64,000 nt of DNA from Epithemia pelagica. Taxonomy: Eukaryota; Protista; Bacillariophyta. The stretch lies in NCBI GenBank assembly GCA_946965045.2, contig OX337230.1, positions 1,426,001 through 1,490,000 on the forward strand, written 5' to 3'. Each line of letters begins with the position of its first letter. Position 1 is the first letter of the stretch. Shown here piece by piece: positions 1 to 64,000 of the stretch. A program made the position numbers and the translations under genes. The notes below the pieces were generated by a model. That model saw only the letters and a program-made list of their open reading frames with translations. It was not told the origin of the DNA and made no database searches.

Positions 1-909
1 CGTGCAACTGTCCGAGACTCGGAGAGTATTCAAGCCGCATCCACGCTCGTATCGGATATTCTCGACTTTTTGCTTCAAATGGATTTTCGAAATGGCCCCT
101 TGCGGCGTAAGTATGATGGCACCAAATGGTGCTTAAGGGCTCTCGAAACTCTGCTCTATGAACTAGCTATTACGAGTGGGGGTGATCCAAAGGAAGACAA
201 AGCCCCTCATTCCAAACGGCCCAAACATGAATCAATCTTGTTGCCGAATGAAGAACTCGCTTCCATCAAGACGCAAATGGAGCATCGCGACAATCTTCGA
301 GAACGGCTCATCAAGCTTTGTCGAGATGCACAGAAAGCAGCAAAGCAATCTATATTTGCCCTTCATCGAGGAGACTTGTCTCGAGCTGCTACTCTGATTG
401 AAACCTGCGAGACATGCATCACCAAAGATTTGATGCCAATCATTCAAGAGGAACCCAATTTGAGATCGGGCTCCTTTGCGGCAGTGTTGGAGGAATACAT
501 TGAAGCCAGACTCTTCTCGACGTGGATCGGAAGTGATCCCACGAGTCCAACGGGAGAAATTGTTTCCGAGACTGGTTTTGTAGTGGACGTGGAGCCTGAA
601 GAGTACGTAGGTGGCCTTTGTGATTTGACGGGAGAAGTTGGTAGGTTTGCTGTGCAACGTGGAACTGTAAGAGATTCGAAAAGTGTACAGCTTTGTCTTC
701 AAACGAACCAAGCCGTGTTGTCGGCCTTGCAAATGATGGAGCATTCACCCATTGGAGGAGGGAAAAAGCTTGATCCAGTTCGCAACAGCGTCGACAAACT
801 CCAGCGAATGCTCTATGAAATGAGTCTATCTGAAGCAGCTGGGGGGCGGAATGTCAAAAGTGACATTGAAATGGAAGATGTTGACACTCAAGAAAACGAC
901 CAGTCCTAG
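1..909 (+). CDS. Translin/TRAX family protein, 5'-partial, with two tandem translin-fold domains
   Basis: Frame 1 is open from base 1 (RATVRDSESIQAAST...LRRKYDGTKWCLRALETLLYEL, a translin C-terminus). A full second domain follows with KQSIFALHRGD, LEEYIEA, EEYVGGLCDLTGEVGRFAV and KKLDPVRNSVDKLQRMLYEM. Confidence 0.85.
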   Translation, partial: RATVRDSESIQAASTLVSDILDFLLQMDFRNGPLRRKYDGTKWCLRALETLLYELAITSGGDPKEDKAPHSKRPKHESILLPNEELASIKTQMEHRDNLRERLIKLCRDAQKAAKQSIFALHRGDLSRAATLIETCETCITKDLMPIIQEEPNLRSGSFAAVLEEYIEARLFSTWIGSDPTSPTGEIVSETGFVVDVEPEEYVGGLCDLTGEVGRFAVQRGTVRDSKSVQLCLQTNQAVLSALQMMEHSPIGGGKKLDPVRNSVDKLQRMLYEMSLSEAAGGRNVKSDIEMEDVDTQENDQS

Positions 910-1066
910 CTATTCAATCCGTTCTTGCATTTATAGCGTAGTTCTGGCCTATGTTCTTCATTCAATCTCTCTGCCACGATGATGACGCCTCGACGACATT
1001 ATCAATAATGAACCTATGTTCTCTTGGTACACATACATGATTGATTGTCCATTTTCCAGGCCTAAC

Positions 1067-4000
1067 TTAGGCATTTGTTATTCGGTCACAAAGGACTCCT
1101 CTTGCTCTTTCTGCGGTGGTGTACCAGAAAACACCGGTTTGTTTGCATTCGACTCCACCATCACCAACTGCATAGAAGAACGCGTTTCCGTCCACGTAGC
1201 CAGAGGTGTGCCATGCTTTCCCATAAATATCAGTACGAGTTTCAACAATTACACCATCGGCACTGAACCTGCGAGCAATGCTAGTTGAATGTGACTTTCC
1301 AGGATCATGAACGTGGGCGTTCCAGCAAGTCTCACCGCGTCGACACACCCCTGCGTCAAAATCCGAGCATCTGGTCTTGTATCGTTGAGCACGCTCAGTC
1401 TGGAACATCCAGTCAAAAGGAAGACTACTGGTGTCCCCACCAAGCCCTTCCACTTCGTCTTCACCGTTACTGTCCATCGTATCTCTCGAAGCATCATTCT
1501 CCTTTCGATCTGGGAGCACATTGGCTGAAGAGGGGTGACTCCGAATCAGCCTTGCAATCTCTTCACGAGAGAAACCATCTTCTACGCCTTTTTCAACCAA
1601 CTTACGAACGGCCTCAGTGACTTTTGCTCCTCGGTCCAGCAGTTTCTGCACAAGTGGCGCCTCTGCAAGCAATACAGCGGTGTGAAGGAGAGTTGTCCCT
1701 CTTATTGGAACTTCCACAGACAACCTAAGGTCGCTTGACTGTTCTTGTTCTTCCAGGTTGAACAGTTTAATCCAGTTCATGATGTCTGACAACTTTTTGC
1801 ACGATTGCTTGCGTTTATCTTTTACATATTCGACACCCCCGTATCGTTCGACGCGAAGTTTGACTTGTCCCTGCGCATGGCGGGTTTCGAAGCTGCACTC
1901 GTTCGATGAAGTACCCGTATCTGAAGTTTGCACGATGACGGCCGCAATTCCTAGGGATTCTTTTGTGGCTTTCCTCTTGACCTCGACTTCGAATAGTTGG
2001 CGCCTGTTGGTCTCATCGTTACGATGGATTACAGCAATATGGCGATCGGGAGATATATCTTGGGCATTCATTTCAGCGAGGCATTCATGAGATTGGTCTT
2101 GTCGACCATTGCGACTGTGATGCTCAAGACTTAGTCGGACAACCATGTCATCCCGTTTAAGAGGCTTTCCCTCTAGGGTACAATTTACACTTTCAACATA
2201 CACTCTGAACTCTCTACACTTCAGTGTTTGAGATATACGCGCTTGCACACCGGCATTGATGAATATTTTCAAAATAACTTCCTTGGTTTCGAAATCAGAG
2301 CAAGTCCTGTTCATTGAGATTCGAATGGAGTCAAGGTCACTGTCTGTGATATCCTTTCTCAAACCAGATTCAAATAGCTCCAATGTATCTGAGACAGTAC
2401 CCGATTCAATTGCTTTACGAATCACGTCTAATGACGAAGGAAGTGAGGACACTTCATCCTCTGGATCGGTTTCGGTGACGCGTGGACAATCGGAAGATTC
2501 AAGCAGTGGAGTGCTCGAAATCTCGGGCTCCTTTCCTGATTCGACGAAGAATTCGTGGGTGTTTGATTCCACCTCATACTCTCGTTCCTCATCTTTTTCA
2601 CTGAAATTCACACGCTTCTTTACACGTTGAAGATTTTTTTCCTTTACAAGTATATACTTTCGAGGTTTTCGTTGCAACGCTCGCTTTGATGTTATCTTTT
2701 TCCACCCAATTTCATTCGTGGGAGGCTCAGTCCTTTCCATCTGTGAGTTTTCTTGATCGACCTTTGACGCGTTACTGCTGCTTGTGCCTATGCATGGGTT
2801 GCTTCGTGTTCGACGGCGTTCGGAAGGCTTCCGTGCGACATGTCCTGCTCCTCCTGCCCAGCCAGTTTCGTGTAATGAACCTCTCCACTTGCCGTTTTTA
2901 CTCCAATCTTCATGAAAGTGAACCTTGCGAAGTAGCGTGGAGTCTTGAATGACGGAGATTTCGTCCGAAGATTGCCCATTAATAAAGATGACCCGAAGTG
3001 GTTCACCAACCCGCCTTGCTTCTTGGAAGCTTTGCTTGAGACTTTCCCATTTTTGAATTGGGATTCGCCCATTTTTTGTCTCCACGGCCACAACTGTCGT
3101 CCCTTGTTGAATCCTATCGTCTCGTTTCTCCGCCGTAACTGGACACACGGACGTCACTTGGCAAAATTTAGCGCCATCAGTTTCTTTTGTCATGAAATAG
3201 TAGCCCATAGGCTCGGTCGTGACGAATGAAACCTCGTATTCAATCCTCTCGTCACCATCATACGGCCGGTTAATGCTTCCACGGTTGAAAAGCATATCAC
3301 TTGAACCGGTTGGCCTTCTTTTCTTGATAGTTTGGGTCCTATTAGCCATATGCCCACCAGGAGCACCTGTGCGTTTTGTTTTGGACTTCTCTTCAACGGC
3401 GGCAGGGATGGCCTTGGTAGCTTCTTTTTCTGTCAGACCCCTGTTGAAGACGGTCTCCCAACCGTTAATGCAATCACAACTTTCAGTACACTTTAATCCG
3501 AAACTACGGGTACTTTCGTGCTTTTGCCACATTTCGTACAAGCGGTTCAAAATATCCATGGGCTTCTCCCCTGGATACTCGGATTTCAGAGGATCTCGAA
3601 ACTTTGTACAAAAACGCCTAGTGAACCCCACGGGAGCACTATCCGCCTTCAGACCGAGCGGGTTATTCCAATTTTTATTTGGCTTCAGCTTGTCCCGCAG
3701 TACATCACTCGTCAAGAAGTCTATAGAGAAAACACAGGGACAGTTATCGTCACAAGTCTTCCCGAACTTTTCTTTGTGTTGACGCCACATGCTACTGATG
3801 GTAGCCCTCACTTTAACACCGGCATTTTTGTACTCAATCTCTGCAAGACGTTTGTATTTTTTCTCGAAATGTTGGTATGCAGCCTTAGCCAAAGGGTCAC
3901 CGAATGCCCTTGTCGGGATTTGTGGAGCGTTCACGCCACCCGTTGAGCTGTTAGATACACGGCTAGTGTCTTCTACTAGAGGACTGGTGTCTTGACATCG

Positions 4001-6934
4001 ATTACCGGAGGAAGCTGAAGAGGCAGGTGGATCCTGTTCTGTAGCTGGGGATGAAACGGACTCAGCCGTTGTCTCCGTTGCAAATGGGGTGTTTGGTAAA
4101 ACCTGCTCTTCCGTATGGGCAACTTCCAATGGATTGTCAGGCGGAGGGACCGGTAGATCCTCTTCCACAATTAATTCACTCGCTTTATTGGTCACGAATG
4201 GAACGTCAGAACTGGGTCTCTTTCCTCTTATTCGGACTTTGATACCAGCCGCCTTGCACGCATCCAAGCGACACTTGAACACATCAATCGATTCGCATGC
4301 TGTACCTTCAACTGTGGTTATCAAGAACCCCCCACGAGAGAGGGCCGGCTTTAATTCAGCAACCGCACAACTCTCTACCGATCCGCTCGTTAGCATAACT
4401 TTGCTATCACAACAACGGACCTTGGCACCGATCGACTTGGTCGGATCTATGACCAGATCAAGGTCGTCTCCAGTTTCTTCTAGCACAAGAACATTATAAC
4501 GGAAAATCATTTTCAGCAACCAATCGCCCAAACACCGCATACATTTATCCCTGTCCACAAGACCCGTAAATATTGTTAGTTGCCAGCTGTTTGGATCCCC
4601 TTTGACAGCTTTCAGCACCGGGAAGCAGCTACTGAGCGACGAATGGGAACCGGTCAGATCCAACATATCTTCTTGTTCAATAAACTTTCTTCCCTTCCAC
4701 TTCCTTGGAACCACCTTGGTTATTGTGGAAGTGATGGCTACAAAAATGACAATGTGTGAATAACAACAAGGAGCGTAGAGAGGTGACATATCATACAAAA
4801 GGTACGTACCTTTGAGCTCTTGTCCTCTTGTATGCCTTGTTTCCGAGGGTTTTGATTTCTTTCGGCGACGATTCAACACGCCGTCAAAACCTTCTCCGCT
4901 ATCGACCTCAAGAATACCCACCGGTCGCTTCTTCACATTTTCTTTCTCAAGTTCTTCCTCCTCCGCTATTTGCATGGCCACCCTGCTCATCGCGTCTTCC
5001 TCTTCAAGTTTCATTATCTCTTCGTCTCCCATTTGCAGCCACTCCTGTTCCTCGGCAGCTGCTATCTCGTCCTCTAACCGAGCCATAAGCTGTTTCTCAA
5101 GCTCGGATATATCGCTGGAGTCATTTTGTTCCTTCCCCTTTCCCTCATCTCCCACCCCGTGATTCGTTGGCTGGCGAGGATCCTGGCCTCCACTGGCTGA
5201 TATCGCCATCGCCGATTCTCTTTGTGGTTCATTGCTTTCTGGTTCGTCCACAAGAACGTCAGACTTGTTACCACCCGCGACTGGGATTCTGGTGGAATTC
5301 TTGAACAAGGGGTCTTGGTCATTCTCGTCACAAACAGGGGGCATATTATCATCAACTTCCATCGATGACATTTCGGTATGCTCATTTAGAGGCTTCGAGG
5401 TGTCTTCTCTACTTGTGGAGTCAATACGACTTTCTTTGGGGTCTTTCTGATTATCAAATTGAACAGAGGTACCCAAACCAGCGCCAGATGGCGGTAACGC
5501 AGCTGCTTCCACGGTTTCCGAGTTTTCTGGAGACGCTCCCGCCGGGGTGGACGTATCCAATACGTGACCAACATGAGTTTTCCCGTCTACATCTTGATGG
5601 ATTTCATCACTGCCCATGACAGCATCCGGCGATCCTCTGTCAGTCTCCAACCAGTTATTGTCAGCAATATCCAAATTGTTGGAGTCTGCCTCTTCAAGAC
5701 CATGGTTCGGCAATGCGCTATTGTAAGGTGCCACCATTTTGTTTGGTTCCGAACAAGTTTCTTCCACAGTCTCCTCAACGATCCCATGCGATACTTTTGT
5801 TCGTAGGCATGTCGTCTCGTCCGTTTCCATCGCCGTTGAAGAGAGCGCTGAATCTTCGCGCGAGCTACGGCCATCTTCCATTCCACTTTCTTTCGGAGCA
5901 TCCGAGTCAGCAACAGCGGGGGGCTCCACAAATCGGGCTCCTTTGTCACCATTAATAATCGGTTCCGTGTCAACCTCCATGTCATGAGCCGGTGGTTGCT
6001 CACCAGCATTACTACCATTTGGAGATCCATTGCCAGGACCATTGACTAGGGATGTGATCTTGGTACTGTTGACATTCGAAGGTTGTTCTTGACGCGTGTC
6101 ATCCACGCCTTGTGGAAGCTTTGTGATATTTGCATCCTTCTGTCGACACTTCTCTGAAGCGTTGTCCACAAACTTTGACGAAACGGTTGCGTTTTGCCCG
6201 GAACATATGCTCGTCTCAGATGATTTCTTCTCCGTAGGAAGAGATTCATCCTCACGATCTTCTGGGGCTGGTGAGGTGTCCAATCTTCCATCTGTATTTG
6301 TCGAAGTGTTTCGTTTCTTCTCCGCGTCTTGCATCAGTGCTACTTTATTCGTGTCGGACCGGTTCGTGTGCTGTACTCGTTCGTCTTTTCCCACTTTATT
6401 GCTTTTGGAAATTGTCTCCGATCCATCAATTTTATCAGCATGAGGAGTGGGTTCCTCGAGCAATGTGTAATCATCATCTGCACTACGAATGTTTCCAGTC
6501 TTCTCAACCACAGCAGTGTCTATTGCGACATTTGAGGGCAAGGTTATTGCAGTATCCTGTTCCAAATCTTCAAACAGTATTCCGGTCTCTTGCGGTGAAA
6601 AGGACATACCGGAAACACGCAACCCCGCTACCGGATCCTGGCGCAATTGGTTGGGTGAAGCAAGTGGTCGAATGTTGTCAATTGAGAACACCGGGAGGTT
6701 CATTTCTGAGCTATCAGATTCACTATCCTGCGCGTCTTGCGTTTCTTCCGATTCCGTTCCACAATTATTCGGGCCTTTTGGTGAAGAAGGTCGGTTCTTG
6801 GTCTTTCTGTGTACACCCACTTCAGTTTGGGGTTTCGTAGGAGTTTCAAACGGGAGTTCTGCACCCCAGACTCTGTCCCCCTCTTCCCGTGTTCGATCGG
6901 ATTGGCGCCCAGCAGGAGGGTGTGGGCTACCCAT
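1067..6934 (-). CDS. Large multidomain hypothetical protein: acidic disordered N-terminus, two HMG-box-like/CxxxCxC repeats, PDZ-like segment, ankyrin repeat, CCCH zinc finger; probable 72-nt in-frame intron at 4738-4809
   Basis: 1955-codon ORF. Ankyrin-like GTTLLHTAVLLAEAPLVQKLLDRGA; CCCH-like CSDFDAGVCRRGETCWNAH. Donor AAAG|GTACGT at 4809 and acceptor TTTGTAG| at 4738 give a 72-nt stop-free intron. Confidence 0.75.
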   Translation of the reverse strand: MGSPHPPAGRQSDRTREEGDRVWGAELPFETPTKPQTEVGVHRKTKNRPSSPKGPNNCGTESEETQDAQDSESDSSEMNLPVFSIDNIRPLASPNQLRQDPVAGLRVSGMSFSPQETGILFEDLEQDTAITLPSNVAIDTAVVEKTGNIRSADDDYTLLEEPTPHADKIDGSETISKSNKVGKDERVQHTNRSDTNKVALMQDAEKKRNTSTNTDGRLDTSPAPEDREDESLPTEKKSSETSICSGQNATVSSKFVDNASEKCRQKDANITKLPQGVDDTRQEQPSNVNSTKITSLVNGPGNGSPNGSNAGEQPPAHDMEVDTEPIINGDKGARFVEPPAVADSDAPKESGMEDGRSSREDSALSSTAMETDETTCLRTKVSHGIVEETVEETCSEPNKMVAPYNSALPNHGLEEADSNNLDIADNNWLETDRGSPDAVMGSDEIHQDVDGKTHVGHVLDTSTPAGASPENSETVEAAALPPSGAGLGTSVQFDNQKDPKESRIDSTSREDTSKPLNEHTEMSSMEVDDNMPPVCDENDQDPLFKNSTRIPVAGGNKSDVLVDEPESNEPQRESAMAISASGGQDPRQPTNHGVGDEGKGKEQNDSSDISELEKQLMARLEDEIAAAEEQEWLQMGDEEIMKLEEEDAMSRVAMQIAEEEELEKENVKKRPVGILEVDSGEGFDGVLNRRRKKSKPSETRHTRGQELKGTYLLYDMSPLYAPCCYSHIVIFVAITSTITKVVPRKWKGRKFIEQEDMLDLTGSHSSLSSCFPVLKAVKGDPNSWQLTIFTGLVDRDKCMRCLGDWLLKMIFRYNVLVLEETGDDLDLVIDPTKSIGAKVRCCDSKVMLTSGSVESCAVAELKPALSRGGFLITTVEGTACESIDVFKCRLDACKAAGIKVRIRGKRPSSDVPFVTNKASELIVEEDLPVPPPDNPLEVAHTEEQVLPNTPFATETTAESVSSPATEQDPPASSASSGNRCQDTSPLVEDTSRVSNSSTGGVNAPQIPTRAFGDPLAKAAYQHFEKKYKRLAEIEYKNAGVKVRATISSMWRQHKEKFGKTCDDNCPCVFSIDFLTSDVLRDKLKPNKNWNNPLGLKADSAPVGFTRRFCTKFRDPLKSEYPGEKPMDILNRLYEMWQKHESTRSFGLKCTESCDCINGWETVFNRGLTEKEATKAIPAAVEEKSKTKRTGAPGGHMANRTQTIKKRRPTGSSDMLFNRGSINRPYDGDERIEYEVSFVTTEPMGYYFMTKETDGAKFCQVTSVCPVTAEKRDDRIQQGTTVVAVETKNGRIPIQKWESLKQSFQEARRVGEPLRVIFINGQSSDEISVIQDSTLLRKVHFHEDWSKNGKWRGSLHETGWAGGAGHVARKPSERRRTRSNPCIGTSSSNASKVDQENSQMERTEPPTNEIGWKKITSKRALQRKPRKYILVKEKNLQRVKKRVNFSEKDEEREYEVESNTHEFFVESGKEPEISSTPLLESSDCPRVTETDPEDEVSSLPSSLDVIRKAIESGTVSDTLELFESGLRKDITDSDLDSIRISMNRTCSDFETKEVILKIFINAGVQARISQTLKCREFRVYVESVNCTLEGKPLKRDDMVVRLSLEHHSRNGRQDQSHECLAEMNAQDISPDRHIAVIHRNDETNRRQLFEVEVKRKATKESLGIAAVIVQTSDTGTSSNECSFETRHAQGQVKLRVERYGGVEYVKDKRKQSCKKLSDIMNWIKLFNLEEQEQSSDLRLSVEVPIRGTTLLHTAVLLAEAPLVQKLLDRGAKVTEAVRKLVEKGVEDGFSREEIARLIRSHPSSANVLPDRKENDASRDTMDSNGEDEVEGLGGDTSSLPFDWMFQTERAQRYKTRCSDFDAGVCRRGETCWNAHVHDPGKSHSTSIARRFSADGVIVETRTDIYGKAWHTSGYVDGNAFFYAVGDGGVECKQTGVFWYTTAERARGVLCDRITNA

Positions 6935-7407
6935 TTTCTTGTTTCTCTATGGCTGGTCTTGCCCCAAGAAGAAAGCGTTGAATCAGAGGCGTTTCATGGA
7001 AACTTTCATTGCTGATGGATCATGGTGCTTCGCTCGAAAAGCTGAAAACCGTAGTTGATAAATCTCAGCGGGTGAATGCCCTTAGTCAAAAGAAGATACG
7101 TGACTCAAACCACATTCTCATAATTTAATCTAATGAGTTTAGGTTGATTTCCGCAGTCCCGAGTTCCCAGGACTTCTATGACCGATGGGGAATGGGGATG
7201 GGAAGCGCATTCTGATTGTGCTAGGACTCCTACAAAAGGGACATACTCCTATTATAGACAGTTGACAGACCAAGGAGTGCAGATAGCGGGAACAGGCTGC
7301 AATAGCCTAAACAACCAAGTTGCAGACGGTACAAGCTAGTATGGTTAACTACATGCTGCGAAATATGATATGAAGAAAAGGGTAGGATGCCTTGTGATTG
7401 TGATAAA

Positions 7408-8988
7408 CTATTGAAATTGCTCTTGGATTCGGTCTTTGAGGTCTTTGATGGGTTTTTTGGAATGCAAATACTCTTGCACAATCTGCACGGCGGGCATTGG
7501 TAACTTTCGGTACGCCCGTTCTTCGTCTCCCTTACAGGAATGCAGGACATGGAAAAAGTTTCGCAATAGATGGTAGTCGATACTGTATCTTGCAAAGGCC
7601 AAACCCTTTGGTCCAATGGACAGGAGCACGTTGGCAACCATGTTTCCCAGCCATTCGGGCATTCCTGTTTGTCCCGATGGATCAAATTCGGGTTCATACA
7701 AGGTTTTCACCAACGAGTCTGATATGACCGTGTTGACGGCGGTACCTTCGTGTTTGCCCTGGTCCAAAGGAGAGTCAGGATTGATCCATAATCTATTCTG
7801 TTCCAACGCAGTCTCCACCATTTTCATTCCCCGTGCGTTCCGAATGGTAAGGGTCTGTTGTGAATTTTGGACATCGTCCATGCGCATATTGGGAGAAGCA
7901 ATTGGTGCCCCCATATAGCCCACAACCACATCTGCACAGGTGTTGGTGTAATCAAAACAAGCTCGACAAGAGTATGCAATAGACGGATCAGCAACACTTC
8001 CAGGTAAGCAAAAGTAAGGCTTTGTGAGGTAGTCGGCACGACCCGATGCTTCGTCAGTCAGCTTCACATGGACTCGATAGTCCTGCATAAACTCATACCC
8101 CTGAACCTTTATATCGTCCTTGTCCGAATAGCCCAAACCGTTTTGAATGAAATTCCTAGCAGCATCTGGAGTCGGAGAATTATCGGCACAATTTGTGCCC
8201 AGAACGTAGATTTCATCCAAGTTGAGAAGCTTATCTTGAACTGATCGAGATGCTTGAACGGCACAGCCAACGCCACAAAATAATAGTCGCCGTATGCTCG
8301 GATCGTTTTGTACCTCGTCCAGGACGCGCAAACTGGGAGCCAATGCTGGCTTCACTCCACGCCCACGCAATACATCATCCACGGTTCGTGCTACAATTGG
8401 CTCCGGAACACACCACCCATCACCATTACTCGCAGTGCCATCCGTTCCACTGGCAATGCAAATGACCGCGTCCACTTGCTTTGTCTCGAGGAGCGACAGC
8501 GCAATACTCGTGACAGCTCCCGTCCATTGAGCTCCAGGTTGATTGATTCCTCGAACCAGTTGAATAGGTCGATGTAGAACGCCAAAGCGAAGTTCGTCCT
8601 TGTCTTTCAAATTACGAGATCGACCATTGTGTATCAATGGCTCGAGGGTGTCAATGCCACGCATTCCGTGATCGAGAAAGGCACAGGCGTCCTTGACATG
8701 TTCCACAAAGGTTGTCTCGCATAGGCCACACTTAGAGCAGTACTCTTTAGCTGGGAACTTCAAAGGCCATCCTGCTGGATCAATCGGCTGGGGACGTGAA
8801 GATGAAGAAGACGCAGGAGATAACTCAGGCTGCCCAGTTCCATCCTGTTGCCCATTTGCATATCTTGCTGTCAGTCGATTCGATACAACGACATGATATT
8901 CATTTGACACCCAGCACTGCGCAGTTCTTATTTGATCCAGCAATGAAACCGCAAGGATCCAGGAGAGAAGGGTACCTTTTGCATTCAT
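7408..8988 (-). CDS. HCAR: 7-hydroxymethyl chlorophyll a reductase-like / FrhB-family Fe-S flavoprotein, plastid-targeted
   Basis: Motifs CSKCGLC, GAQWTG, GVKPALAP, FCGVGC, GTNCADN, EFMQDY, SCRACFDYTN and GPKGLAFARYSIDYH match plant HCAR. Signal peptide ends AQC|W. First true ATG is at 8988 (the ORF track start at 9006 is GTG). Confidence 0.9.
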   Translation of the reverse strand: MNAKGTLLSWILAVSLLDQIRTAQCWVSNEYHVVVSNRLTARYANGQQDGTGQPELSPASSSSSRPQPIDPAGWPLKFPAKEYCSKCGLCETTFVEHVKDACAFLDHGMRGIDTLEPLIHNGRSRNLKDKDELRFGVLHRPIQLVRGINQPGAQWTGAVTSIALSLLETKQVDAVICIASGTDGTASNGDGWCVPEPIVARTVDDVLRGRGVKPALAPSLRVLDEVQNDPSIRRLLFCGVGCAVQASRSVQDKLLNLDEIYVLGTNCADNSPTPDAARNFIQNGLGYSDKDDIKVQGYEFMQDYRVHVKLTDEASGRADYLTKPYFCLPGSVADPSIAYSCRACFDYTNTCADVVVGYMGAPIASPNMRMDDVQNSQQTLTIRNARGMKMVETALEQNRLWINPDSPLDQGKHEGTAVNTVISDSLVKTLYEPEFDPSGQTGMPEWLGNMVANVLLSIGPKGLAFARYSIDYHLLRNFFHVLHSCKGDEERAYRKLPMPAVQIVQEYLHSKKPIKDLKDRIQEQFQ

Positions 8989-9049
8989 CTTATTGATGAT
9001 TGCCACATCCCAAAAGAGTTTTTGTGATGAGCAACGACCAACGACACAT

Positions 9050-9137
9050 AATATCTCGACGAATGATGTGCCAGTCGTGACTCAAAAGGCGAGTCCCGGT
9101 TTGTTGCGACCACCCATCGTGACTCAGAAAGGACTCC
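9050..9137 (+). repeat. Direct repeat copy 1 (~88 bp), carrying two TGACTCA motifs
   Basis: AATATCTCGACGAATGATGTGCCAGTCGTGACTCAAAAGGCGAGTCCCGGTTTGTTGC-GACCACCCATCGTGACTCAGAAAGGACTCC; matches 11284-11375 with 2 substitutions and one 4-nt indel. Confidence 0.95.
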
Positions 9138-9647
9138 CGGAAAGCTAACCATGAAGCTGACCGTTCACTGGCACGGCTAGCTTACTCGCGGTCACCCGCC
9201 TGCACCCCAGTCACCGCCCCCAGTCATTCATCTGCTGCGAAAGTTTTCGTGTATTCATAGTACGATTTTCTGTTTTCTGGAGTAGACTTTGCTTGCTTGG
9301 CTTCTGTGGCTGGGTTTGTTGTCATGTCCGAGGTGTCGGTATGGTAACCGTACTGACCTCTCTTCCTCCTCCTTCTTTATCCTAGGATAAGGCCTATGTA
9401 GTAATCCGATGAAGGATAACGTTTCATTATCTCCCGCCTCCACACAAGCAGAAACCCACATACAAAACAGCGCAGCAACGACAAACGACAACGTGTTGCA
9501 ACAACATCACCGGAACAGCAACAACGACGACCGACTGAGCATCAAACAGCAACACCAATAACAAGACACTCCACAGCGGCAACAACAAGAACAACAGCAG
9601 CAGCGACTTGCCGACGATACATCAACAACTGCAACAACAAAACCATC

Positions 9648-10931
9648 ATGTCTTCTTCAGTTGTTTGGGTTCAGCTCTACTACAATGGAACGGATAATCC
9701 GGAGGGCGACCCCATAAAAGTTAGTCCAGTACCTGATGATGTTGCCGACTTGAAAGGTATAGTGTACCCTCGAAAAAGCAAGTCTCTCCAACACTGTGAT
9801 CCTGATGATTTGATTCTCTTCCCACCGAAATCTTCTCGTGGCAAGAAAAAGTATAACGTAGGCAAGAAATTGGAAGAGTTAGTGGATGAGTTGAAGTATG
9901 CATCTACTCCCACATCCTTTGATAGCCCCTTGGTCGTGGTGGCACCCGATCCAAAGAAACAGCCGTCAGGTGACCCAGGCTATCCTTTCCATGACAACAT
10001 TTACCCGAACAAGCCGAGTACACGGAGACCGCCCTTGCCGCCAACTCCCGAGACCCAACAACAACAACAACAACCGCAGCAAACTGATCCCATGGTGACA
10101 AACGCCTTGCAGATTTTGAGTATTTCGATGGAGCGAAAAGCCGCATGTCGGATGTGGACCGGAGACCCGACGGTCTATGATTTGAAAGCTACGTCATACC
10201 AAGACTTCGATAAAGCAGTGAGAGCTAAGTATGCCTTTCTTGACGATGAAGAGAATATCTCTTACTATGTCATCAAGCAGAAACGTGATGTTAGTTCTCG
10301 CGCTTATATATCCAACGACGATGAGTTGAACGACTTCTTTGATCTCGCAGGGAAACCAACGATTATTATTTGGCCTCGTGGAAATCCGTCGTTATCTCCA
10401 GCCTCGCTGCCCTCTGAGATAGAAATACATCTTTCGAGTGCAGAGTCTGTTTCCGAGTCTTCAGGGTCCTCTTGCGGCTATGCGCAGACACTTTTTCGAC
10501 AAGCGGTGCGAAAGCGTGACGGAAATCAATGTGTTTTGTCCGGCGAGGTATTAAGACCGAAAGCGGGAAATGTGGAAGCGGCTCACATCTTCGGTATTGA
10601 AGGGTCTCTTTGTAGCCAACGAGATGCTGCTGGAGTGCTGAACGCCTACGATACTTTGAATGGAATGCTTTTGGAGAAGTCGTTGCATGTGGCCTTTGAT
10701 GCTTATGATTGTTGTAAGGATGAATTTCTGGTCGTTCACGTGTCTAAGGAGGGCAAGTGGCGAGGTCTGCAGCAGTGGGATGGTAAAAAAGTGAGACTCT
10801 CAGTCGGTTCCCCCCTTTTCCCGTCTAGAGAGCTTCTGCAGGCCCGTTTTGCCCTGTACAAAGAGAGGCAGAGAGGAGACAAGACCTCAGGGCCAGCCGC
10901 TCCACGACGCAGTGGACCAAAATCACTTTAA
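9648..10931 (+). CDS. Crinkler(CRN)-like protein: N-terminal ubiquitin-like header, Pro/Gln linker, PB1-like domain, C-terminal HNH endonuclease
   Basis: Header VWVQLY...GDPIKV...DVADLK...LQHCDPDDLILF. HNH motifs FRQAVRKRDGNQCVLSG, VEAAHIF and NGMLLEKSLHVAFD. Intronless. Confidence 0.85.
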   Translation: MSSSVVWVQLYYNGTDNPEGDPIKVSPVPDDVADLKGIVYPRKSKSLQHCDPDDLILFPPKSSRGKKKYNVGKKLEELVDELKYASTPTSFDSPLVVVAPDPKKQPSGDPGYPFHDNIYPNKPSTRRPPLPPTPETQQQQQQPQQTDPMVTNALQILSISMERKAACRMWTGDPTVYDLKATSYQDFDKAVRAKYAFLDDEENISYYVIKQKRDVSSRAYISNDDELNDFFDLAGKPTIIIWPRGNPSLSPASLPSEIEIHLSSAESVSESSGSSCGYAQTLFRQAVRKRDGNQCVLSGEVLRPKAGNVEAAHIFGIEGSLCSQRDAAGVLNAYDTLNGMLLEKSLHVAFDAYDCCKDEFLVVHVSKEGKWRGLQQWDGKKVRLSVGSPLFPSRELLQARFALYKERQRGDKTSGPAAPRRSGPKSL

Positions 10932-11283
10932 AGGTATTTTCTAATAGCCCATTTGTGGTTTCCATTGGGTTTTGGAGGTAATGAGGATATCTTGTGGCAA
11001 TACTAGTACCTCTCGTTTTGGCTGCTTGTTCCATCATTTCACAGACCGCGACAATGAGGATATCAGAAAGTTGAGCTGTTGGACTCGACGACCTTCTTGA
11101 TTCATTCTTGACTTGTTGTGTACCTTACCCTTGCAAACCTACTACTAGTACTTTGTTTGTGGATATCTTTTGACTCTGTTGTGAGGAAGGTATCGTAGAG
11201 TATCTTCTTGCTGCCATCTTCTCAACGGAGAGTTTTAACGGTCGAAGAAACGGGTGACCAACGACTGACGTCATTGAAATATC

Positions 11284-11375
11284 AATATCTCGAAGAATGA
11301 TGTGCCAGTCGTGACTCAAAAGGCGAGTCCCGGTTTGTTGCACGGGACCACCTATCGTGACTCAGAAAGGACTCC
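11284..11375 (+). repeat. Direct repeat copy 2 (~92 bp)
   Basis: Near-identical to 9050-9137 with an extra ACGG at 11342-11345. The upstream 10-mer GACCAACGAC is also shared (9036-9045 and 11256-11265). Confidence 0.95.
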
Positions 11376-11473
11376 TGGGTCCCGGGTTGTTCATGTTCGC
11401 CATGTTTATGTCACACTTTTCTGTCACACTTTTCTGTTGATGGTTTCGCTCCTAAGTTTTGGGAAGGTCAACC

Positions 11474-14400
11474 ATGAAGTTTCGGGCACTTTGGGTCGAC
11501 TATAGGAATGATGCCATTGTCCGGCTTCTTGCCGAAAGGGAAATGGAAGATGAGATTCCAATGGTGACGATTCGTGCCTCGGAACCGTTCCTGGATGACG
11601 AAAGCGATAGTGACAGCAGTGAAGATGCGGCTACCATCGGCGGGACTCCACAAGAGGAAGACGAGACCATGTCATTTACCAACGACTCCCCAATGGATGA
11701 ACAGCTATGGAAAGAGACATCCAACTCGAGCAATGATTTGTCATCTGAAAGAGAATATGTACCGGAATGTTGCGTCGACATAGTTCCCATCAATAACAGT
11801 AGCGTGAACCAACCGGCCGATCCCTCAGAAGAGCAGAAACAGTCGTTTTTATCTTCCAATCATCAGGATGATCTAAAGCTTGAACTGCTTGAACCGCTTC
11901 AGCCGGAAATCCAAGAATATCCCGCATTTATGCGAGAAGCTTGTTCGACATCACCAAGTTTCTTCCAAAGTTGGACCAAGAATCATAGTCGAAAGCTTAT
12001 CGCAAATGAACCATGGCATGAAAACATTCGTTCTTTACTATTCCGGCGTCACTTTCCTGTTCCTTCCCTTTCGGCATGGCTCCAGTTGGAGCTGGACTTT
12101 TTCAAGAAGATCAGATTTCTCTGTTCTGCAAGGTCTTGGAGACCGAACTTCATGGAGCACAGATCGACGACGACAGACGACCAGGATTGCACCCATGCCA
12201 ACAAGTTGAATGAAAAAGAACCGTCATTCAAGAAGATCCAGAAAAGAGAGTCTTTTTCATGCGAAACGCTTTCTCAGGACAAAACACATGGCAAGGAAAG
12301 TTCAATGACAAATTCACGTGCCATAGTTCCCTATGTTCCAGTGAAAAAGATGTCACCACCAGATCATGGAAACGAGACTGATCACGGAAAAATGCTTGGG
12401 TTCGTAAATATGATTGCTCAGCATATCGGAAAACAGGGTCTAATGCAAACGCCCATCAGTGGTAGGCACGCTGAAAAGGTGGAGGATCAACACGATCCAT
12501 CAGATGAATGTCTTGACGCTGCGACCATGCTTGGTTGTCCAACTTTGGCAGTTCCACACAAGCCACTTCAATCCAGGAAAGAGTTCGACCTGTTTACGCA
12601 GATCCCATCAAGCAGGAAGGAGCGAACGGGAGAGGGCGCGATAGGAGATCGAAAAGACACAGGCATCGCGAGGTTCAAGAAAAAGCCAAGGAACATGAAC
12701 GGGGCGAATACCGACAAAGTAAGTGAACGGACTGACAAGTTTTCCAGCAACGATGGGTTGAAAGCCCTGCTCATGACCGAAGAAATGGCAGAAGGTGGCG
12801 AAGCCACCAACGATGAACAGAAGGACGGTATGACAAACAGTGACGAAGCCCACGTACCCAAGAATGTAAATGCGAGAAAACGGGAAGTGTCCTTCGTGGA
12901 ACCATCATCTTCCCCAGCTGCCAAGATAGAAAAGCAGACCAGAAAGCGAAAGCGAAAAGAAGAGCGGAAAGAACGGAGACAGAAGAGACGCGAAAGGAAA
13001 GAAAGGAAAAGACTGGATCGTTCATCGCGGAAAGAACCCTTTCATGAAGAAACTCATGGAGAGGAAGATACCCGCGAGATAAGACAGGGCAAGTTGGATC
13101 GTGAGAAGGCTCCTGAAATTCAGTCCCATGATCACGAGTGCACCTCAAAGAGTATCGGACTTGTACAATCTGACGAGAGCCACAAGAAAAGTCACACAAT
13201 GCCGAAAGTCCTTCCTGAAAGAGGGATCGACGAAAAGGGTTCGACGATGCCATTTCTGATGGGTCTTGTCAGTGCCAGCCTTAAATCCAGTCAACTCCGC
13301 AAGAGCTTTTCTTTTCAGAACAAAGATACTTCTCGAGCGGAACTAAGCAGCCAGAATGTACCAAAGAGTAATCAAAAGCAAGAAAGGCAAGTGGTATCTA
13401 CTAATGCAGTACAGGGGGAAGTTCTTGATTCCGAAAGAGACAAGCAACCGCCTTGTACCAGTAACGAAACCAATAAAGAATCTCCGAGTAGGCTCCCATT
13501 GGGCCATATTCAAGTACCCAAGTCCGAGGAGCCAAGTTCTGCCAAAATAACAACTGTCATAAAGCCATCGGGCGACAAAAGGCCGTGCCCCGATTCGAAA
13601 GTGCAAACTAAGCCCATGCCCACATCTTCAACAAAACCACAATCCTTGAGTTCCATCAGGCCTCGGGAGCCTATGGCTTCGAAACTGAAATCATATTCAA
13701 GCAAAGATGCCGGTAACTTCCTTTCGCACACCGTCTCTAGAACAGGGCGACAACTGCTTCCCGGCGTTCGTGCTGTCAACAAGATGAATAAGTTCCCTTT
13801 TCGAGAAAGACCAAGTAACTCCCTAGTGGTACCCACCAAAACGATAGAATCATTCCAAAACCCACTACCAGTGGCTGGGCCAAAGAATGCACGTGGAGAA
13901 CTCAGGACAGCTCCGGACGTTGAATCGAATAAAATGAACCAGACGCTACCCACGCTGACAGCAAGGTCTGAGGGTACGTTTGAAGGATTGCTCACAGAAC
14001 CACCAAGGGATATCGTGGGCATGACAGTCTCAACATCAACAACGAACAACATCCCTCTATTTGAAGACATCCATGATGACCCGACAGCAATTCCCCCGAT
14101 AACAATACTGTGCGCTGAGGACTTCCTGGAGCGTTGGGGACCAATCGTGGCGGCTTTGTCATCCGGGAAGTGGTCGACGACTGAAAACCCGACAAGTGTG
14201 TTGATGTCACAGACAAGCTTACCATACACCAGCGCAAAAATCTTGGTTGAGGACAGCCCCCTTGTTGATCAGTGCAACGTAGACCTCGAGTTGCCTGGAC
14301 GGTCTGCTATACTTATAATTTCCACATCAATTCTTGTCGACGAATACTGCACAAAATCAATTGTGTTGAGGACAGTGGCACTGTCCGGCATAAATCGCTA

Positions 14401-14905
14401 CAAACACCTCCATATCATGCTTGTGCTCGATTCGAAGGTCTCCCCGTCGATTGCCCAGCGTATATTCAAACTCCAATCGTCGATCCTGTCGACCAGGCGC
14501 AGTGGGTCCACTCAACTCTATTTCAAAACTACGGGTGCAGATTCGCTGGCAGGCAGTATCGCAGAGGTGGTCACGGCATACAGAAATGATCTGGGAGGAA
14601 CAAAACACCTGTTTCAAGACTTGCACGACAAGCAAGCCGTCGAGCGCACCATGTTTCTTTTGCACCTCATACCCACTTTGTGCGCATACGGAGCACTGGA
14701 CATATGTCACCTGATCAGAGCTTATTCGGCACAACGATCAACGAAGGGTACGCTTCATCTTCTTTTTACCGATCATCATCTTCGCCAGCACATCATGTTG
14801 GTTGCAACTTCAACAGAATCGGGCAACATTCATCCACAGGCAATGACGCAACTAGCAGAGTTTCTTGTTGCACCCCTTGCGAATTCAACGTGGGGCGAAC
14901 CATAA
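11474..14905 (+). CDS. Hypothetical protein, possible SHOC1/Zip2-like (degenerate XPF/ERCC4-like C-terminal domain)
   Basis: 1143 codons from ATG 11474. N-terminus MKFRALWVDY resembles SHOC1 N-termini as I recall them. Long Lys/Arg-rich disordered middle; C-terminal alpha/beta domain (ILVEDSPL...VDLEL...AILII...YKHLHIML) followed by a helical tail. Confidence 0.45.
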   Translation: MKFRALWVDYRNDAIVRLLAEREMEDEIPMVTIRASEPFLDDESDSDSSEDAATIGGTPQEEDETMSFTNDSPMDEQLWKETSNSSNDLSSEREYVPECCVDIVPINNSSVNQPADPSEEQKQSFLSSNHQDDLKLELLEPLQPEIQEYPAFMREACSTSPSFFQSWTKNHSRKLIANEPWHENIRSLLFRRHFPVPSLSAWLQLELDFFKKIRFLCSARSWRPNFMEHRSTTTDDQDCTHANKLNEKEPSFKKIQKRESFSCETLSQDKTHGKESSMTNSRAIVPYVPVKKMSPPDHGNETDHGKMLGFVNMIAQHIGKQGLMQTPISGRHAEKVEDQHDPSDECLDAATMLGCPTLAVPHKPLQSRKEFDLFTQIPSSRKERTGEGAIGDRKDTGIARFKKKPRNMNGANTDKVSERTDKFSSNDGLKALLMTEEMAEGGEATNDEQKDGMTNSDEAHVPKNVNARKREVSFVEPSSSPAAKIEKQTRKRKRKEERKERRQKRRERKERKRLDRSSRKEPFHEETHGEEDTREIRQGKLDREKAPEIQSHDHECTSKSIGLVQSDESHKKSHTMPKVLPERGIDEKGSTMPFLMGLVSASLKSSQLRKSFSFQNKDTSRAELSSQNVPKSNQKQERQVVSTNAVQGEVLDSERDKQPPCTSNETNKESPSRLPLGHIQVPKSEEPSSAKITTVIKPSGDKRPCPDSKVQTKPMPTSSTKPQSLSSIRPREPMASKLKSYSSKDAGNFLSHTVSRTGRQLLPGVRAVNKMNKFPFRERPSNSLVVPTKTIESFQNPLPVAGPKNARGELRTAPDVESNKMNQTLPTLTARSEGTFEGLLTEPPRDIVGMTVSTSTTNNIPLFEDIHDDPTAIPPITILCAEDFLERWGPIVAALSSGKWSTTENPTSVLMSQTSLPYTSAKILVEDSPLVDQCNVDLELPGRSAILIISTSILVDEYCTKSIVLRTVALSGINRYKHLHIMLVLDSKVSPSIAQRIFKLQSSILSTRRSGSTQLYFKTTGADSLAGSIAEVVTAYRNDLGGTKHLFQDLHDKQAVERTMFLLHLIPTLCAYGALDICHLIRAYSAQRSTKGTLHLLFTDHHLRQHIMLVATSTESGNIHPQAMTQLAEFLVAPLANSTWGEP

Positions 14906-14912
14906 TCGCCTC

Positions 14913-17126
14913 TCAAAAAATCTGAAAGTTCTCATCTGCTGCCTTAAGCTTGGCATAGATAGTACTCAAATCATCGTTGTCTTTAATTGCAAATGGCCCT
15001 TCTTTCTGTTTAGGCCCCTCCATGGCCTTTAACAAGCGAATAAGCTCCTCCTCTTGAGATTCATCCCTGGGGTCAATCTGGTAACCACCAAGAGGTTCCT
15101 CCACAAAATTATTCATCGCGTCTTCAAGCTCCTGCCGTACTTCTTGCCTTCCCTTTCTCGGACCTGAATTCATTTCCAACTCTCGACTCCACGAGCCCTC
15201 GTTGGGGTCAAGACTGATTGGAGGGCCAACTGTTGGAAGAAAAACTCTGGAATAAGTTTCAAAGAAAGCTGTCGACAGCAAGCATGCTACTTCGGCGTCG
15301 CCCTCAGCGACGGAAACTTGACCAGATCCACCAAACTCTTCGTCTACAAAACGATCAAAGCCATCGCTCATCCGGGGTTTTCCGAGACCATTGTGGGCAA
15401 ATCCGTGATCTTGATCAGGAAAGACTTTCACCATATGGTCCTTGACCCGCTTATCGGCGGTCAGTGCATTCATGAGATCTTCTGCGTCCAGTTTGGTTGC
15501 CCCTGGAATGGTATCTTTTTCGGCAAACACTGCCATGACAGCCACAAATCTCTCTTTACCATTCACGTCCCGCGTTGTGCCCACATGATTTTCACCAAAG
15601 AGATCGGCCAGATGGTACCGTGTAGGGTACCATGCAACACAGGCCATTGGATCTACGGGTGGAGGACCGACACGTCCGTCCACGTCATGAATGTTCCGAT
15701 TGGGGAACCACCCTGCAGCAGCTTCCAACGCCCTCCCCCCTCCATAACAAGTTCCCCAGACGACGACACTACTAACGCCATACCGTTCCCGTAGACAGGC
15801 TGCGGCGGCACGAATGTCAATGTTCACACGAAGATCCGTGTGCAGGCCCCGCCACTGCATATATGTTTGGCCTTGTTCGTTTGTTCCAGAAGTTGGACCA
15901 GTCCAGGGCTGGCCTCCAAAAAGGTCAGGCACCATCACAACCACTGGTTGGCATTCGAATGCTATTTTCTCCGCCAGCGCTCTCGTATCATTGGAGAAAG
16001 CACCGTATACATCGCTCAACAGGAGCACACCCTGAACTTCTGAGGCAGACAATTGAGCGCCAGTTGTTGTGTAGGCACCCCAGTCGGAATAATCTCGGTG
16101 CATGACATCCGCATAAATTCCCGTCTCATCACCTTCATCTTGCGCCACATCATCAAATCGAACGGGTCGTCGCGCAGCCTCTTCTCTCCGCGTTTGAATC
16201 TCTCGCAAGCGCTGTTCTGCCGGCGTATCCACTCGACTCGAGTTGTTGCTGTTCCGCGGTTTTCGCCCACCAGCAAGATAGGGTTTGAGGGCATCTCGAC
16301 TGGCCACAACGTAGGCTTGAACATAGGACTGGTTGGAGCCCTGAAATTCCACCACCGACCGAGACAAATTGTCCAGAACCACACGATCTTCCTCGTAATC
16401 ATCCACCATTCGAGCCTCTGCTCCCCAAACCTCTGGTTCCGAACTGGCATTGACTTCTCCCTCCCCTTCCTCTTCATCCATATTCCCACCCACAGAAGGT
16501 TTCCATGCTTTGGTATCTTTGCCGCGATCTTCCTCCTCGACAAATTCAGAAACATCCACGAGATCCTTTCCCTGGTCACTGGCAAACTTTCGAGTTGTAC
16601 TCTCTGGATTCGATTCGAATTCTTCTTCTTCGTCAAATAGTGAGGAATGTGAATACAGCGAGTTGGAGGCTTGGTTCTGAAGGAATCGTTGCACCAGTTC
16701 CGCCTTTCGCCCAGACACTTTCAAGCCTCGCAAGCGAAGTTGTTGCTTGAGCTGCGCCACGGTCAACTGTTCGACGTCGTCACGAGAGAATGTTTGATCT
16801 CGAGACGAATCCGGCAAGACGGCCTCGAAATAATCTTCCTCCGAATCTTGCTCTACATCTTGTTCATTTTCTTTCAAGACAAATGCCGTCGTAGTAAAAG
16901 TTCTATGCGTTTCCCTCCACAATAACTCTCGAGGAGTTCCCCATCCTGGTTTACCCACCACAGATCGCCGTGAAGCAGCCGGACCGACAAAGGAAAAGGC
17001 GTTGCTTCTATCCACAATAGCAATCAGACACAGAAGTCGAGTCACAAGTGTACCGCATGGAAATGGCTGACAGGAAGGCATGCTTTGAGGCCGTGGATGG
17101 AACAAAGATATCTCGGTTCGCATCAT
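14913..17126 (-). CDS. Plastid-targeted SAP-domain + dienelactone hydrolase family protein
   Basis: Signal peptide ending SNA|FSF. SAP motif LTVAQLKQQLRLRGLKVSGRKAELVQR. DLH motifs LLLSDVYG, WGTCYGGG, FAEKD and DHGFAH. Confidence 0.85.
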   Translation of the reverse strand: MMRTEISLFHPRPQSMPSCQPFPCGTLVTRLLCLIAIVDRSNAFSFVGPAASRRSVVGKPGWGTPRELLWRETHRTFTTTAFVLKENEQDVEQDSEEDYFEAVLPDSSRDQTFSRDDVEQLTVAQLKQQLRLRGLKVSGRKAELVQRFLQNQASNSLYSHSSLFDEEEEFESNPESTTRKFASDQGKDLVDVSEFVEEEDRGKDTKAWKPSVGGNMDEEEGEGEVNASSEPEVWGAEARMVDDYEEDRVVLDNLSRSVVEFQGSNQSYVQAYVVASRDALKPYLAGGRKPRNSNNSSRVDTPAEQRLREIQTRREEAARRPVRFDDVAQDEGDETGIYADVMHRDYSDWGAYTTTGAQLSASEVQGVLLLSDVYGAFSNDTRALAEKIAFECQPVVVMVPDLFGGQPWTGPTSGTNEQGQTYMQWRGLHTDLRVNIDIRAAAACLRERYGVSSVVVWGTCYGGGRALEAAAGWFPNRNIHDVDGRVGPPPVDPMACVAWYPTRYHLADLFGENHVGTTRDVNGKERFVAVMAVFAEKDTIPGATKLDAEDLMNALTADKRVKDHMVKVFPDQDHGFAHNGLGKPRMSDGFDRFVDEEFGGSGQVSVAEGDAEVACLLSTAFFETYSRVFLPTVGPPISLDPNEGSWSRELEMNSGPRKGRQEVRQELEDAMNNFVEEPLGGYQIDPRDESQEEELIRLLKAMEGPKQKEGPFAIKDNDDLSTIYAKLKAADENFQIF

Positions 17127-17750
17127 GGACGGTGGTCAAATTCTGTCTTGGTGTTGGGGTGGACTTTGGATTTTGACCTTTGATGGTTGCCCGTGTCACC
17201 AAAAAGCGACAACGAACAGAATCTTTTCGAACGAAAAGCGATCTACGCCCTATCTCTATTTGATAGAAATAAAATGGTATATATCATTGTTGAATGGAAT
17301 GTAACCCGCTAGGTTGTATTAGAATCATTTTGTGGTGACATGCTCGCACTCATAGTCATGGTAGTTAAGATACAGATCGTGTCAAACCGATAGCGTTGAT
17401 CCACAGATAGCCTGTGGTCAATCATGCTTCATCAGCCAGCAGCTTGCTCCTAGTATCTATGTCAATGAACACTCGTTGAAACCAATGATTAAGGACCGCA
17501 TCCCAAGCAAGATCTTGCTTAACTGAAGAATTAGTTTCTAGGCTGGAAGCTGATGATTTTGAGAAAAGGTGGGGGCCAGGACCAGCAAAAGAGTCGAAAA
17601 GAACATGGGTATGTTTTCAACTGGAACGTCTCGATTGCCGGGCTCTCGCCACACAGTCCTCTTTTGAATGGTTCGTTCTAATGAGACAGTTTCTGATAAA
17701 TCAGTAGAAGTAGTAAGTATTGTAAACATTGCGGACATTGGAGTTGCACC

Positions 17751-18554
17751 TTATTGCACAGGATGGGCAACTTCTGGATTGTAGCACATGGTCAATTTGT
17801 CCTTGACACTGATCCACGCATTCAGGTACCAAGGGAGCACGTCCTCGTGTGAAGACATGTGCTGCTGAGAGCTAGTGGTTCTTTTCTCTGTGAAATTATC
17901 TCCTTGAATCAAAACCTCCTTTCTCCCATCCTTGTGAATCGTGGTTGTTTCGGACTTGGTCACTTTCTTGCCGTGCGCAAATTGTGTGGTTCGACTGGTA
18001 TACTGTCTCGTATCGCCATTGTAGCGGAATTCGCCAGTGGAAATGCTCACTTGGAAGCCCGCTCCTGGATGTCCCATTTGAAATCGTGAAGGAATCTTCA
18101 GGCCGGCAATTTTCTTGGTCGCCAAGACATCACCTGACGTCCACAGAAAGGCCAACGGATCTGTGCAAGAGTAGCCGACTCCCACCTTTTTCTTGCGTTT
18201 CCGAGAAGAGCCGGTTTGTGAGGCGTCTGCCGAGTTTCGTCGTTGGTGGCCTGGTTGTTGTTGTGATGTCCTACTAGTATTGGGTTGGTCGTTTTCCTCG
18301 TCATCGTCGTCGTCGTCAAAGCCTCCGTATTTGTAAATGTGATCGTACTGGGACTTGCGCGGAGGATCCATCAAGAGTGCGTACGCGGAGGATATTGCTG
18401 AGAATTGTTTCGTCGCTTCTGCCATTTCTTCTTCGGATGCACTGGTTAGCCGATCCGGATGGTATTGACGTGCCAAGTCACGATAGGCTTTCTTGATTTC
18501 ACCCAAGGATGCCGAATGCGGCACACCCAAGGCCTTGTACGGATCGGGTATCAT
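17751..18554 (-). CDS. J-domain (DnaJ/Hsp40 class C) protein
   Basis: DPYKALGV...EIKKAYRDLARQYHPDR...FSAISSAYALLMDPPRKSQYD, with the HPD motif. Confidence 0.92.
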   Translation of the reverse strand: MIPDPYKALGVPHSASLGEIKKAYRDLARQYHPDRLTSASEEEMAEATKQFSAISSAYALLMDPPRKSQYDHIYKYGGFDDDDDDEENDQPNTSRTSQQQPGHQRRNSADASQTGSSRKRKKKVGVGYSCTDPLAFLWTSGDVLATKKIAGLKIPSRFQMGHPGAGFQVSISTGEFRYNGDTRQYTSRTTQFAHGKKVTKSETTTIHKDGRKEVLIQGDNFTEKRTTSSQQHMSSHEDVLPWYLNAWISVKDKLTMCYNPEVAHPVQ

Positions 18555-19336
18555 GATGCGAAATGTAAATCAATGGAACGTCCAAGACAAGACGAGCAAC
18601 AAAAGTACTTCGCTCCGGGGCGGCGTTGAATGGTTGAAAAATGTATATGTGGCGATATTTTATAGACTTTTGATCAATTCAAACCTTGACTTTGTTTGTT
18701 GTATCATGCTGTTTGCAATTTGCCATGGACCGCCGGTGATTGGCTTGGAGGAGATGGAGGTTGTGCTGGAGACACAAAAGTACCCCTTCGGAGTGCGTTC
18801 CTCACCCCTTCTCTAATTACACGACTACGAGCACATCGCTTTTTGGCGTGAACATGTTCTATGTAGGCCAGAGTGCGTAAGTAGAATTTTGGTACAACCA
18901 AAAATTCCGGAGGATAAGAAATTTTTGGCGTTGCGCTTCGCGCGATTCACTTTTGGCCAAAATTACTTAACACTGCGACATTTCAAAACAGACTATATAC
19001 TTGTGACTCCAAGGGCAAATTAACGCATGCCGACGGCTCGGTTGCACATTCTCGTTCCAAACATTCCATTCGGGCGCGGTGTCTCCGGACACAGGACAGA
19101 CTGAGTTCCGAGAAAAAAATGAGACAGACTTCTTCCTTTGGTGTGTCACAGTTTTTGATCATGTGGGTGGTACGGGTTTTCCCGTGGGGTTGAGGAGGGA
19201 CAGACCTGGACTGGTCTCTCCGCCATGGACTTTGCCGTCGCCACCAGTTGCTTGTTTTGGATGCGTTTGCCCTGATTCCTCAAGAATTTCTTGTCTGGTG
19301 TTCGTCTTTTCAATTTGACGAAAGCCGTGCATATCC

Positions 19337-21379
19337 ATGATCTTTGATCAAGTGAAATGGAAGAAAAAGTCGGGCAGAGTGGAATTGGAGGAGGAGGGCG
19401 GCATCTCATTTCGTATTAGCAGCGAGACGACCGGAGCTGACGGGTCTTCTTCGGCAACTCTACGTATTCCATGGTCTCGGATTTCGAAACATCAAGTGAG
19501 CCCTGCATCCTATCCGAAAGCGCTGTTGAAGATAAATTTGGTGGATGGATCCAATACAACCTTTCAGTTACCCGATCGAGCTGCTCTCGAAAGCATCCGA
19601 TCAGGCATCACTCAATTTTTGAAGCAAGCACGCAGCAGTAATGGTGTTCTACCCGGAAGCTCTCCGCCCGCATCCTCAAACAGCATTAGTGGAAAGAAGC
19701 GGGCCTTCTCAGAGGTTGCCCAAAGCCCCTCGGCCCCAAAGACCTCGCGCTCCTTTGGTGAGTTAGACCCTACGGCGCTTGCGGTTACACGGTCCACCTT
19801 GCTTGCTGCGCATCCCAATCTACGGCAACAACATCATTATTTGGTAGCTGAGACCAAAACGGTATCCGAAGAGGACTTTTGGAAAACGCATCAAGATTTA
19901 TTAGAGGAGGAATATGCACGCATGTCCGGTGTAGCCAAAGCGGGAAGTACTTCATTGCTGCAATCGCACGTTCCTGCGGCAGGAAAAGTCACCTTGGGTG
20001 TGGAAGAAATGCGACAAATCTTTATTTTGTATCCTGCCGTCCACAAGGCGTACGAAGAGAAAGTTCCGCTTGCCTTGTCCGATGAAGAATTCTGGCGCAA
20101 ATACTTGGAATCCGAATATTTTCACCGCGATCGAGGACGGATTGGCACCGCCGCTCGAAACCATCATCCCAGTGCGGCAGCGCAAGTGGACGCGGGTGGT
20201 GACAAAAAAGGCAACACGGGTCCCACTGTAGAAGAGCAAGATGCTCGTGCGGCAGCCGTGAGTTCCGACGATTTGTTTTCTCGATACGAACAAAAACTTT
20301 TGGAAAGCAGCGCGGCGTTGGCGGAAGGGAATGGAGAAGCGGGTCGGCACCGGCGATGGGGCACGCACTTGGCTGTAGGACAGTTTGATTTGGCGCAAAC
20401 AATTGAAACAGAGCGAGGAAAACTGCTGGAAGGCCCTCGTGACAATCACCCTCCCAATCCTCTCAACGATGGCAAAGGTGCTCGAGTCATTGAAAAGTAC
20501 AATCGACATTGGGCCATGGTGTTGCACCCCGATGAAGCCGTAGCGGGCTCAAATCTTTTGCAAGTTGCACGGCGGAGCGTCCAAGACGCCAGTCCCGACG
20601 ATGACGATGCCAAGGCCCGAGGTGGTGTCGATCAAGAAATGCAACGATTGTCGGATTTTGCCTCGGCGTCGGTGGAGAACGCCAATCATGCCCTGGGTGT
20701 CGGTGTCCACGAAGGTGAAAATTACGAAGAACTCTCCTTGAGGAATATAGAAGCCTATTATAGAGGGAGTCAACTGAAGCAGAAAATGGACGCCAGAGGA
20801 CAAGCCACGGAAACCGAAGCAGCTCTCGCCAAGCGTCATTCGGATTTCTCCAAAGTGATGGCGGCCAAGGCCCTGGCGATTGCCAAATCTTCTATCGCAG
20901 CACCGTCACAAGGAGTACTGGAATCATCGAAGTGCTTCCCTCCCTCCAAATTAGGACGAGAACTATTGACGGCTTTGACCAAAAAGATGGTGGAGGACGC
21001 TCGAACAGAAGCCGCTTCGCTCGAAATGGTGAATCGATTGCCCGATGATTTTCGAAATCGGCTGCACGCGTACTTTCGTCGCTCCTCTGAACTGTTGAGA
21101 CACTTTTTTGGCTTACGACGTTTGGAAGAAGAACATCGCCTAGCCAACAGCAGCAGTAGCAGTGGATATAGTCAGAAACTTGCTCGCATCAATACGGCCA
21201 TGGCCAACTTTTATCGTGAGATGGAGGGAATGCGACGAGATTTACCCCAAACAGAGACGGGTGAAATGATGAGAAAGATGTGTCTGCCAATAATGGACCA
21301 ACTGGATTGGGCCTTCAAACTACATCGAGAAGGAAGTGGTGGAGGAGGCGGAGGCTTTGTGGACGTGGAGGAGAACTAA
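19337..21379 (+). CDS. GTF2H1: TFIIH subunit p62/Tfb1 (PH domain + BSD domains)
   Basis: PH-like WSRISKHQVSPASYPKALLK; BSD-like LLAAHPNL...VSEEDFWK; IFILYPAVHKAYEEKVPLALSDEEFWRKYLESEYFHRDR. Confidence 0.88.
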   Translation: MIFDQVKWKKKSGRVELEEEGGISFRISSETTGADGSSSATLRIPWSRISKHQVSPASYPKALLKINLVDGSNTTFQLPDRAALESIRSGITQFLKQARSSNGVLPGSSPPASSNSISGKKRAFSEVAQSPSAPKTSRSFGELDPTALAVTRSTLLAAHPNLRQQHHYLVAETKTVSEEDFWKTHQDLLEEEYARMSGVAKAGSTSLLQSHVPAAGKVTLGVEEMRQIFILYPAVHKAYEEKVPLALSDEEFWRKYLESEYFHRDRGRIGTAARNHHPSAAAQVDAGGDKKGNTGPTVEEQDARAAAVSSDDLFSRYEQKLLESSAALAEGNGEAGRHRRWGTHLAVGQFDLAQTIETERGKLLEGPRDNHPPNPLNDGKGARVIEKYNRHWAMVLHPDEAVAGSNLLQVARRSVQDASPDDDDAKARGGVDQEMQRLSDFASASVENANHALGVGVHEGENYEELSLRNIEAYYRGSQLKQKMDARGQATETEAALAKRHSDFSKVMAAKALAIAKSSIAAPSQGVLESSKCFPPSKLGRELLTALTKKMVEDARTEAASLEMVNRLPDDFRNRLHAYFRRSSELLRHFFGLRRLEEEHRLANSSSSSGYSQKLARINTAMANFYREMEGMRRDLPQTETGEMMRKMCLPIMDQLDWAFKLHREGSGGGGGGFVDVEEN

Positions 21380-22243
21380 CCTTGCTCCGCAAAGACGTGT
21401 TACGAAAAGTGAAAAGTTCATTTGCACCTTGGTGATCATGAAGATTGAAAGGATTGCAATCCTTCCCCCCGGAACAAACCAGCTACAATTATGTTAGGAG
21501 TAGGCTATTATGGATAATAGGCCATTCCAGAATGATTAGATTTCGACTCTAGAGGATGAAACTTCCATCGCTAGGCGTCAGCTAGGCATCCTCTTACTCC
21601 ATCTATCCATTTAGCTTTAGGTAGCCTGCTCCATTTCTTGATCTCCGTTGTTTCCGTCATCGCCTTCGCATTGGTTGCGAAGGCTCCGACTCGTTTTGTG
21701 CAGGGTTTCCGGTTGACAGCGGTTGACGCGCAATGTCATCATTCTTCTCACTGTTGCAACGAATGATACAACTCGATCTTACATGACCCGCCACCCGCCA
21801 AGCCAAACCGAATCATGCGAACCACACGCGCCGCACGACGTTTGACACCAACCACAGACAGACATGTCCTGTACAGTACTATAGAAAAATATTCTGACAC
21901 GTGACAGGTCATAGTCATCCACAGAGATTCCACCCACACGAAATGATTCCATTGCATTGGCTGGGAAATGTCGCAGGTATGTCGTACTACACATCGGAAC
22001 AGATCGGTTATGAAGTTGCCTGATGTAACCCAGTTCAGCTGCTCTTGATCGTTTTGATTGGCTGCCAAATTGACGCAGGACAACCCGACACCAACGAAAA
22101 ACGGCGGTTTCTCCTACAACATGGTTTTGCGAATGAAGAACGCCCTTCACCACCACCACACACTGAAAACCCTAATCGAGTGGTGATGAGCTTCAAACTT
22201 GAATCGCACCCCATCCACACACCAAAACCACCCACAACCAACG

Positions 22244-23080
22244 ATGGGAATCAACACCTCCAAACCACCGCAAGAGGCCGATGCCGCAATGCTAAGCCAT
22301 ACACGAAGACCAGAAGCACAGGGGGGTTCACTGCTGCATCATTCGGGGAACTTGCGGTTAGGGAAAACGCCATTTGAAGCGCTAGATAGAAGGCTGAGCA
22401 TCTCCGCCACAAAATCAACGAATCTTCCGGATGGTTCGGAATTCGCTGATGACATTCTTTCCAAGTCCACAGAGAGTACAGAGGGATCTCCAGAGCTTCC
22501 GCATGAACCCATTGCTGCTGACGCTCCAGCAGTAATGTCCTTGGCTCGCCCAGCAACGTGGTTTCACCAACGCCCCACTTCTTCAAGGAACCAACAGATT
22601 CCTAACCGTTATGACGACCCCTTGCCTCCTGCTGGAAACTCCAACCATCAGCATCAACAGTCAAGGGAGAGCGGCCGTAGATTGAAAACACAGTCATGTT
22701 CTGTTCCACTGAAATGCCCAGCTCGAAAGCATCGCTCCACACAACTTTCCCCCGATGCCTCGCACCACCCCAATCACTCCTCCTTCAATGACCACCAAGA
22801 AGAAGATAATGATCATTTGCAGCATTTGTATGACATGAGAACATGGGACATGTATCTCCGGATCACAGAGGCCAGAAGAAAGCAGAATGTTCAAAGTCAT
22901 TCCGCACACTATCCACCTTCTTCCATGATTCCAATGCAAAAGAGTACAGCGCTGCCGCCATCACACATAGAGCCTTCGGGTTATGGTCATTTCTCAAGTA
23001 CAGAAGACATGGATCCAATTCCAATAGAGGTGGGAGGATCCTTGTCGGGTCACGTTATGATTTTCGGGGACTTGGAGTAA
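22244..23080 (+). CDS. Hypothetical disordered protein with a short conserved-looking motif (LYDMRTWDMYLRITEAR) and C-terminal MIFGDLE
   Basis: Open frame from ATG 22244. The motif resembles uncharacterised diatom proteins as I recall them; no function assignable. Confidence 0.65.
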   Translation: MGINTSKPPQEADAAMLSHTRRPEAQGGSLLHHSGNLRLGKTPFEALDRRLSISATKSTNLPDGSEFADDILSKSTESTEGSPELPHEPIAADAPAVMSLARPATWFHQRPTSSRNQQIPNRYDDPLPPAGNSNHQHQQSRESGRRLKTQSCSVPLKCPARKHRSTQLSPDASHHPNHSSFNDHQEEDNDHLQHLYDMRTWDMYLRITEARRKQNVQSHSAHYPPSSMIPMQKSTALPPSHIEPSGYGHFSSTEDMDPIPIEVGGSLSGHVMIFGDLE

Positions 23081-23442
23081 ACCACTCATTCCTGGTGCTG
23101 GCGTTGCAATCGGCGTTTCTGCAATACTCTCAAGACATGTGCTTCTTCTTCTGTACACTCTGCTGTTTCCCCGATTCGCTTCAGTTTCATCAAGATTTTC
23201 TTTTGACTCAAACTGCTATAGACGTTCGGCCGGCTATATTCTTCCCTTTTGCATCTGCACAAAGATTCCACTGGAACTTCCGCTAAGCTAGCGATATAGG
23301 CCGCAATGATTAAAGCTCTTCATCATGTCAAGTCACAACATCTCGTGTGTTCCAGAACCACTGATCATTTGGTAGTGTCGACGAGCCTTGAGGGGCAAGG
23401 TAGGTAGGGTTCCTGCAGGAGTTGCTACCAGGAACAGAGCCA

Positions 23443-24735
23443 TCATCCAAGAGTGTTGGAAGGGAACCGTTGGTTCAGGAGTGCACTAATAAGACTTGCA
23501 GTTTCTTCCACAGCTCTTCCAGTGACATCAATTTCCGTAAAACCATTCTCGGACGCCAGTTGTTTGGCATGTTCCAAATCTCTCTGGAGGTACTCTGGAT
23601 CGGCATAGGTGGATCGGGCCATGCCGCCACCAGCGCCTCTCCCTTGAGTTCCCATCTTGCGAAGCCGATGTCGTCGGATCCGGATCAAATCATTCAAGGA
23701 CAAGGTAAGGCAAATCACGCGATTGGGATCCACTTCAAACAATTGTCGTGGTGGAGGCAAATCCACCACCAGAGGAATGTTGGCCACCTTGAGACCCATG
23801 GTTTGCGAAAGAACGACCGACAAGGGAGTCTTGCCGGTACGACTTACACCACACAAAATCAAATCGGCTTGATCCCACTCTCTTGGGTTCTTGCCATCGT
23901 CACACTTGAGCGTATACTCCACTGCCTCGATGCGACGAAAGTACTTGTCCGAAAGCGATCGACGACTCTTGTTGTTGTTGCTGCTGCTGCTGCGAACGCT
24001 TCTTGGACTGCTCTTGTCGTCGTCGGTTCCCCCCAAATCTAGTGGCAAGGTCCCTGAAGGTTGTTGATCCAACAAACTGGACATGGCATCAAACATGGGG
24101 CTCAGTAAATCGACATGACCAAACTGTGATAACTCGCACATGCGCCGCGTACTCTCACGCAGCACGGGATCGGCAAAGGTATAAACTACCAGGGCTTCAA
24201 AGCCTTCGCCCGCCTGTTTCAAGATGGAGGCCACTTCCTCCTCTGTCTTGAGAAAGGAAAAGAGTCGGGTGGAGATGTTTTCACAAGATTCATCGTATCC
24301 AAACTCCTCTTCTTCTTCGTCGTCGTCCTCTTCCTCCTCTTTGCTACTTGGTGTTTCGTCTGGAACGAGAAAGAAGCGCTCATCTCCACACCCATTAAAC
24401 TGAGCAAGACTTTTTTCGACAGCCGACTTGGCCATCAATCCCGTCGTATCCGATAAGATGAGAATTCTCTTGGGACGAAATTCTGCTTGGAGTGGTGACT
24501 TGCCCAGTGGCCCTCGAATTGCTGAAAAGACATCTTCCAGGTCATTGGTTTCATCATCATTGGTGTCGTCCCGTCCCACAGTTCTGGTCCCGATCGCGCA
24601 GGTTGCGACTAAAGGTTTCCGGTGAACATGGAAGGAGAGTCCCCAACCGAAGGAATGGATCGAACAAGGCGAAAAAAGGAAAAGAACAAGCCCAAGATAG
24701 AGTCTCGATCGGTTCACCCACAGCAATGAGACCAT
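23443..24735 (-). CDS. Pyruvate,phosphate dikinase regulatory protein (kinase/pyrophosphorylase, DUF299), plastid-targeted
   Basis: RRIEAVEYTLKCDDG, ADLILCGVSRTGKTPLS, KVANIPLV and IDVTGRAVEETA. Signal peptide ends IHS|FGW. Confidence 0.92.
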   Translation of the reverse strand: MVSLLWVNRSRLYLGLVLFLFSPCSIHSFGWGLSFHVHRKPLVATCAIGTRTVGRDDTNDDETNDLEDVFSAIRGPLGKSPLQAEFRPKRILILSDTTGLMAKSAVEKSLAQFNGCGDERFFLVPDETPSSKEEEEDDDEEEEEFGYDESCENISTRLFSFLKTEEEVASILKQAGEGFEALVVYTFADPVLRESTRRMCELSQFGHVDLLSPMFDAMSSLLDQQPSGTLPLDLGGTDDDKSSPRSVRSSSSNNNKSRRSLSDKYFRRIEAVEYTLKCDDGKNPREWDQADLILCGVSRTGKTPLSVVLSQTMGLKVANIPLVVDLPPPRQLFEVDPNRVICLTLSLNDLIRIRRHRLRKMGTQGRGAGGGMARSTYADPEYLQRDLEHAKQLASENGFTEIDVTGRAVEETASLISALLNQRFPSNTLG

Positions 24736-25672
24736 TCTTTCCTTCTCCTTGTTGTTTTCCCCTCAATTATCCGATCCCCGAGATTCTATCGAACACAGAG
24801 TGGGGGGTCGGTCCAACATCCTCCACCTCGTCCGCATCACATTTTCTTGTGTTTTTGCGCTTGTGCTTTTTCGCTCTTCTCTCCATCTGTTCGTGTGGCC
24901 TGCTGCTTGGCGTTGCACAACAGGAGTTTTCACGCAACTCGTAAATGTGTGTCTGTAACTGCAAAAGTTCCGTCCAAAAAGCGGGAGAATCCAATAGTGC
25001 GACATGCCACGATGACTTTCCAGTATTGCCTGGATGTCTCTTTCATATCATACTCGACAATTCTTCTCCGCGACTCGGAACCAGCCGAAGCACTTAATTG
25101 AAAATGACATTGTCATCCATGTCCGATCCATGTCTCACGTTCTTTCTCGTTCGATGAAAGGCTCTGTATCGGTGACCAGTGACCACCTATAAACCGTAAT
25201 CAAAACCAATGACAATGATCAGGCAGTGTATCATGAAAGTACACTATCACTGTTCTTCTCCTTCACTGACGCTGACTTACGCACTCTTGCAGATTTCCAC
25301 GTCTGATCGACACAAATGCAAACCTTGCGGAATTGAGATTTTGAATGGAACGGGTAGCTACGGACTGCTTTCAAGCTAGAGATCCTCACTTGCCACCATG
25401 TTCGTTGCGAGGAAGTCCTCGTTTCGAAGGTCTCTTCTTTGCACGTCCTGTCACAAACTAATGACGACGGTATCAAGAACGCTTCGCTCTGGAGGTTGTC
25501 CAGAGGCAACGCAGAAGCTTTAGATAGTGGATAGCGACAGGTAGTCTTTGCTTTATATCTGTTTTTATGTTTCTACCATCCCTGCCTTCAATCTTCCATC
25601 ATCAAAATAGCGTCTACTGCTCCAAATGATAGTTTCTTGTATATATAAGTATAGCTCCAAATCTTCTTCTGT

Positions 25673-28039
25673 TTACTCCAATCCCTTGTGTCGAAGAAGG
25701 GAATCGGGCGTTGGTTCACGACCACGGAATCGCTTAAAGACGTCCATGGGCGACACGCCACCTCCCAAAGAAAGCACAGTCTTTCGGAACAATTCACCCA
25801 CTTCTTGAACCTTTTCTTCATTGTCCAAGCCCACTTCTTCAAACGCTCCAAAGGCGTCGGCCGACATGACTTCGGCCCAAATATAACTGTAGTACCCGGC
25901 ACTGTATCCTCCCGCAAAAATGTGCGCAAAGCTACAGAGGAATCGATCTTCCGGCAGGGGCATGTTGTACGGAGTGTATTTGGCCGCCACATGACGTTGG
26001 ACGTCAAAGACGGTTTCGCCCTCACCGGATGCCGCTTGTTTGGCATTGTAATTGGAATGCAATTCCATATCCAATTGACCCAAATACAATTGACGGCAGG
26101 TCATGAGACCGGCACCAAAGGTCTTTTGTGCCTTTAATTTGTCAAACATTTCTTGAGGCATGGGTTCTCCCGTCTCCCAATGTTTGGCAAATCCAAAAAT
26201 GGTGGAATCGTCGTAACACCAATTTTCCATAAACTGGGATGGGAGTTCGACGGCATCCCATTCGACGCCATTGATTCCGGCCACATCACCCACGGTCGCT
26301 TCCGTCAGCATGTGTTGGAGGCCGTGTCCAAACTCATGAAACAAGGTTTCGACTTCCCGAAAGGTCATGAGGGAAGGTTTCTCACCCACGGGTGGACTGC
26401 CGTTGCAGGTCAAGTAGGCCACGGCCGTGTCACGTCCGACTGCTTCGGATTTGCCAACACAGACATCCATCCAGGCTCCGCCATTCTTGTTGGCAGGTCG
26501 AGAGTACGGATCCAAATAGAAACTGGCAATTTGTTTTCCAGACGCCACATCACTGACCTTAAAGAACCGAACATCTTCGTTCCAGACTTCAGCCTCGCCG
26601 TCAGCGGCCGTCACTTCAACGTTGAAAAGACGCTTCACGAGGGCAAACATGCCATCCAAGACGGCTGGAAGAGCAAAGTAGGGTCGCGTTTCCTCTTCGG
26701 TCAAGTCAAACTTGCGTTCTTTCAATCGTTCCCGCCAAAAGGGCAAATCCCACGGAGGCAATTTCTCAACATCGACATAATCATCACCCCCTTCTTGGCG
26801 GGCCAATAGGGTCAATTCTTTTAATTCTTGTTCGGCCGCCGGCAGTGCCTTGGCGGCAATGAGATCGGTAAGTTCGGCCACGGAGCTCACGGAGGGTGCC
26901 ATTTTGGAGGCCAGACTGAGTTCGGCATAGTTGGCAAAGCCCAACATTTGTGCCATTTCTTGTTTGAGCTGCAAAATTTCATAAATGGCCGGAATGTTAT
27001 TCTTTGCTTCGTCCACTTCCGAGGCTCGTTGAATGTAGGCCATGTACACTTGCTCACGAATCAGCCGGTCCTTCATGTGACTCATGGCAGCAATGTAGGA
27101 GGGCATGTCCAAGGTAATTCTCCAGGGTCCCTTTTCCGGGTCCATTTCCGGAACATCTTGGTCATCCTCCGGGTCAGCTTCGGCGGCGGACGATTGGAGA
27201 TGAGCGACATGGGCACTGGCCCAGAGAGCCTTGGCCGATTCGGGGACTCCTTCCATTTTAAAAGCATCGTCCGTGGTGTACGAGTAGGCCTTGGTGGCAT
27301 CCAATAAATTGTTGGAAAACGAGTTGGACAAGGCGGCCAATTTCATGCGGATTTCATTGAAGCGTTCCTTGGCCTCGCCTTCCAATCCAACACCACCCAA
27401 GGTCATGGCCCGAATCGACTGTTCGACCGCACGGCGTTTCTGACTGGCGGCAAACTCGGTGGCGGCTCCCTCGTCGTCGGCCGATCCATCATCATCAAGT
27501 TTTTCTTCCACCACTTTGAGAGCGTCGTACAAGGGTCCGCTCTGACTAAACTGACTGAGCGCTTGCACAATCTTGGGTTGATTGGTTTCGTACTCCTTGC
27601 GCAATTCTTCTCCATTCTTGACACCATTCAAATGACCCGCCACGCCCCAGGCAAACTCGAGACCAAACTGGATTCGTTCGACTTCGGGGAGGACTTGATC
27701 GTAATTGATTTCGGCCAAGACTTGTTCGTTACTCAGTTTGGTTTCGAGGGCACTAAACTCGGTCTGCATCTTATTCAACAAGGTATCGACCGCCGGAGTC
27801 AAATCTTTGGGTTCAATGGAACCAAATTTGGGCAAATCGTCTTGTTGCAACAATGGATTCGTCGTCGTCGTGGCCGCATCTTGGGTACTGGACGAAAAGG
27901 CCCTGGGCAAGTGTCGGGAAAAGGCGGCGGCGGCGGCATGTTTGGGATGGTGGCTACTTGCTCCGACTCTCGCAAAACGTGAAAAGGCCCGTACCGATGT
28001 TGCAATCATGACAATCGAAAGGGCGCAGAGCTTGTTCAT
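25673..28039 (-). CDS. prlC: Oligopeptidase A (peptidase M3A), organelle-targeted
   Basis: Zinc motif LFHEFGHGLQHML; DAVELPSQFMENW; HIFAGGYSAGYYSY; FRGREPT. N-terminal presequence VRA|FSRFAR. Confidence 0.95.
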   Translation of the reverse strand: MNKLCALSIVMIATSVRAFSRFARVGASSHHPKHAAAAAFSRHLPRAFSSSTQDAATTTTNPLLQQDDLPKFGSIEPKDLTPAVDTLLNKMQTEFSALETKLSNEQVLAEINYDQVLPEVERIQFGLEFAWGVAGHLNGVKNGEELRKEYETNQPKIVQALSQFSQSGPLYDALKVVEEKLDDDGSADDEGAATEFAASQKRRAVEQSIRAMTLGGVGLEGEAKERFNEIRMKLAALSNSFSNNLLDATKAYSYTTDDAFKMEGVPESAKALWASAHVAHLQSSAAEADPEDDQDVPEMDPEKGPWRITLDMPSYIAAMSHMKDRLIREQVYMAYIQRASEVDEAKNNIPAIYEILQLKQEMAQMLGFANYAELSLASKMAPSVSSVAELTDLIAAKALPAAEQELKELTLLARQEGGDDYVDVEKLPPWDLPFWRERLKERKFDLTEEETRPYFALPAVLDGMFALVKRLFNVEVTAADGEAEVWNEDVRFFKVSDVASGKQIASFYLDPYSRPANKNGGAWMDVCVGKSEAVGRDTAVAYLTCNGSPPVGEKPSLMTFREVETLFHEFGHGLQHMLTEATVGDVAGINGVEWDAVELPSQFMENWCYDDSTIFGFAKHWETGEPMPQEMFDKLKAQKTFGAGLMTCRQLYLGQLDMELHSNYNAKQAASGEGETVFDVQRHVAAKYTPYNMPLPEDRFLCSFAHIFAGGYSAGYYSYIWAEVMSADAFGAFEEVGLDNEEKVQEVGELFRKTVLSLGGGVSPMDVFKRFRGREPTPDSLLRHKGLE

Positions 28040-28724
28040 TGTGTGCTGCTACTGCTGCTGTGGTTGTCACAAAAACGTTCGGTGATTCCTTCAATTCTCT
28101 CTTCGGTTGTTCTCAGGGGGAGAGAGATCTTTTTTGGCTTGACACCACCTACAATCCTTCTGTGAATCGAGAATCCACAACCCGAATTTGTGTGGCGGAT
28201 TCCTCTCTTTGTAGTGCGAGGAGTGGATCGTACGGTGCTGGTGGTGGTGGCCACCAAAGATCTCTTTGGCGGATTCCGTCACTCGATCCATTCCAACGTG
28301 TACTTCTTTCATTCGTTCGGTCAAGGTTCGACACGGCGCCGAATCCAGAACAACGAATCTGGAGTGTCGCGACTGCCGTCGAGGTCGAGGACTTTGGATC
28401 GAACTGTACACGAAATGACGTGTGATTTCGGTGGGATTCTTGGATTCTTATGTGCGACCCACAATGAGGGATTACGTGGGAATGCGTGGTGGATCGTGTT
28501 CTGGATCCACAACGCCGGGCGACACTTCCGTTTCTATTTTTTGGTTCGCAGCAACAAAAACTCGACCAAAAACGGGGTCCTGGCAAGAGTCAACATCGAC
28601 ACACACACACATGTTGCGCCAAACGAGAAAAGGTCTGGACCATTTCACTCAATCTCACTCACACACTCATCCGTAGCATGGTCCGGTGCAGAATTGAAGG
28701 AAACCAATCATCATCATCATCATC

Positions 28725-31427
28725 ATGAGGAGGACAACGACATGCAACCTGGCACTACTGGCGGTGGTCTTGTTCGGGACGGCCATAATGGCCGAAGGGA
28801 AGGTTCGACAACAATCCCCGTGTCCAGGCATTAGCGTGGGAGATGAACCTGTGGAATGCCATGGTGCGATCCACAAACTACATTCCTATCGTCGCGAAAG
28901 GACCAAACGACGACTGGGGGGACAACGGTACTTGGACGCAGATGCCTTTGCAACGAGCCATGGAAAAAAGAGTGCCACCGGTGACGACCAAGATGATCAA
29001 GACGACGACGATGATGGCAATGGACAACAAGCACAATACACGCCGCCACCCACTACTCCCAACCCTACCATGGCTCCTCCGACATTGCAACCCGCCACCA
29101 TGACGGGAACTCCAGCATCTGCCGGACCCCTTTCACCCACCTTGTTTGTCAATCCCAACAACAATAATGGTGCCTCGACTCCCACTGCTGGTGGAGGCCC
29201 CATGATGACACCGAATGGATCTCCCACGGGAGCGCCCGCATCGGGCGGCAGTGTCACTACCAATGGTGGAAACACCAGTCCATCGGCCAGTCCCGCCACT
29301 CCGACTACGACCAATGGAGGAGGAGGAGGAGATGACACGTCCCAACTCAATACTCTGAGCAACAATGATCGAACCGTTCCCAAACGAAACAACGATGCGG
29401 ACAACAACAACAGTGGGGACGACCATGACCATCGAGCGCTTCTCATTACCATGTGGATTCTCATTGTGCTCTGTCTCTTTGTGCTTTGTGGCATGTGCTT
29501 TGGTTGTTTGCGAGAAGAAAAGCGTCGACAAGAAGAACAAGAAGCCAAGGGAAAGCGAGATTTGGCCGACCTCGACCATCATTCCTTGGGAACCGATGAT
29601 AGTACCATGATATTGGAACCTATCGGTGCCACTCCGCATGGAGATAGTTTTGACGAAGAGGGGGCTCCTACCAATGAATCTGCGGCCTTGCTTCCCACAA
29701 CGCCATCTGACTCTCATAATCTTTCCCCGCCTCCCATTCAACGATCATCCCGAATGCCTCCCAGTACACCGGAAGAACGGCGCACCCTGGAATCGGCCCA
29801 CGACAAGGACCACAAGCCTGATTCCGACCAAGAAGAAGAGGACGACGATGATTGTGGACTGGAATACCTGTGCGATGGTCTTTCACCACCCGCCATTCTA
29901 CGATCACGACAACCACCCTCGTCGTCCTCGACATCCCCGAAAGACGACAGTCCGTCACCCCCGACCGAAGATGGAGTCGAAATTCTGGAAGCTGAATATA
30001 TGGCTTCGTTTGATTTAATCTCCGAGACTGGCAACAGTCCCAAAGAAAACGACCAAGACGAAGACGACGAGGAAGAAAAGAAGGAGGAAGAAAACTCGTA
30101 CCCAGGATACGTGCAACATCTGGTTGGTACCAAAACGGCCGGCGCGTCGGAAGGAGACCAGAGTCATGGTGGCAACGTGGATTCCCGGTCCACAACCCCC
30201 ATGCCGGACTCCCCCGTGTCGCAGACACGTTCGGGTGTCAGCAATGATGGATCCACAATGGACACTCCGTCAAAACCTCAAGAGTCTCAACAACAACCAG
30301 AGGAAGGGAATCGGTCGTCCGTTTCGTCCATTGCCTATTCGTCGCTCTTTTCGGGAACCTCCGCCGCGTCTCCAGTGTTTCGAAGATTTTCCAGAAACGC
30401 AGATGAGTCCAAGGATCAAGGTGGTATTCGCATCCTCAAGGCCAATGACAGAACACAAGCCAGTACGACGACCGACCAGGATGATGCACCAAATGCTGCT
30501 GGTACTTCGTCCGCCACGAGCACAAGCACAGCAAAAGCCACCTTTCATCCGTCCAGCAGTCAAGACCACGACGAATGTCGTCGAGCCGTGAGTCTTTTGG
30601 GTTCCTCCTCCGAGTCGGAGGATTCTGCCGAGAATGAGGTTGCGTATCAACTGAGTGATGACTCATCATCCTCGTACCTGTTTGAGGGACCCGACTCGGT
30701 CAAACTATCCCAAACGAAAGACACAAAGAATACCGAGGGTCAGACAATGACTGAAGCTTCGGATGATGAACCCAAGAACGAGAATGAAGACTTCCAAACC
30801 AAAACGGTAGAAGTAGATATGGAATTTGTTCATAAACAAGAGCCACCTGAAAAGGTTCTCCCCGTGGAAGGAGAGCGACGAATCGTCGATACAAGAGAGC
30901 TCTTGGTCATGCCGACTCCCAGGTATCCAGAGGAAAAGAAGGACGACTCTTCTGCTCCAGTGATGCGATCCAGGTCGTTTGAATCGTACAATCGCTACAG
31001 AGATGCTTTGAGGGCTTCCCTCCACTCGGACCGCCGAGATCGATCTCATTCGTGGGATGCGGACCTAGGCAGGGAACGTGGACTTGTGTTCCGTAGACAG
31101 TCCCTTACCGACCGAGAAAATGACGGCGACAGTGACCGCAGTGAGTCCGACGATGACCTAGACATGGACGATGACGACGACGACGACGAAGGAGAAGAAG
31201 AAAACCACGCAGAATACATTCATCGTCGGTTACCAAAAGACAGTGAAAACAATCCATTTGCCTCTGCCTCATCAAGACCAAGCAGCTACCGCAATAGTGT
31301 GGGAATGTGGATCCAAAGTTTGGCGGAACAGAGATCCGCTCGACAACAACTAAGACACCAAGAGCGAGATCGTGATCACGAACACGAACAGTTGGCAGAT
31401 GTATCTTCCAACCCTATAGACGTATAA
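28725..31427 (+). CDS. Type I membrane protein: signal peptide, RRL motif, Pro/Thr/Asn-rich ectodomain, single TM helix, long acidic/Ser-rich tail
   Basis: Hydrophobic N-terminus LALLAVVLFGTAIMA; RTKRRL at ~28899-28916; TM ALLITMWILIVLCLFVLCGMCFGCL at ~29436-29510 followed by REEKRR. Confidence 0.75.
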   Translation: MRRTTTCNLALLAVVLFGTAIMAEGKVRQQSPCPGISVGDEPVECHGAIHKLHSYRRERTKRRLGGQRYLDADAFATSHGKKSATGDDQDDQDDDDDGNGQQAQYTPPPTTPNPTMAPPTLQPATMTGTPASAGPLSPTLFVNPNNNNGASTPTAGGGPMMTPNGSPTGAPASGGSVTTNGGNTSPSASPATPTTTNGGGGGDDTSQLNTLSNNDRTVPKRNNDADNNNSGDDHDHRALLITMWILIVLCLFVLCGMCFGCLREEKRRQEEQEAKGKRDLADLDHHSLGTDDSTMILEPIGATPHGDSFDEEGAPTNESAALLPTTPSDSHNLSPPPIQRSSRMPPSTPEERRTLESAHDKDHKPDSDQEEEDDDDCGLEYLCDGLSPPAILRSRQPPSSSSTSPKDDSPSPPTEDGVEILEAEYMASFDLISETGNSPKENDQDEDDEEEKKEEENSYPGYVQHLVGTKTAGASEGDQSHGGNVDSRSTTPMPDSPVSQTRSGVSNDGSTMDTPSKPQESQQQPEEGNRSSVSSIAYSSLFSGTSAASPVFRRFSRNADESKDQGGIRILKANDRTQASTTTDQDDAPNAAGTSSATSTSTAKATFHPSSSQDHDECRRAVSLLGSSSESEDSAENEVAYQLSDDSSSSYLFEGPDSVKLSQTKDTKNTEGQTMTEASDDEPKNENEDFQTKTVEVDMEFVHKQEPPEKVLPVEGERRIVDTRELLVMPTPRYPEEKKDDSSAPVMRSRSFESYNRYRDALRASLHSDRRDRSHSWDADLGRERGLVFRRQSLTDRENDGDSDRSESDDDLDMDDDDDDDEGEEENHAEYIHRRLPKDSENNPFASASSRPSSYRNSVGMWIQSLAEQRSARQQLRHQERDRDHEHEQLADVSSNPIDV

Positions 31428-31689
31428 ACTGTGCTAGGTGTGTGAGAATGGGATGGCAAGGGGTTGCGTGTTGAAAAGTGCATCAGTTGTCGGAAAAAAC
31501 TATCAAACGACCAAAAACGTTGTAAAATTTGATAAGTTAATGTACCAGTTGCAGTAAACGAAACATGTTTAGTCAAAAAGACTTATGGAGTAATAGTCTA
31601 CAAAGAATACTACCGATAGCGGAAGTGCAAGTGGAGATTGCTAAAGTAGGAAGAAGGATATGTCGTTGGAATACAATGTACCGCAAGCT

Positions 31690-33429
31690 CTAGAATGACG
31701 CCATGGTGTGTCGATCATAGTCTTCCTCCTCCTCCTCCTCATCATCATCAGTTTCGTCATCGTATTCGGGCTCGGGGTCCCCTACGACATCTTCGGTTTC
31801 AATTTCGTAATGCCGAACAGGATCTTCCTTGTGTTCTTCCTTGTACTTGAGCAGTACCGTGTCCCTTGGATCACTGTGGTTGTTTTCTTTGCCTCCTTGG
31901 TACGACGATTGTCGTCCTCCTTTTTTATGGTTGGGACTGTATCTATCATTGTCATCGTCAATGGCAGTTGTATTGTCCGGATCACGCGCTTGATCCAATC
32001 GTTGCAGAATGGCATCGGCACGGACACCATGAATTCCCGGATATTTGGAAACTTTTTCACACATGGTTCGTATCTCGGGTGCTTGTTTCTCCATGACGAG
32101 ACAGGATTCGGAACCACTTTGGACCAACAACAAGAGCAGCAACAGACTGGAATCTTCCAAGGAATCACGTGTCCAATAGGCCAAATCACGGTCGCTTTCG
32201 TCCAAGACATGTGCGGCCAAAAAGGGGAATTTGGTGGTACCGGCCACAATGGCGGCATTGTCCTGCACTGTCACGAGATTCCGCATCAAGGCCATGCACC
32301 ATCGGACTGTCGCAGCTTCAACGGTCGAGACTTGCTTTTCGTGACCACGACGAATGGATGGTGTAAAGGTCACAACCAAGTCTTCGACGATCCGCAACAA
32401 GGAATCTTTATTGGCCGTGGGTGATTGAAAGCCATACGAGGACTGGGCCGATCGTGTTCGAGTGGTCATCATGAGGGCAGCCGTCAGGGTCGCCGGTGGT
32501 GTGTAGGGTATTAACATGAGTTTGGCCTCTTCCAAAAAGGACAAATTGTACAAACAGGCAGCGGCAATGTGGGATTCGGCCAAACGACGTTGAAAAATGT
32601 GCAACAAGGAAAACAACAAGGCGTCACGGATTTCACCCAACAGCATGTGTCGTTTGTTTTCTTCGGGAATACACAAATTGTTCAACAACAACAAGGCTTG
32701 TCGACGGTCGTGACTGGCGGCCTCGGGGGCCAAACAGGGCAACAAGGCCTCAATGGTATTCAAACGATCCGTACATACGACCGGCACTCTGGGTGGCCAA
32801 AAAGGTGTTGTTATTGTTGTTGTGTGCAGGTGTTGGTCCATGGCGACAAGAGAACAAAAGACAACGACAACCAAGAACAGAATAGAACAGAAATTAGAGT
32901 CCGTGAGCAGCAGTCGTCGTATGGCGTAAAAAATGAGGCGAAAATCCGTCGGCACCAGGACGATTGGAACTGGACGAGGTAGGGTAATTGTTTTGTTGCA
33001 GGAAACTGTCCACCGGTACAAGAGAAACCTGGATTCGTTCTCGTTGCATCATCCACACTGACATTCTTGGTGAATGATGTGTTTTGCCATTGCGCGGCGA
33101 TCTTACCTGTGTCGTTGGCTTTCCTTATCAGTTAGTTTGAATAATTTTTGCAAGGCAATGGTTCGAGCCTTGTTGGAGGCTTTCAAATCTTTGAGCAAGG
33201 GTCCAATCATGGCCTTGTAGTCCATTTCAAAGGCCTCGTCATCCTCATCGTGAACTCCCAAGGGATTGCTACACGGTCCTCGACCATTGGTCGGTGACAA
33301 ACAAACGGCTGGATTCATGCTTTGCAAAATTTGACGAAAAATACCACCACCACCACCATTCTGAGTATTTATATTCTTTCCAGCGGTGGAAAAACTCTGG
33401 TCGGATGCCAATGACATGGTCGCTGCCAT
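31690..33429 (-). CDS. ARM-repeat-like hypothetical protein, two exons (33429-33107 and 32788-31690)
   Basis: Donor ACAG|GTAAG at 33106 and acceptor CCCAG| at 32789 join in frame as HR|VPVVC. Helical repeats ALLLLNNLC, AACLYNLS and ALMRNLV. Confidence 0.7.
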
Positions 33430-34660
33430 TGGGTGATGGGTTCTTGGAAGTTGGGGAATGGGGAGAGAGAAGAATGCACTTGTTGTTCCTTGGGTATATG
33501 TCGAACGAGTTGCTGTTGCTCCTCGGTTGCGGTTGTTGTTGTTGTTGTTGTTGTTGCTTTCTTTGTCGGTTTCGTTACGCAGAATGACTTCCAGCACAAA
33601 TGGGGCGTGTGGAGTGATTGTTCTTTGTCGTGTTACGCTCCGACTTGACGCACATGGTGGAGTGTCGTGTAGAGAAAACGCCACAAATTAATTGTTGGGG
33701 ATCCGAATCAGATCCAATAAAATGGCGAACGGATACAAGAGTCCGAGATCCTCGGGTGGAGTTCGCACCTTACCTATGCCCTTTTGAAAATGCCACACAA
33801 ACTTTTGGTCTTGATCAGTCGTGGTCCGGTCCAAGCAATGCTCCCGGGTTTCGAGGGCTATACGAAAAATTAACGGTATGCGGGCAACACGTTCCCCCGT
33901 AACGTTCGTTCCGACACTTCTTGCGCGACCTGATTTCGTCCTTCGTGCGACCACCCGTTCAACGCGGGCATTCTCCGAAAAGATGCAGGGGACATGATGG
34001 CGGCCAACCGTTCGCCCCCAACCAACAATGAGAATGATACCACTGAAAAGTTTATCCCGAACCCAGCATCTGAACCGGAAGCGGATGGGACCAACAAAAT
34101 GCACGAACTAGTTCCTCCTGTCAGCCAACATACAAATAATAATCAGTGCCCCCTCATGGCAGAAAAGGGAGTCTGCGACGAACAATGTACAAGTCTGTCG
34201 GAAGAAGTTGTGGGTTGTGTTTGTGAGTACTATAGATGGCACTCGTATCGCTTTCTAGGCATCTCTGCACCAACATATATCTATGATACTATCATCATCG
34301 CTTCTTCCCTTCCTCTTCATCTTTGCCCAAGCAAGGGAATAAGCACAACAACGCACAATCACAACCAATGACACCGGAGCAAGGTCCTTCTTTCTTTTCT
34401 CTGTACTGTGTCAAAAAGATCAGAGACGCAGAAAGCGAAACATCGACGTGTGAGGATGATGTCGTCATCGTCATCGTCGCGAGTACGTTTAGAACTTTTC
34501 GTACTCGCGTTGCGGTTAGGTGGATCGTTTTCGTTAACAGTCCGTCGACATGTATCGACCGGAAATGTCGGTAGTAATTGTCCACGCACGAGATCACTCC
34601 CTGTTGTGCGGCTTGTCATTACACACCCTCTAACTTTCTGTAAATGCACTGCACTATTGC

Positions 34661-36409
34661 TCAACCCCTTGTTGACTCATCGTATGCCGGGCTGTAGTCT
34701 ATCCCAATCACGTATTGAGGTATCTTCAGATATCTCTCTGTATCCTGAAAAGAATCCAGCTTTTTGAGGAACTCCCCGATGTAGGTTTTCACTAGTGTAA
34801 TTGGCTTTTTCTTGTGGGAGTCCAGCAATTGCTGAATGGTGAAGATTCCGTTGTCGTTCAAAATTTTCTTCCTCGCTTCTCCAATCCCATTGATTTCAGA
34901 GCAATCAGCAGTCATTACCGCATCCACACATGTCTTGCCCGCAAAGATCGGATCGTTTGATATCTTCTGCTTCCTGAACTTGCTTTCCATTTTGGATGGC
35001 ACGACGAAAACAAGCTTCGCGAAAGACGGGTTCGACTTGACTGTTTCCAGATGTCCCAAAGACTTGAGCAAGTCTACAATGCCGTCAAGGTCTTCTTCGT
35101 GATTGTAGGACCTCGTCATCTGAAACATCCATATCCCAGATTCATTTTCGTAGTACGAATCAATCGACTGTAGGTTCGGCGCGTCGGGTATGTTATACGC
35201 ATTCACCAGCATTTCCTCAAGGGGCTCCTCCAATTTGAACCGCTTATAGTTGTCCGTTGCCGCCTCAATGACAAGCGTGACTGGTGATATTCCTTCCATC
35301 AGAGGCCTCAAGTTAAACTCCCGTCCCTTGAGAAAAATCTCGTGCGCAAACTCCTCAAAGAGCCAGGAGAGAAACGGACCAGCCTTGCCCGCTCCGTCCA
35401 GCCAGAGCATCAACTTTTGTCGCTCAGAGTCGAGAGACTGGGTCAGCTTATTGTGCATCATCGAAGCGACCATCTTGGAAGCTGGTTTCAATTTCTTATC
35501 CGTCCAGTCGGCATTGTCCCTGACGTAGTGCATAAGTCGATAGACGACATTCTGCAGGTCCACCTTGCCCTCGAAGCACCTTGCCACGTAATCCAACGAT
35601 TCGATCTTGCCCAAAGCGGTATCGATGGCTTCTTTGCCCTCCCGAAGAAAATAGTTATCAGTGGTGAGGGTATACCGCGCAGTGCCCCCAAAGAGTTCAA
35701 TCCTTCCAAGCAATTGTTCTGGGGACAATTCTAGACCGAGCACATAAACGGCCTCCTTGAGTTCAGACGGAGTCCACATGGGCATGTAGAGTCGCACGTG
35801 ATGCTGGCCCTTCCTCATCGTTTCAAACCAACCCGAGTTGGGGGAAGGGAAGGCAACCATTCGGGAGTTGCCCATGGGAACCATGTCAGGAGGTCCGTCG
35901 TAGAGGTAGAGTTCGCATACCTGGAACGGAATGTCCTTTCCGTGATATATAAAGTGGGGAAGGGAAGCATCTCTTTCCTTAATTTCCTTCAGAGAATACC
36001 ACTCCTTGACCTCCATAACTTTTCGTTCCTTCGAGAAGGATGCAGTGAGAACCCGCCTACAGGGATTTTTCTGCCTGTACTTTTGGAAGAAGTAGAGGTA
36101 AAAGATCGACTTGCCGATCCCAGGGGTTCCAGTGACGGTGATATATTTCCTTGTTTGCAGCCTTTGCAGGACCTCCTCGAAGTAGAGCGGGTAGCACTCT
36201 CGGATGAAGATCTTCTTTCCAATCAACTCGTTCGACTGGGGGACGTTGGGCGGTACGTCCGTCAGGTTGTCGTGCGAATAAATCATGCTGCTATTGGCGA
36301 ACGGTACCTGACATGCGCCTCCTCCTCCATCTTCGTCCATCGAATTATTTGGCGGACCTTCTTCATCCTTGCTTTCCTCTAAGTCCATTGGGTCTTGCGT
36401 CGACATCAT
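34661..36409 (-). CDS. Crinkler/RHS-like protein: P-loop NTPase + restriction-endonuclease-like domain + C-terminal helix-hairpin-helix
   Basis: IFIRECY...VTGTPGIGKS (Walker A), YLYDGP (Walker B), LYMPMW...ELFGGTARY. REase-like SIDSY...WMFQMT...LVFVVP. HhH INGIGEARKKILNDNGI. Intronless. Confidence 0.88.
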   Translation of the reverse strand: MMSTQDPMDLEESKDEEGPPNNSMDEDGGGGACQVPFANSSMIYSHDNLTDVPPNVPQSNELIGKKIFIRECYPLYFEEVLQRLQTRKYITVTGTPGIGKSIFYLYFFQKYRQKNPCRRVLTASFSKERKVMEVKEWYSLKEIKERDASLPHFIYHGKDIPFQVCELYLYDGPPDMVPMGNSRMVAFPSPNSGWFETMRKGQHHVRLYMPMWTPSELKEAVYVLGLELSPEQLLGRIELFGGTARYTLTTDNYFLREGKEAIDTALGKIESLDYVARCFEGKVDLQNVVYRLMHYVRDNADWTDKKLKPASKMVASMMHNKLTQSLDSERQKLMLWLDGAGKAGPFLSWLFEEFAHEIFLKGREFNLRPLMEGISPVTLVIEAATDNYKRFKLEEPLEEMLVNAYNIPDAPNLQSIDSYYENESGIWMFQMTRSYNHEEDLDGIVDLLKSLGHLETVKSNPSFAKLVFVVPSKMESKFRKQKISNDPIFAGKTCVDAVMTADCSEINGIGEARKKILNDNGIFTIQQLLDSHKKKPITLVKTYIGEFLKKLDSFQDTERYLKIPQYVIGIDYSPAYDESTRG

Positions 36410-36457
36410 TGTTGCTCCGACGCTTGTTTATCCACGAAAAGAGTTTTGGAGGTCTGA

Positions 36458-37076
36458 TGTCTTATACGCCTCGTATTAGTCAACTTCTAAAAGACTGAGA
36501 TTACAACTGGAACTCTACTGTATGTCGTAACCCCCAAATCTCAATCCCAACCGGCTCTTAAATTTGAGCCCATAACCTGAGCATTTTAGATTTGAGATAA
36601 ATCTGAGACGAAATTTGTCCGGGGGTAGGCCCCGGCTCATGAACTTTCGTCGTAAACTTATTCTGAAATCAAAATGGATATAAATATTCAGACATGAGTA
36701 TTCTAAGTCGTATGCCTTCCCCGTGACATTATTATTTACACAACCTTCTTTGTTATTTAGAGAAGTGTCTTGGGGTCTGTGGGGGATACGGCGCGAAAAA
36801 CTTATTAAGATATTCATCTTTGTATATTGTATAAAATATGCTGGCGTGTGATTCACAGCTTGTCATTTTGCGTCTAAGACATTCAGTAGCAGTCGTGATC
36901 TTATACTTAAGCTCTACTTTTTGGAATTATTTCTAAGTTTTGCATTGGATTAAGTTTATGACATACAGTAGAGGCCCACTACGAAAGATATGTTTTCCCC
37001 TTTCCAGTAAACGGGTATGCGGTAATGACCATGACCCCAGTCGTGGCGGGACTCTCGTATCAAGCTAGGATAAACA
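36458..37076 (-). repeat. 3' LTR, split by a MITE (LTR parts 36458-36508 and 36981-37076)
   Basis: Identical to 41951-42100 except for 1 substitution, a 3-nt indel and the insertion. Weak purine tract ACGGGGAC immediately inside. Confidence 0.95.
36509..36977. mobile_element. MITE (469 bp), PIF/Harbinger-like
   Basis: TIRs GGAACTCTACTGTATGTCGTAA / GGGCCTCTACTGTATGTCATAA (19 of 22 match). 3-bp TSD ACT at 36506-36508 and 36978-36980; the empty site is visible in the other LTR. AT-rich non-coding interior. Confidence 0.9.
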
Positions 37077-37109
37077 GTCCCCGTAAGAGACGCAGGATCT
37101 TACCCAGTC

Positions 37110-38702
37110 CTAGAGATGAACCGGAGTCCCGACAACACGTGAGTCAATCGAGGGTGGGCCCGACCGTCCAAATGCAGAAGAGTAAGTAAACTGAGACAGG
37201 AGCTCATTTCGACAATCACGCGGTAACATCTTGGTGAACAAATCAGCAATATTGGTGGCCGTGTCTTCCTTGCCAACGCGTAAGATACCGGCTGCCGCAG
37301 CCTCGCGCACAGAGTGGTAGTTGATCGCATTGTGTCGTTTGGACAGTACCGATGCAGGTAGACTCGTGTTCTTGACGACACCCCTGTTATCACAAAGCAA
37401 GTTCGCTGGTCCCACCCCAGGTACGCCAAACATCCGCAGCTTGTATCGAATGGAGACGATCATTTCTTTTGCAATTCGCATGGCTACAAACTCACTCCCA
37501 AAACTCGATGTTTCCACAGTGTTCTGCCGTCGAGAGTACCACAAGATCGGTGCGTTTTGAAGGAGGATCAGAACGCCGCTGTGTGACCGCCGCGTCACCA
37601 AATTGCCTGCATGATCCGCATCGACGAAGCATGTTACCTGTACTGGCCTCCCAAGTGGCTCTGGCATATTTGCCGGTACCTCTTCTGCGACGTCCCCGTA
37701 GAATTCCCGCCATTCTCCCGCGGATACTTGAGCAAAACATGTCTCATCCAATGTCACCTCCTTTGGATCGAATACTAACTTCATCTTCTTGTGTGTTTTT
37801 AGATATGCAAAGATGTGGTACACGGCCTCCAGGTGTCCCCGACGTGGGCTTGAGAGATATTGTGATAGCAGCGACACCTCAAGGTAAATATCCACTCGAC
37901 CGAGCTCCACCGCCCACCGGAGTATTCCCACTAACTGTTGAAATCGTGCTGTAAGGTCCTTGTCTAACTCTTGGCTCACGTCCAACTCGGGCTTGTAAGC
38001 TGTAACGACTGGTACGTGTGCCGTCGTCTTCAAGTGCATTCCTGTCCCATCATCCTCTAGCATGCCTTCCACTATCTTTATTGCGTTGCTCACGTATTTC
38101 TCACTGTTCATTCCCCAGGCCCAAGTACCATCGGGTAGGTTGTGCCTGTAAATCTGCGCTCCAAGATATATCTCTGGCTCACCTATGCTCCCGGCCTTGA
38201 TCTTGTAGTGTTTGTTTATCTCGTCGAATACCGGGTGTGGATCCTCACTCACCAGGAGAATGTCGTCTACGTAGACCAGTATAAGTTCGTAGTATTCTTC
38301 CCCACTTTTCCTTTTCTTCTTGCGTCGTAGTACACAAGGGTCCGCCATGGTATCACGAAATCCCATGTCGTACAAGGTGGCCATGAGCGTGGCCCGCCAA
38401 CTAGCCCCTGAAGACTTTAACCCATACAGGGCTCTCACCATGACACACACTCGACCTTGAAACTCCTTCCCTACCTCCTGTCCGCCAAGAAACCATATCT
38501 TCTCCCTGCATGGTGCATTCAAATATGCATTGCCAATATCACAGGCGAGAATGTTGAGTTCGTTCAAGGCAGCGATTAGGAATGCCACCCGGATCGAATC
38601 ACGGCTCACCACGCTCGAGTAGGTTAAGCTGCTTGGCGCGTCCGTCATATGTCCTCCCGCCACCAGGCGTGCTTTCCGCGTAAGATCCATCTTGATATCG
38701 AA
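37110..38702 (-). CDS. pol: Copia reverse transcriptase + RNase H (RT N-terminus clipped by a deletion)
   Basis: FDIKMDLTRKARLVAGGH, CDIGNAYLNA, ALYGLKSSG, LVYVDDILL, FVDADHAG, SEFVAMR, CDN and NIADLFTK. Confidence 0.95.
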   Translation of the reverse strand, partial: FDIKMDLTRKARLVAGGHMTDAPSSLTYSSVVSRDSIRVAFLIAALNELNILACDIGNAYLNAPCREKIWFLGGQEVGKEFQGRVCVMVRALYGLKSSGASWRATLMATLYDMGFRDTMADPCVLRRKKKRKSGEEYYELILVYVDDILLVSEDPHPVFDEINKHYKIKAGSIGEPEIYLGAQIYRHNLPDGTWAWGMNSEKYVSNAIKIVEGMLEDDGTGMHLKTTAHVPVVTAYKPELDVSQELDKDLTARFQQLVGILRWAVELGRVDIYLEVSLLSQYLSSPRRGHLEAVYHIFAYLKTHKKMKLVFDPKEVTLDETCFAQVSAGEWREFYGDVAEEVPANMPEPLGRPVQVTCFVDADHAGNLVTRRSHSGVLILLQNAPILWYSRRQNTVETSSFGSEFVAMRIAKEMIVSIRYKLRMFGVPGVGPANLLCDNRGVVKNTSLPASVLSKRHNAINYHSVREAAAAGILRVGKEDTATNIADLFTKMLPRDCRNELLSQFTYSSAFGRSGPPSIDSRVVGTPVHL

Positions 38703-38703
38703 A

Positions 38704-40050
38704 CCTCCAGTACGTTGTCCCCGTCAACTCGTCTATCTTTAGAGCTTCTTCGACTGAGTGTGGTAGCTGAATCCCGTATTTCTTGGTCGTCCTCCAGTAC
38801 TTTTTCTTCACCTTCTTCACGATTCTACGCAGATGGTTTAGTACTTGTGGGACCCACCAATGGAAAGCGGGTTCTTGCTCGATTCCTTGCGCGACCGCGT
38901 ATTCCGCCAACTCTATTGCGTATCCTTCCTTCATATCTTTCAGTGGTACCCACTCCTGGTTGCCATCAATCCATTCCACTGCTATCTCCCACCCTTTCGT
39001 CGTTCTTTTCGGATGCTTGTTCCCATTTGCCGAAACCGTGAAACCATCTTGTCGGCTGACCGCGTCCCCGTTCTTCTTGTGCCCTATGATTTCTTTCAGC
39101 ATCACGTGGCGTTTCCCTTCGCTATCAATTTGGGCAAACAGATTCTCGGCCACAACGTTCGCCGTATATTCGTGTACTGCACCCCCAGGGAACCTAACCG
39201 AGTAAGTTCTTGTGTCAAAGAGCGGATTCTTGTGCCTCCTGCCGATGGGCTTTCCGTCCAGTCCCTTTTGCCGCTTTATCACAGTCCCTATCACGTCCTC
39301 ACTTCCCACGTTCATCTTTATCTCTGCCCCTAGGAATTCGTCATATCCCTCTTCGTATTCCTCTGCCTCTCTCAGTGCTTCTTGCACCATCTTCCCATAT
39401 TCCTCGTCAGTTGGGATGATTCCCCTCTGGTGTCCCCGTCTTTCTTCCTCCAACTCCTCGACATCTTCCAAGTATCCCGGTCCCTTTGTTTCTTGGTCCG
39501 TAAAGTTCCTGTCATCAAGCTTTTCCGCAACAATCAACTTGAATTGCCTGATCCTTTCGGATATCTTTGGGTCATCCATGTCGGCCTGTGTGACGTGTTG
39601 TACCGTTGTCCTTGCTATCACTTTGCCCGACTTGGTTAAGACCCAATAACACAAGTCGCTGCCAATACGATGGGCAACTCCCAACCAGTACCCAAGTGAG
39701 GGCTGTTCGTCAGTGGTATCACCCTTCGAGTTGTCGTGAAACCACACGAGATCAAAAAACGAAAAATCGAGCCATTCGGATATGTCAGGCGTATCCCCAG
39801 CAAGTCGCTCAATTCCAGTCCGCCCATCTTGTCCCCGGGCGACGCGACTGAGGATGCCGGCTTCATATACGAGGCCATAGTCCCAAAGACGCTTTGGAAC
39901 GTTCAAATCGGCCATGCGACGGCGCCAACGTTGTTTGAGTAGTCCGATCTCTCTTTCTGAGCGATGGTTTTGCTTGCCTGTGCCCTTTTCGCTCCATTTA
40001 ATGTCGATACGATGGTGCCGAACGAGCTTGGAGAAAAGTGTAGATGCCCC
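38704..40050 (-). pseudogene. pol: Copia integrase, C-terminal half and linker only
   Basis: Reads ...RIDIKWSEKGTGKQNHRSEREIGLLKQRWRRRMADLNVPKRLWDY... to ...DELTGTTYWR. The HHCC zinc finger and the first two catalytic Asp are absent. Confidence 0.85.
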
Positions 40051-40059
40051 AGTTTGCTA

Positions 40060-41929
40060 ATGCCCCTATTGTCCCTATTGCCGCCCCCACGACCGCCGCC
40101 GCCGCTGCCATAATACCGTCCACCACCGCCTCTGCCACCACGTCCCCGACCACCGAAGCCTCGACCCGAGTTGTTGGTACCGCGAAGGCGTTCGCGTTCC
40201 TGGTACACGTATGCTTGGCCAGCCGGGCCAAGCGTCTGCATCTCTTGAGAAGAAAAGCGGCGCTGACGCCATAGAAATGATAAACACCATTTTCTTGGGT
40301 GAGACCATGGAAACTACGAGGTCTCGAGGATGAGGTGGTTTCCGAGATGAATCGGTGGCGTCCTTGGTTACGTGAAGGAACAGTAACGTCGGGGAAAAGC
40401 TCGGATACTTCACGCGAGATATAGGAAATCGCGCCGTGAAGGTCAGAACGGTGGGTGATGCGAACGTGTCCTTTAATAACAGCGAACTCAGGTGAGGTGA
40501 TTCGAATGTTGTCGATGAGAATTTTTACTTGGTTGGATGGGGTGCGACGGTTTGGCGTGTTTTCCAGGGTGCGAAAAGCCTTGAGTAACTTTGCGGCATA
40601 AGCGTCGAAGCTGAATACGCGCTCATTGTTATAATATAACGCAGTAAGAACAGCCTCGGCCTTCGTGATCCGTTTTTCTTTTTGTCCTCCACCATCAAAA
40701 TAGTCAACCAGAGCAAGCCATGCACGACGTCCGTCTTGGGAAGCAACAAAAGGTTGTATCCAGGTCGCAGCCTGATCTTTAACTAGATCGCTAAGGAGCC
40801 TAAAGACTTGCTTGTTATCTTCTCGGAAGTGCGGGCCACCTAGCGGGTAGCTATACATCTCTTCTTCGCGACGGGATTCGAAAGCATGAGTAGGGTCTAG
40901 GTCCGGACGGATCACATAGTCTAACAGCGCTTGCTGTTTCCCGAGTACATGAGACAAGTACGTCGGAAATTCTTGGCTCCACTCCTCCCAATTGTCTTCC
41001 TTCAATGCAGAAGGTTTAATTTCAGGAGAGCTGTTCTTCTCGGCTTGTATTTCCATCGCGTCTAATGCCTTGGAGAGTACGGTATGATCGAAATCCCCCG
41101 CCACAATTATGCGTCGTTGACGGCGAGCACGTGCTGCCCAGAAGCAAAGCCCTTGAATGTTCAAGACGATAGCTGTAGGAATACTAATATTATTCGGGGG
41201 AGCACGCTTCTCTAGTCGGGATACCAATTGCGTGACGTCGTCGGAGCTAAGCCGACCGAGCGCAGCCAAAGTATTCAACCTTTCAGTGACCTCTAGGGCC
41301 TGTATTTCTTGGGGATTCGCACCGCAGACGAGCAGTGCCATGCCGACTGCTGTTACGGGTACAGGTGCTGGAGGCGGCGGTGCGCCTCCGCCTCCGTCGC
41401 CGTCTCCTCCATCGTCACCCCCCGGGGCGCCACCTCCGCCGGGAGCGCCGCCTCCTCCGGGAACGCCGCCATCTCCTCCTCCTCCTGGAGCGCCACCAGC
41501 GTCCGGATCGCCTCCTCCTCCACCACCGGGAGCACCCCCACCTCCGGGAGCACCCCCGCCTCCGGGATTCCCTCCCCTTCGTCCTCCTCCCGCGGCTCTT
41601 CCAGTTCCGCGGCGAGATCCGCTTCCTCCTCCTGCGGCTGTACCTCCGCCGCTTGTTCCCCCGGCGCTGGTTCCACTTGAAGTTCCAGCGCGCCCTCCGC
41701 CCCCTGTGCCAGGCCCTCCTGATTCTCCCGTTCCTCCTGTTCCGGATTCGCTTCCGCGGCCTTCGCGTGAAGTACTGTTTCCCCGTGCACTGGCATGATC
41801 TCCGCCTCCGCTTCCACTAACTCCCGTACTTCCACTACCTCCGTTACTTCCCATACCTCCGCCTTCCGCGCTACTATCTTTCGTAGTAGTACTCCTAGTA
41901 TTAACTCTCGTTGTCATCGTCATCTTCAA
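40060..41929 (-). pseudogene. gag: Copia gag with a long Gly-rich N-terminus; frameshift at ~40263
   Basis: CoDi-type gag segment FREDNKQVFRLLSDLV...DGRRAWLALVDYFDG. The RGG-rich C-terminus continues in another frame (ORF 39903-40241). Confidence 0.8.
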
Positions 41930-41950
41930 TCCTTTTTGGGTCTGATAAAC

Positions 41951-42100
41951 TGTCTTATACGCCTCGTATAAGTCAACTTCTAAAAGACTGAGATTACAAC
42001 TACGAAAGATATTATGTTTTCCCCTTTCCAGTAAACGGGTATGCGGTAATGACCATGACCCCAGTCGTGGCGGGACTCTCGTATCAAGCTAGGATAAACA
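41951..42100 (-). repeat. 5' LTR (150 bp)
   Basis: TGTCTTATAC...GGATAAACA on the plus strand; matches the split left LTR. Confidence 0.95.
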
Positions 42101-42252
42101 CTGAAGTCTGAAATCGAGGAGACTAATACGCCCCAGCGGGTGTGAGTCCAGGTCGCAGCTGGGTCAGCATCTTCGATGAATAGTTGCACGACACGTGTGC
42201 GACCGTCTCACTGTTGGGGCAAGTTCCTCCTGTCCACCCAAACGAGACGGCC

Positions 42253-42540
42253 ATGACGACGACGATGACGACGACGACAAGGACAACACTGACCGAGACG
42301 CAAGAGCGTCTGTCCCAATTGGAGGACGACTATCAACAATGGGTCCAACAAGAACGAGAACTGAACAGTGTTCTAGAATCGTTAAAAGACGAAGAATCCT
42401 GTTTGAAACGAGCCTTACAAGAAGCAGCAACAACCGTGTCGGTACCGGTTGTCGGTACGGACGATCCGGCAGTCCAACGATTGCAACAAGCGCTGCTGGA
42501 CGATTCTTCCAGCAGCAGTAGCAATGAGGATGAGACATGA
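42253..42540 (+). CDS. Small coiled-coil hypothetical protein
   Basis: Heptad pattern LTETQERLSQLEDDYQQWVQQERELNSVLESLKDEESCLKRAL; ATG at 42253. Confidence 0.55.
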   Translation: MTTTMTTTTRTTLTETQERLSQLEDDYQQWVQQERELNSVLESLKDEESCLKRALQEAATTVSVPVVGTDDPAVQRLQQALLDDSSSSSSNEDET

Positions 42541-42651
42541 GACAATTGGTGCTGTTTTATCATTTGAATTCATGGGGTGACAAACGTTGATCCCCAAACT
42601 TTATCATCACGGCGCCACACTCAACTCAGACAAATTCACGTTACTACCTAG

Positions 42652-42929
42652 ACGGTTGAAGAGTTGGAAATGAGAGTCGAAGCTCTTGAAGTGGGAAAGA
42701 CCTTTGACGCCACTCAAACGGCCGTCCAAAACGTGCAAATGGAAATGTTGACCAAACTTCGTGAGATTCGTGCTCGGTCGCAGAGGGAGGAGGAACCGCA
42801 TCCTCCAGAGAAATGGAGGCTCTCCAAGATGAAAATACTGCTCTGAAACGAAAAGCGGCTAAGCAGGAGTACCGCATTCAACACTTGGTCACGGCTGTAG
42901 AAGATTATTTATTGAAGGAACGTACGTAA
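42652..42929 (+). pseudogene. Small coiled-coil protein gene with an apparent 1-nt frameshift (or sequencing error); first exon unresolved
   Basis: TVEELEMRVEALE...KLREIRA in one frame continues as GGTASSREMEALQDENTALKRKAAKQEYRIQHLV in another after ~42775; CTAG acceptor at 42648-42651. Confidence 0.55.
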
Positions 42930-43574
42930 CGCGCACTGCCTATAATCTGAAGAACCATAAATCATACAACCGCCATTTCCGCCATTTCTTTTTCTATGGA
43001 TTCCAAATCGCCGGAGTGATGCAGTTATCTAGTGAGAAATGTATTAGTGAACAGTCTAACATCAAACGAGTATTCGTTACCAACAAAGTAACTCTCCGAA
43101 GGGCAAAAGTGGTTTTGTTCTGCACTTCCAAGCGCGTGTGCTTACGAGCAGTCTTCACTTTCGGTGGTATATATACCTATTCTTTTCGGCAACTTGCTCA
43201 TATTTAAAATTGTCTAATCCATACGTAAGTCTAAGATTGTACGAATCCGGCGTCCCGGTGCTTTTCTTGCAAAGGCGCCATCTGCCTCGTCAAGAACGGG
43301 GGATGTTTGCAGACTTTTGACATGGTTTGCAGGAGGGATGATCACCATTGGTAAGACTTTAAAGCCATGGTGGAGAGGAGGCATTCTTTCTTCGTGTAGC
43401 CAGCAATTCGAAACTTGATTACGTTTTGGCGATGAGCAAACAAATTTGCTATGAAGTCGGACTCAGGCGTACTTGCTCGTCCCCGATTGGACGCATCAGC
43501 ACATGGTGGATCCCACCATTCGTAACCATGCAGGACTTTTCATTTCTTGTCTGAGTCTCCGAAAATCATCATCG

Positions 43575-45344
43575 TCACGTATGTTCGTTTTGTTGATGCC
43601 CTCGTGGCAAAGGTCGAATCGCTAGGAACTCGCCATGAAACTGGTAGGGTATATGGGAGGTCAGCTCCAGCACACACAGTTGCTTCATGGTCTTGGCATC
43701 CAGTATAACCACGTCCGACCGATGCTCGAGAGTCTTGTAGACGGAAACGATGACATAACCATCATCTTCACTAGTCGGTGATGCTTTGGGGACAAAGCTT
43801 GGTGCTCCTCCGTAATTTCCTGGTCCAAACGAAACAACCTCGGATGCTTTTCCCTCTTGCATATCAATCTTTTGGACGCCATTCAAGTAATAGGCAGATG
43901 GCTTCGAAAGTGCATTCACCCAACAGTAGCGTCGTCGATTTCCTGGTTTCCAACTGGCATGAATAGTGGGAAACTCGCAAGGCGCACAGTCACTCGCCAC
44001 GTCGGCATTGGAAAGGAACTCGGCCTCGCCGTCATTCTTTAGCAAGAATACATATTCTCGTAGTTTGGTATACACGCGTGTCCCATCCGGAACACGATAT
44101 TGATCTTTGAATTGCTTTTCCAGTAAGATTCGATCGGGTGGAAGGTATTCCGAGACTCGCACACGGAGTAGGATGGATCCATCTTGTTGTTCTTCCTCAT
44201 GGGCGTCCACTAAATGATACAAATTAATGGCTCGTGGGAGTCGTATTTGCCATTGCAATTTTAGATTGGAACGAGAGTGTACATGGACAAAGGTATCTCC
44301 CTTTGGATCCCATTCACTCAAATTTCCAATGGCCTCCAAGCCCAATACGAATTTGTACATGGACATGCCTGGCGTTTGTCGATAGGGTGGCAAAAAGTAA
44401 ACGAGGAAATTTTCCGACATTGTGGAATCATGGACAAAGGTATCGAAGGGCAAATCACAAGCTTCTTGTCCCAACAAGACTCCATCGTGAGTATACTTCA
44501 TGACATTGAGTTGAGTCGGACCGGGGCCAGTATTCAACATGTACCCATGATTGAATACCTCTCCCGTCATAGGACATTTGGAAAAGTGCGCAGAAAAGAA
44601 GGATTGCGCTTCACTTTTTCCATCTCGACTAGTCCACGGAAGATCCTCTCCGATCGTATCGGCCGTGTGAGGATTCAATTCAATCGGATTGCCTCCTTCG
44701 CACAAGGCATACAGTCGCGGCTGATCATGATGATCTGATGACAACCACAATGTGGCTGTATTGGCAGGATTCGTGGGAATTCGCAGTATATTTTCAAACC
44801 ATTCGCCTCGTCCTCTCAAGGTCCACGCACCGGCAAAGGCCAGAGGTGGGCGAACTTTCTCGTCGTCCTGGAGAGTACTCATAAGTTCTTCCTGGTCTCG
44901 AAAGCGATTCGTACGAACGTACTTGGCACAATATCGAGCTTGACCCTCTTGAAAACTCAATAATGTCACATAACCATCCCCATCAAACCAATGGCCGTAT
45001 TGAGAATCACCAATGCGGATTCTCCCCGGTCCATTTCCAGCAAGACACCCCACAAGGTCCGACGGGATGGAACCTTGTACAATTCGTGGACTATACGGAT
45101 CGACATCCGAGGCCGGTTCAAACCCACCACGATAGGGAGAAGCTTGAATCAGAGCCAATCGTTCTGGTGATGGCGGATCCGGTAACGCAAATGGCAACGG
45201 GCCATTCCAAAATCCATTCGATGGCGCAGTAGTCGAAAAGCCCAAGGTACTCTTAGAGGTGCAACTCAACACCAAGAGTAGCAATACAAAATCATGTCGG
45301 AACGACCAGAAGCGATGTGGTCGACAGCGAGCTCTTTGTATCAT
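43575..45344 (-). CDS. Carotenoid cleavage dioxygenase (RPE65/CCD family), plastid-targeted
   Basis: HWFDGDG, TNPANT, CEGG, and the four iron-ligand His in HWFD, SAHFS, FVHDS and YQFHG; EFP, PSFVP, EDDGY. Signal ends TLG|FST. ATG at 45344. Confidence 0.92.
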   Translation of the reverse strand: MIQRARCRPHRFWSFRHDFVLLLLVLSCTSKSTLGFSTTAPSNGFWNGPLPFALPDPPSPERLALIQASPYRGGFEPASDVDPYSPRIVQGSIPSDLVGCLAGNGPGRIRIGDSQYGHWFDGDGYVTLLSFQEGQARYCAKYVRTNRFRDQEELMSTLQDDEKVRPPLAFAGAWTLRGRGEWFENILRIPTNPANTATLWLSSDHHDQPRLYALCEGGNPIELNPHTADTIGEDLPWTSRDGKSEAQSFFSAHFSKCPMTGEVFNHGYMLNTGPGPTQLNVMKYTHDGVLLGQEACDLPFDTFVHDSTMSENFLVYFLPPYRQTPGMSMYKFVLGLEAIGNLSEWDPKGDTFVHVHSRSNLKLQWQIRLPRAINLYHLVDAHEEEQQDGSILLRVRVSEYLPPDRILLEKQFKDQYRVPDGTRVYTKLREYVFLLKNDGEAEFLSNADVASDCAPCEFPTIHASWKPGNRRRYCWVNALSKPSAYYLNGVQKIDMQEGKASEVVSFGPGNYGGAPSFVPKASPTSEDDGYVIVSVYKTLEHRSDVVILDAKTMKQLCVLELTSHIPYQFHGEFLAIRPLPRGHQQNEHT

Positions 45345-45814
45345 GTTGGAGTGATATTCCTTCCACAATGGCGCTTGGACACACACGGACGGGACGACAC
45401 TACCATCACCAGCAACTTTTCCGCGCGAGGGGCCCTATGAGCGACCCAAAGTCAGAAAAAGATAGAGAAGTAAGGTTACATGGCCACGATGCTGCTGGGA
45501 ACAAGCAGCTTTACATTCTGCACAACGCGAAATTCTTGAGCTTTATCTTCTTCGGTCCCACGATCATCACGTTCGATTCGGTACCAAACTCAGGATTCTA
45601 TCTACAAAATGGGTTGCTCAGGTCGGAATCGTTTTCATTGGAGCGACGACTAATGTTTAACTTAGATGAAGAAAGCAAAGGTCGTTCGGCACGATCTATT
45701 CAACAACCGGGCAGACGTCCCTTTGAATTTCGAACATACAACCTCCAATATCGAGTTGGACGACAAAGTATTGCGTAAACTCAAACGAGTGGTAATCCTT
45801 CCACACCGCTTGTC

Positions 45815-46621
45815 TCACCAGGAGAGTTGAATATGCAAAACTGGAAGCACACAATGGTAAAGAAAACAGGCAAACGCCAAAAATACAAGCCACTGAGGCA
45901 TTCTCCAGTGCCTCTGCAATTGACGAGGGGAGTTGATACTCTTGTTGCCCTCATGGTTTGACAAGTCCAGCGTTGTTGGATTGGCTTTGCAAGGAGCGTA
46001 AAGGGGCAAACCTTGACTGTCATCCAGGCATGCACATGATGGGCAAGACTTGGGTGAATCTCCAGCTTTTTCAGGGCATGATGGCTGGGATATTTTCGGA
46101 GCTTCGTTACTGTAATCCTGGAGAAGCTCAGTTGTCTCATCGTCTTGTTTGGTCTCGGAATCTTCTTCTGATGGATTGGATTCTGTCATGGTTGTCTTGT
46201 CGGTCAACATGGACTCGTTCAACGGTGCGGTCTGAGTACCACACTCTTTGTTGTGTTGGTGGTTGCACTCTCCGCCCTCCTGGTGATCCAATTGCTCCTC
46301 CTCCGCAATCAGGCGGGCTTCCACGGCGGCAAGTTCCAAATTCAACAACCTCATGAATTCACATTCGTCGTCGTCGTCGTCGTGCTTTCCTCTAGAATCC
46401 TGGACCACGCGACGGTTCCAGAAGGACACGGTTCGATTCTTGTCGTCGTTGTCCGTGTGTGGGGCAGCCGCCTCCACACACTGGCCCTCTTCCAACTGCT
46501 CCGCATACTCAGCTTCCTTGGCCAACCGAATCATCTCTGCTTCAATCTGTGCCATGAATTCACGTTCTTCCTCCTCCCAGTCCTTCCCACGGTTGTACCA
46601 ACTAGAACGATTCGAGCTCAT
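45815..46621 (-). CDS. Hypothetical acidic protein with a C-terminal hydrophobic anchor
   Basis: 268-codon ORF with two similar EFM...E-rich helices and a C-terminal WLVFLAFACFLYHCVLPVL segment. Confidence 0.6.
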   Translation of the reverse strand: MSSNRSSWYNRGKDWEEEEREFMAQIEAEMIRLAKEAEYAEQLEEGQCVEAAAPHTDNDDKNRTVSFWNRRVVQDSRGKHDDDDDECEFMRLLNLELAAVEARLIAEEEQLDHQEGGECNHQHNKECGTQTAPLNESMLTDKTTMTESNPSEEDSETKQDDETTELLQDYSNEAPKISQPSCPEKAGDSPKSCPSCACLDDSQGLPLYAPCKANPTTLDLSNHEGNKSINSPRQLQRHWRMPQWLVFLAFACFLYHCVLPVLHIQLSW

Positions 46622-47513
46622 GGTGGATCACACTTGTTGGTCTCTTGCCGATGGAGAATGGAGGAGACTTCTTGCTTCTTGCTGTTCGATCTTTGACATC
46701 TCATGGCGGACAACGTCTTCGAATTCTCCGATTGTTTTCCGATCCATCCGAATGCGTAAGTGTAATGACAGAAAGCATCACGTGTCAGGATCACACCCGA
46801 TGGGGATTGAAGCGCTCCGTAGCAACTCCTACCTCCCATAGCTCTCGTAGCTAGAGATGGGGGTCGGTTCATCCTACAATTCGCAAGAAGGTGTGATGAT
46901 TGCATCTACTCCTAACTTTGCCTTTGGACGTTCGTTCCGTTCCTCTATTATAGATATGAGGAATGCATTTGGGGTGCGGATCAAGTGTTGGGTTGTCATC
47001 GCATCCAATATTCTGTACAAGGGAATGCGTGAGCAAAATTGAACTCTCGTTTCCTCTCTCGAGGGTTCTCTTTATCCCAGCGAAGCAGCATACTCCTCCT
47101 ACCTAGACACGGACCGGACATGTGGGCAGGTTCCGTTGCATTCAACAGATAGTAAATAGCCAAGAGTAATGTGAGAGCCAATGTACAATCGAAATAAATG
47201 TTACACTACTGAAAAAGTGGTCGCCTGGAAGACAAATAATGCAGTGTCTCTCCTTCTACCAGGATTGGCGATGAGGACCATGTAGAATACAAGATATCAG
47301 GAACGAAGCAAAATGGGAGCGACATGCTCCAATTACACGCGAGAAGGAACCCTCCACGTCGAATGTCGTCGATACGGTGTTGTTTCGTTCTGGAAACCAG
47401 GCGCTTCCAACACAAGGCAGAGCCATCGTGGTTTCTCCGCTGGACCACACAGTCGTTGGTGCTTTGGTCTGGGTGTTGGGTGGTCTTTTTCGTTTCGTCA
47501 CAACCGTCGTACA

Positions 47514-48437
47514 CTAAACGATTTGAGGCGACGCGTAATCGAGGCCGGTTTCGGTGCAACACGAGGATGGATACGTGTCATAGTCGGCGGTATGTCGGGC
47601 CATTTGACAAATGGTACAGCCACAGCAAAACAAACTGCAACACAAATCTTCACATCCGACACAATTCGTTTCGGGAATGGCATAGCGAGACCGAATGGCC
47701 GCACGGGTTCGAATGGTGATACAGAGAATCAAGAGCAGATAGGCCACGGTCAAGGCGCCCCGCAAGGCATCCATGGCATTGGCCCAGCCCGGAACCTCAT
47801 CGGGATAAATCACCCGACCACTTTCGGCGTCGTATCGGCCTTGAATGTAATCGTAGGTCAGATAGTAAAAGAAGGTATCCAAAAATTGGTACCCAATAAA
47901 GACGAGCAACAAGACTCGAAAGGCGGTCCAGAGTTCCGGTTGTTGCCTGGGTTTCACATCCTTTGTTTGGGGCAGGGGCGATGCCAGCCAATCCAATCGT
48001 AATCTCGTCAAGATTTGACCCAAGGCCAAGGGTGTCATCCAAATGGTCAAACAGAGTTGCGGATGACAACAGCCATGTCGACAACAATTCCAGGTGCCAT
48101 CGCGCCATTCTCCCACTGGAATGCTGTGGCCCACCGACAGCAATTCCTCCTCCACAACAACGACTGCCGCTTGAAAGGTTTGATTTTGTGTGACACCTCC
48201 TTCCGGGACTTGAACCAGGTAGGGTCGACCATGGACATGGACACGGAATTGGTAGCCCGCCGGCATATCGGCCGGTGCCACAATCTCCACCATGGAAGGA
48301 GGAGCCGGAACCACCACCACGCCATCGACAACGGGTGTATCCGGCAAGGGTTTGAAACTGGATGCGACCTGTAAGATGCCACCATGTTCGGACGAGGAAG
48401 CTTCGACGACAACGACTTCGCTCTCTTCTTTTCCCAT
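47514..48437 (-). CDS. PLAC8-family Cys-rich membrane protein
   Basis: GEWRDGTWNCCRHG...PLALGQILTRL and RTRAAIRSRYAIP...CEDLCCSLFCCGCTICQMARH. Probable ATG at 48437. Confidence 0.88.
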   Translation of the reverse strand: MGKEESEVVVVEASSSEHGGILQVASSFKPLPDTPVVDGVVVVPAPPSMVEIVAPADMPAGYQFRVHVHGRPYLVQVPEGGVTQNQTFQAAVVVVEEELLSVGHSIPVGEWRDGTWNCCRHGCCHPQLCLTIWMTPLALGQILTRLRLDWLASPLPQTKDVKPRQQPELWTAFRVLLLVFIGYQFLDTFFYYLTYDYIQGRYDAESGRVIYPDEVPGWANAMDALRGALTVAYLLLILCITIRTRAAIRSRYAIPETNCVGCEDLCCSLFCCGCTICQMARHTADYDTYPSSCCTETGLDYASPQIV

Positions 48438-49380
48438 GATAACAGTTGGTTCTTTCAGAGTATTTTCTCTTTGGCGCTCTCCGAGAACTGTTCGTCGGTT
48501 GAAATAATGGACTAAACCCAAATAGATTTTGGCTCCTCGTACGAGTTTGATGCACTTTGCGTCCTCCTCCTTGTGGTTGGACGCTAGTAGTCTTTTGGTG
48601 AGTCTTTCAATCCATACCTTGTTTGTTTCGTGCCTTCTTCTACACGACAATATATGAAGATTGGAGGGTTCGTCTGTTCCCTACTTTCGGATAATCGACG
48701 AGACGGTTGGCGAATTTTGTGGCGTGCCTTCATAATTCTTTGGAAGGAAACATGCGCCGTTGCTGTCCGTCGTTCGGATAAGAAGGGCTATTCTTGAAGC
48801 GCGAGCATGTCAGTATGTATGTGTAGGCTTATCCATTAAATACTTAACAATCTTGTTTTCCACACAGCGCAGCACGTGCTCACTCGTTTTTTGTACACGT
48901 CAGCAACTCCGATCGGTGCGCGACTTTGACCCTCACAAACCACAAAAAGTTCGCTTGAGGCACCCGGAAGTGGTGATGGTTGCTAAACACGTACTTGCAG
49001 TTTCTCCGATCAGTCACTTTTTCTCGATCTTTTTCATTGCTTCTTTCCTTGTTCTGTGAGGTGTGATCAAGATCAGGGGTATAGTCGAAGATTCACCAAT
49101 CCTCTTGAAGGGCGACCTTGGTTCGAACCTGTATCTTCGTAGACGGGGAATTGAAGAATCGCTATACTACAGCTCTTCCTCCAAGACGTTCCAGTTGTTC
49201 CAGGCAACCGGCGTGGACGAGTGTGGAGGGAAGAGGAATGCATACAACCACCATTTACACCCGCCCAATTGCATGACAAGCATGACTCTGAATCTATCCT
49301 TTGTGTTTCAACTCGCACCCACGTCCTCGTTCCTGGAATCCCATCAGTCTCATGACGAGCCGAGTTGCAACCCGTACACC

Positions 49381-52300
49381 ATGAAATCCCAAACGACGAA
49401 CCAACGACCTGTTCGACGACGACGACAACGACCGTTGAGTCCTTCCATGTCCCTCCAATGGCTCTGGCTTTTCTTGTTCACGGTCCAATTTTCACAAAAA
49501 GACACCTCTTTTCTTCACGGAGTGCAAGCCTTTTCCACTATTTCCCCTCCACCAAGACCTTTACCCTCGAGAACGCTCCTCCAGTTTTCGCAGCCCGGCG
49601 ACCGATTCGACACAGATGCCAACGACGACGACGAAAACTACCGAATCAATGGTGATATAAATGGTCAAGTCTTGAGAAGCAAAACAAGCACTGTCGACAA
49701 TCTACCAGCCGAGAACGATCCATCGTCACACGAAGAAGAAGAAGAAGAAGAAGAAGAAGAAGAAAACAACCACCATCCCCTTTCGACACTGGTGTATTAT
49801 CAACGACCCACCATTACTCCCTATCATATTCTTCATCCCCGAGTGTCACCCAAAATCTTGGGAGACGGGCCAGTGGAAGCCAGACCACTGTATCGGGTAC
49901 TGCTTCTCATGGAGCAAGCGCTCCGTTCCATGATGGAAACCTGCAACAGTGAGGATTTTCCGCCACTTGTTCGCATGGAGCATCCCATTGCTGTTGGCAC
50001 GGTCGATCCACTGGCTTGGATATCGGCTCAACAACAACGATTGTCCTCCACGCCACAATCGTATTTTTACTGTCAAACACAAGAAGAAGATTTGGAAGTC
50101 GCCGCGATTGGAGCCTTGCATACCTGCCATGCGACCGAGACCGTGTTGACGTATTTGGAACGTCCCGATTGGCCCCAGTCGAGTCGATGGTATGGAGGAC
50201 AACGGTTTGATCCAGACTCCCAACAGCAATCGGCAGAATGGAGTGACTTTGGATCCAACGCCTGGTGGATCTTGCCCACGATCGAAATGCGCCGGGAGGG
50301 CAATCAAACCATTGTCTTTGCGGTTCATGTACGTCCGGACAAGGTCCACGAAACCTTGAATCTGATTCAACAAATTTCCGACCAATCCATGGAACAACGA
50401 CCACCCACCACATTGCCTCCTCTCCTGTCACGGAGTACCCACTACCAAACCGCAGATGGACTGGTACAGGATGGCCAAGAGTTGTATGAGGAAGCCGTTG
50501 CCAAGGCCATTGACGCCATGGACAAACGCAACGACCAGAAAGACGATCATCATCAAGTCTTGAAAAAGGTGGTCCTTTCCAGAGTTCAGAGAATGCAACT
50601 GGGTGTCAACGATTTCTGTGCCTTGGCCGTACTGCGTCGGTGGAAATACGGAGGCAACGAAGGTGGTCACTTGTTTTGGATGCAACCTGGAAGGACTTGG
50701 AGTCCACGGTCGCGCCCATCTTGTGAATTCTTTGGGTGTGCACCAGAGCGTTTGTTCCGTGTACAAGCGACGGACAGTAGCAATCCGCGGGTGCAGAGTG
50801 AGGCTTTGGCTGGCACCCGACCTCGAGGATCCACCATTGCCGAAGATGCCAAACTTCTTCAAGAGCTTCTCGAATCGCCCAAGGACCGTCACGAAAACCA
50901 AATCACGGGAGATTTTATTGCACGCGTATTTTCAGAAATGACTCAAAAGGGCATGATTCTTTCGGGGAAATCACCCGGCTCAACAAAGGATCCTTCAGGT
51001 CAAACGGAAGAGAGCTCAAACTTTTTTGTTCGTCGTCTGTTGCACCTTCAGCATTTGTGTCAATCCTTCAATGCCACTCTGTCACATCCAAGTCAGGCAT
51101 TGAATGTAACCCGATTCATGTTATCGAATATGCACCCTACACCAGCAGTTTGTGGAGATCCGCTCATCCCTGCATTGGATTTTATTCGGAAATACGAGTC
51201 TGTTGGCTTTGACCGCGGCTTCTACGCTGGACCTATCGGCTACGTGGGCCGGGATGCCAGTGACATTTTTGTTGCTCTCCGATCTGCTCTCCTTACCAAA
51301 GACGAGAATAACAAACAACCTCATGACCGTGCGACGCGTCATGCCGAATCTTCTCTTTTGGTATACGCTGGCGCTGGTATTGTTCCGGGATCAACCGTGA
51401 AAGGAGAATGGGCAGAAACAAACTACAAGCTCGCCGTCATCTCGTCGGTTTTCCCGCAGTCACCGATGACGCTTCAGGGCGCTCCAACCCCGAACGTAGC
51501 ATGGGCTGCAGCATTCTTGGAGGAACTGATCCGAAACGGTGTGACGCAATTCTACGTTTGTCCGGGATCGCGATCGACACCTCTTGTGGTGGCACTTTCT
51601 CGGGCAGCTCGATCGCGAGTTGGCGTTGTTCAGGTGACGAGCGTCCACGACGAGCGATCGGCAGCGTTCCGAGCAGTCGGCTATGCAAGAGGGTCCAACC
51701 GTCCTGCCGCGGTCGTCACGTCGAGTGGCACGGCGGTAGCTAATCTGTATCCAGCAGTCGTGGAGGCGGGAATGGATGGGGTGCCTCTTTTGCTTCTGAC
51801 CGCTGATCGACCCTACGAAAGCCGCGATACTGGTTCAAACCAAGCAATTGATCAAGTCAAGGTATTTTCTAGTACCTACATACGCTGGTTTCGAGATATA
51901 CTTCCACCGTCGGACGATGTCCCAATCTCTCTGGCACTCTCAGACGCTGGACACGCCGTACGAGTTGCTCGGAATCAACGGGGACCTGTTCATGTGAATA
52001 TTCAATTCCGCGAGAACCTAGCACCCGATGCAGGACCAGTTCGAAACGATGATAGGATCAATCCAGGAGCACGTTTCAACGCTCAACGTTTTACTGAGAC
52101 ACCGCATTTCGAAAGGTGGTCGATTTCAGGAAGCACATATGGGAGAGAAATGAAGTCGTTCTCGTACTCCCAAGAGAGCGAAGCTGCAAGAGAGCTATCA
52201 CGAATGATTTCAAACTCGAGGCGAGGAATAATTGTCGTTGGTAACGTTCGATCATCTTTGCTAGATGACGCTGAGTCTCACAGCTCCATAGCCGATACAA

Positions 52301-55300
52301 TCTCTGACTTTGCCCAACAAACTGGTTTTCCTATTTTTGCGGGCGTTCAGCAAGTTGCTCTTCGATTTAGGAGCCCAGCCGTCGTTCTTTTTGCGGAGCA
52401 TCTTCTCAAATGCCCTGCAATTGCCAACAATCTGAAACCTGACCTTATCATTCAAATTGGATCTCCGCTTGTATCCTCGGAAGTGCCGGCAATGATTGAA
52501 AGATCTTCTAAAGATGCAGAGAATGAAACCAACCATGTTCTGATTCATTCATTCACGCCTTCAGAGAGAATCGATCCAATGTTCACCGTTACGCATCTTA
52601 TTTCCGCAGATTGCCCTGTTTTTCTAAAAGCGGTCATGTCACAATTAGACGGTCACTGCGGAAGCGAACTGAGTCCATTAGTGGTTTTGGGCAAACGCTT
52701 GCAGGGGCAAATGAAGTTGATTGTCCAGAAAGCTTCTGAGGACCTTCTGACCGAGGATACCGGTATTTCCGAACCACAGATAGTCATGGCTATTGCTGAG
52801 TCATACCTGGAGGGTTCAGATAATTCTATTTTTCTGTCAAACTCAATGCCGATAAGAGATTCTGAGTTTTTCCTGTACCCTCTTTCTGACAAAGTCAGCA
52901 ACATCTCTTTCACCACAGGATCAAACAGAGGCGCAAGCGGAATAGACGGGATTGTTGGTAAGTGGCGACTGACTGCAACATGGTTTCATAGTTCCTTTAA
53001 CTGCCCTGTGCCTCATGAAATTCACTTTCGATGCAAAAATGGGGATGGATCAATGGATGTGATATCTGGGGATGGACGGATGTAGCATCGGCCGCTGGCT
53101 TTGCCGAGGCAACTGCCAAACCAACAACACTGGTTGTTGGAGATGTCTCAACGTTGCACGATATCGGGTCCTTTCATAATCTTGCAGAACGAACAAGGTC
53201 GTCGAAACACGGACAAAGTAAGCGACCACACCCACTTACAACCTTGGTTGTCAACAATGATGGTGGAGGTATTTTCTCCTTTCTCCCAATTGCACGCCAT
53301 GGAGACGATGTCTCATTTGACGAATTATTTGGGACTCCAACAAATTCTTTCTCCTTCCAAAAAGCTTGCGAAGCCTTCGGGCTCCCATACAGAAAAGCAA
53401 CAGAGATGGGCACTTTGACAAAGACACTTTCTAAGTTTTCGCCTGGTGGTTTATCCAGTCTTGTCGAGGTTGTGGTTGCGTCGAGAGAGCAAAACGTTTT
53501 GATACACAAGCGAATATCGAGGGATGTCGCGAGTTACGTCGATCTTGTTCTGGCCTCCGATTTATCAGCCGGTACTTATCCACATCGTAGCTACGTGAAG
53601 AGCTACTCAAACGACTTTCAGAGGCCTCCGGTTCTGGAAGAAAAGAAAACCGTTGTTCTATTGCATGGCTGGATGGGTGACAAGACTGACTGGGACGAGG
53701 TCGGTCTATGTCTTTCTGGCATGTTACCCTCCGGTTGGTCGGTCGAGGCTGTTGATCTGGTCCAATATGGAGAAGAAAGCCAAAGTGTTTCTGTGGATAC
53801 TGAAATCCTTCGTCGCTCTCTCTGCCTTCCTCTCCAACAGCCGGTCGGTGATCTATCTGTCGGTGGTATCGCTGAGACGGTTTTGAAGTCTTTAAGAAGT
53901 CACGGCGTGACAAAAGTGGATGCTCTTGTTGGATACTCCCTGGGAGGACGCGTTGCACTGAACATTGTCGATCGATTTTCCTCTGCTGGTGGTCTAATTC
54001 ACAATGACACTAGACTCGTCTTACTCAGTTCATTTACTGAGAGCAAGGGTACAGAGCAATCGCAGGACTCAATCTCAAGGAAAAGTAGAGATGACCTGAT
54101 AGCCCAGGCCATTCGGAATCGTTGGTTAAAAGCATGTTTGTATAAATGCCCAACACGAAAAGTCCTCTGTTGGGATGAATTCTTGGAGAACTGGTATAGT
54201 TCGCCATTATGGGCTGAAATTGATTGCAATCCAGGTTTCCCCGAAATGAAGAGGAAGCGCTCCATGATCCTGGAGGGCCATGGAACAGAACTGGCAGAGA
54301 TCCTGTCTTGTTGTTCTCCTCCCAGGAATGTTCGATCGGTCGACTCGAAGGGGTTTCCAACCCCGACATTCCTTGTCGCGGGAGAGTTGGACAACAAATA
54401 TTGTGAGCTCATGATGCGTTGGCTGGAAGAAAACAAAGGACAAACTAAGTTCGACAAAGTGAAGGGAGCTGGACATGCAATTCTCCTTGAGAATCCTTTG
54501 GTTGTAGCGGAGAAAATTGCTGATTTCCTTCAGAGAAAAGATGCTCTCCCGGATCACCATAGTTGTGAGGATTCTCCTTCAGCTCCCTGCTCGAAATTTG
54601 CTGAGTCCTCTACTCTGAATCCAGATGTAATAGAAGGTTCCGTAGGAAACTTTAAAGCAAGAACGAAGCGCTTCACCTTGGAAATGGTGGATTCGTCTGG
54701 TCGCAGGAGCTCCGTTTCTGGACTCGGGTGGGGCGAGCGGGCAATCAAGTCGAGCAAATTGGCATCACGTAATGGCCTTCTTCTTCAGCTTCAGTCCACT
54801 GGATGTGGTAGTGTTGGACTAGGAGAGATTTCACCTTTAAAAGGAGTCCACGATGAAAGCTTGGAGGACGTGATTGTACAGATTCAAAAGGTACAAGCCG
54901 TTCTCGAACGAGGAGGGGATGAGGTTAATATAGACCCTCGGAAAACCCTTGAACTTCGTGGGTACTTGAGCGACTGGATTCATGAACAATTTTCTGGTAT
55001 CCAATTGTTCCCTTCCGTTCGAGCAGGTGTAGAAATGGCGCTGCTTGGTTTGTCTGCACACAAGCTTGGAGCCCCCTTGTATCAGGCGATTCTCCTCTAT
55101 GCGTTCGGTCGTGAATGCCTTCAAAAATCCTGGGTCGAGCTTAATGGTTTTATGACAAGAATGCCATCGCAAGGCTTCGAAGCTTCTTACAACTTTAGAT
55201 CAACGAAGGTCAAGGTTGGCCATCGTTCTCGGAACGAAGATATTGATGCCATCGTTGCCTCTCTTGGTCAGTTGGACGCCACCGTCGGGCGCGAGAACGG

Positions 55301-56540
55301 AAATCTCCGACTTGACGCCAACCGATCATGGAACAGAACTGAGGCTAAGAGTTTCGTGGACGGTTTAGAAGAATTGAGAATTCATGATCGAATTGATTTC
55401 ATCGAAGAGCCATTGTATTCCGTTGGTGGAGTAAGTTTCAAGAGTCACGTTGCTTCTCTTGAAGAATGGTCCCACCAGGTCAATATACCGTACGCCCTTG
55501 ATGAATCAATCGCCGAACTTGCGTTTTCTCATGGATTCAAGTTTTCGTTGATTGAGAAAGAGATGCTACATGTATTCAAAAGTGGTCAACGCGGATGCGT
55601 GGCACTTGTTTTGAAACCCTCTTTGCTCGGAATGGAATTATCCATACAAATTGCTCGTCTCGCTCGGCAGAAGCTAAAAATGGGAGCTGTATTCTCGTCT
55701 TGTTTTGAAAGTGGTACTGGACTTGCACACGTCGGATCGTTGGCCGCTGCCTCTGATGCCATCGAAAGTGAGGCTTGCAGTTTTTCTCACGGACTTGGAA
55801 CATATGTACTTCTTGGAGGCGACACCATCACACCTCCTTTCTCTTCTTATGTGAATGGCAGAGGAATGCTAAACATAGCATCCATATCCCGTGCCATGTA
55901 TGGTCTGTCTCTCGATGAAATGGCAATTGAGGACGACGTATCGAATCTCATCAATGAGGAGACAATTGTTGAGGAATTTGGGAGCGAAGAAGATGAACTT
56001 AGTACTATCGTTTCAATCGATCTCCCTTTCTCAGCCAAAACAGCTCATTCCCGATTCACAGATCTTCCCCAGCAACCAAGGTGGTCCCCGTGGTTGAGCA
56101 GTGTTTCGTACCAAGGAGAAGAATCGGAATGGAAAATAAATATACGTGGAATACCTCTGAGATGGCGTGCAAAGAGTCAACTTATGACCAATCCATGGTT
56201 GGGAATCCAATGGGAATCTGTTTCCGGTGTGCCTAATCGTGGAAAAGTTGAATTCATTCCAAAGAACAGTGAAACATGCCAGATGAAAGTATGTATTGCC
56301 ATAATCCCACCTCGTGTTTTGAATCCACTTTTTCGGAGAGCAAAGTCTCTCGTTTTGGAAGACTTCATAAGTAACAAGATTGTCAAGTGGTCATTGGAAA
56401 TGTTTCGAGACGTGGTAAAAGCGGATTTAGCTATCGAAAGTGGAGATGTGGAGCTGGGTGATGCATTGTTCGGAGCAGTAGAAGGCAAAGCAACAGCGAT
56501 CGAAGAAACGCTGAAATTTTCCTCAAAGACGGGCGAGTGA
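49381..56540 (+). CDS. PHYLLO: PHYLLO-type multifunctional phylloquinone biosynthesis protein: MenF-MenD-MenH-MenC plus a C-terminal SRPBCC/polyketide-cyclase domain; exons 49381-52957 and 53086-56540 (2343 aa)
   Basis: MenF: ALAGTRPRG, HPTPAVCG, RGFYAGPIG, YAGAGIV. MenD: CPGSRSTPL, DERSAAF, TSSGTAVANLYPAVVEA, TADRP, SNRGASGIDG. MenH: HGWMG, GYSLGGR, GELD, GHA. MenC: GEISPL, KVKVG, RLDAN, IEEP, ALDES. Intron G|GTAAGT...TGTAG|CA (128 nt) restores GIDGIVASAAGF. Signal ends VQA|FST. Confidence 0.95.
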
Positions 56541-57324
56541 AGAGAAAGCCTGCCCGACACGCTGGTGTCCATCGTTGGGTTCGGACAAGGCCTGAGAAAA
56601 GACCTTTGTTCTTGGTCCCTCAATGGATTCGTCACATGATGGACTGCTTAGATGTCTTGCATGCCCAAAAGTGCTCACGAAAGCAAGCGACAGATCTTCT
56701 TCAGATCCCCCTTTAGGTCACTCAGTTGAATATTTAACGAAGAAACTGATGATTATCCATATATATCCGTCATGTTTGCTCTAGACTCCGGACAACCCTA
56801 AACCCTAAATTGAGACTCTGCAGACCATGGGGGACATATAATGAGCCTATGCTCTGAGAGATACCTATTAAGCATTGAGAATTGAGAACAAAAATAGAAA
56901 AGGAAGGCATGAATTTCATTTATTCAAAGTTTTCAACCCTACAAATATTCTCTCACCGGGCACGAGTAGCTCGGCCCCGCGTCGCAATAGCTACTAATAG
57001 CAATGATAGGAATACGGTTACGCTTTCGTCGCAACGTCCAGACTATGGTCTGAACTATGGTCAACCTTGATAGCTTTAAGCTTTCGAATCGACTGGTTGG
57101 AGGAGTTCTTCTCCCACCTCTAAGTATCCAGGATGAAGGGTATAACAGCGATCATGTTAGGATACCACTTCAAGCTCGAAATCGGATTCAAGCTAGTGGT
57201 CGTGTGACCGGACCCGAAGAACCAATCATACTGAGAGATAAAAAAGGATTGTTCACGACAAGGTTGACCATCCCGTATGGTATCTATGGATGAAAAAGCC
57301 CAGACGATCTCGTAGTATTATAGA

Positions 57325-58140
57325 ATGAGGGCTTCCGTTTTAAACGTAGGTTTGTATCGTTCAGGTTCGACTAGCCTCGCCACCGCTGCGGCCATCGGCG
57401 GATGGCGAGTCTACCGCGAATTTCCCTCGCTGTCAAAACAAACTCTCAGGCACATCCTTTTGGACCCCACTGTCGCTGTCAAGGAATGGTGGTCAAGCAA
57501 TGGCAAACACGAGATGCTCGATCTGGTCAAGACTTATGATCTTGTGGGGGACGGGTTTGTTTCTTTGTTCCCATTCCTGCCTGTCGACGAGATCCAATCT
57601 TTCGTCAAGAATGCCATGAGAGAGGGAATCAAAATTATTTTTGTCGCAACTCAGCGTGGTCTAGAGCAGACGGTCTTGTCAGAACTTCATCACTGGGTTC
57701 GAGAAAACCTGGAAGAACGAACCGGATTGTCAGTCGAGAACCGATGCCTTCTAGAAGAGAATCTAAGAGTTAGAGCAGAGCGTCATCAAAGAAGACTGGA
57801 GACATTTCCCTGCGATCTGGTAATCCTGAAGCTTGAGGAGAAAAGTGAGTGGGCATACAGCCTCGAGCGACTCTTCGGTCAGGTTAAAGAAGAAACGAAA
57901 CCGATCGACTGGAACAAAGCTCTACAACAGGCAGGCCATCAAAACAAGAACCCTCCTCGACCTGTGGAAGGAGTGCTCCTCACAATGCGTATCGGAAACG
58001 ATAGTCAAGAGGCAAAACTCAAAATATCTCGCCTTCTGTCGAGTTTGAACCAGGACAAGCTGTGCCAATATCAATTGACGAGCGACTTTAACTTGGCCGA
58101 CAAGTCTTGCTTGGTGGACCGTTCGACGCACATAGAGTAA
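57325..58140 (+). pseudogene. P-loop sulfotransferase-like gene, apparently 3'-truncated at ~58068
   Basis: PAPS-binding-like VLNVGLYRSGSTSLA and YDLVGDG. A second domain starts (VEGVLLTMRIG...DKLCQY), but the frame then runs into the antisense of a ZMAT2 fragment. Confidence 0.6.
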
Positions 58141-58445
58141 CCGAGTTTGCGTTGATGCTTGCGGCGGTTGATGTGATCCAAATACGTATGCGAATCTTTC
58201 AAGTAGCAATCGCAAACTTTGCAGTACCAACCGACGCCAGTTTTGACGACCGCGTCTCCGGGAGACTTGTTGTCGTTGTCTTCGTCCCCTACGGCGCTCT
58301 TGCTCTTGGTAGCGGCTTCAACCGAGACCATTTCGGTCGTTCCTATTCTCTCGTCAATGTCGGAAACCTTTAGACTACTTCGAGCCTTGAGAAACGCTCG
58401 CTTGGACCCTTCTGGTCACGCTGCATTTCGTCGGCTGCAACCGTT
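58071..58445 (-). pseudogene. ZMAT2: ZMAT2/Snu23 (U4/U6.U5 zinc-finger protein) gene fragment with a nonsense codon and a probable frameshift
   Basis: PEGSKRAFLKAR...GWYCKVCDCYLKDSHTYLDHINRRKHQRKLGYSMCVERST. In-frame TGA at 58416-58418; N- and C-termini missing. Confidence 0.8.
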
Positions 58446-58460
58446 GCACCAGCGGTGTGG

Positions 58461-61400
58461 TTGTTTAGTTTTGTGTTTATTTTACGCTCTAGTGTTTGGG
58501 GGAACTTCTAAGCGGTGAGTTCGCAGAGAAGTGGGGCGGTTGCCGTGGTGGGCAGGTAGTGTTCCATGCTGGCCGGGGAGTAGATCGGAGTTATCGGTGC
58601 AAAGTGTGGCCGTGAAAGATTTTGCAATTGTGTCGTTCGTTTCTGTCTGGTGGTGTGATATTGGTGGATGGCTGTCATGCGGTTGTTGACATGGACTGCC
58701 AAGCTTGTGACGATGGCGTGGCTGAGGGATGCCTTGGCAAAGTGTCCCATAGAGTATATATGGGCTTCTGGGTAGCAAAATTTTTTTGTCTCCTTGTTGG
58801 CGGCTGTGAGAAGGTTGGCTGGGGCGTGAGTGGTTTCTTGAAAGAGTGCGAAAGCTTGTGGGTGTGCACTGCTGCGATGACTGTTTTTTCCGAAGTGTGG
58901 GTCGTTCCACGTTGGCGGTTTGGCTGGATGAAAGAGGTGTGGTTGGTGTTCACTTGGGAAAAGGAGGTTTTCAGCAAAAGAACCTAGTCCTCCTAGGTGA
59001 TCGACCGTAAAGGGGAGGAGGTATACCCCGTTGTCGTAGAGGTGTTGTGCAGTGGTGGGGTCTCGACAGAATTTGTCACGTGCTGCGTCCTGGTGCGTCT
59101 TGGAGGCCATACAGGCAATGTTTTCGTGGTCAGACGGGTCCAGGATTGGCAGTGGTTTCTGTGGAGGGGGGACTGTGATATCGATAGCGGTGTATCGAAA
59201 GTGCTGGTTTCTGTGTGGTTGTTTCAGAAGCATGCCGACGTGCGCTGGTCGGATGTTTCGGCTGTGTTGTGGAGCCAGGCCTGGCGGTTCAACATGTACG
59301 TCCAGGCTTGTGTCCACTGCTTTTGCTGCGGGGGCTATTTGGCGAAGGACATCAAACAGGGTGTCTCTGATAGCATTCGATAGGGGAGTCTTGGAGGTGG
59401 CGCTGCACGAAAACAAGTGGTCCCCTTGTGCGTCAAGTGTCGTTTTCTTTGCACATTTGCAAGATTTCGGAGCCAGTTGGTTGGGGTCATGGGAGAACAG
59501 AGGTAGACGTAATTTTCTCCTCATGGCGGGTTTGAAGACCGCGTTATCAAGTCTGAATTTGGAGGCTGTCAGCGGTAGGGAAAAGGCCATGCTTGTGAGT
59601 GGTGAAAGCAGTGAAGGTAAGAAGATGCGTTGGTTTGTGTCTGTTATCGTGAACAGTCTTTCGATGGCGTGTTCTCTCATGATGTGGTTCATCATGCTGT
59701 TGTGTGTGTGTCGGTCATACCGAGATGGGGTATAGAGGGCTTCGTCTGCCAGTTCGTGTGCAAAAAACGAGAGGCCTTTTTGGAATTTGGTCGTGGTTGG
59801 TGTGGTTGAGTCTTCCCAGTTTTGGAATGGCCGGCTGTGGACGGCTGGAATTGCTGTGTCCGTGGACGACGCAAGGTTGATTGCTCGCACGGTCTGAGTG
59901 AGAAATCGCGGGTATGCTGCGGAGGAAGCCATTTGGTATCCAAGGCCGCCTAGGCGTTGAGGGAGAGACGCAATAAATTGTCGCTGTTTCGTTTACGTCC
60001 GTGTCTCCGGTGGAGGTAAGACGGGCAAGAAAACGCGCTGTCAGTTTGTCGGTTCGTCTTGTGGTGTCGCTGTGGCACATTGTTGATCGTTGGTCTCCTG
60101 CGGGATTGACAAGGGTGATGTCGGATGGGAGCAAGTGCATGATTGACGCAACCAAAGAGAATTTGTACAGCGTGTGCTGCGTTTGTAAGTTTTGGAGTTG
60201 GCTGATTCGGTCCATTGTGTCGTCCATTTTTTCTAACCTTTCGCTGATGTATTGTTTTGCAAATTCCTGGGAGCCGATTGGCTGTCCGAGGAAACGGACT
60301 CCTGTGGTGATTTCGGCCCGTTCTGGTTCTTCAGGGCAGAGGAAGGATAATGCTTCCTGTACGTGTTGTTGTGCTTGTCGGGGCAATGTGTCGCAGGCTG
60401 TGTTGCCGGTTGTTGTTGTTAATATTTTTGTTTTGGAGTGATTGAGGATGATCCCGAGTGGTGCTCCAAGTTGTTGGAAGCGGGAAAGGAACCATGGTAG
60501 GTCACAGTGTGGTAAACAGACGGACGTGTCGTCCATGATCGAGGCCGTATGAGCGACTCCACCTTTGTTGTCGTCTCCGGTGTCCCCTGACTGTTTTCTT
60601 GTTGCTGCACATTTTGCTTGTTCTTTGTTTAACTGGTTCGTGAGTGCCAGAAGGACTAAGCACGAGAACAGTGGACTAAGTGGGCACCCTTGTGGGAATC
60701 CCTCTTCTTGTTTCAGTGTATTTGGTTCGTGGTTTTCATCGAAGTACCACGAGTCGCAGGGGTGGTTGGTGAGAAGGTCAAAGATCGGGACCAGAGGGCA
60801 AGTCGCTTCCTCTGAGAGGAGTATTTTTCGCGCTTCGGTACGCAACACATTGTTGAACATATTTGTCAGGTCAAGCAATATGAGCGCTCTGCTTGGGGAG
60901 TTTGTTGTTGTTTTTGATTTTGTTTTGTTTTGGTCGTCGTTTTGTTCGTCGGTTGGTTCTTCTTTGTTGTCTGTGTGTTTGTCAATATATTCCCGAACCG
61001 CCATGGCGGTGGTCTGGGCGACAAAGTCAACCCCGCCTGGGATTTGGATCCCATACTGTCCGCCCTTGAGGAGAAGTGGCGTGATGTCGTCCGTCATATG
61101 GACCAGAGCTGTTTTGGTGGCATCTCGTCGAATCGCCGTTCCAATTCCAATCGGTCGTAATTTTTCTGGGTTTGTGATGTCCTTGTGCAGCGCCAAGAAA
61201 TAATTGCTGGCAAGTATTGTTTGGATCGGTGGAGGTACCTGAGCGGTCACCACTAGTTGGAGGAGAGCTTTGATGTTTCCGAAGTATGGCTTGGTGGCGT
61301 CTTTCACTCTTGTTGTTCGGTGTAAAGCCATGGCGGCTAGTATGTCCGTGCATGTGGCGAACAGTCCCGATGCCGTTCCTGGTTTCATTTGTCGAAGTGC

Positions 61401-62100
61401 TAGTTCTGTCATGTTGTCTTCTAACATCAGGAACTGGTTTGTTGGTGGCGGTAAGTTGGTTTGGCCTTGTGCTCGTGTACCAGGTGGTGGTTGTCGTCGT
61501 TTTGGGAAAAGTTCTGTCTGACATCTTGCGATTCTTGGTGGGGTTAAGGTTGCTGTTGGAGTATTTGTCGTCAGTCTTTTGAGTGCTGCCCGGTAGTTTC
61601 CCAGGTCGGCGGTGTGTTGTGCCGCGGTGAGTCTCCATTGTTGGAGGTTTGGACCGTCGCTGTGGGTGTTCAGTCGTTGTTTCTGTTGTTGTTTTTTCTT
61701 GTGTTGTCTGTTTCGTGGTTTTAGCGGCAGTGGTGTTGGGTGCCAAATTGTGTTGTACAGTTCCTCGATTCTTCCTGTTGTGAGCAGGGAAATTCTGGCT
61801 CGGAAAGCGTTTGAGTATGTCAGGTGGACGGTGTTTTGGATGGGGGCCAACAGTAATGGTTCCAGGAGGAGCAATAGCTTCCAGAACGGGCTGGAGTCGG
61901 TCTCGTGTTTGGGTAGTGTGCGATCACGGAGGATTGCTGGGGCCAACGTCGGCATTGATTCGAGGACCCATTTTATTACGTTGTTATACGTGACATAGAA
62001 TTCTGAACGGAGTGGAGGTTTGGTTTGTGTAAAAGTCGAGAAATTGCTTTTGGTGGGGTACCCCCAAGTAGGGGTGAGTGGTCGCATGTGTGTCGTGCTT
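58461..62100 (-). mobile_element. Non-LTR retrotransposon, CRE-like (RT + C-terminal restriction-like endonuclease), frameshifted at ~59980; 5' boundary uncertain
   Basis: LRPIGIG, GQYGIQIPGG, LDLTNMFN, GFPQGCPLSPL, IMDD, GVRFLGQPIG; SLPQRLGGLG across the frameshift; CCHC knuckle CKC...GDHLFSC; RPAH...AIDITV. A-rich 3' end AAAATAAACACAAAACTAAACAA and a strong A/C-rich sense-strand skew. Confidence 0.88.
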
Positions 62101-62420
62101 TTGGTAAATTTCGATCACTAATCCTCATGACTGACCTCCGCTGGGGGCTAGACGTGGGGGTGAGGGGAATAGTCTATTCTTCCAGCTGCCGCGCCTACCC
62201 GCTAGGGTACGGTCGACCGACTGCCCTGGGACACCCGCTACTTTGGCAGCGGAATGGACTTTTCCGCTTTCAAAGTTGTCTTCCTATTCAGTACAGTGTG
62301 ATTTCAGCGACTCCCTACAATACAATAAAAATTGTACTTAAGAATCCGATTTCCGTTGATTTCTTGTATTTAAGAACTTTGATCTTGAATCATGACCACT
62401 ATTTATCATGACCGTTAATA

Positions 62421-62600
62421 TAGGGCTTCGCTGAAATAAGCCGTGACCTGCTGGCTCGAAACCAAGTCGAAACCACGACACGAACCCGAAACAAAGTCGA
62501 AACAAAGTCGAAACAAACCGAAACAGGTCGAAACAAACCGAAACAAACCGAAACAAACCCGAAACAAACCCGAAACCCGAAACAAACTCGAAACCAAGCC
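62421..62600 (+). repeat. Array of about 13 imperfect 10-11 bp CGAAAC(A/C)AA(C/GT) units preceded by TAGGGC; possible DNA-transposon terminus
   Basis: CGAAACAAAGTCGAAACAAAGTCGAAACAAACCGAAAC... spanning 62457-62600. Confidence 0.8.
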
Positions 62601-62753
62601 GGACAGACAGACAGATTAAACCTTAACTCTAATAAATTATTTTACCACCCTTCACACCTGCCATGCATCATGCGTCCTCTCGTAAGAAATGACAGTTGGC
62701 ATGCTGCCACGATTCAAATTTTGGATGCTCCCTGACAAAAAATCTTGGCATAT

Positions 62754-62802
62754 CAACCATCAACCATCAACCATCAACCATCAACCATCAACCATCAACC
62801 AT
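62754..62802 (+). repeat. Perfect heptamer microsatellite (CAACCAT)7
   Basis: Counted directly: 7 perfect units. Confidence 0.97.
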
Positions 62803-64000
62803 GAAGTGAACGAATCCTAGCTACCTGACGCAGCCTTCTTGTGGGTTTCTTTCTAACATGCTGTTTTGTAGGAGTAGCTTTCTTCTGTCTCATTCAGGAT
62901 AATAGTAGAGTGTTAATCTTCCAGAAAATTTCTTACTTCGTTGCAGCTTCTGTCTGCATTCAACATCACCATTACCCATAGCAACACCCTTGAAAATAGA
63001 CCAAAACCACAGCTCTGAACAAATCCTGTCGACTCTGTGGTCCATAGAGACGAGGATTAGACTGCTCTAGATAATATTGAAAACTTGGAGTAGTGGCAAG
63101 ATGAATAAAATGGGGCATGTCTTCTTTGTTTGTATCCGACACAACAAAGTATTCAGTCGTCTACAGGAACAATGAATGAGACTAACAAAATGATGATAGT
63201 GAGAAATCCATGCTATAGAAGATAAGGAAGCAGCCAACAAGCAATCTAACATTTCTACAAATAAGGCAAGGAAGATTTGTGACGGCTGGCCTACTAAAAT
63301 GGCTCGTCCTTCACTTGAGAAAGGCAAAATCAAAAACCAAACATCAAAAGGGACAATGCGAGGGACTAAATTGATAATTTATGAGCATATGTATCCTCTA
63401 AATGGGAAGGAACCAAGCTACTCCTTGTTAGGATTCTCACCTTTAACTAGGTGGTGGTGGAATCTACAACACATCGACTGATGCTAGTATTTTATGGCAT
63501 CCGATGACATTTTCCTAAAAGTGAGAAAGGAATGTTGGCATGCTCGCGAAACTATAAATTTGGCCATGGCATGCTTGCATTGCACTTGTTATCGGCGACC
63601 GCTCGGATATTAACTATGGCCCAACACGTGCGCGCCCAAAACCATCGAGTGCGCGCCTTGATTATCCGAGTACGCGCATCCACGATTCGACCTAACGGTC
63701 TATGTAATCAAAGCACAAATCACGATCACGCCAGACCATATCTCTGTTCCCACAAATCCAAGAATGCAAACAGCAACGCGCCCAGCACAAGACTTATACC
63801 ACGACAAAGCAAGAGCTGTTGCATCCCATACATGTTATCCATCACCCTATACATTCAATATACACCAATGCCGGTCTACTCCAACCAGTGAGGACCTATC
63901 ACACCAGATCCATGGCCGTATACAAGAGCCAGGACTTCAGCACCATCAATCACCTTAGTTAGTAATCGTCTCACAATCATTAACCATCACCATTTATCAC

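Follow-up and report, generated by a model that had tools for sequence, protein, structure and literature searches.

A conserved SRPBCC/START helix-grip domain as the fifth, C-terminal module of the diatom PHYLLO protein

The 3' part of the long open reading frame analysed here almost certainly encodes, in identity as in architecture, the fifth and C-terminal module of the diatom PHYLLO protein, and this module is confirmed as a helix-grip domain of the SRPBCC/START superfamily. The gene lies in a 64,000-nucleotide stretch of Epithemia pelagica DNA (contig OX337230.1, positions 1,426,001 to 1,490,000; the whole stretch is called the window below) and spans two exons, with Pfam and NCBIfam matches across both giving the module order MenF-MenD-MenH-MenC-SRPBCC, in agreement with the earlier note, which had placed a fifth domain after MenC in PHYLLO. 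In plants and green algae, as summarised in papers that cite Gross et al. 2006 (PMC13452876, PMC2412073), PHYLLO combines MenF, MenD, MenC and MenH in one plastid protein making o-succinylbenzoate; by these summaries it has four modules in the order F-D-C-H, whereas the diatom protein has F-D-H-C plus SRPBCC. The five-module architecture is already published. Gross, Meurer and Bhattacharya (2008, BMC Evol Biol 8:117; PMC2412073) described a diatom pentamodular fusion, 'men FDHC duf (COG5637)', for Thalassiosira pseudonana and Phaeodactylum tricornutum, in which menC comes after menH and the fifth module, named in the Methods only, is a domain of unknown function. The window gene is an orthologue of this fusion: its MenH likewise precedes its MenC, and the extra module at the 3' end is the same. 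The 2008 paper does not deal with the SRPBCC fold, origin, conservation or taxonomic limits of the module. New here are the conservation of the module, the origin of its clade, its cyanobacterial kin, its absence from Triparma and a helix specific to the fused copies. Our literature search found no paper naming the fold of the module or testing its function.

The gene is assembled from two long plus-strand open reading frames, 49063-53085 and 53031-56540, which differ in frame (Table 1). The first matches Pfam Chorismate_bind (144.5 bits, MenF) and TPP_enzyme_N (78.5 bits, the N-terminal part of MenD) and carries the PHYLLO start methionine at ORF residue 129, base 49447; the splice at 52958-53085 rebuilds the MenD motif GIDGIV-A-SAAGF, as read from the sequence. 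Counted from this methionine, the exons, which were searched separately, add up to 6963 nt or 2321 codons, a length inside the 2244-2345 aa range of full-length PHYLLO homologues. The leader, a hydrophobic stretch ending in VQA followed by F, looks by eye like a candidate diatom bipartite plastid signal. The 1169 codons of the second frame run uninterrupted from MenH and MenC via an acidic linker into a module of 185 aa, and across homologues (n=138) the distance from the end of MenC to the start of SRPBCC has a median of 39 residues and a range of 10-110. In alignment to E. coli MenC structures the catalytic motifs LDAN, EEP, DES and KP(S/T)L are all kept, as are the metal ligands and catalytic lysines. 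The MenC motifs being intact, the module is therefore no substitute for MenC, and the idea that it stands in for a dead enzyme is ruled out.

Table 1. Features of the PHYLLO gene in the window (nucleotide positions are those of the window; ORF residues refer to ORF 53031-56540)
Feature	Position	Strand	Content or basis
PHYLLO exon 1	49447..52957	+	start codon, leader, MenF (isochorismate synthase), MenD N-terminal and middle parts
Intron, 128 nt, GTAAGT...TAG, joining the two ORFs in frame	52958..53085	+	sequence reading
Exon 2 start, MenD C-terminal TPP-binding part	53086..53642	+	phmmer homology to full-length PHYLLO MenD
MenH (alpha/beta hydrolase, SHCHC synthase)	53643..54533	+	Pfam Abhydrolase_6, ORF residues 208-494
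MenH, NCBIfam menH_SHCHC	ORF residues 205-501	+	E 5e-23
MenC (o-succinylbenzoate synthase)	54744..55835	+	Pfam MenC_N and MR_MLE_C
MenC, NCBIfam menC	ORF residues 573-909	+	E 6e-32
Glu/Asp-rich acidic linker, MenC to fifth module	55836..55997	+	translation
SRPBCC/helix-grip core, module residues 6-152	55998..56438	+	PF03364, AlphaFold2, Foldseek, atlas matches
Extra C-terminal helix, module residues 156-177	56448..56513	+	AlphaFold2 model, conservation
PHYLLO stop codon TGA	56538..56540	+	sequence
Segment duplicated ~16 kb downstream, beyond the window	56162..58077	+	BLASTN, 96.2% identity over 1918 nt

The reading of the earlier note that the frame stays open from MenC through the acidic linker into the module holds for ORF 53031-56540, which has neither a stop nor a new leader there, and the signature peptides that it quoted are present in this frame, after MenC and the Glu/Asp-rich linker. 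In this frame a codon begins at 55992, the 55990 given earlier being two bases off, and the alignment of the module starts at 55983. The RNA evidence at the locus is sparse: no contig from public RNA of Epithemia pelagica bridges the MenC-module junction or the intron, and two metatranscriptome contigs map to the locus, at 56319-56618 and 56435-56709, the former identical to the window and with three mismatches to the downstream duplicate. The other public runs are DNA-like, because their contigs keep the intron 52958-53085, and public-run assembly contigs break at 56162-56210, the duplication boundary. A gene-model artefact, with the module encoded by a gene of its own further downstream or by an alternative transcript that happens to share the frame, would fit an RNA coverage confined to 56319-56709 that leaves the junction unbridged, and would fit also some diatom gene calls that list the module as short 'partial' proteins (P0115, P0119). 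It is nevertheless hard to reconcile with a translation that has no stop, start context or hydrophobic leader between MenC and the module, with a free paralogue that has its own leader peptide where the PHYLLO module has none, and with the same fusion in 134 sequences, among them transcriptome ORFs of other diatoms. We regard such an artefact as very improbable.

Taken alone, the last 182 residues match PF03364 Polyketide_cyc with 28.6 bits (E 1.8e-6, gathering cut-off 23.4; in the full ORF the match covers residues 999-1112), while the score for PF10604 is below its cut-off. The AlphaFold2 model of the 185-residue module, built from an alignment of 27 homologues, has a pLDDT of 88.3, a pTM of 0.83 and the beta-alpha-alpha-beta6-alpha topology; its elements E-H-H-E6-H-H-H are a strand, two short helices, six strands, a short helix, a 32-residue helix and an extra helix. 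Over this extra C-terminal helix the mean pLDDT is 96 and 91 in residues 151-170 and 79 in residues 171-180. Foldseek against the PDB returned hundreds of START/SRPBCC structures at probability 1.0, including 3p9v, 5z8o, 3ggn, 2d4r and the PYR/PYL abscisic-acid receptors, with Maqu_3174, MSMEG_0129, DR_A0006, TTHA0849 and ZhuI among the matched proteins named and the COXG-family structure 2ns9 also present. Pfam, AlphaFold2 and Foldseek thus agree on the polyketide-cyclase/START fold proposed from the sequence by the earlier note. The best match in a predicted-structure atlas was a cyanobacterial SRPBCC cluster (TM 0.74 by query and 0.89 by match, rmsd 1.7 Å), and a streptophyte 'polyketide cyclase/lipid transport' cluster was found at TM 0.73 by query; a language-model atlas search gave generic Polyketide_cyc clusters only. 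In NCBIfam neither the module nor its cyanobacterial relative nor the free paralogue is assigned to a family.

The fusion is widespread in diatoms. A search with the module inside its 1169-residue context collected 88 proteins, all with MenC, and with MenH where length allows, in which the order is H-C-S, the module is C-terminal in 88/88 and identity is 48-71%; in total 134 fused sequences were gathered. Their named sources are Cylindrotheca, Pseudo-nitzschia, Odontella, Thalassiosira exigua, Cyclotella cryptica, Bacillariaceae and Fistulifera solaris, both centrics and pennates among the diatoms. Skeletonema menzelii, found through a search with MenD, has the module as well; short module fragments come from Phaeodactylum, Fragilariopsis and Ditylum, and MMETSP transcriptome ORFs of other diatoms hold MenC plus the module, or all five (P0081, P0083, P0019, P0317). 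An exhaustive profile search of 1.84 billion representatives separated two tiers, fused sequences of up to ~2500 residues that match the whole profile at 220-320 bits, and free-standing ones of 180-335 residues that match profile positions 2-150 only, at 120-165 bits. The label 'variant' used in the earlier note does not fit an architecture found in 134 fused sequences and published in 2008 (PMC2412073): judged by this sampling, the fusion is the standard diatom form.

Beyond the diatoms the picture changes. The PHYLLO proteins of Triparma verrucosa and T. laevis have the order F-D-H-C and end 26-41 residues past MenC, without the module, and a six-frame search of 8 kb either side of T. verrucosa PHYLLO found no module, the window giving 290 bits as positive control. 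We take Triparma to belong to the Bolidophyceae, the sister group of diatoms. The survey of the fusion suggested earlier was thus positive for centric and pennate diatoms and negative for Triparma. The next PHYLLO relatives, with the order F-D-H-C, and a further group of database homologues with F-D-C-H, are both without the module; the two orders coexist in public homologues (P0341-P0376), in separate well-supported clades of the MenD tree. In the same tree the basal nodes are not resolved: Triparma belongs to a polytomy there together with module-bearing sequences on long branches, Fistulifera among them. The apparent restriction to diatoms is drawn from the sequences with a named source, from the contrast with Triparma and from the single clade of fused copies described below, and a single gain of the module on the diatom stem is consistent with these data, though not proven by them. 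At the T. verrucosa locus (BRXX01000065.1; L006:3685-7021, minus, and 8001-13481, plus) the four-module PHYLLO adjoins AMP-binding (MenE-like) and ECH_1 (MenB-like) genes on the opposite strand, possibly a eukaryotic men gene cluster.

The tree of module sequences points to a parent for the fused form. All fused copies group in one clade (SH-aLRT 100) that lies among the free-standing paralogues of eukaryotes, the outgroup being cyanobacterial proteins of 145-151 residues; by this tree the closest relatives overall are free-standing diatom paralogues, named examples of which come from Eucampia and Helicotheca. The Epithemia pelagica genome has three module matches, namely the PHYLLO module, a free paralogue and a truncated duplicate. 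The free paralogue, a 333-residue ORF on another contig (L005:1099-2100, plus strand; G000:C1, match 3125609-3126073), has its own hydrophobic leader and is without the extra C-terminal helix; it is also of unusual composition, with long Asn, Thr and Gln runs. The truncated duplicate (L004, G000:C3:1496647-1500027, match G000:C3:1498147-1498527), which lies ~16 kb downstream and outside the window, consists of the last 126 module codons plus ~1.5 kb of downstream DNA and retains an open 132-codon frame that corresponds to database protein P0125. The module would accordingly have a single origin, in which a free-standing plastid SRPBCC gene was duplicated and one copy fused behind MenC.

The nearest prokaryotic kin are 148-aa cyanobacterial SRPBCC proteins, not COQ10; the cyanobacterial 145-151-aa proteins match the module at E 4.6e-14 to 7e-10 with 28-31% identity. 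The parent free-standing family is, as far as these matches tell, of cyanobacterial type and corresponds to COG5637, JGI naming homologues 'uncharacterized membrane protein', which we take to be the COG5637 name. The gene for one member, P0155 from Gloeothece, immediately follows a gene to which the NCBIfam model of 9,9'-di-cis-zeta-carotene desaturase gives 913 bits, and this neighbourhood hints that the ancestral family had to do with carotenoids or prenyl lipids; on the opposite side of this locus (L002:1228-3218, plus strand) are a TetR regulator and a glutathione S-transferase. As slr0940 is a zeta-carotene desaturase, this synteny makes the cyanobacterial relatives candidates for the slr0941 type. 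Synechocystis slr0941 and its plant homologue At1g02475, putative members of the family of the module, are reported in one paper to occur in cyanoglobule and plastoglobule proteomes, proteins of their type being reported from lipid-droplet proteomes (PMC12223511, PMC9725166) and an At1g02475 homologue from the tomato plastoglobule proteome (PMC9725166); on the function of slr0941/At1g02475 our literature search returned proteome tables only. The cyanobacterial 148-aa proteins, and putatively those of the At1g02475 type, are homologous to the module, with an invariant core in common, but they are free-standing, lack the extra helix and are not men-linked.

The earlier note proposed that the domain could bind or channel a naphthoquinone intermediate, possibly in a COQ10-like role in vitamin K1 synthesis, and binding of this kind would be plausible for the fold. 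In the form weighed here, a COQ10-type chaperone would take finished phylloquinone, or such an intermediate, to where photosystem I uses it. COQ10, PasT and CC1736 belong to the same superfamily and Pfam family as the module and are likewise small helix-grip domains thought to hold an isoprenoid quinone, and UniRef names some module fragments 'COQ10 START domain-containing'. There is also a precedent in CoxG, a START protein that shuttles menaquinone, a naphthoquinone, to a soluble enzyme complex (PMC13525633). CoxG (Rv0369c-type) resembles the proposed module in having a START domain serve a soluble complex, but it stands alone as a protein anchored in the membrane and belongs to another Pfam family, so that the likeness is one of fold and proposed role. 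The COQ10-type proteins in turn are free-standing, serve respiratory ubiquinone use and show no specific sequence affinity to the module: a PDB profile search to E of up to 1 found only chains of Deinococcus DR_A0006 (E 4e-5), an uncharacterised protein, with no COQ10-type chain among the matches, and the nearest kin are of the cyanobacterial/plastid type. The likeness to COQ10 hence does not extend to orthology. Moreover, the module is tethered to four early, soluble-phase enzymes and not to MenA or MenG, and a domain tethered on a 2321-residue protein is an unlikely stoichiometric courier. We consider a COQ10-type role unlikely.

Within PHYLLO the module is the most conserved part. Across 39 full-length proteins its mean pairwise identity is 68%, the highest of all modules, against 57% for MenD-N, 53.5% for MenF, 51% for MenD-C, 47% for MenC and 40% for MenH. 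Residues D27, W34, W37, V41, W50, W61, W77, S79, G82, N85, G87, F91, P110 and F141 are invariant in the fused, free and cyanobacterial groups together, and the motif WES-G-NRG is common to the module and its cyanobacterial and plastid relatives. These shared invariants alternate along the strands in the pattern expected of a pocket face, and from this i, i+2 conservation we infer an internal hydrophobic ligand cavity. Most of the residues invariant in the fused copies only belong to helix 132-152 or to the extra helix (~154-177), the latter being nearly invariant among the fused copies and gapped in the free eukaryotic and cyanobacterial relatives. Such a distribution, on the last and extra helices and not on the strands, would suit a purely structural or assembly element, acting without ligand in oligomerisation or in docking between modules; yet the family-wide Trp/Ser/Asn core is invariant in the fused clade too, which argues for a kept pocket, and we think a ligand-free element improbable. 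Predicted docking of the module to MenC scored 0.00, which counts neither way.

Whether the pocket might be catalytic was weighed separately. A cyclase/dehydratase-type enzyme aiding naphthoate synthesis, for example in a dehydration/aromatisation step or as stand-in for a missing DHNA-CoA thioesterase, is suggested by a Pfam family named for polyketide cyclases and dehydrases, by the aromatase/cyclase ZhuI among the fold matches (3tfz, a weak match with TM 0.52 and 12% identity), by several invariant polar residues in the core, and by a cryptophyte survey that identified no dedicated DHNA-CoA thioesterase (PMC9244630). Against it, the CYC/ARO enzymes are defined in a review by a conserved Arg and a tryptophan pair (PMC13525633), and the strand motif of the module reads, by eye, W-R-A-x-S rather than W-x-W, apparently without that pair. 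The core residues are, besides, common to cyanobacterial and free plastid relatives without men linkage, and MenC keeps its metal ligands and catalytic lysines. In Phaeodactylum a MenB homologue carries a peroxisomal SKL (PMC9244630), so the CoA-dependent steps are probably outside the plastid, and this makes a module acting on CoA intermediates less likely. An enzymatic role seems to us improbable, as does a ligand-free one.

Our preferred reading, tentative and at a little below even chances, gives the module no catalytic role: it would bind an aromatic or prenyl-lipid ligand and localise or regulate PHYLLO. PHYLLO would be a plastid-targeted polyprotein of ~2321 residues turning chorismate into o-succinylbenzoate for vitamin K1, and the module a helix-grip pocket rich in invariant tryptophans and not an enzyme. 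Since the aromatic core is retained, we argue that the pocket is retained as well, with a naphthoate, a naphthoquinone or a phytyl/prenyl lipid as candidate ligands. Ligand binding would link the early, soluble part of the pathway with the lipid phase or with a metabolite further downstream. In one version PHYLLO would be placed at the surface of thylakoids or plastoglobules; in the other the module would act as a feedback sensor. From the conservation of the outer helices in fused copies only, a new protein contact is argued, this surface on the last two helices probably docking the module to another protein surface. Against this best explanation, the products of the PHYLLO steps are soluble acids needing no lipid carrier, and many of the invariant residues are polar (R24, R33, E49, S65, S79, N85, K132) and would suit catalysis too.

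No men gene cluster was found around PHYLLO in the window, which has no MenE- or MenB-like neighbours; the neighbours are a carotenoid-cleavage-type oxygenase, a PLAC8 protein and a reverse transcriptase. Upstream of PHYLLO, the minus-strand ORF 43578-45386 (603 residues) scores 298.9 bits as RPE65/carotenoid-cleavage oxygenase, and the 378-residue PLAC8 ORF immediately upstream (47517-48650, minus) overlaps long ORFs on both strands. The 790-residue ORF at 59718-62087 (minus) has an RVT_1 domain and is probably a retroelement, which may be related to the nearby segmental duplication.

Photosystem I uses phylloquinone as its A1 electron carrier, PHYLLO is the committed entry enzyme to phylloquinone synthesis, and diatoms account for a large share of marine photosynthesis. 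With the architecture in print since 2008, the contribution made here is a sharper hypothesis and an evolutionary framing rather than a discovery: the most conserved part of PHYLLO in diatoms is a putative ligand-binding domain. It is possible, though we think it doubtful, that sensing or shuttling a naphthoate or naphthoquinone (DHNA, demethylphylloquinone, phylloquinone) is the dedicated task of the module. If so, vitamin K1 synthesis in diatoms would be product-controlled or membrane-coupled, the module would be the first case of a START domain that handles a quinone from within an enzyme of quinone synthesis, and a ligand class would be suggested for the related cyanobacterial and plastid family. 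Once the ligand is known, it would be clear how a line of four soluble enzymes is linked with a lipid end-product, and this might also tell what the related free-standing proteins do in cyanobacteria and plastids.
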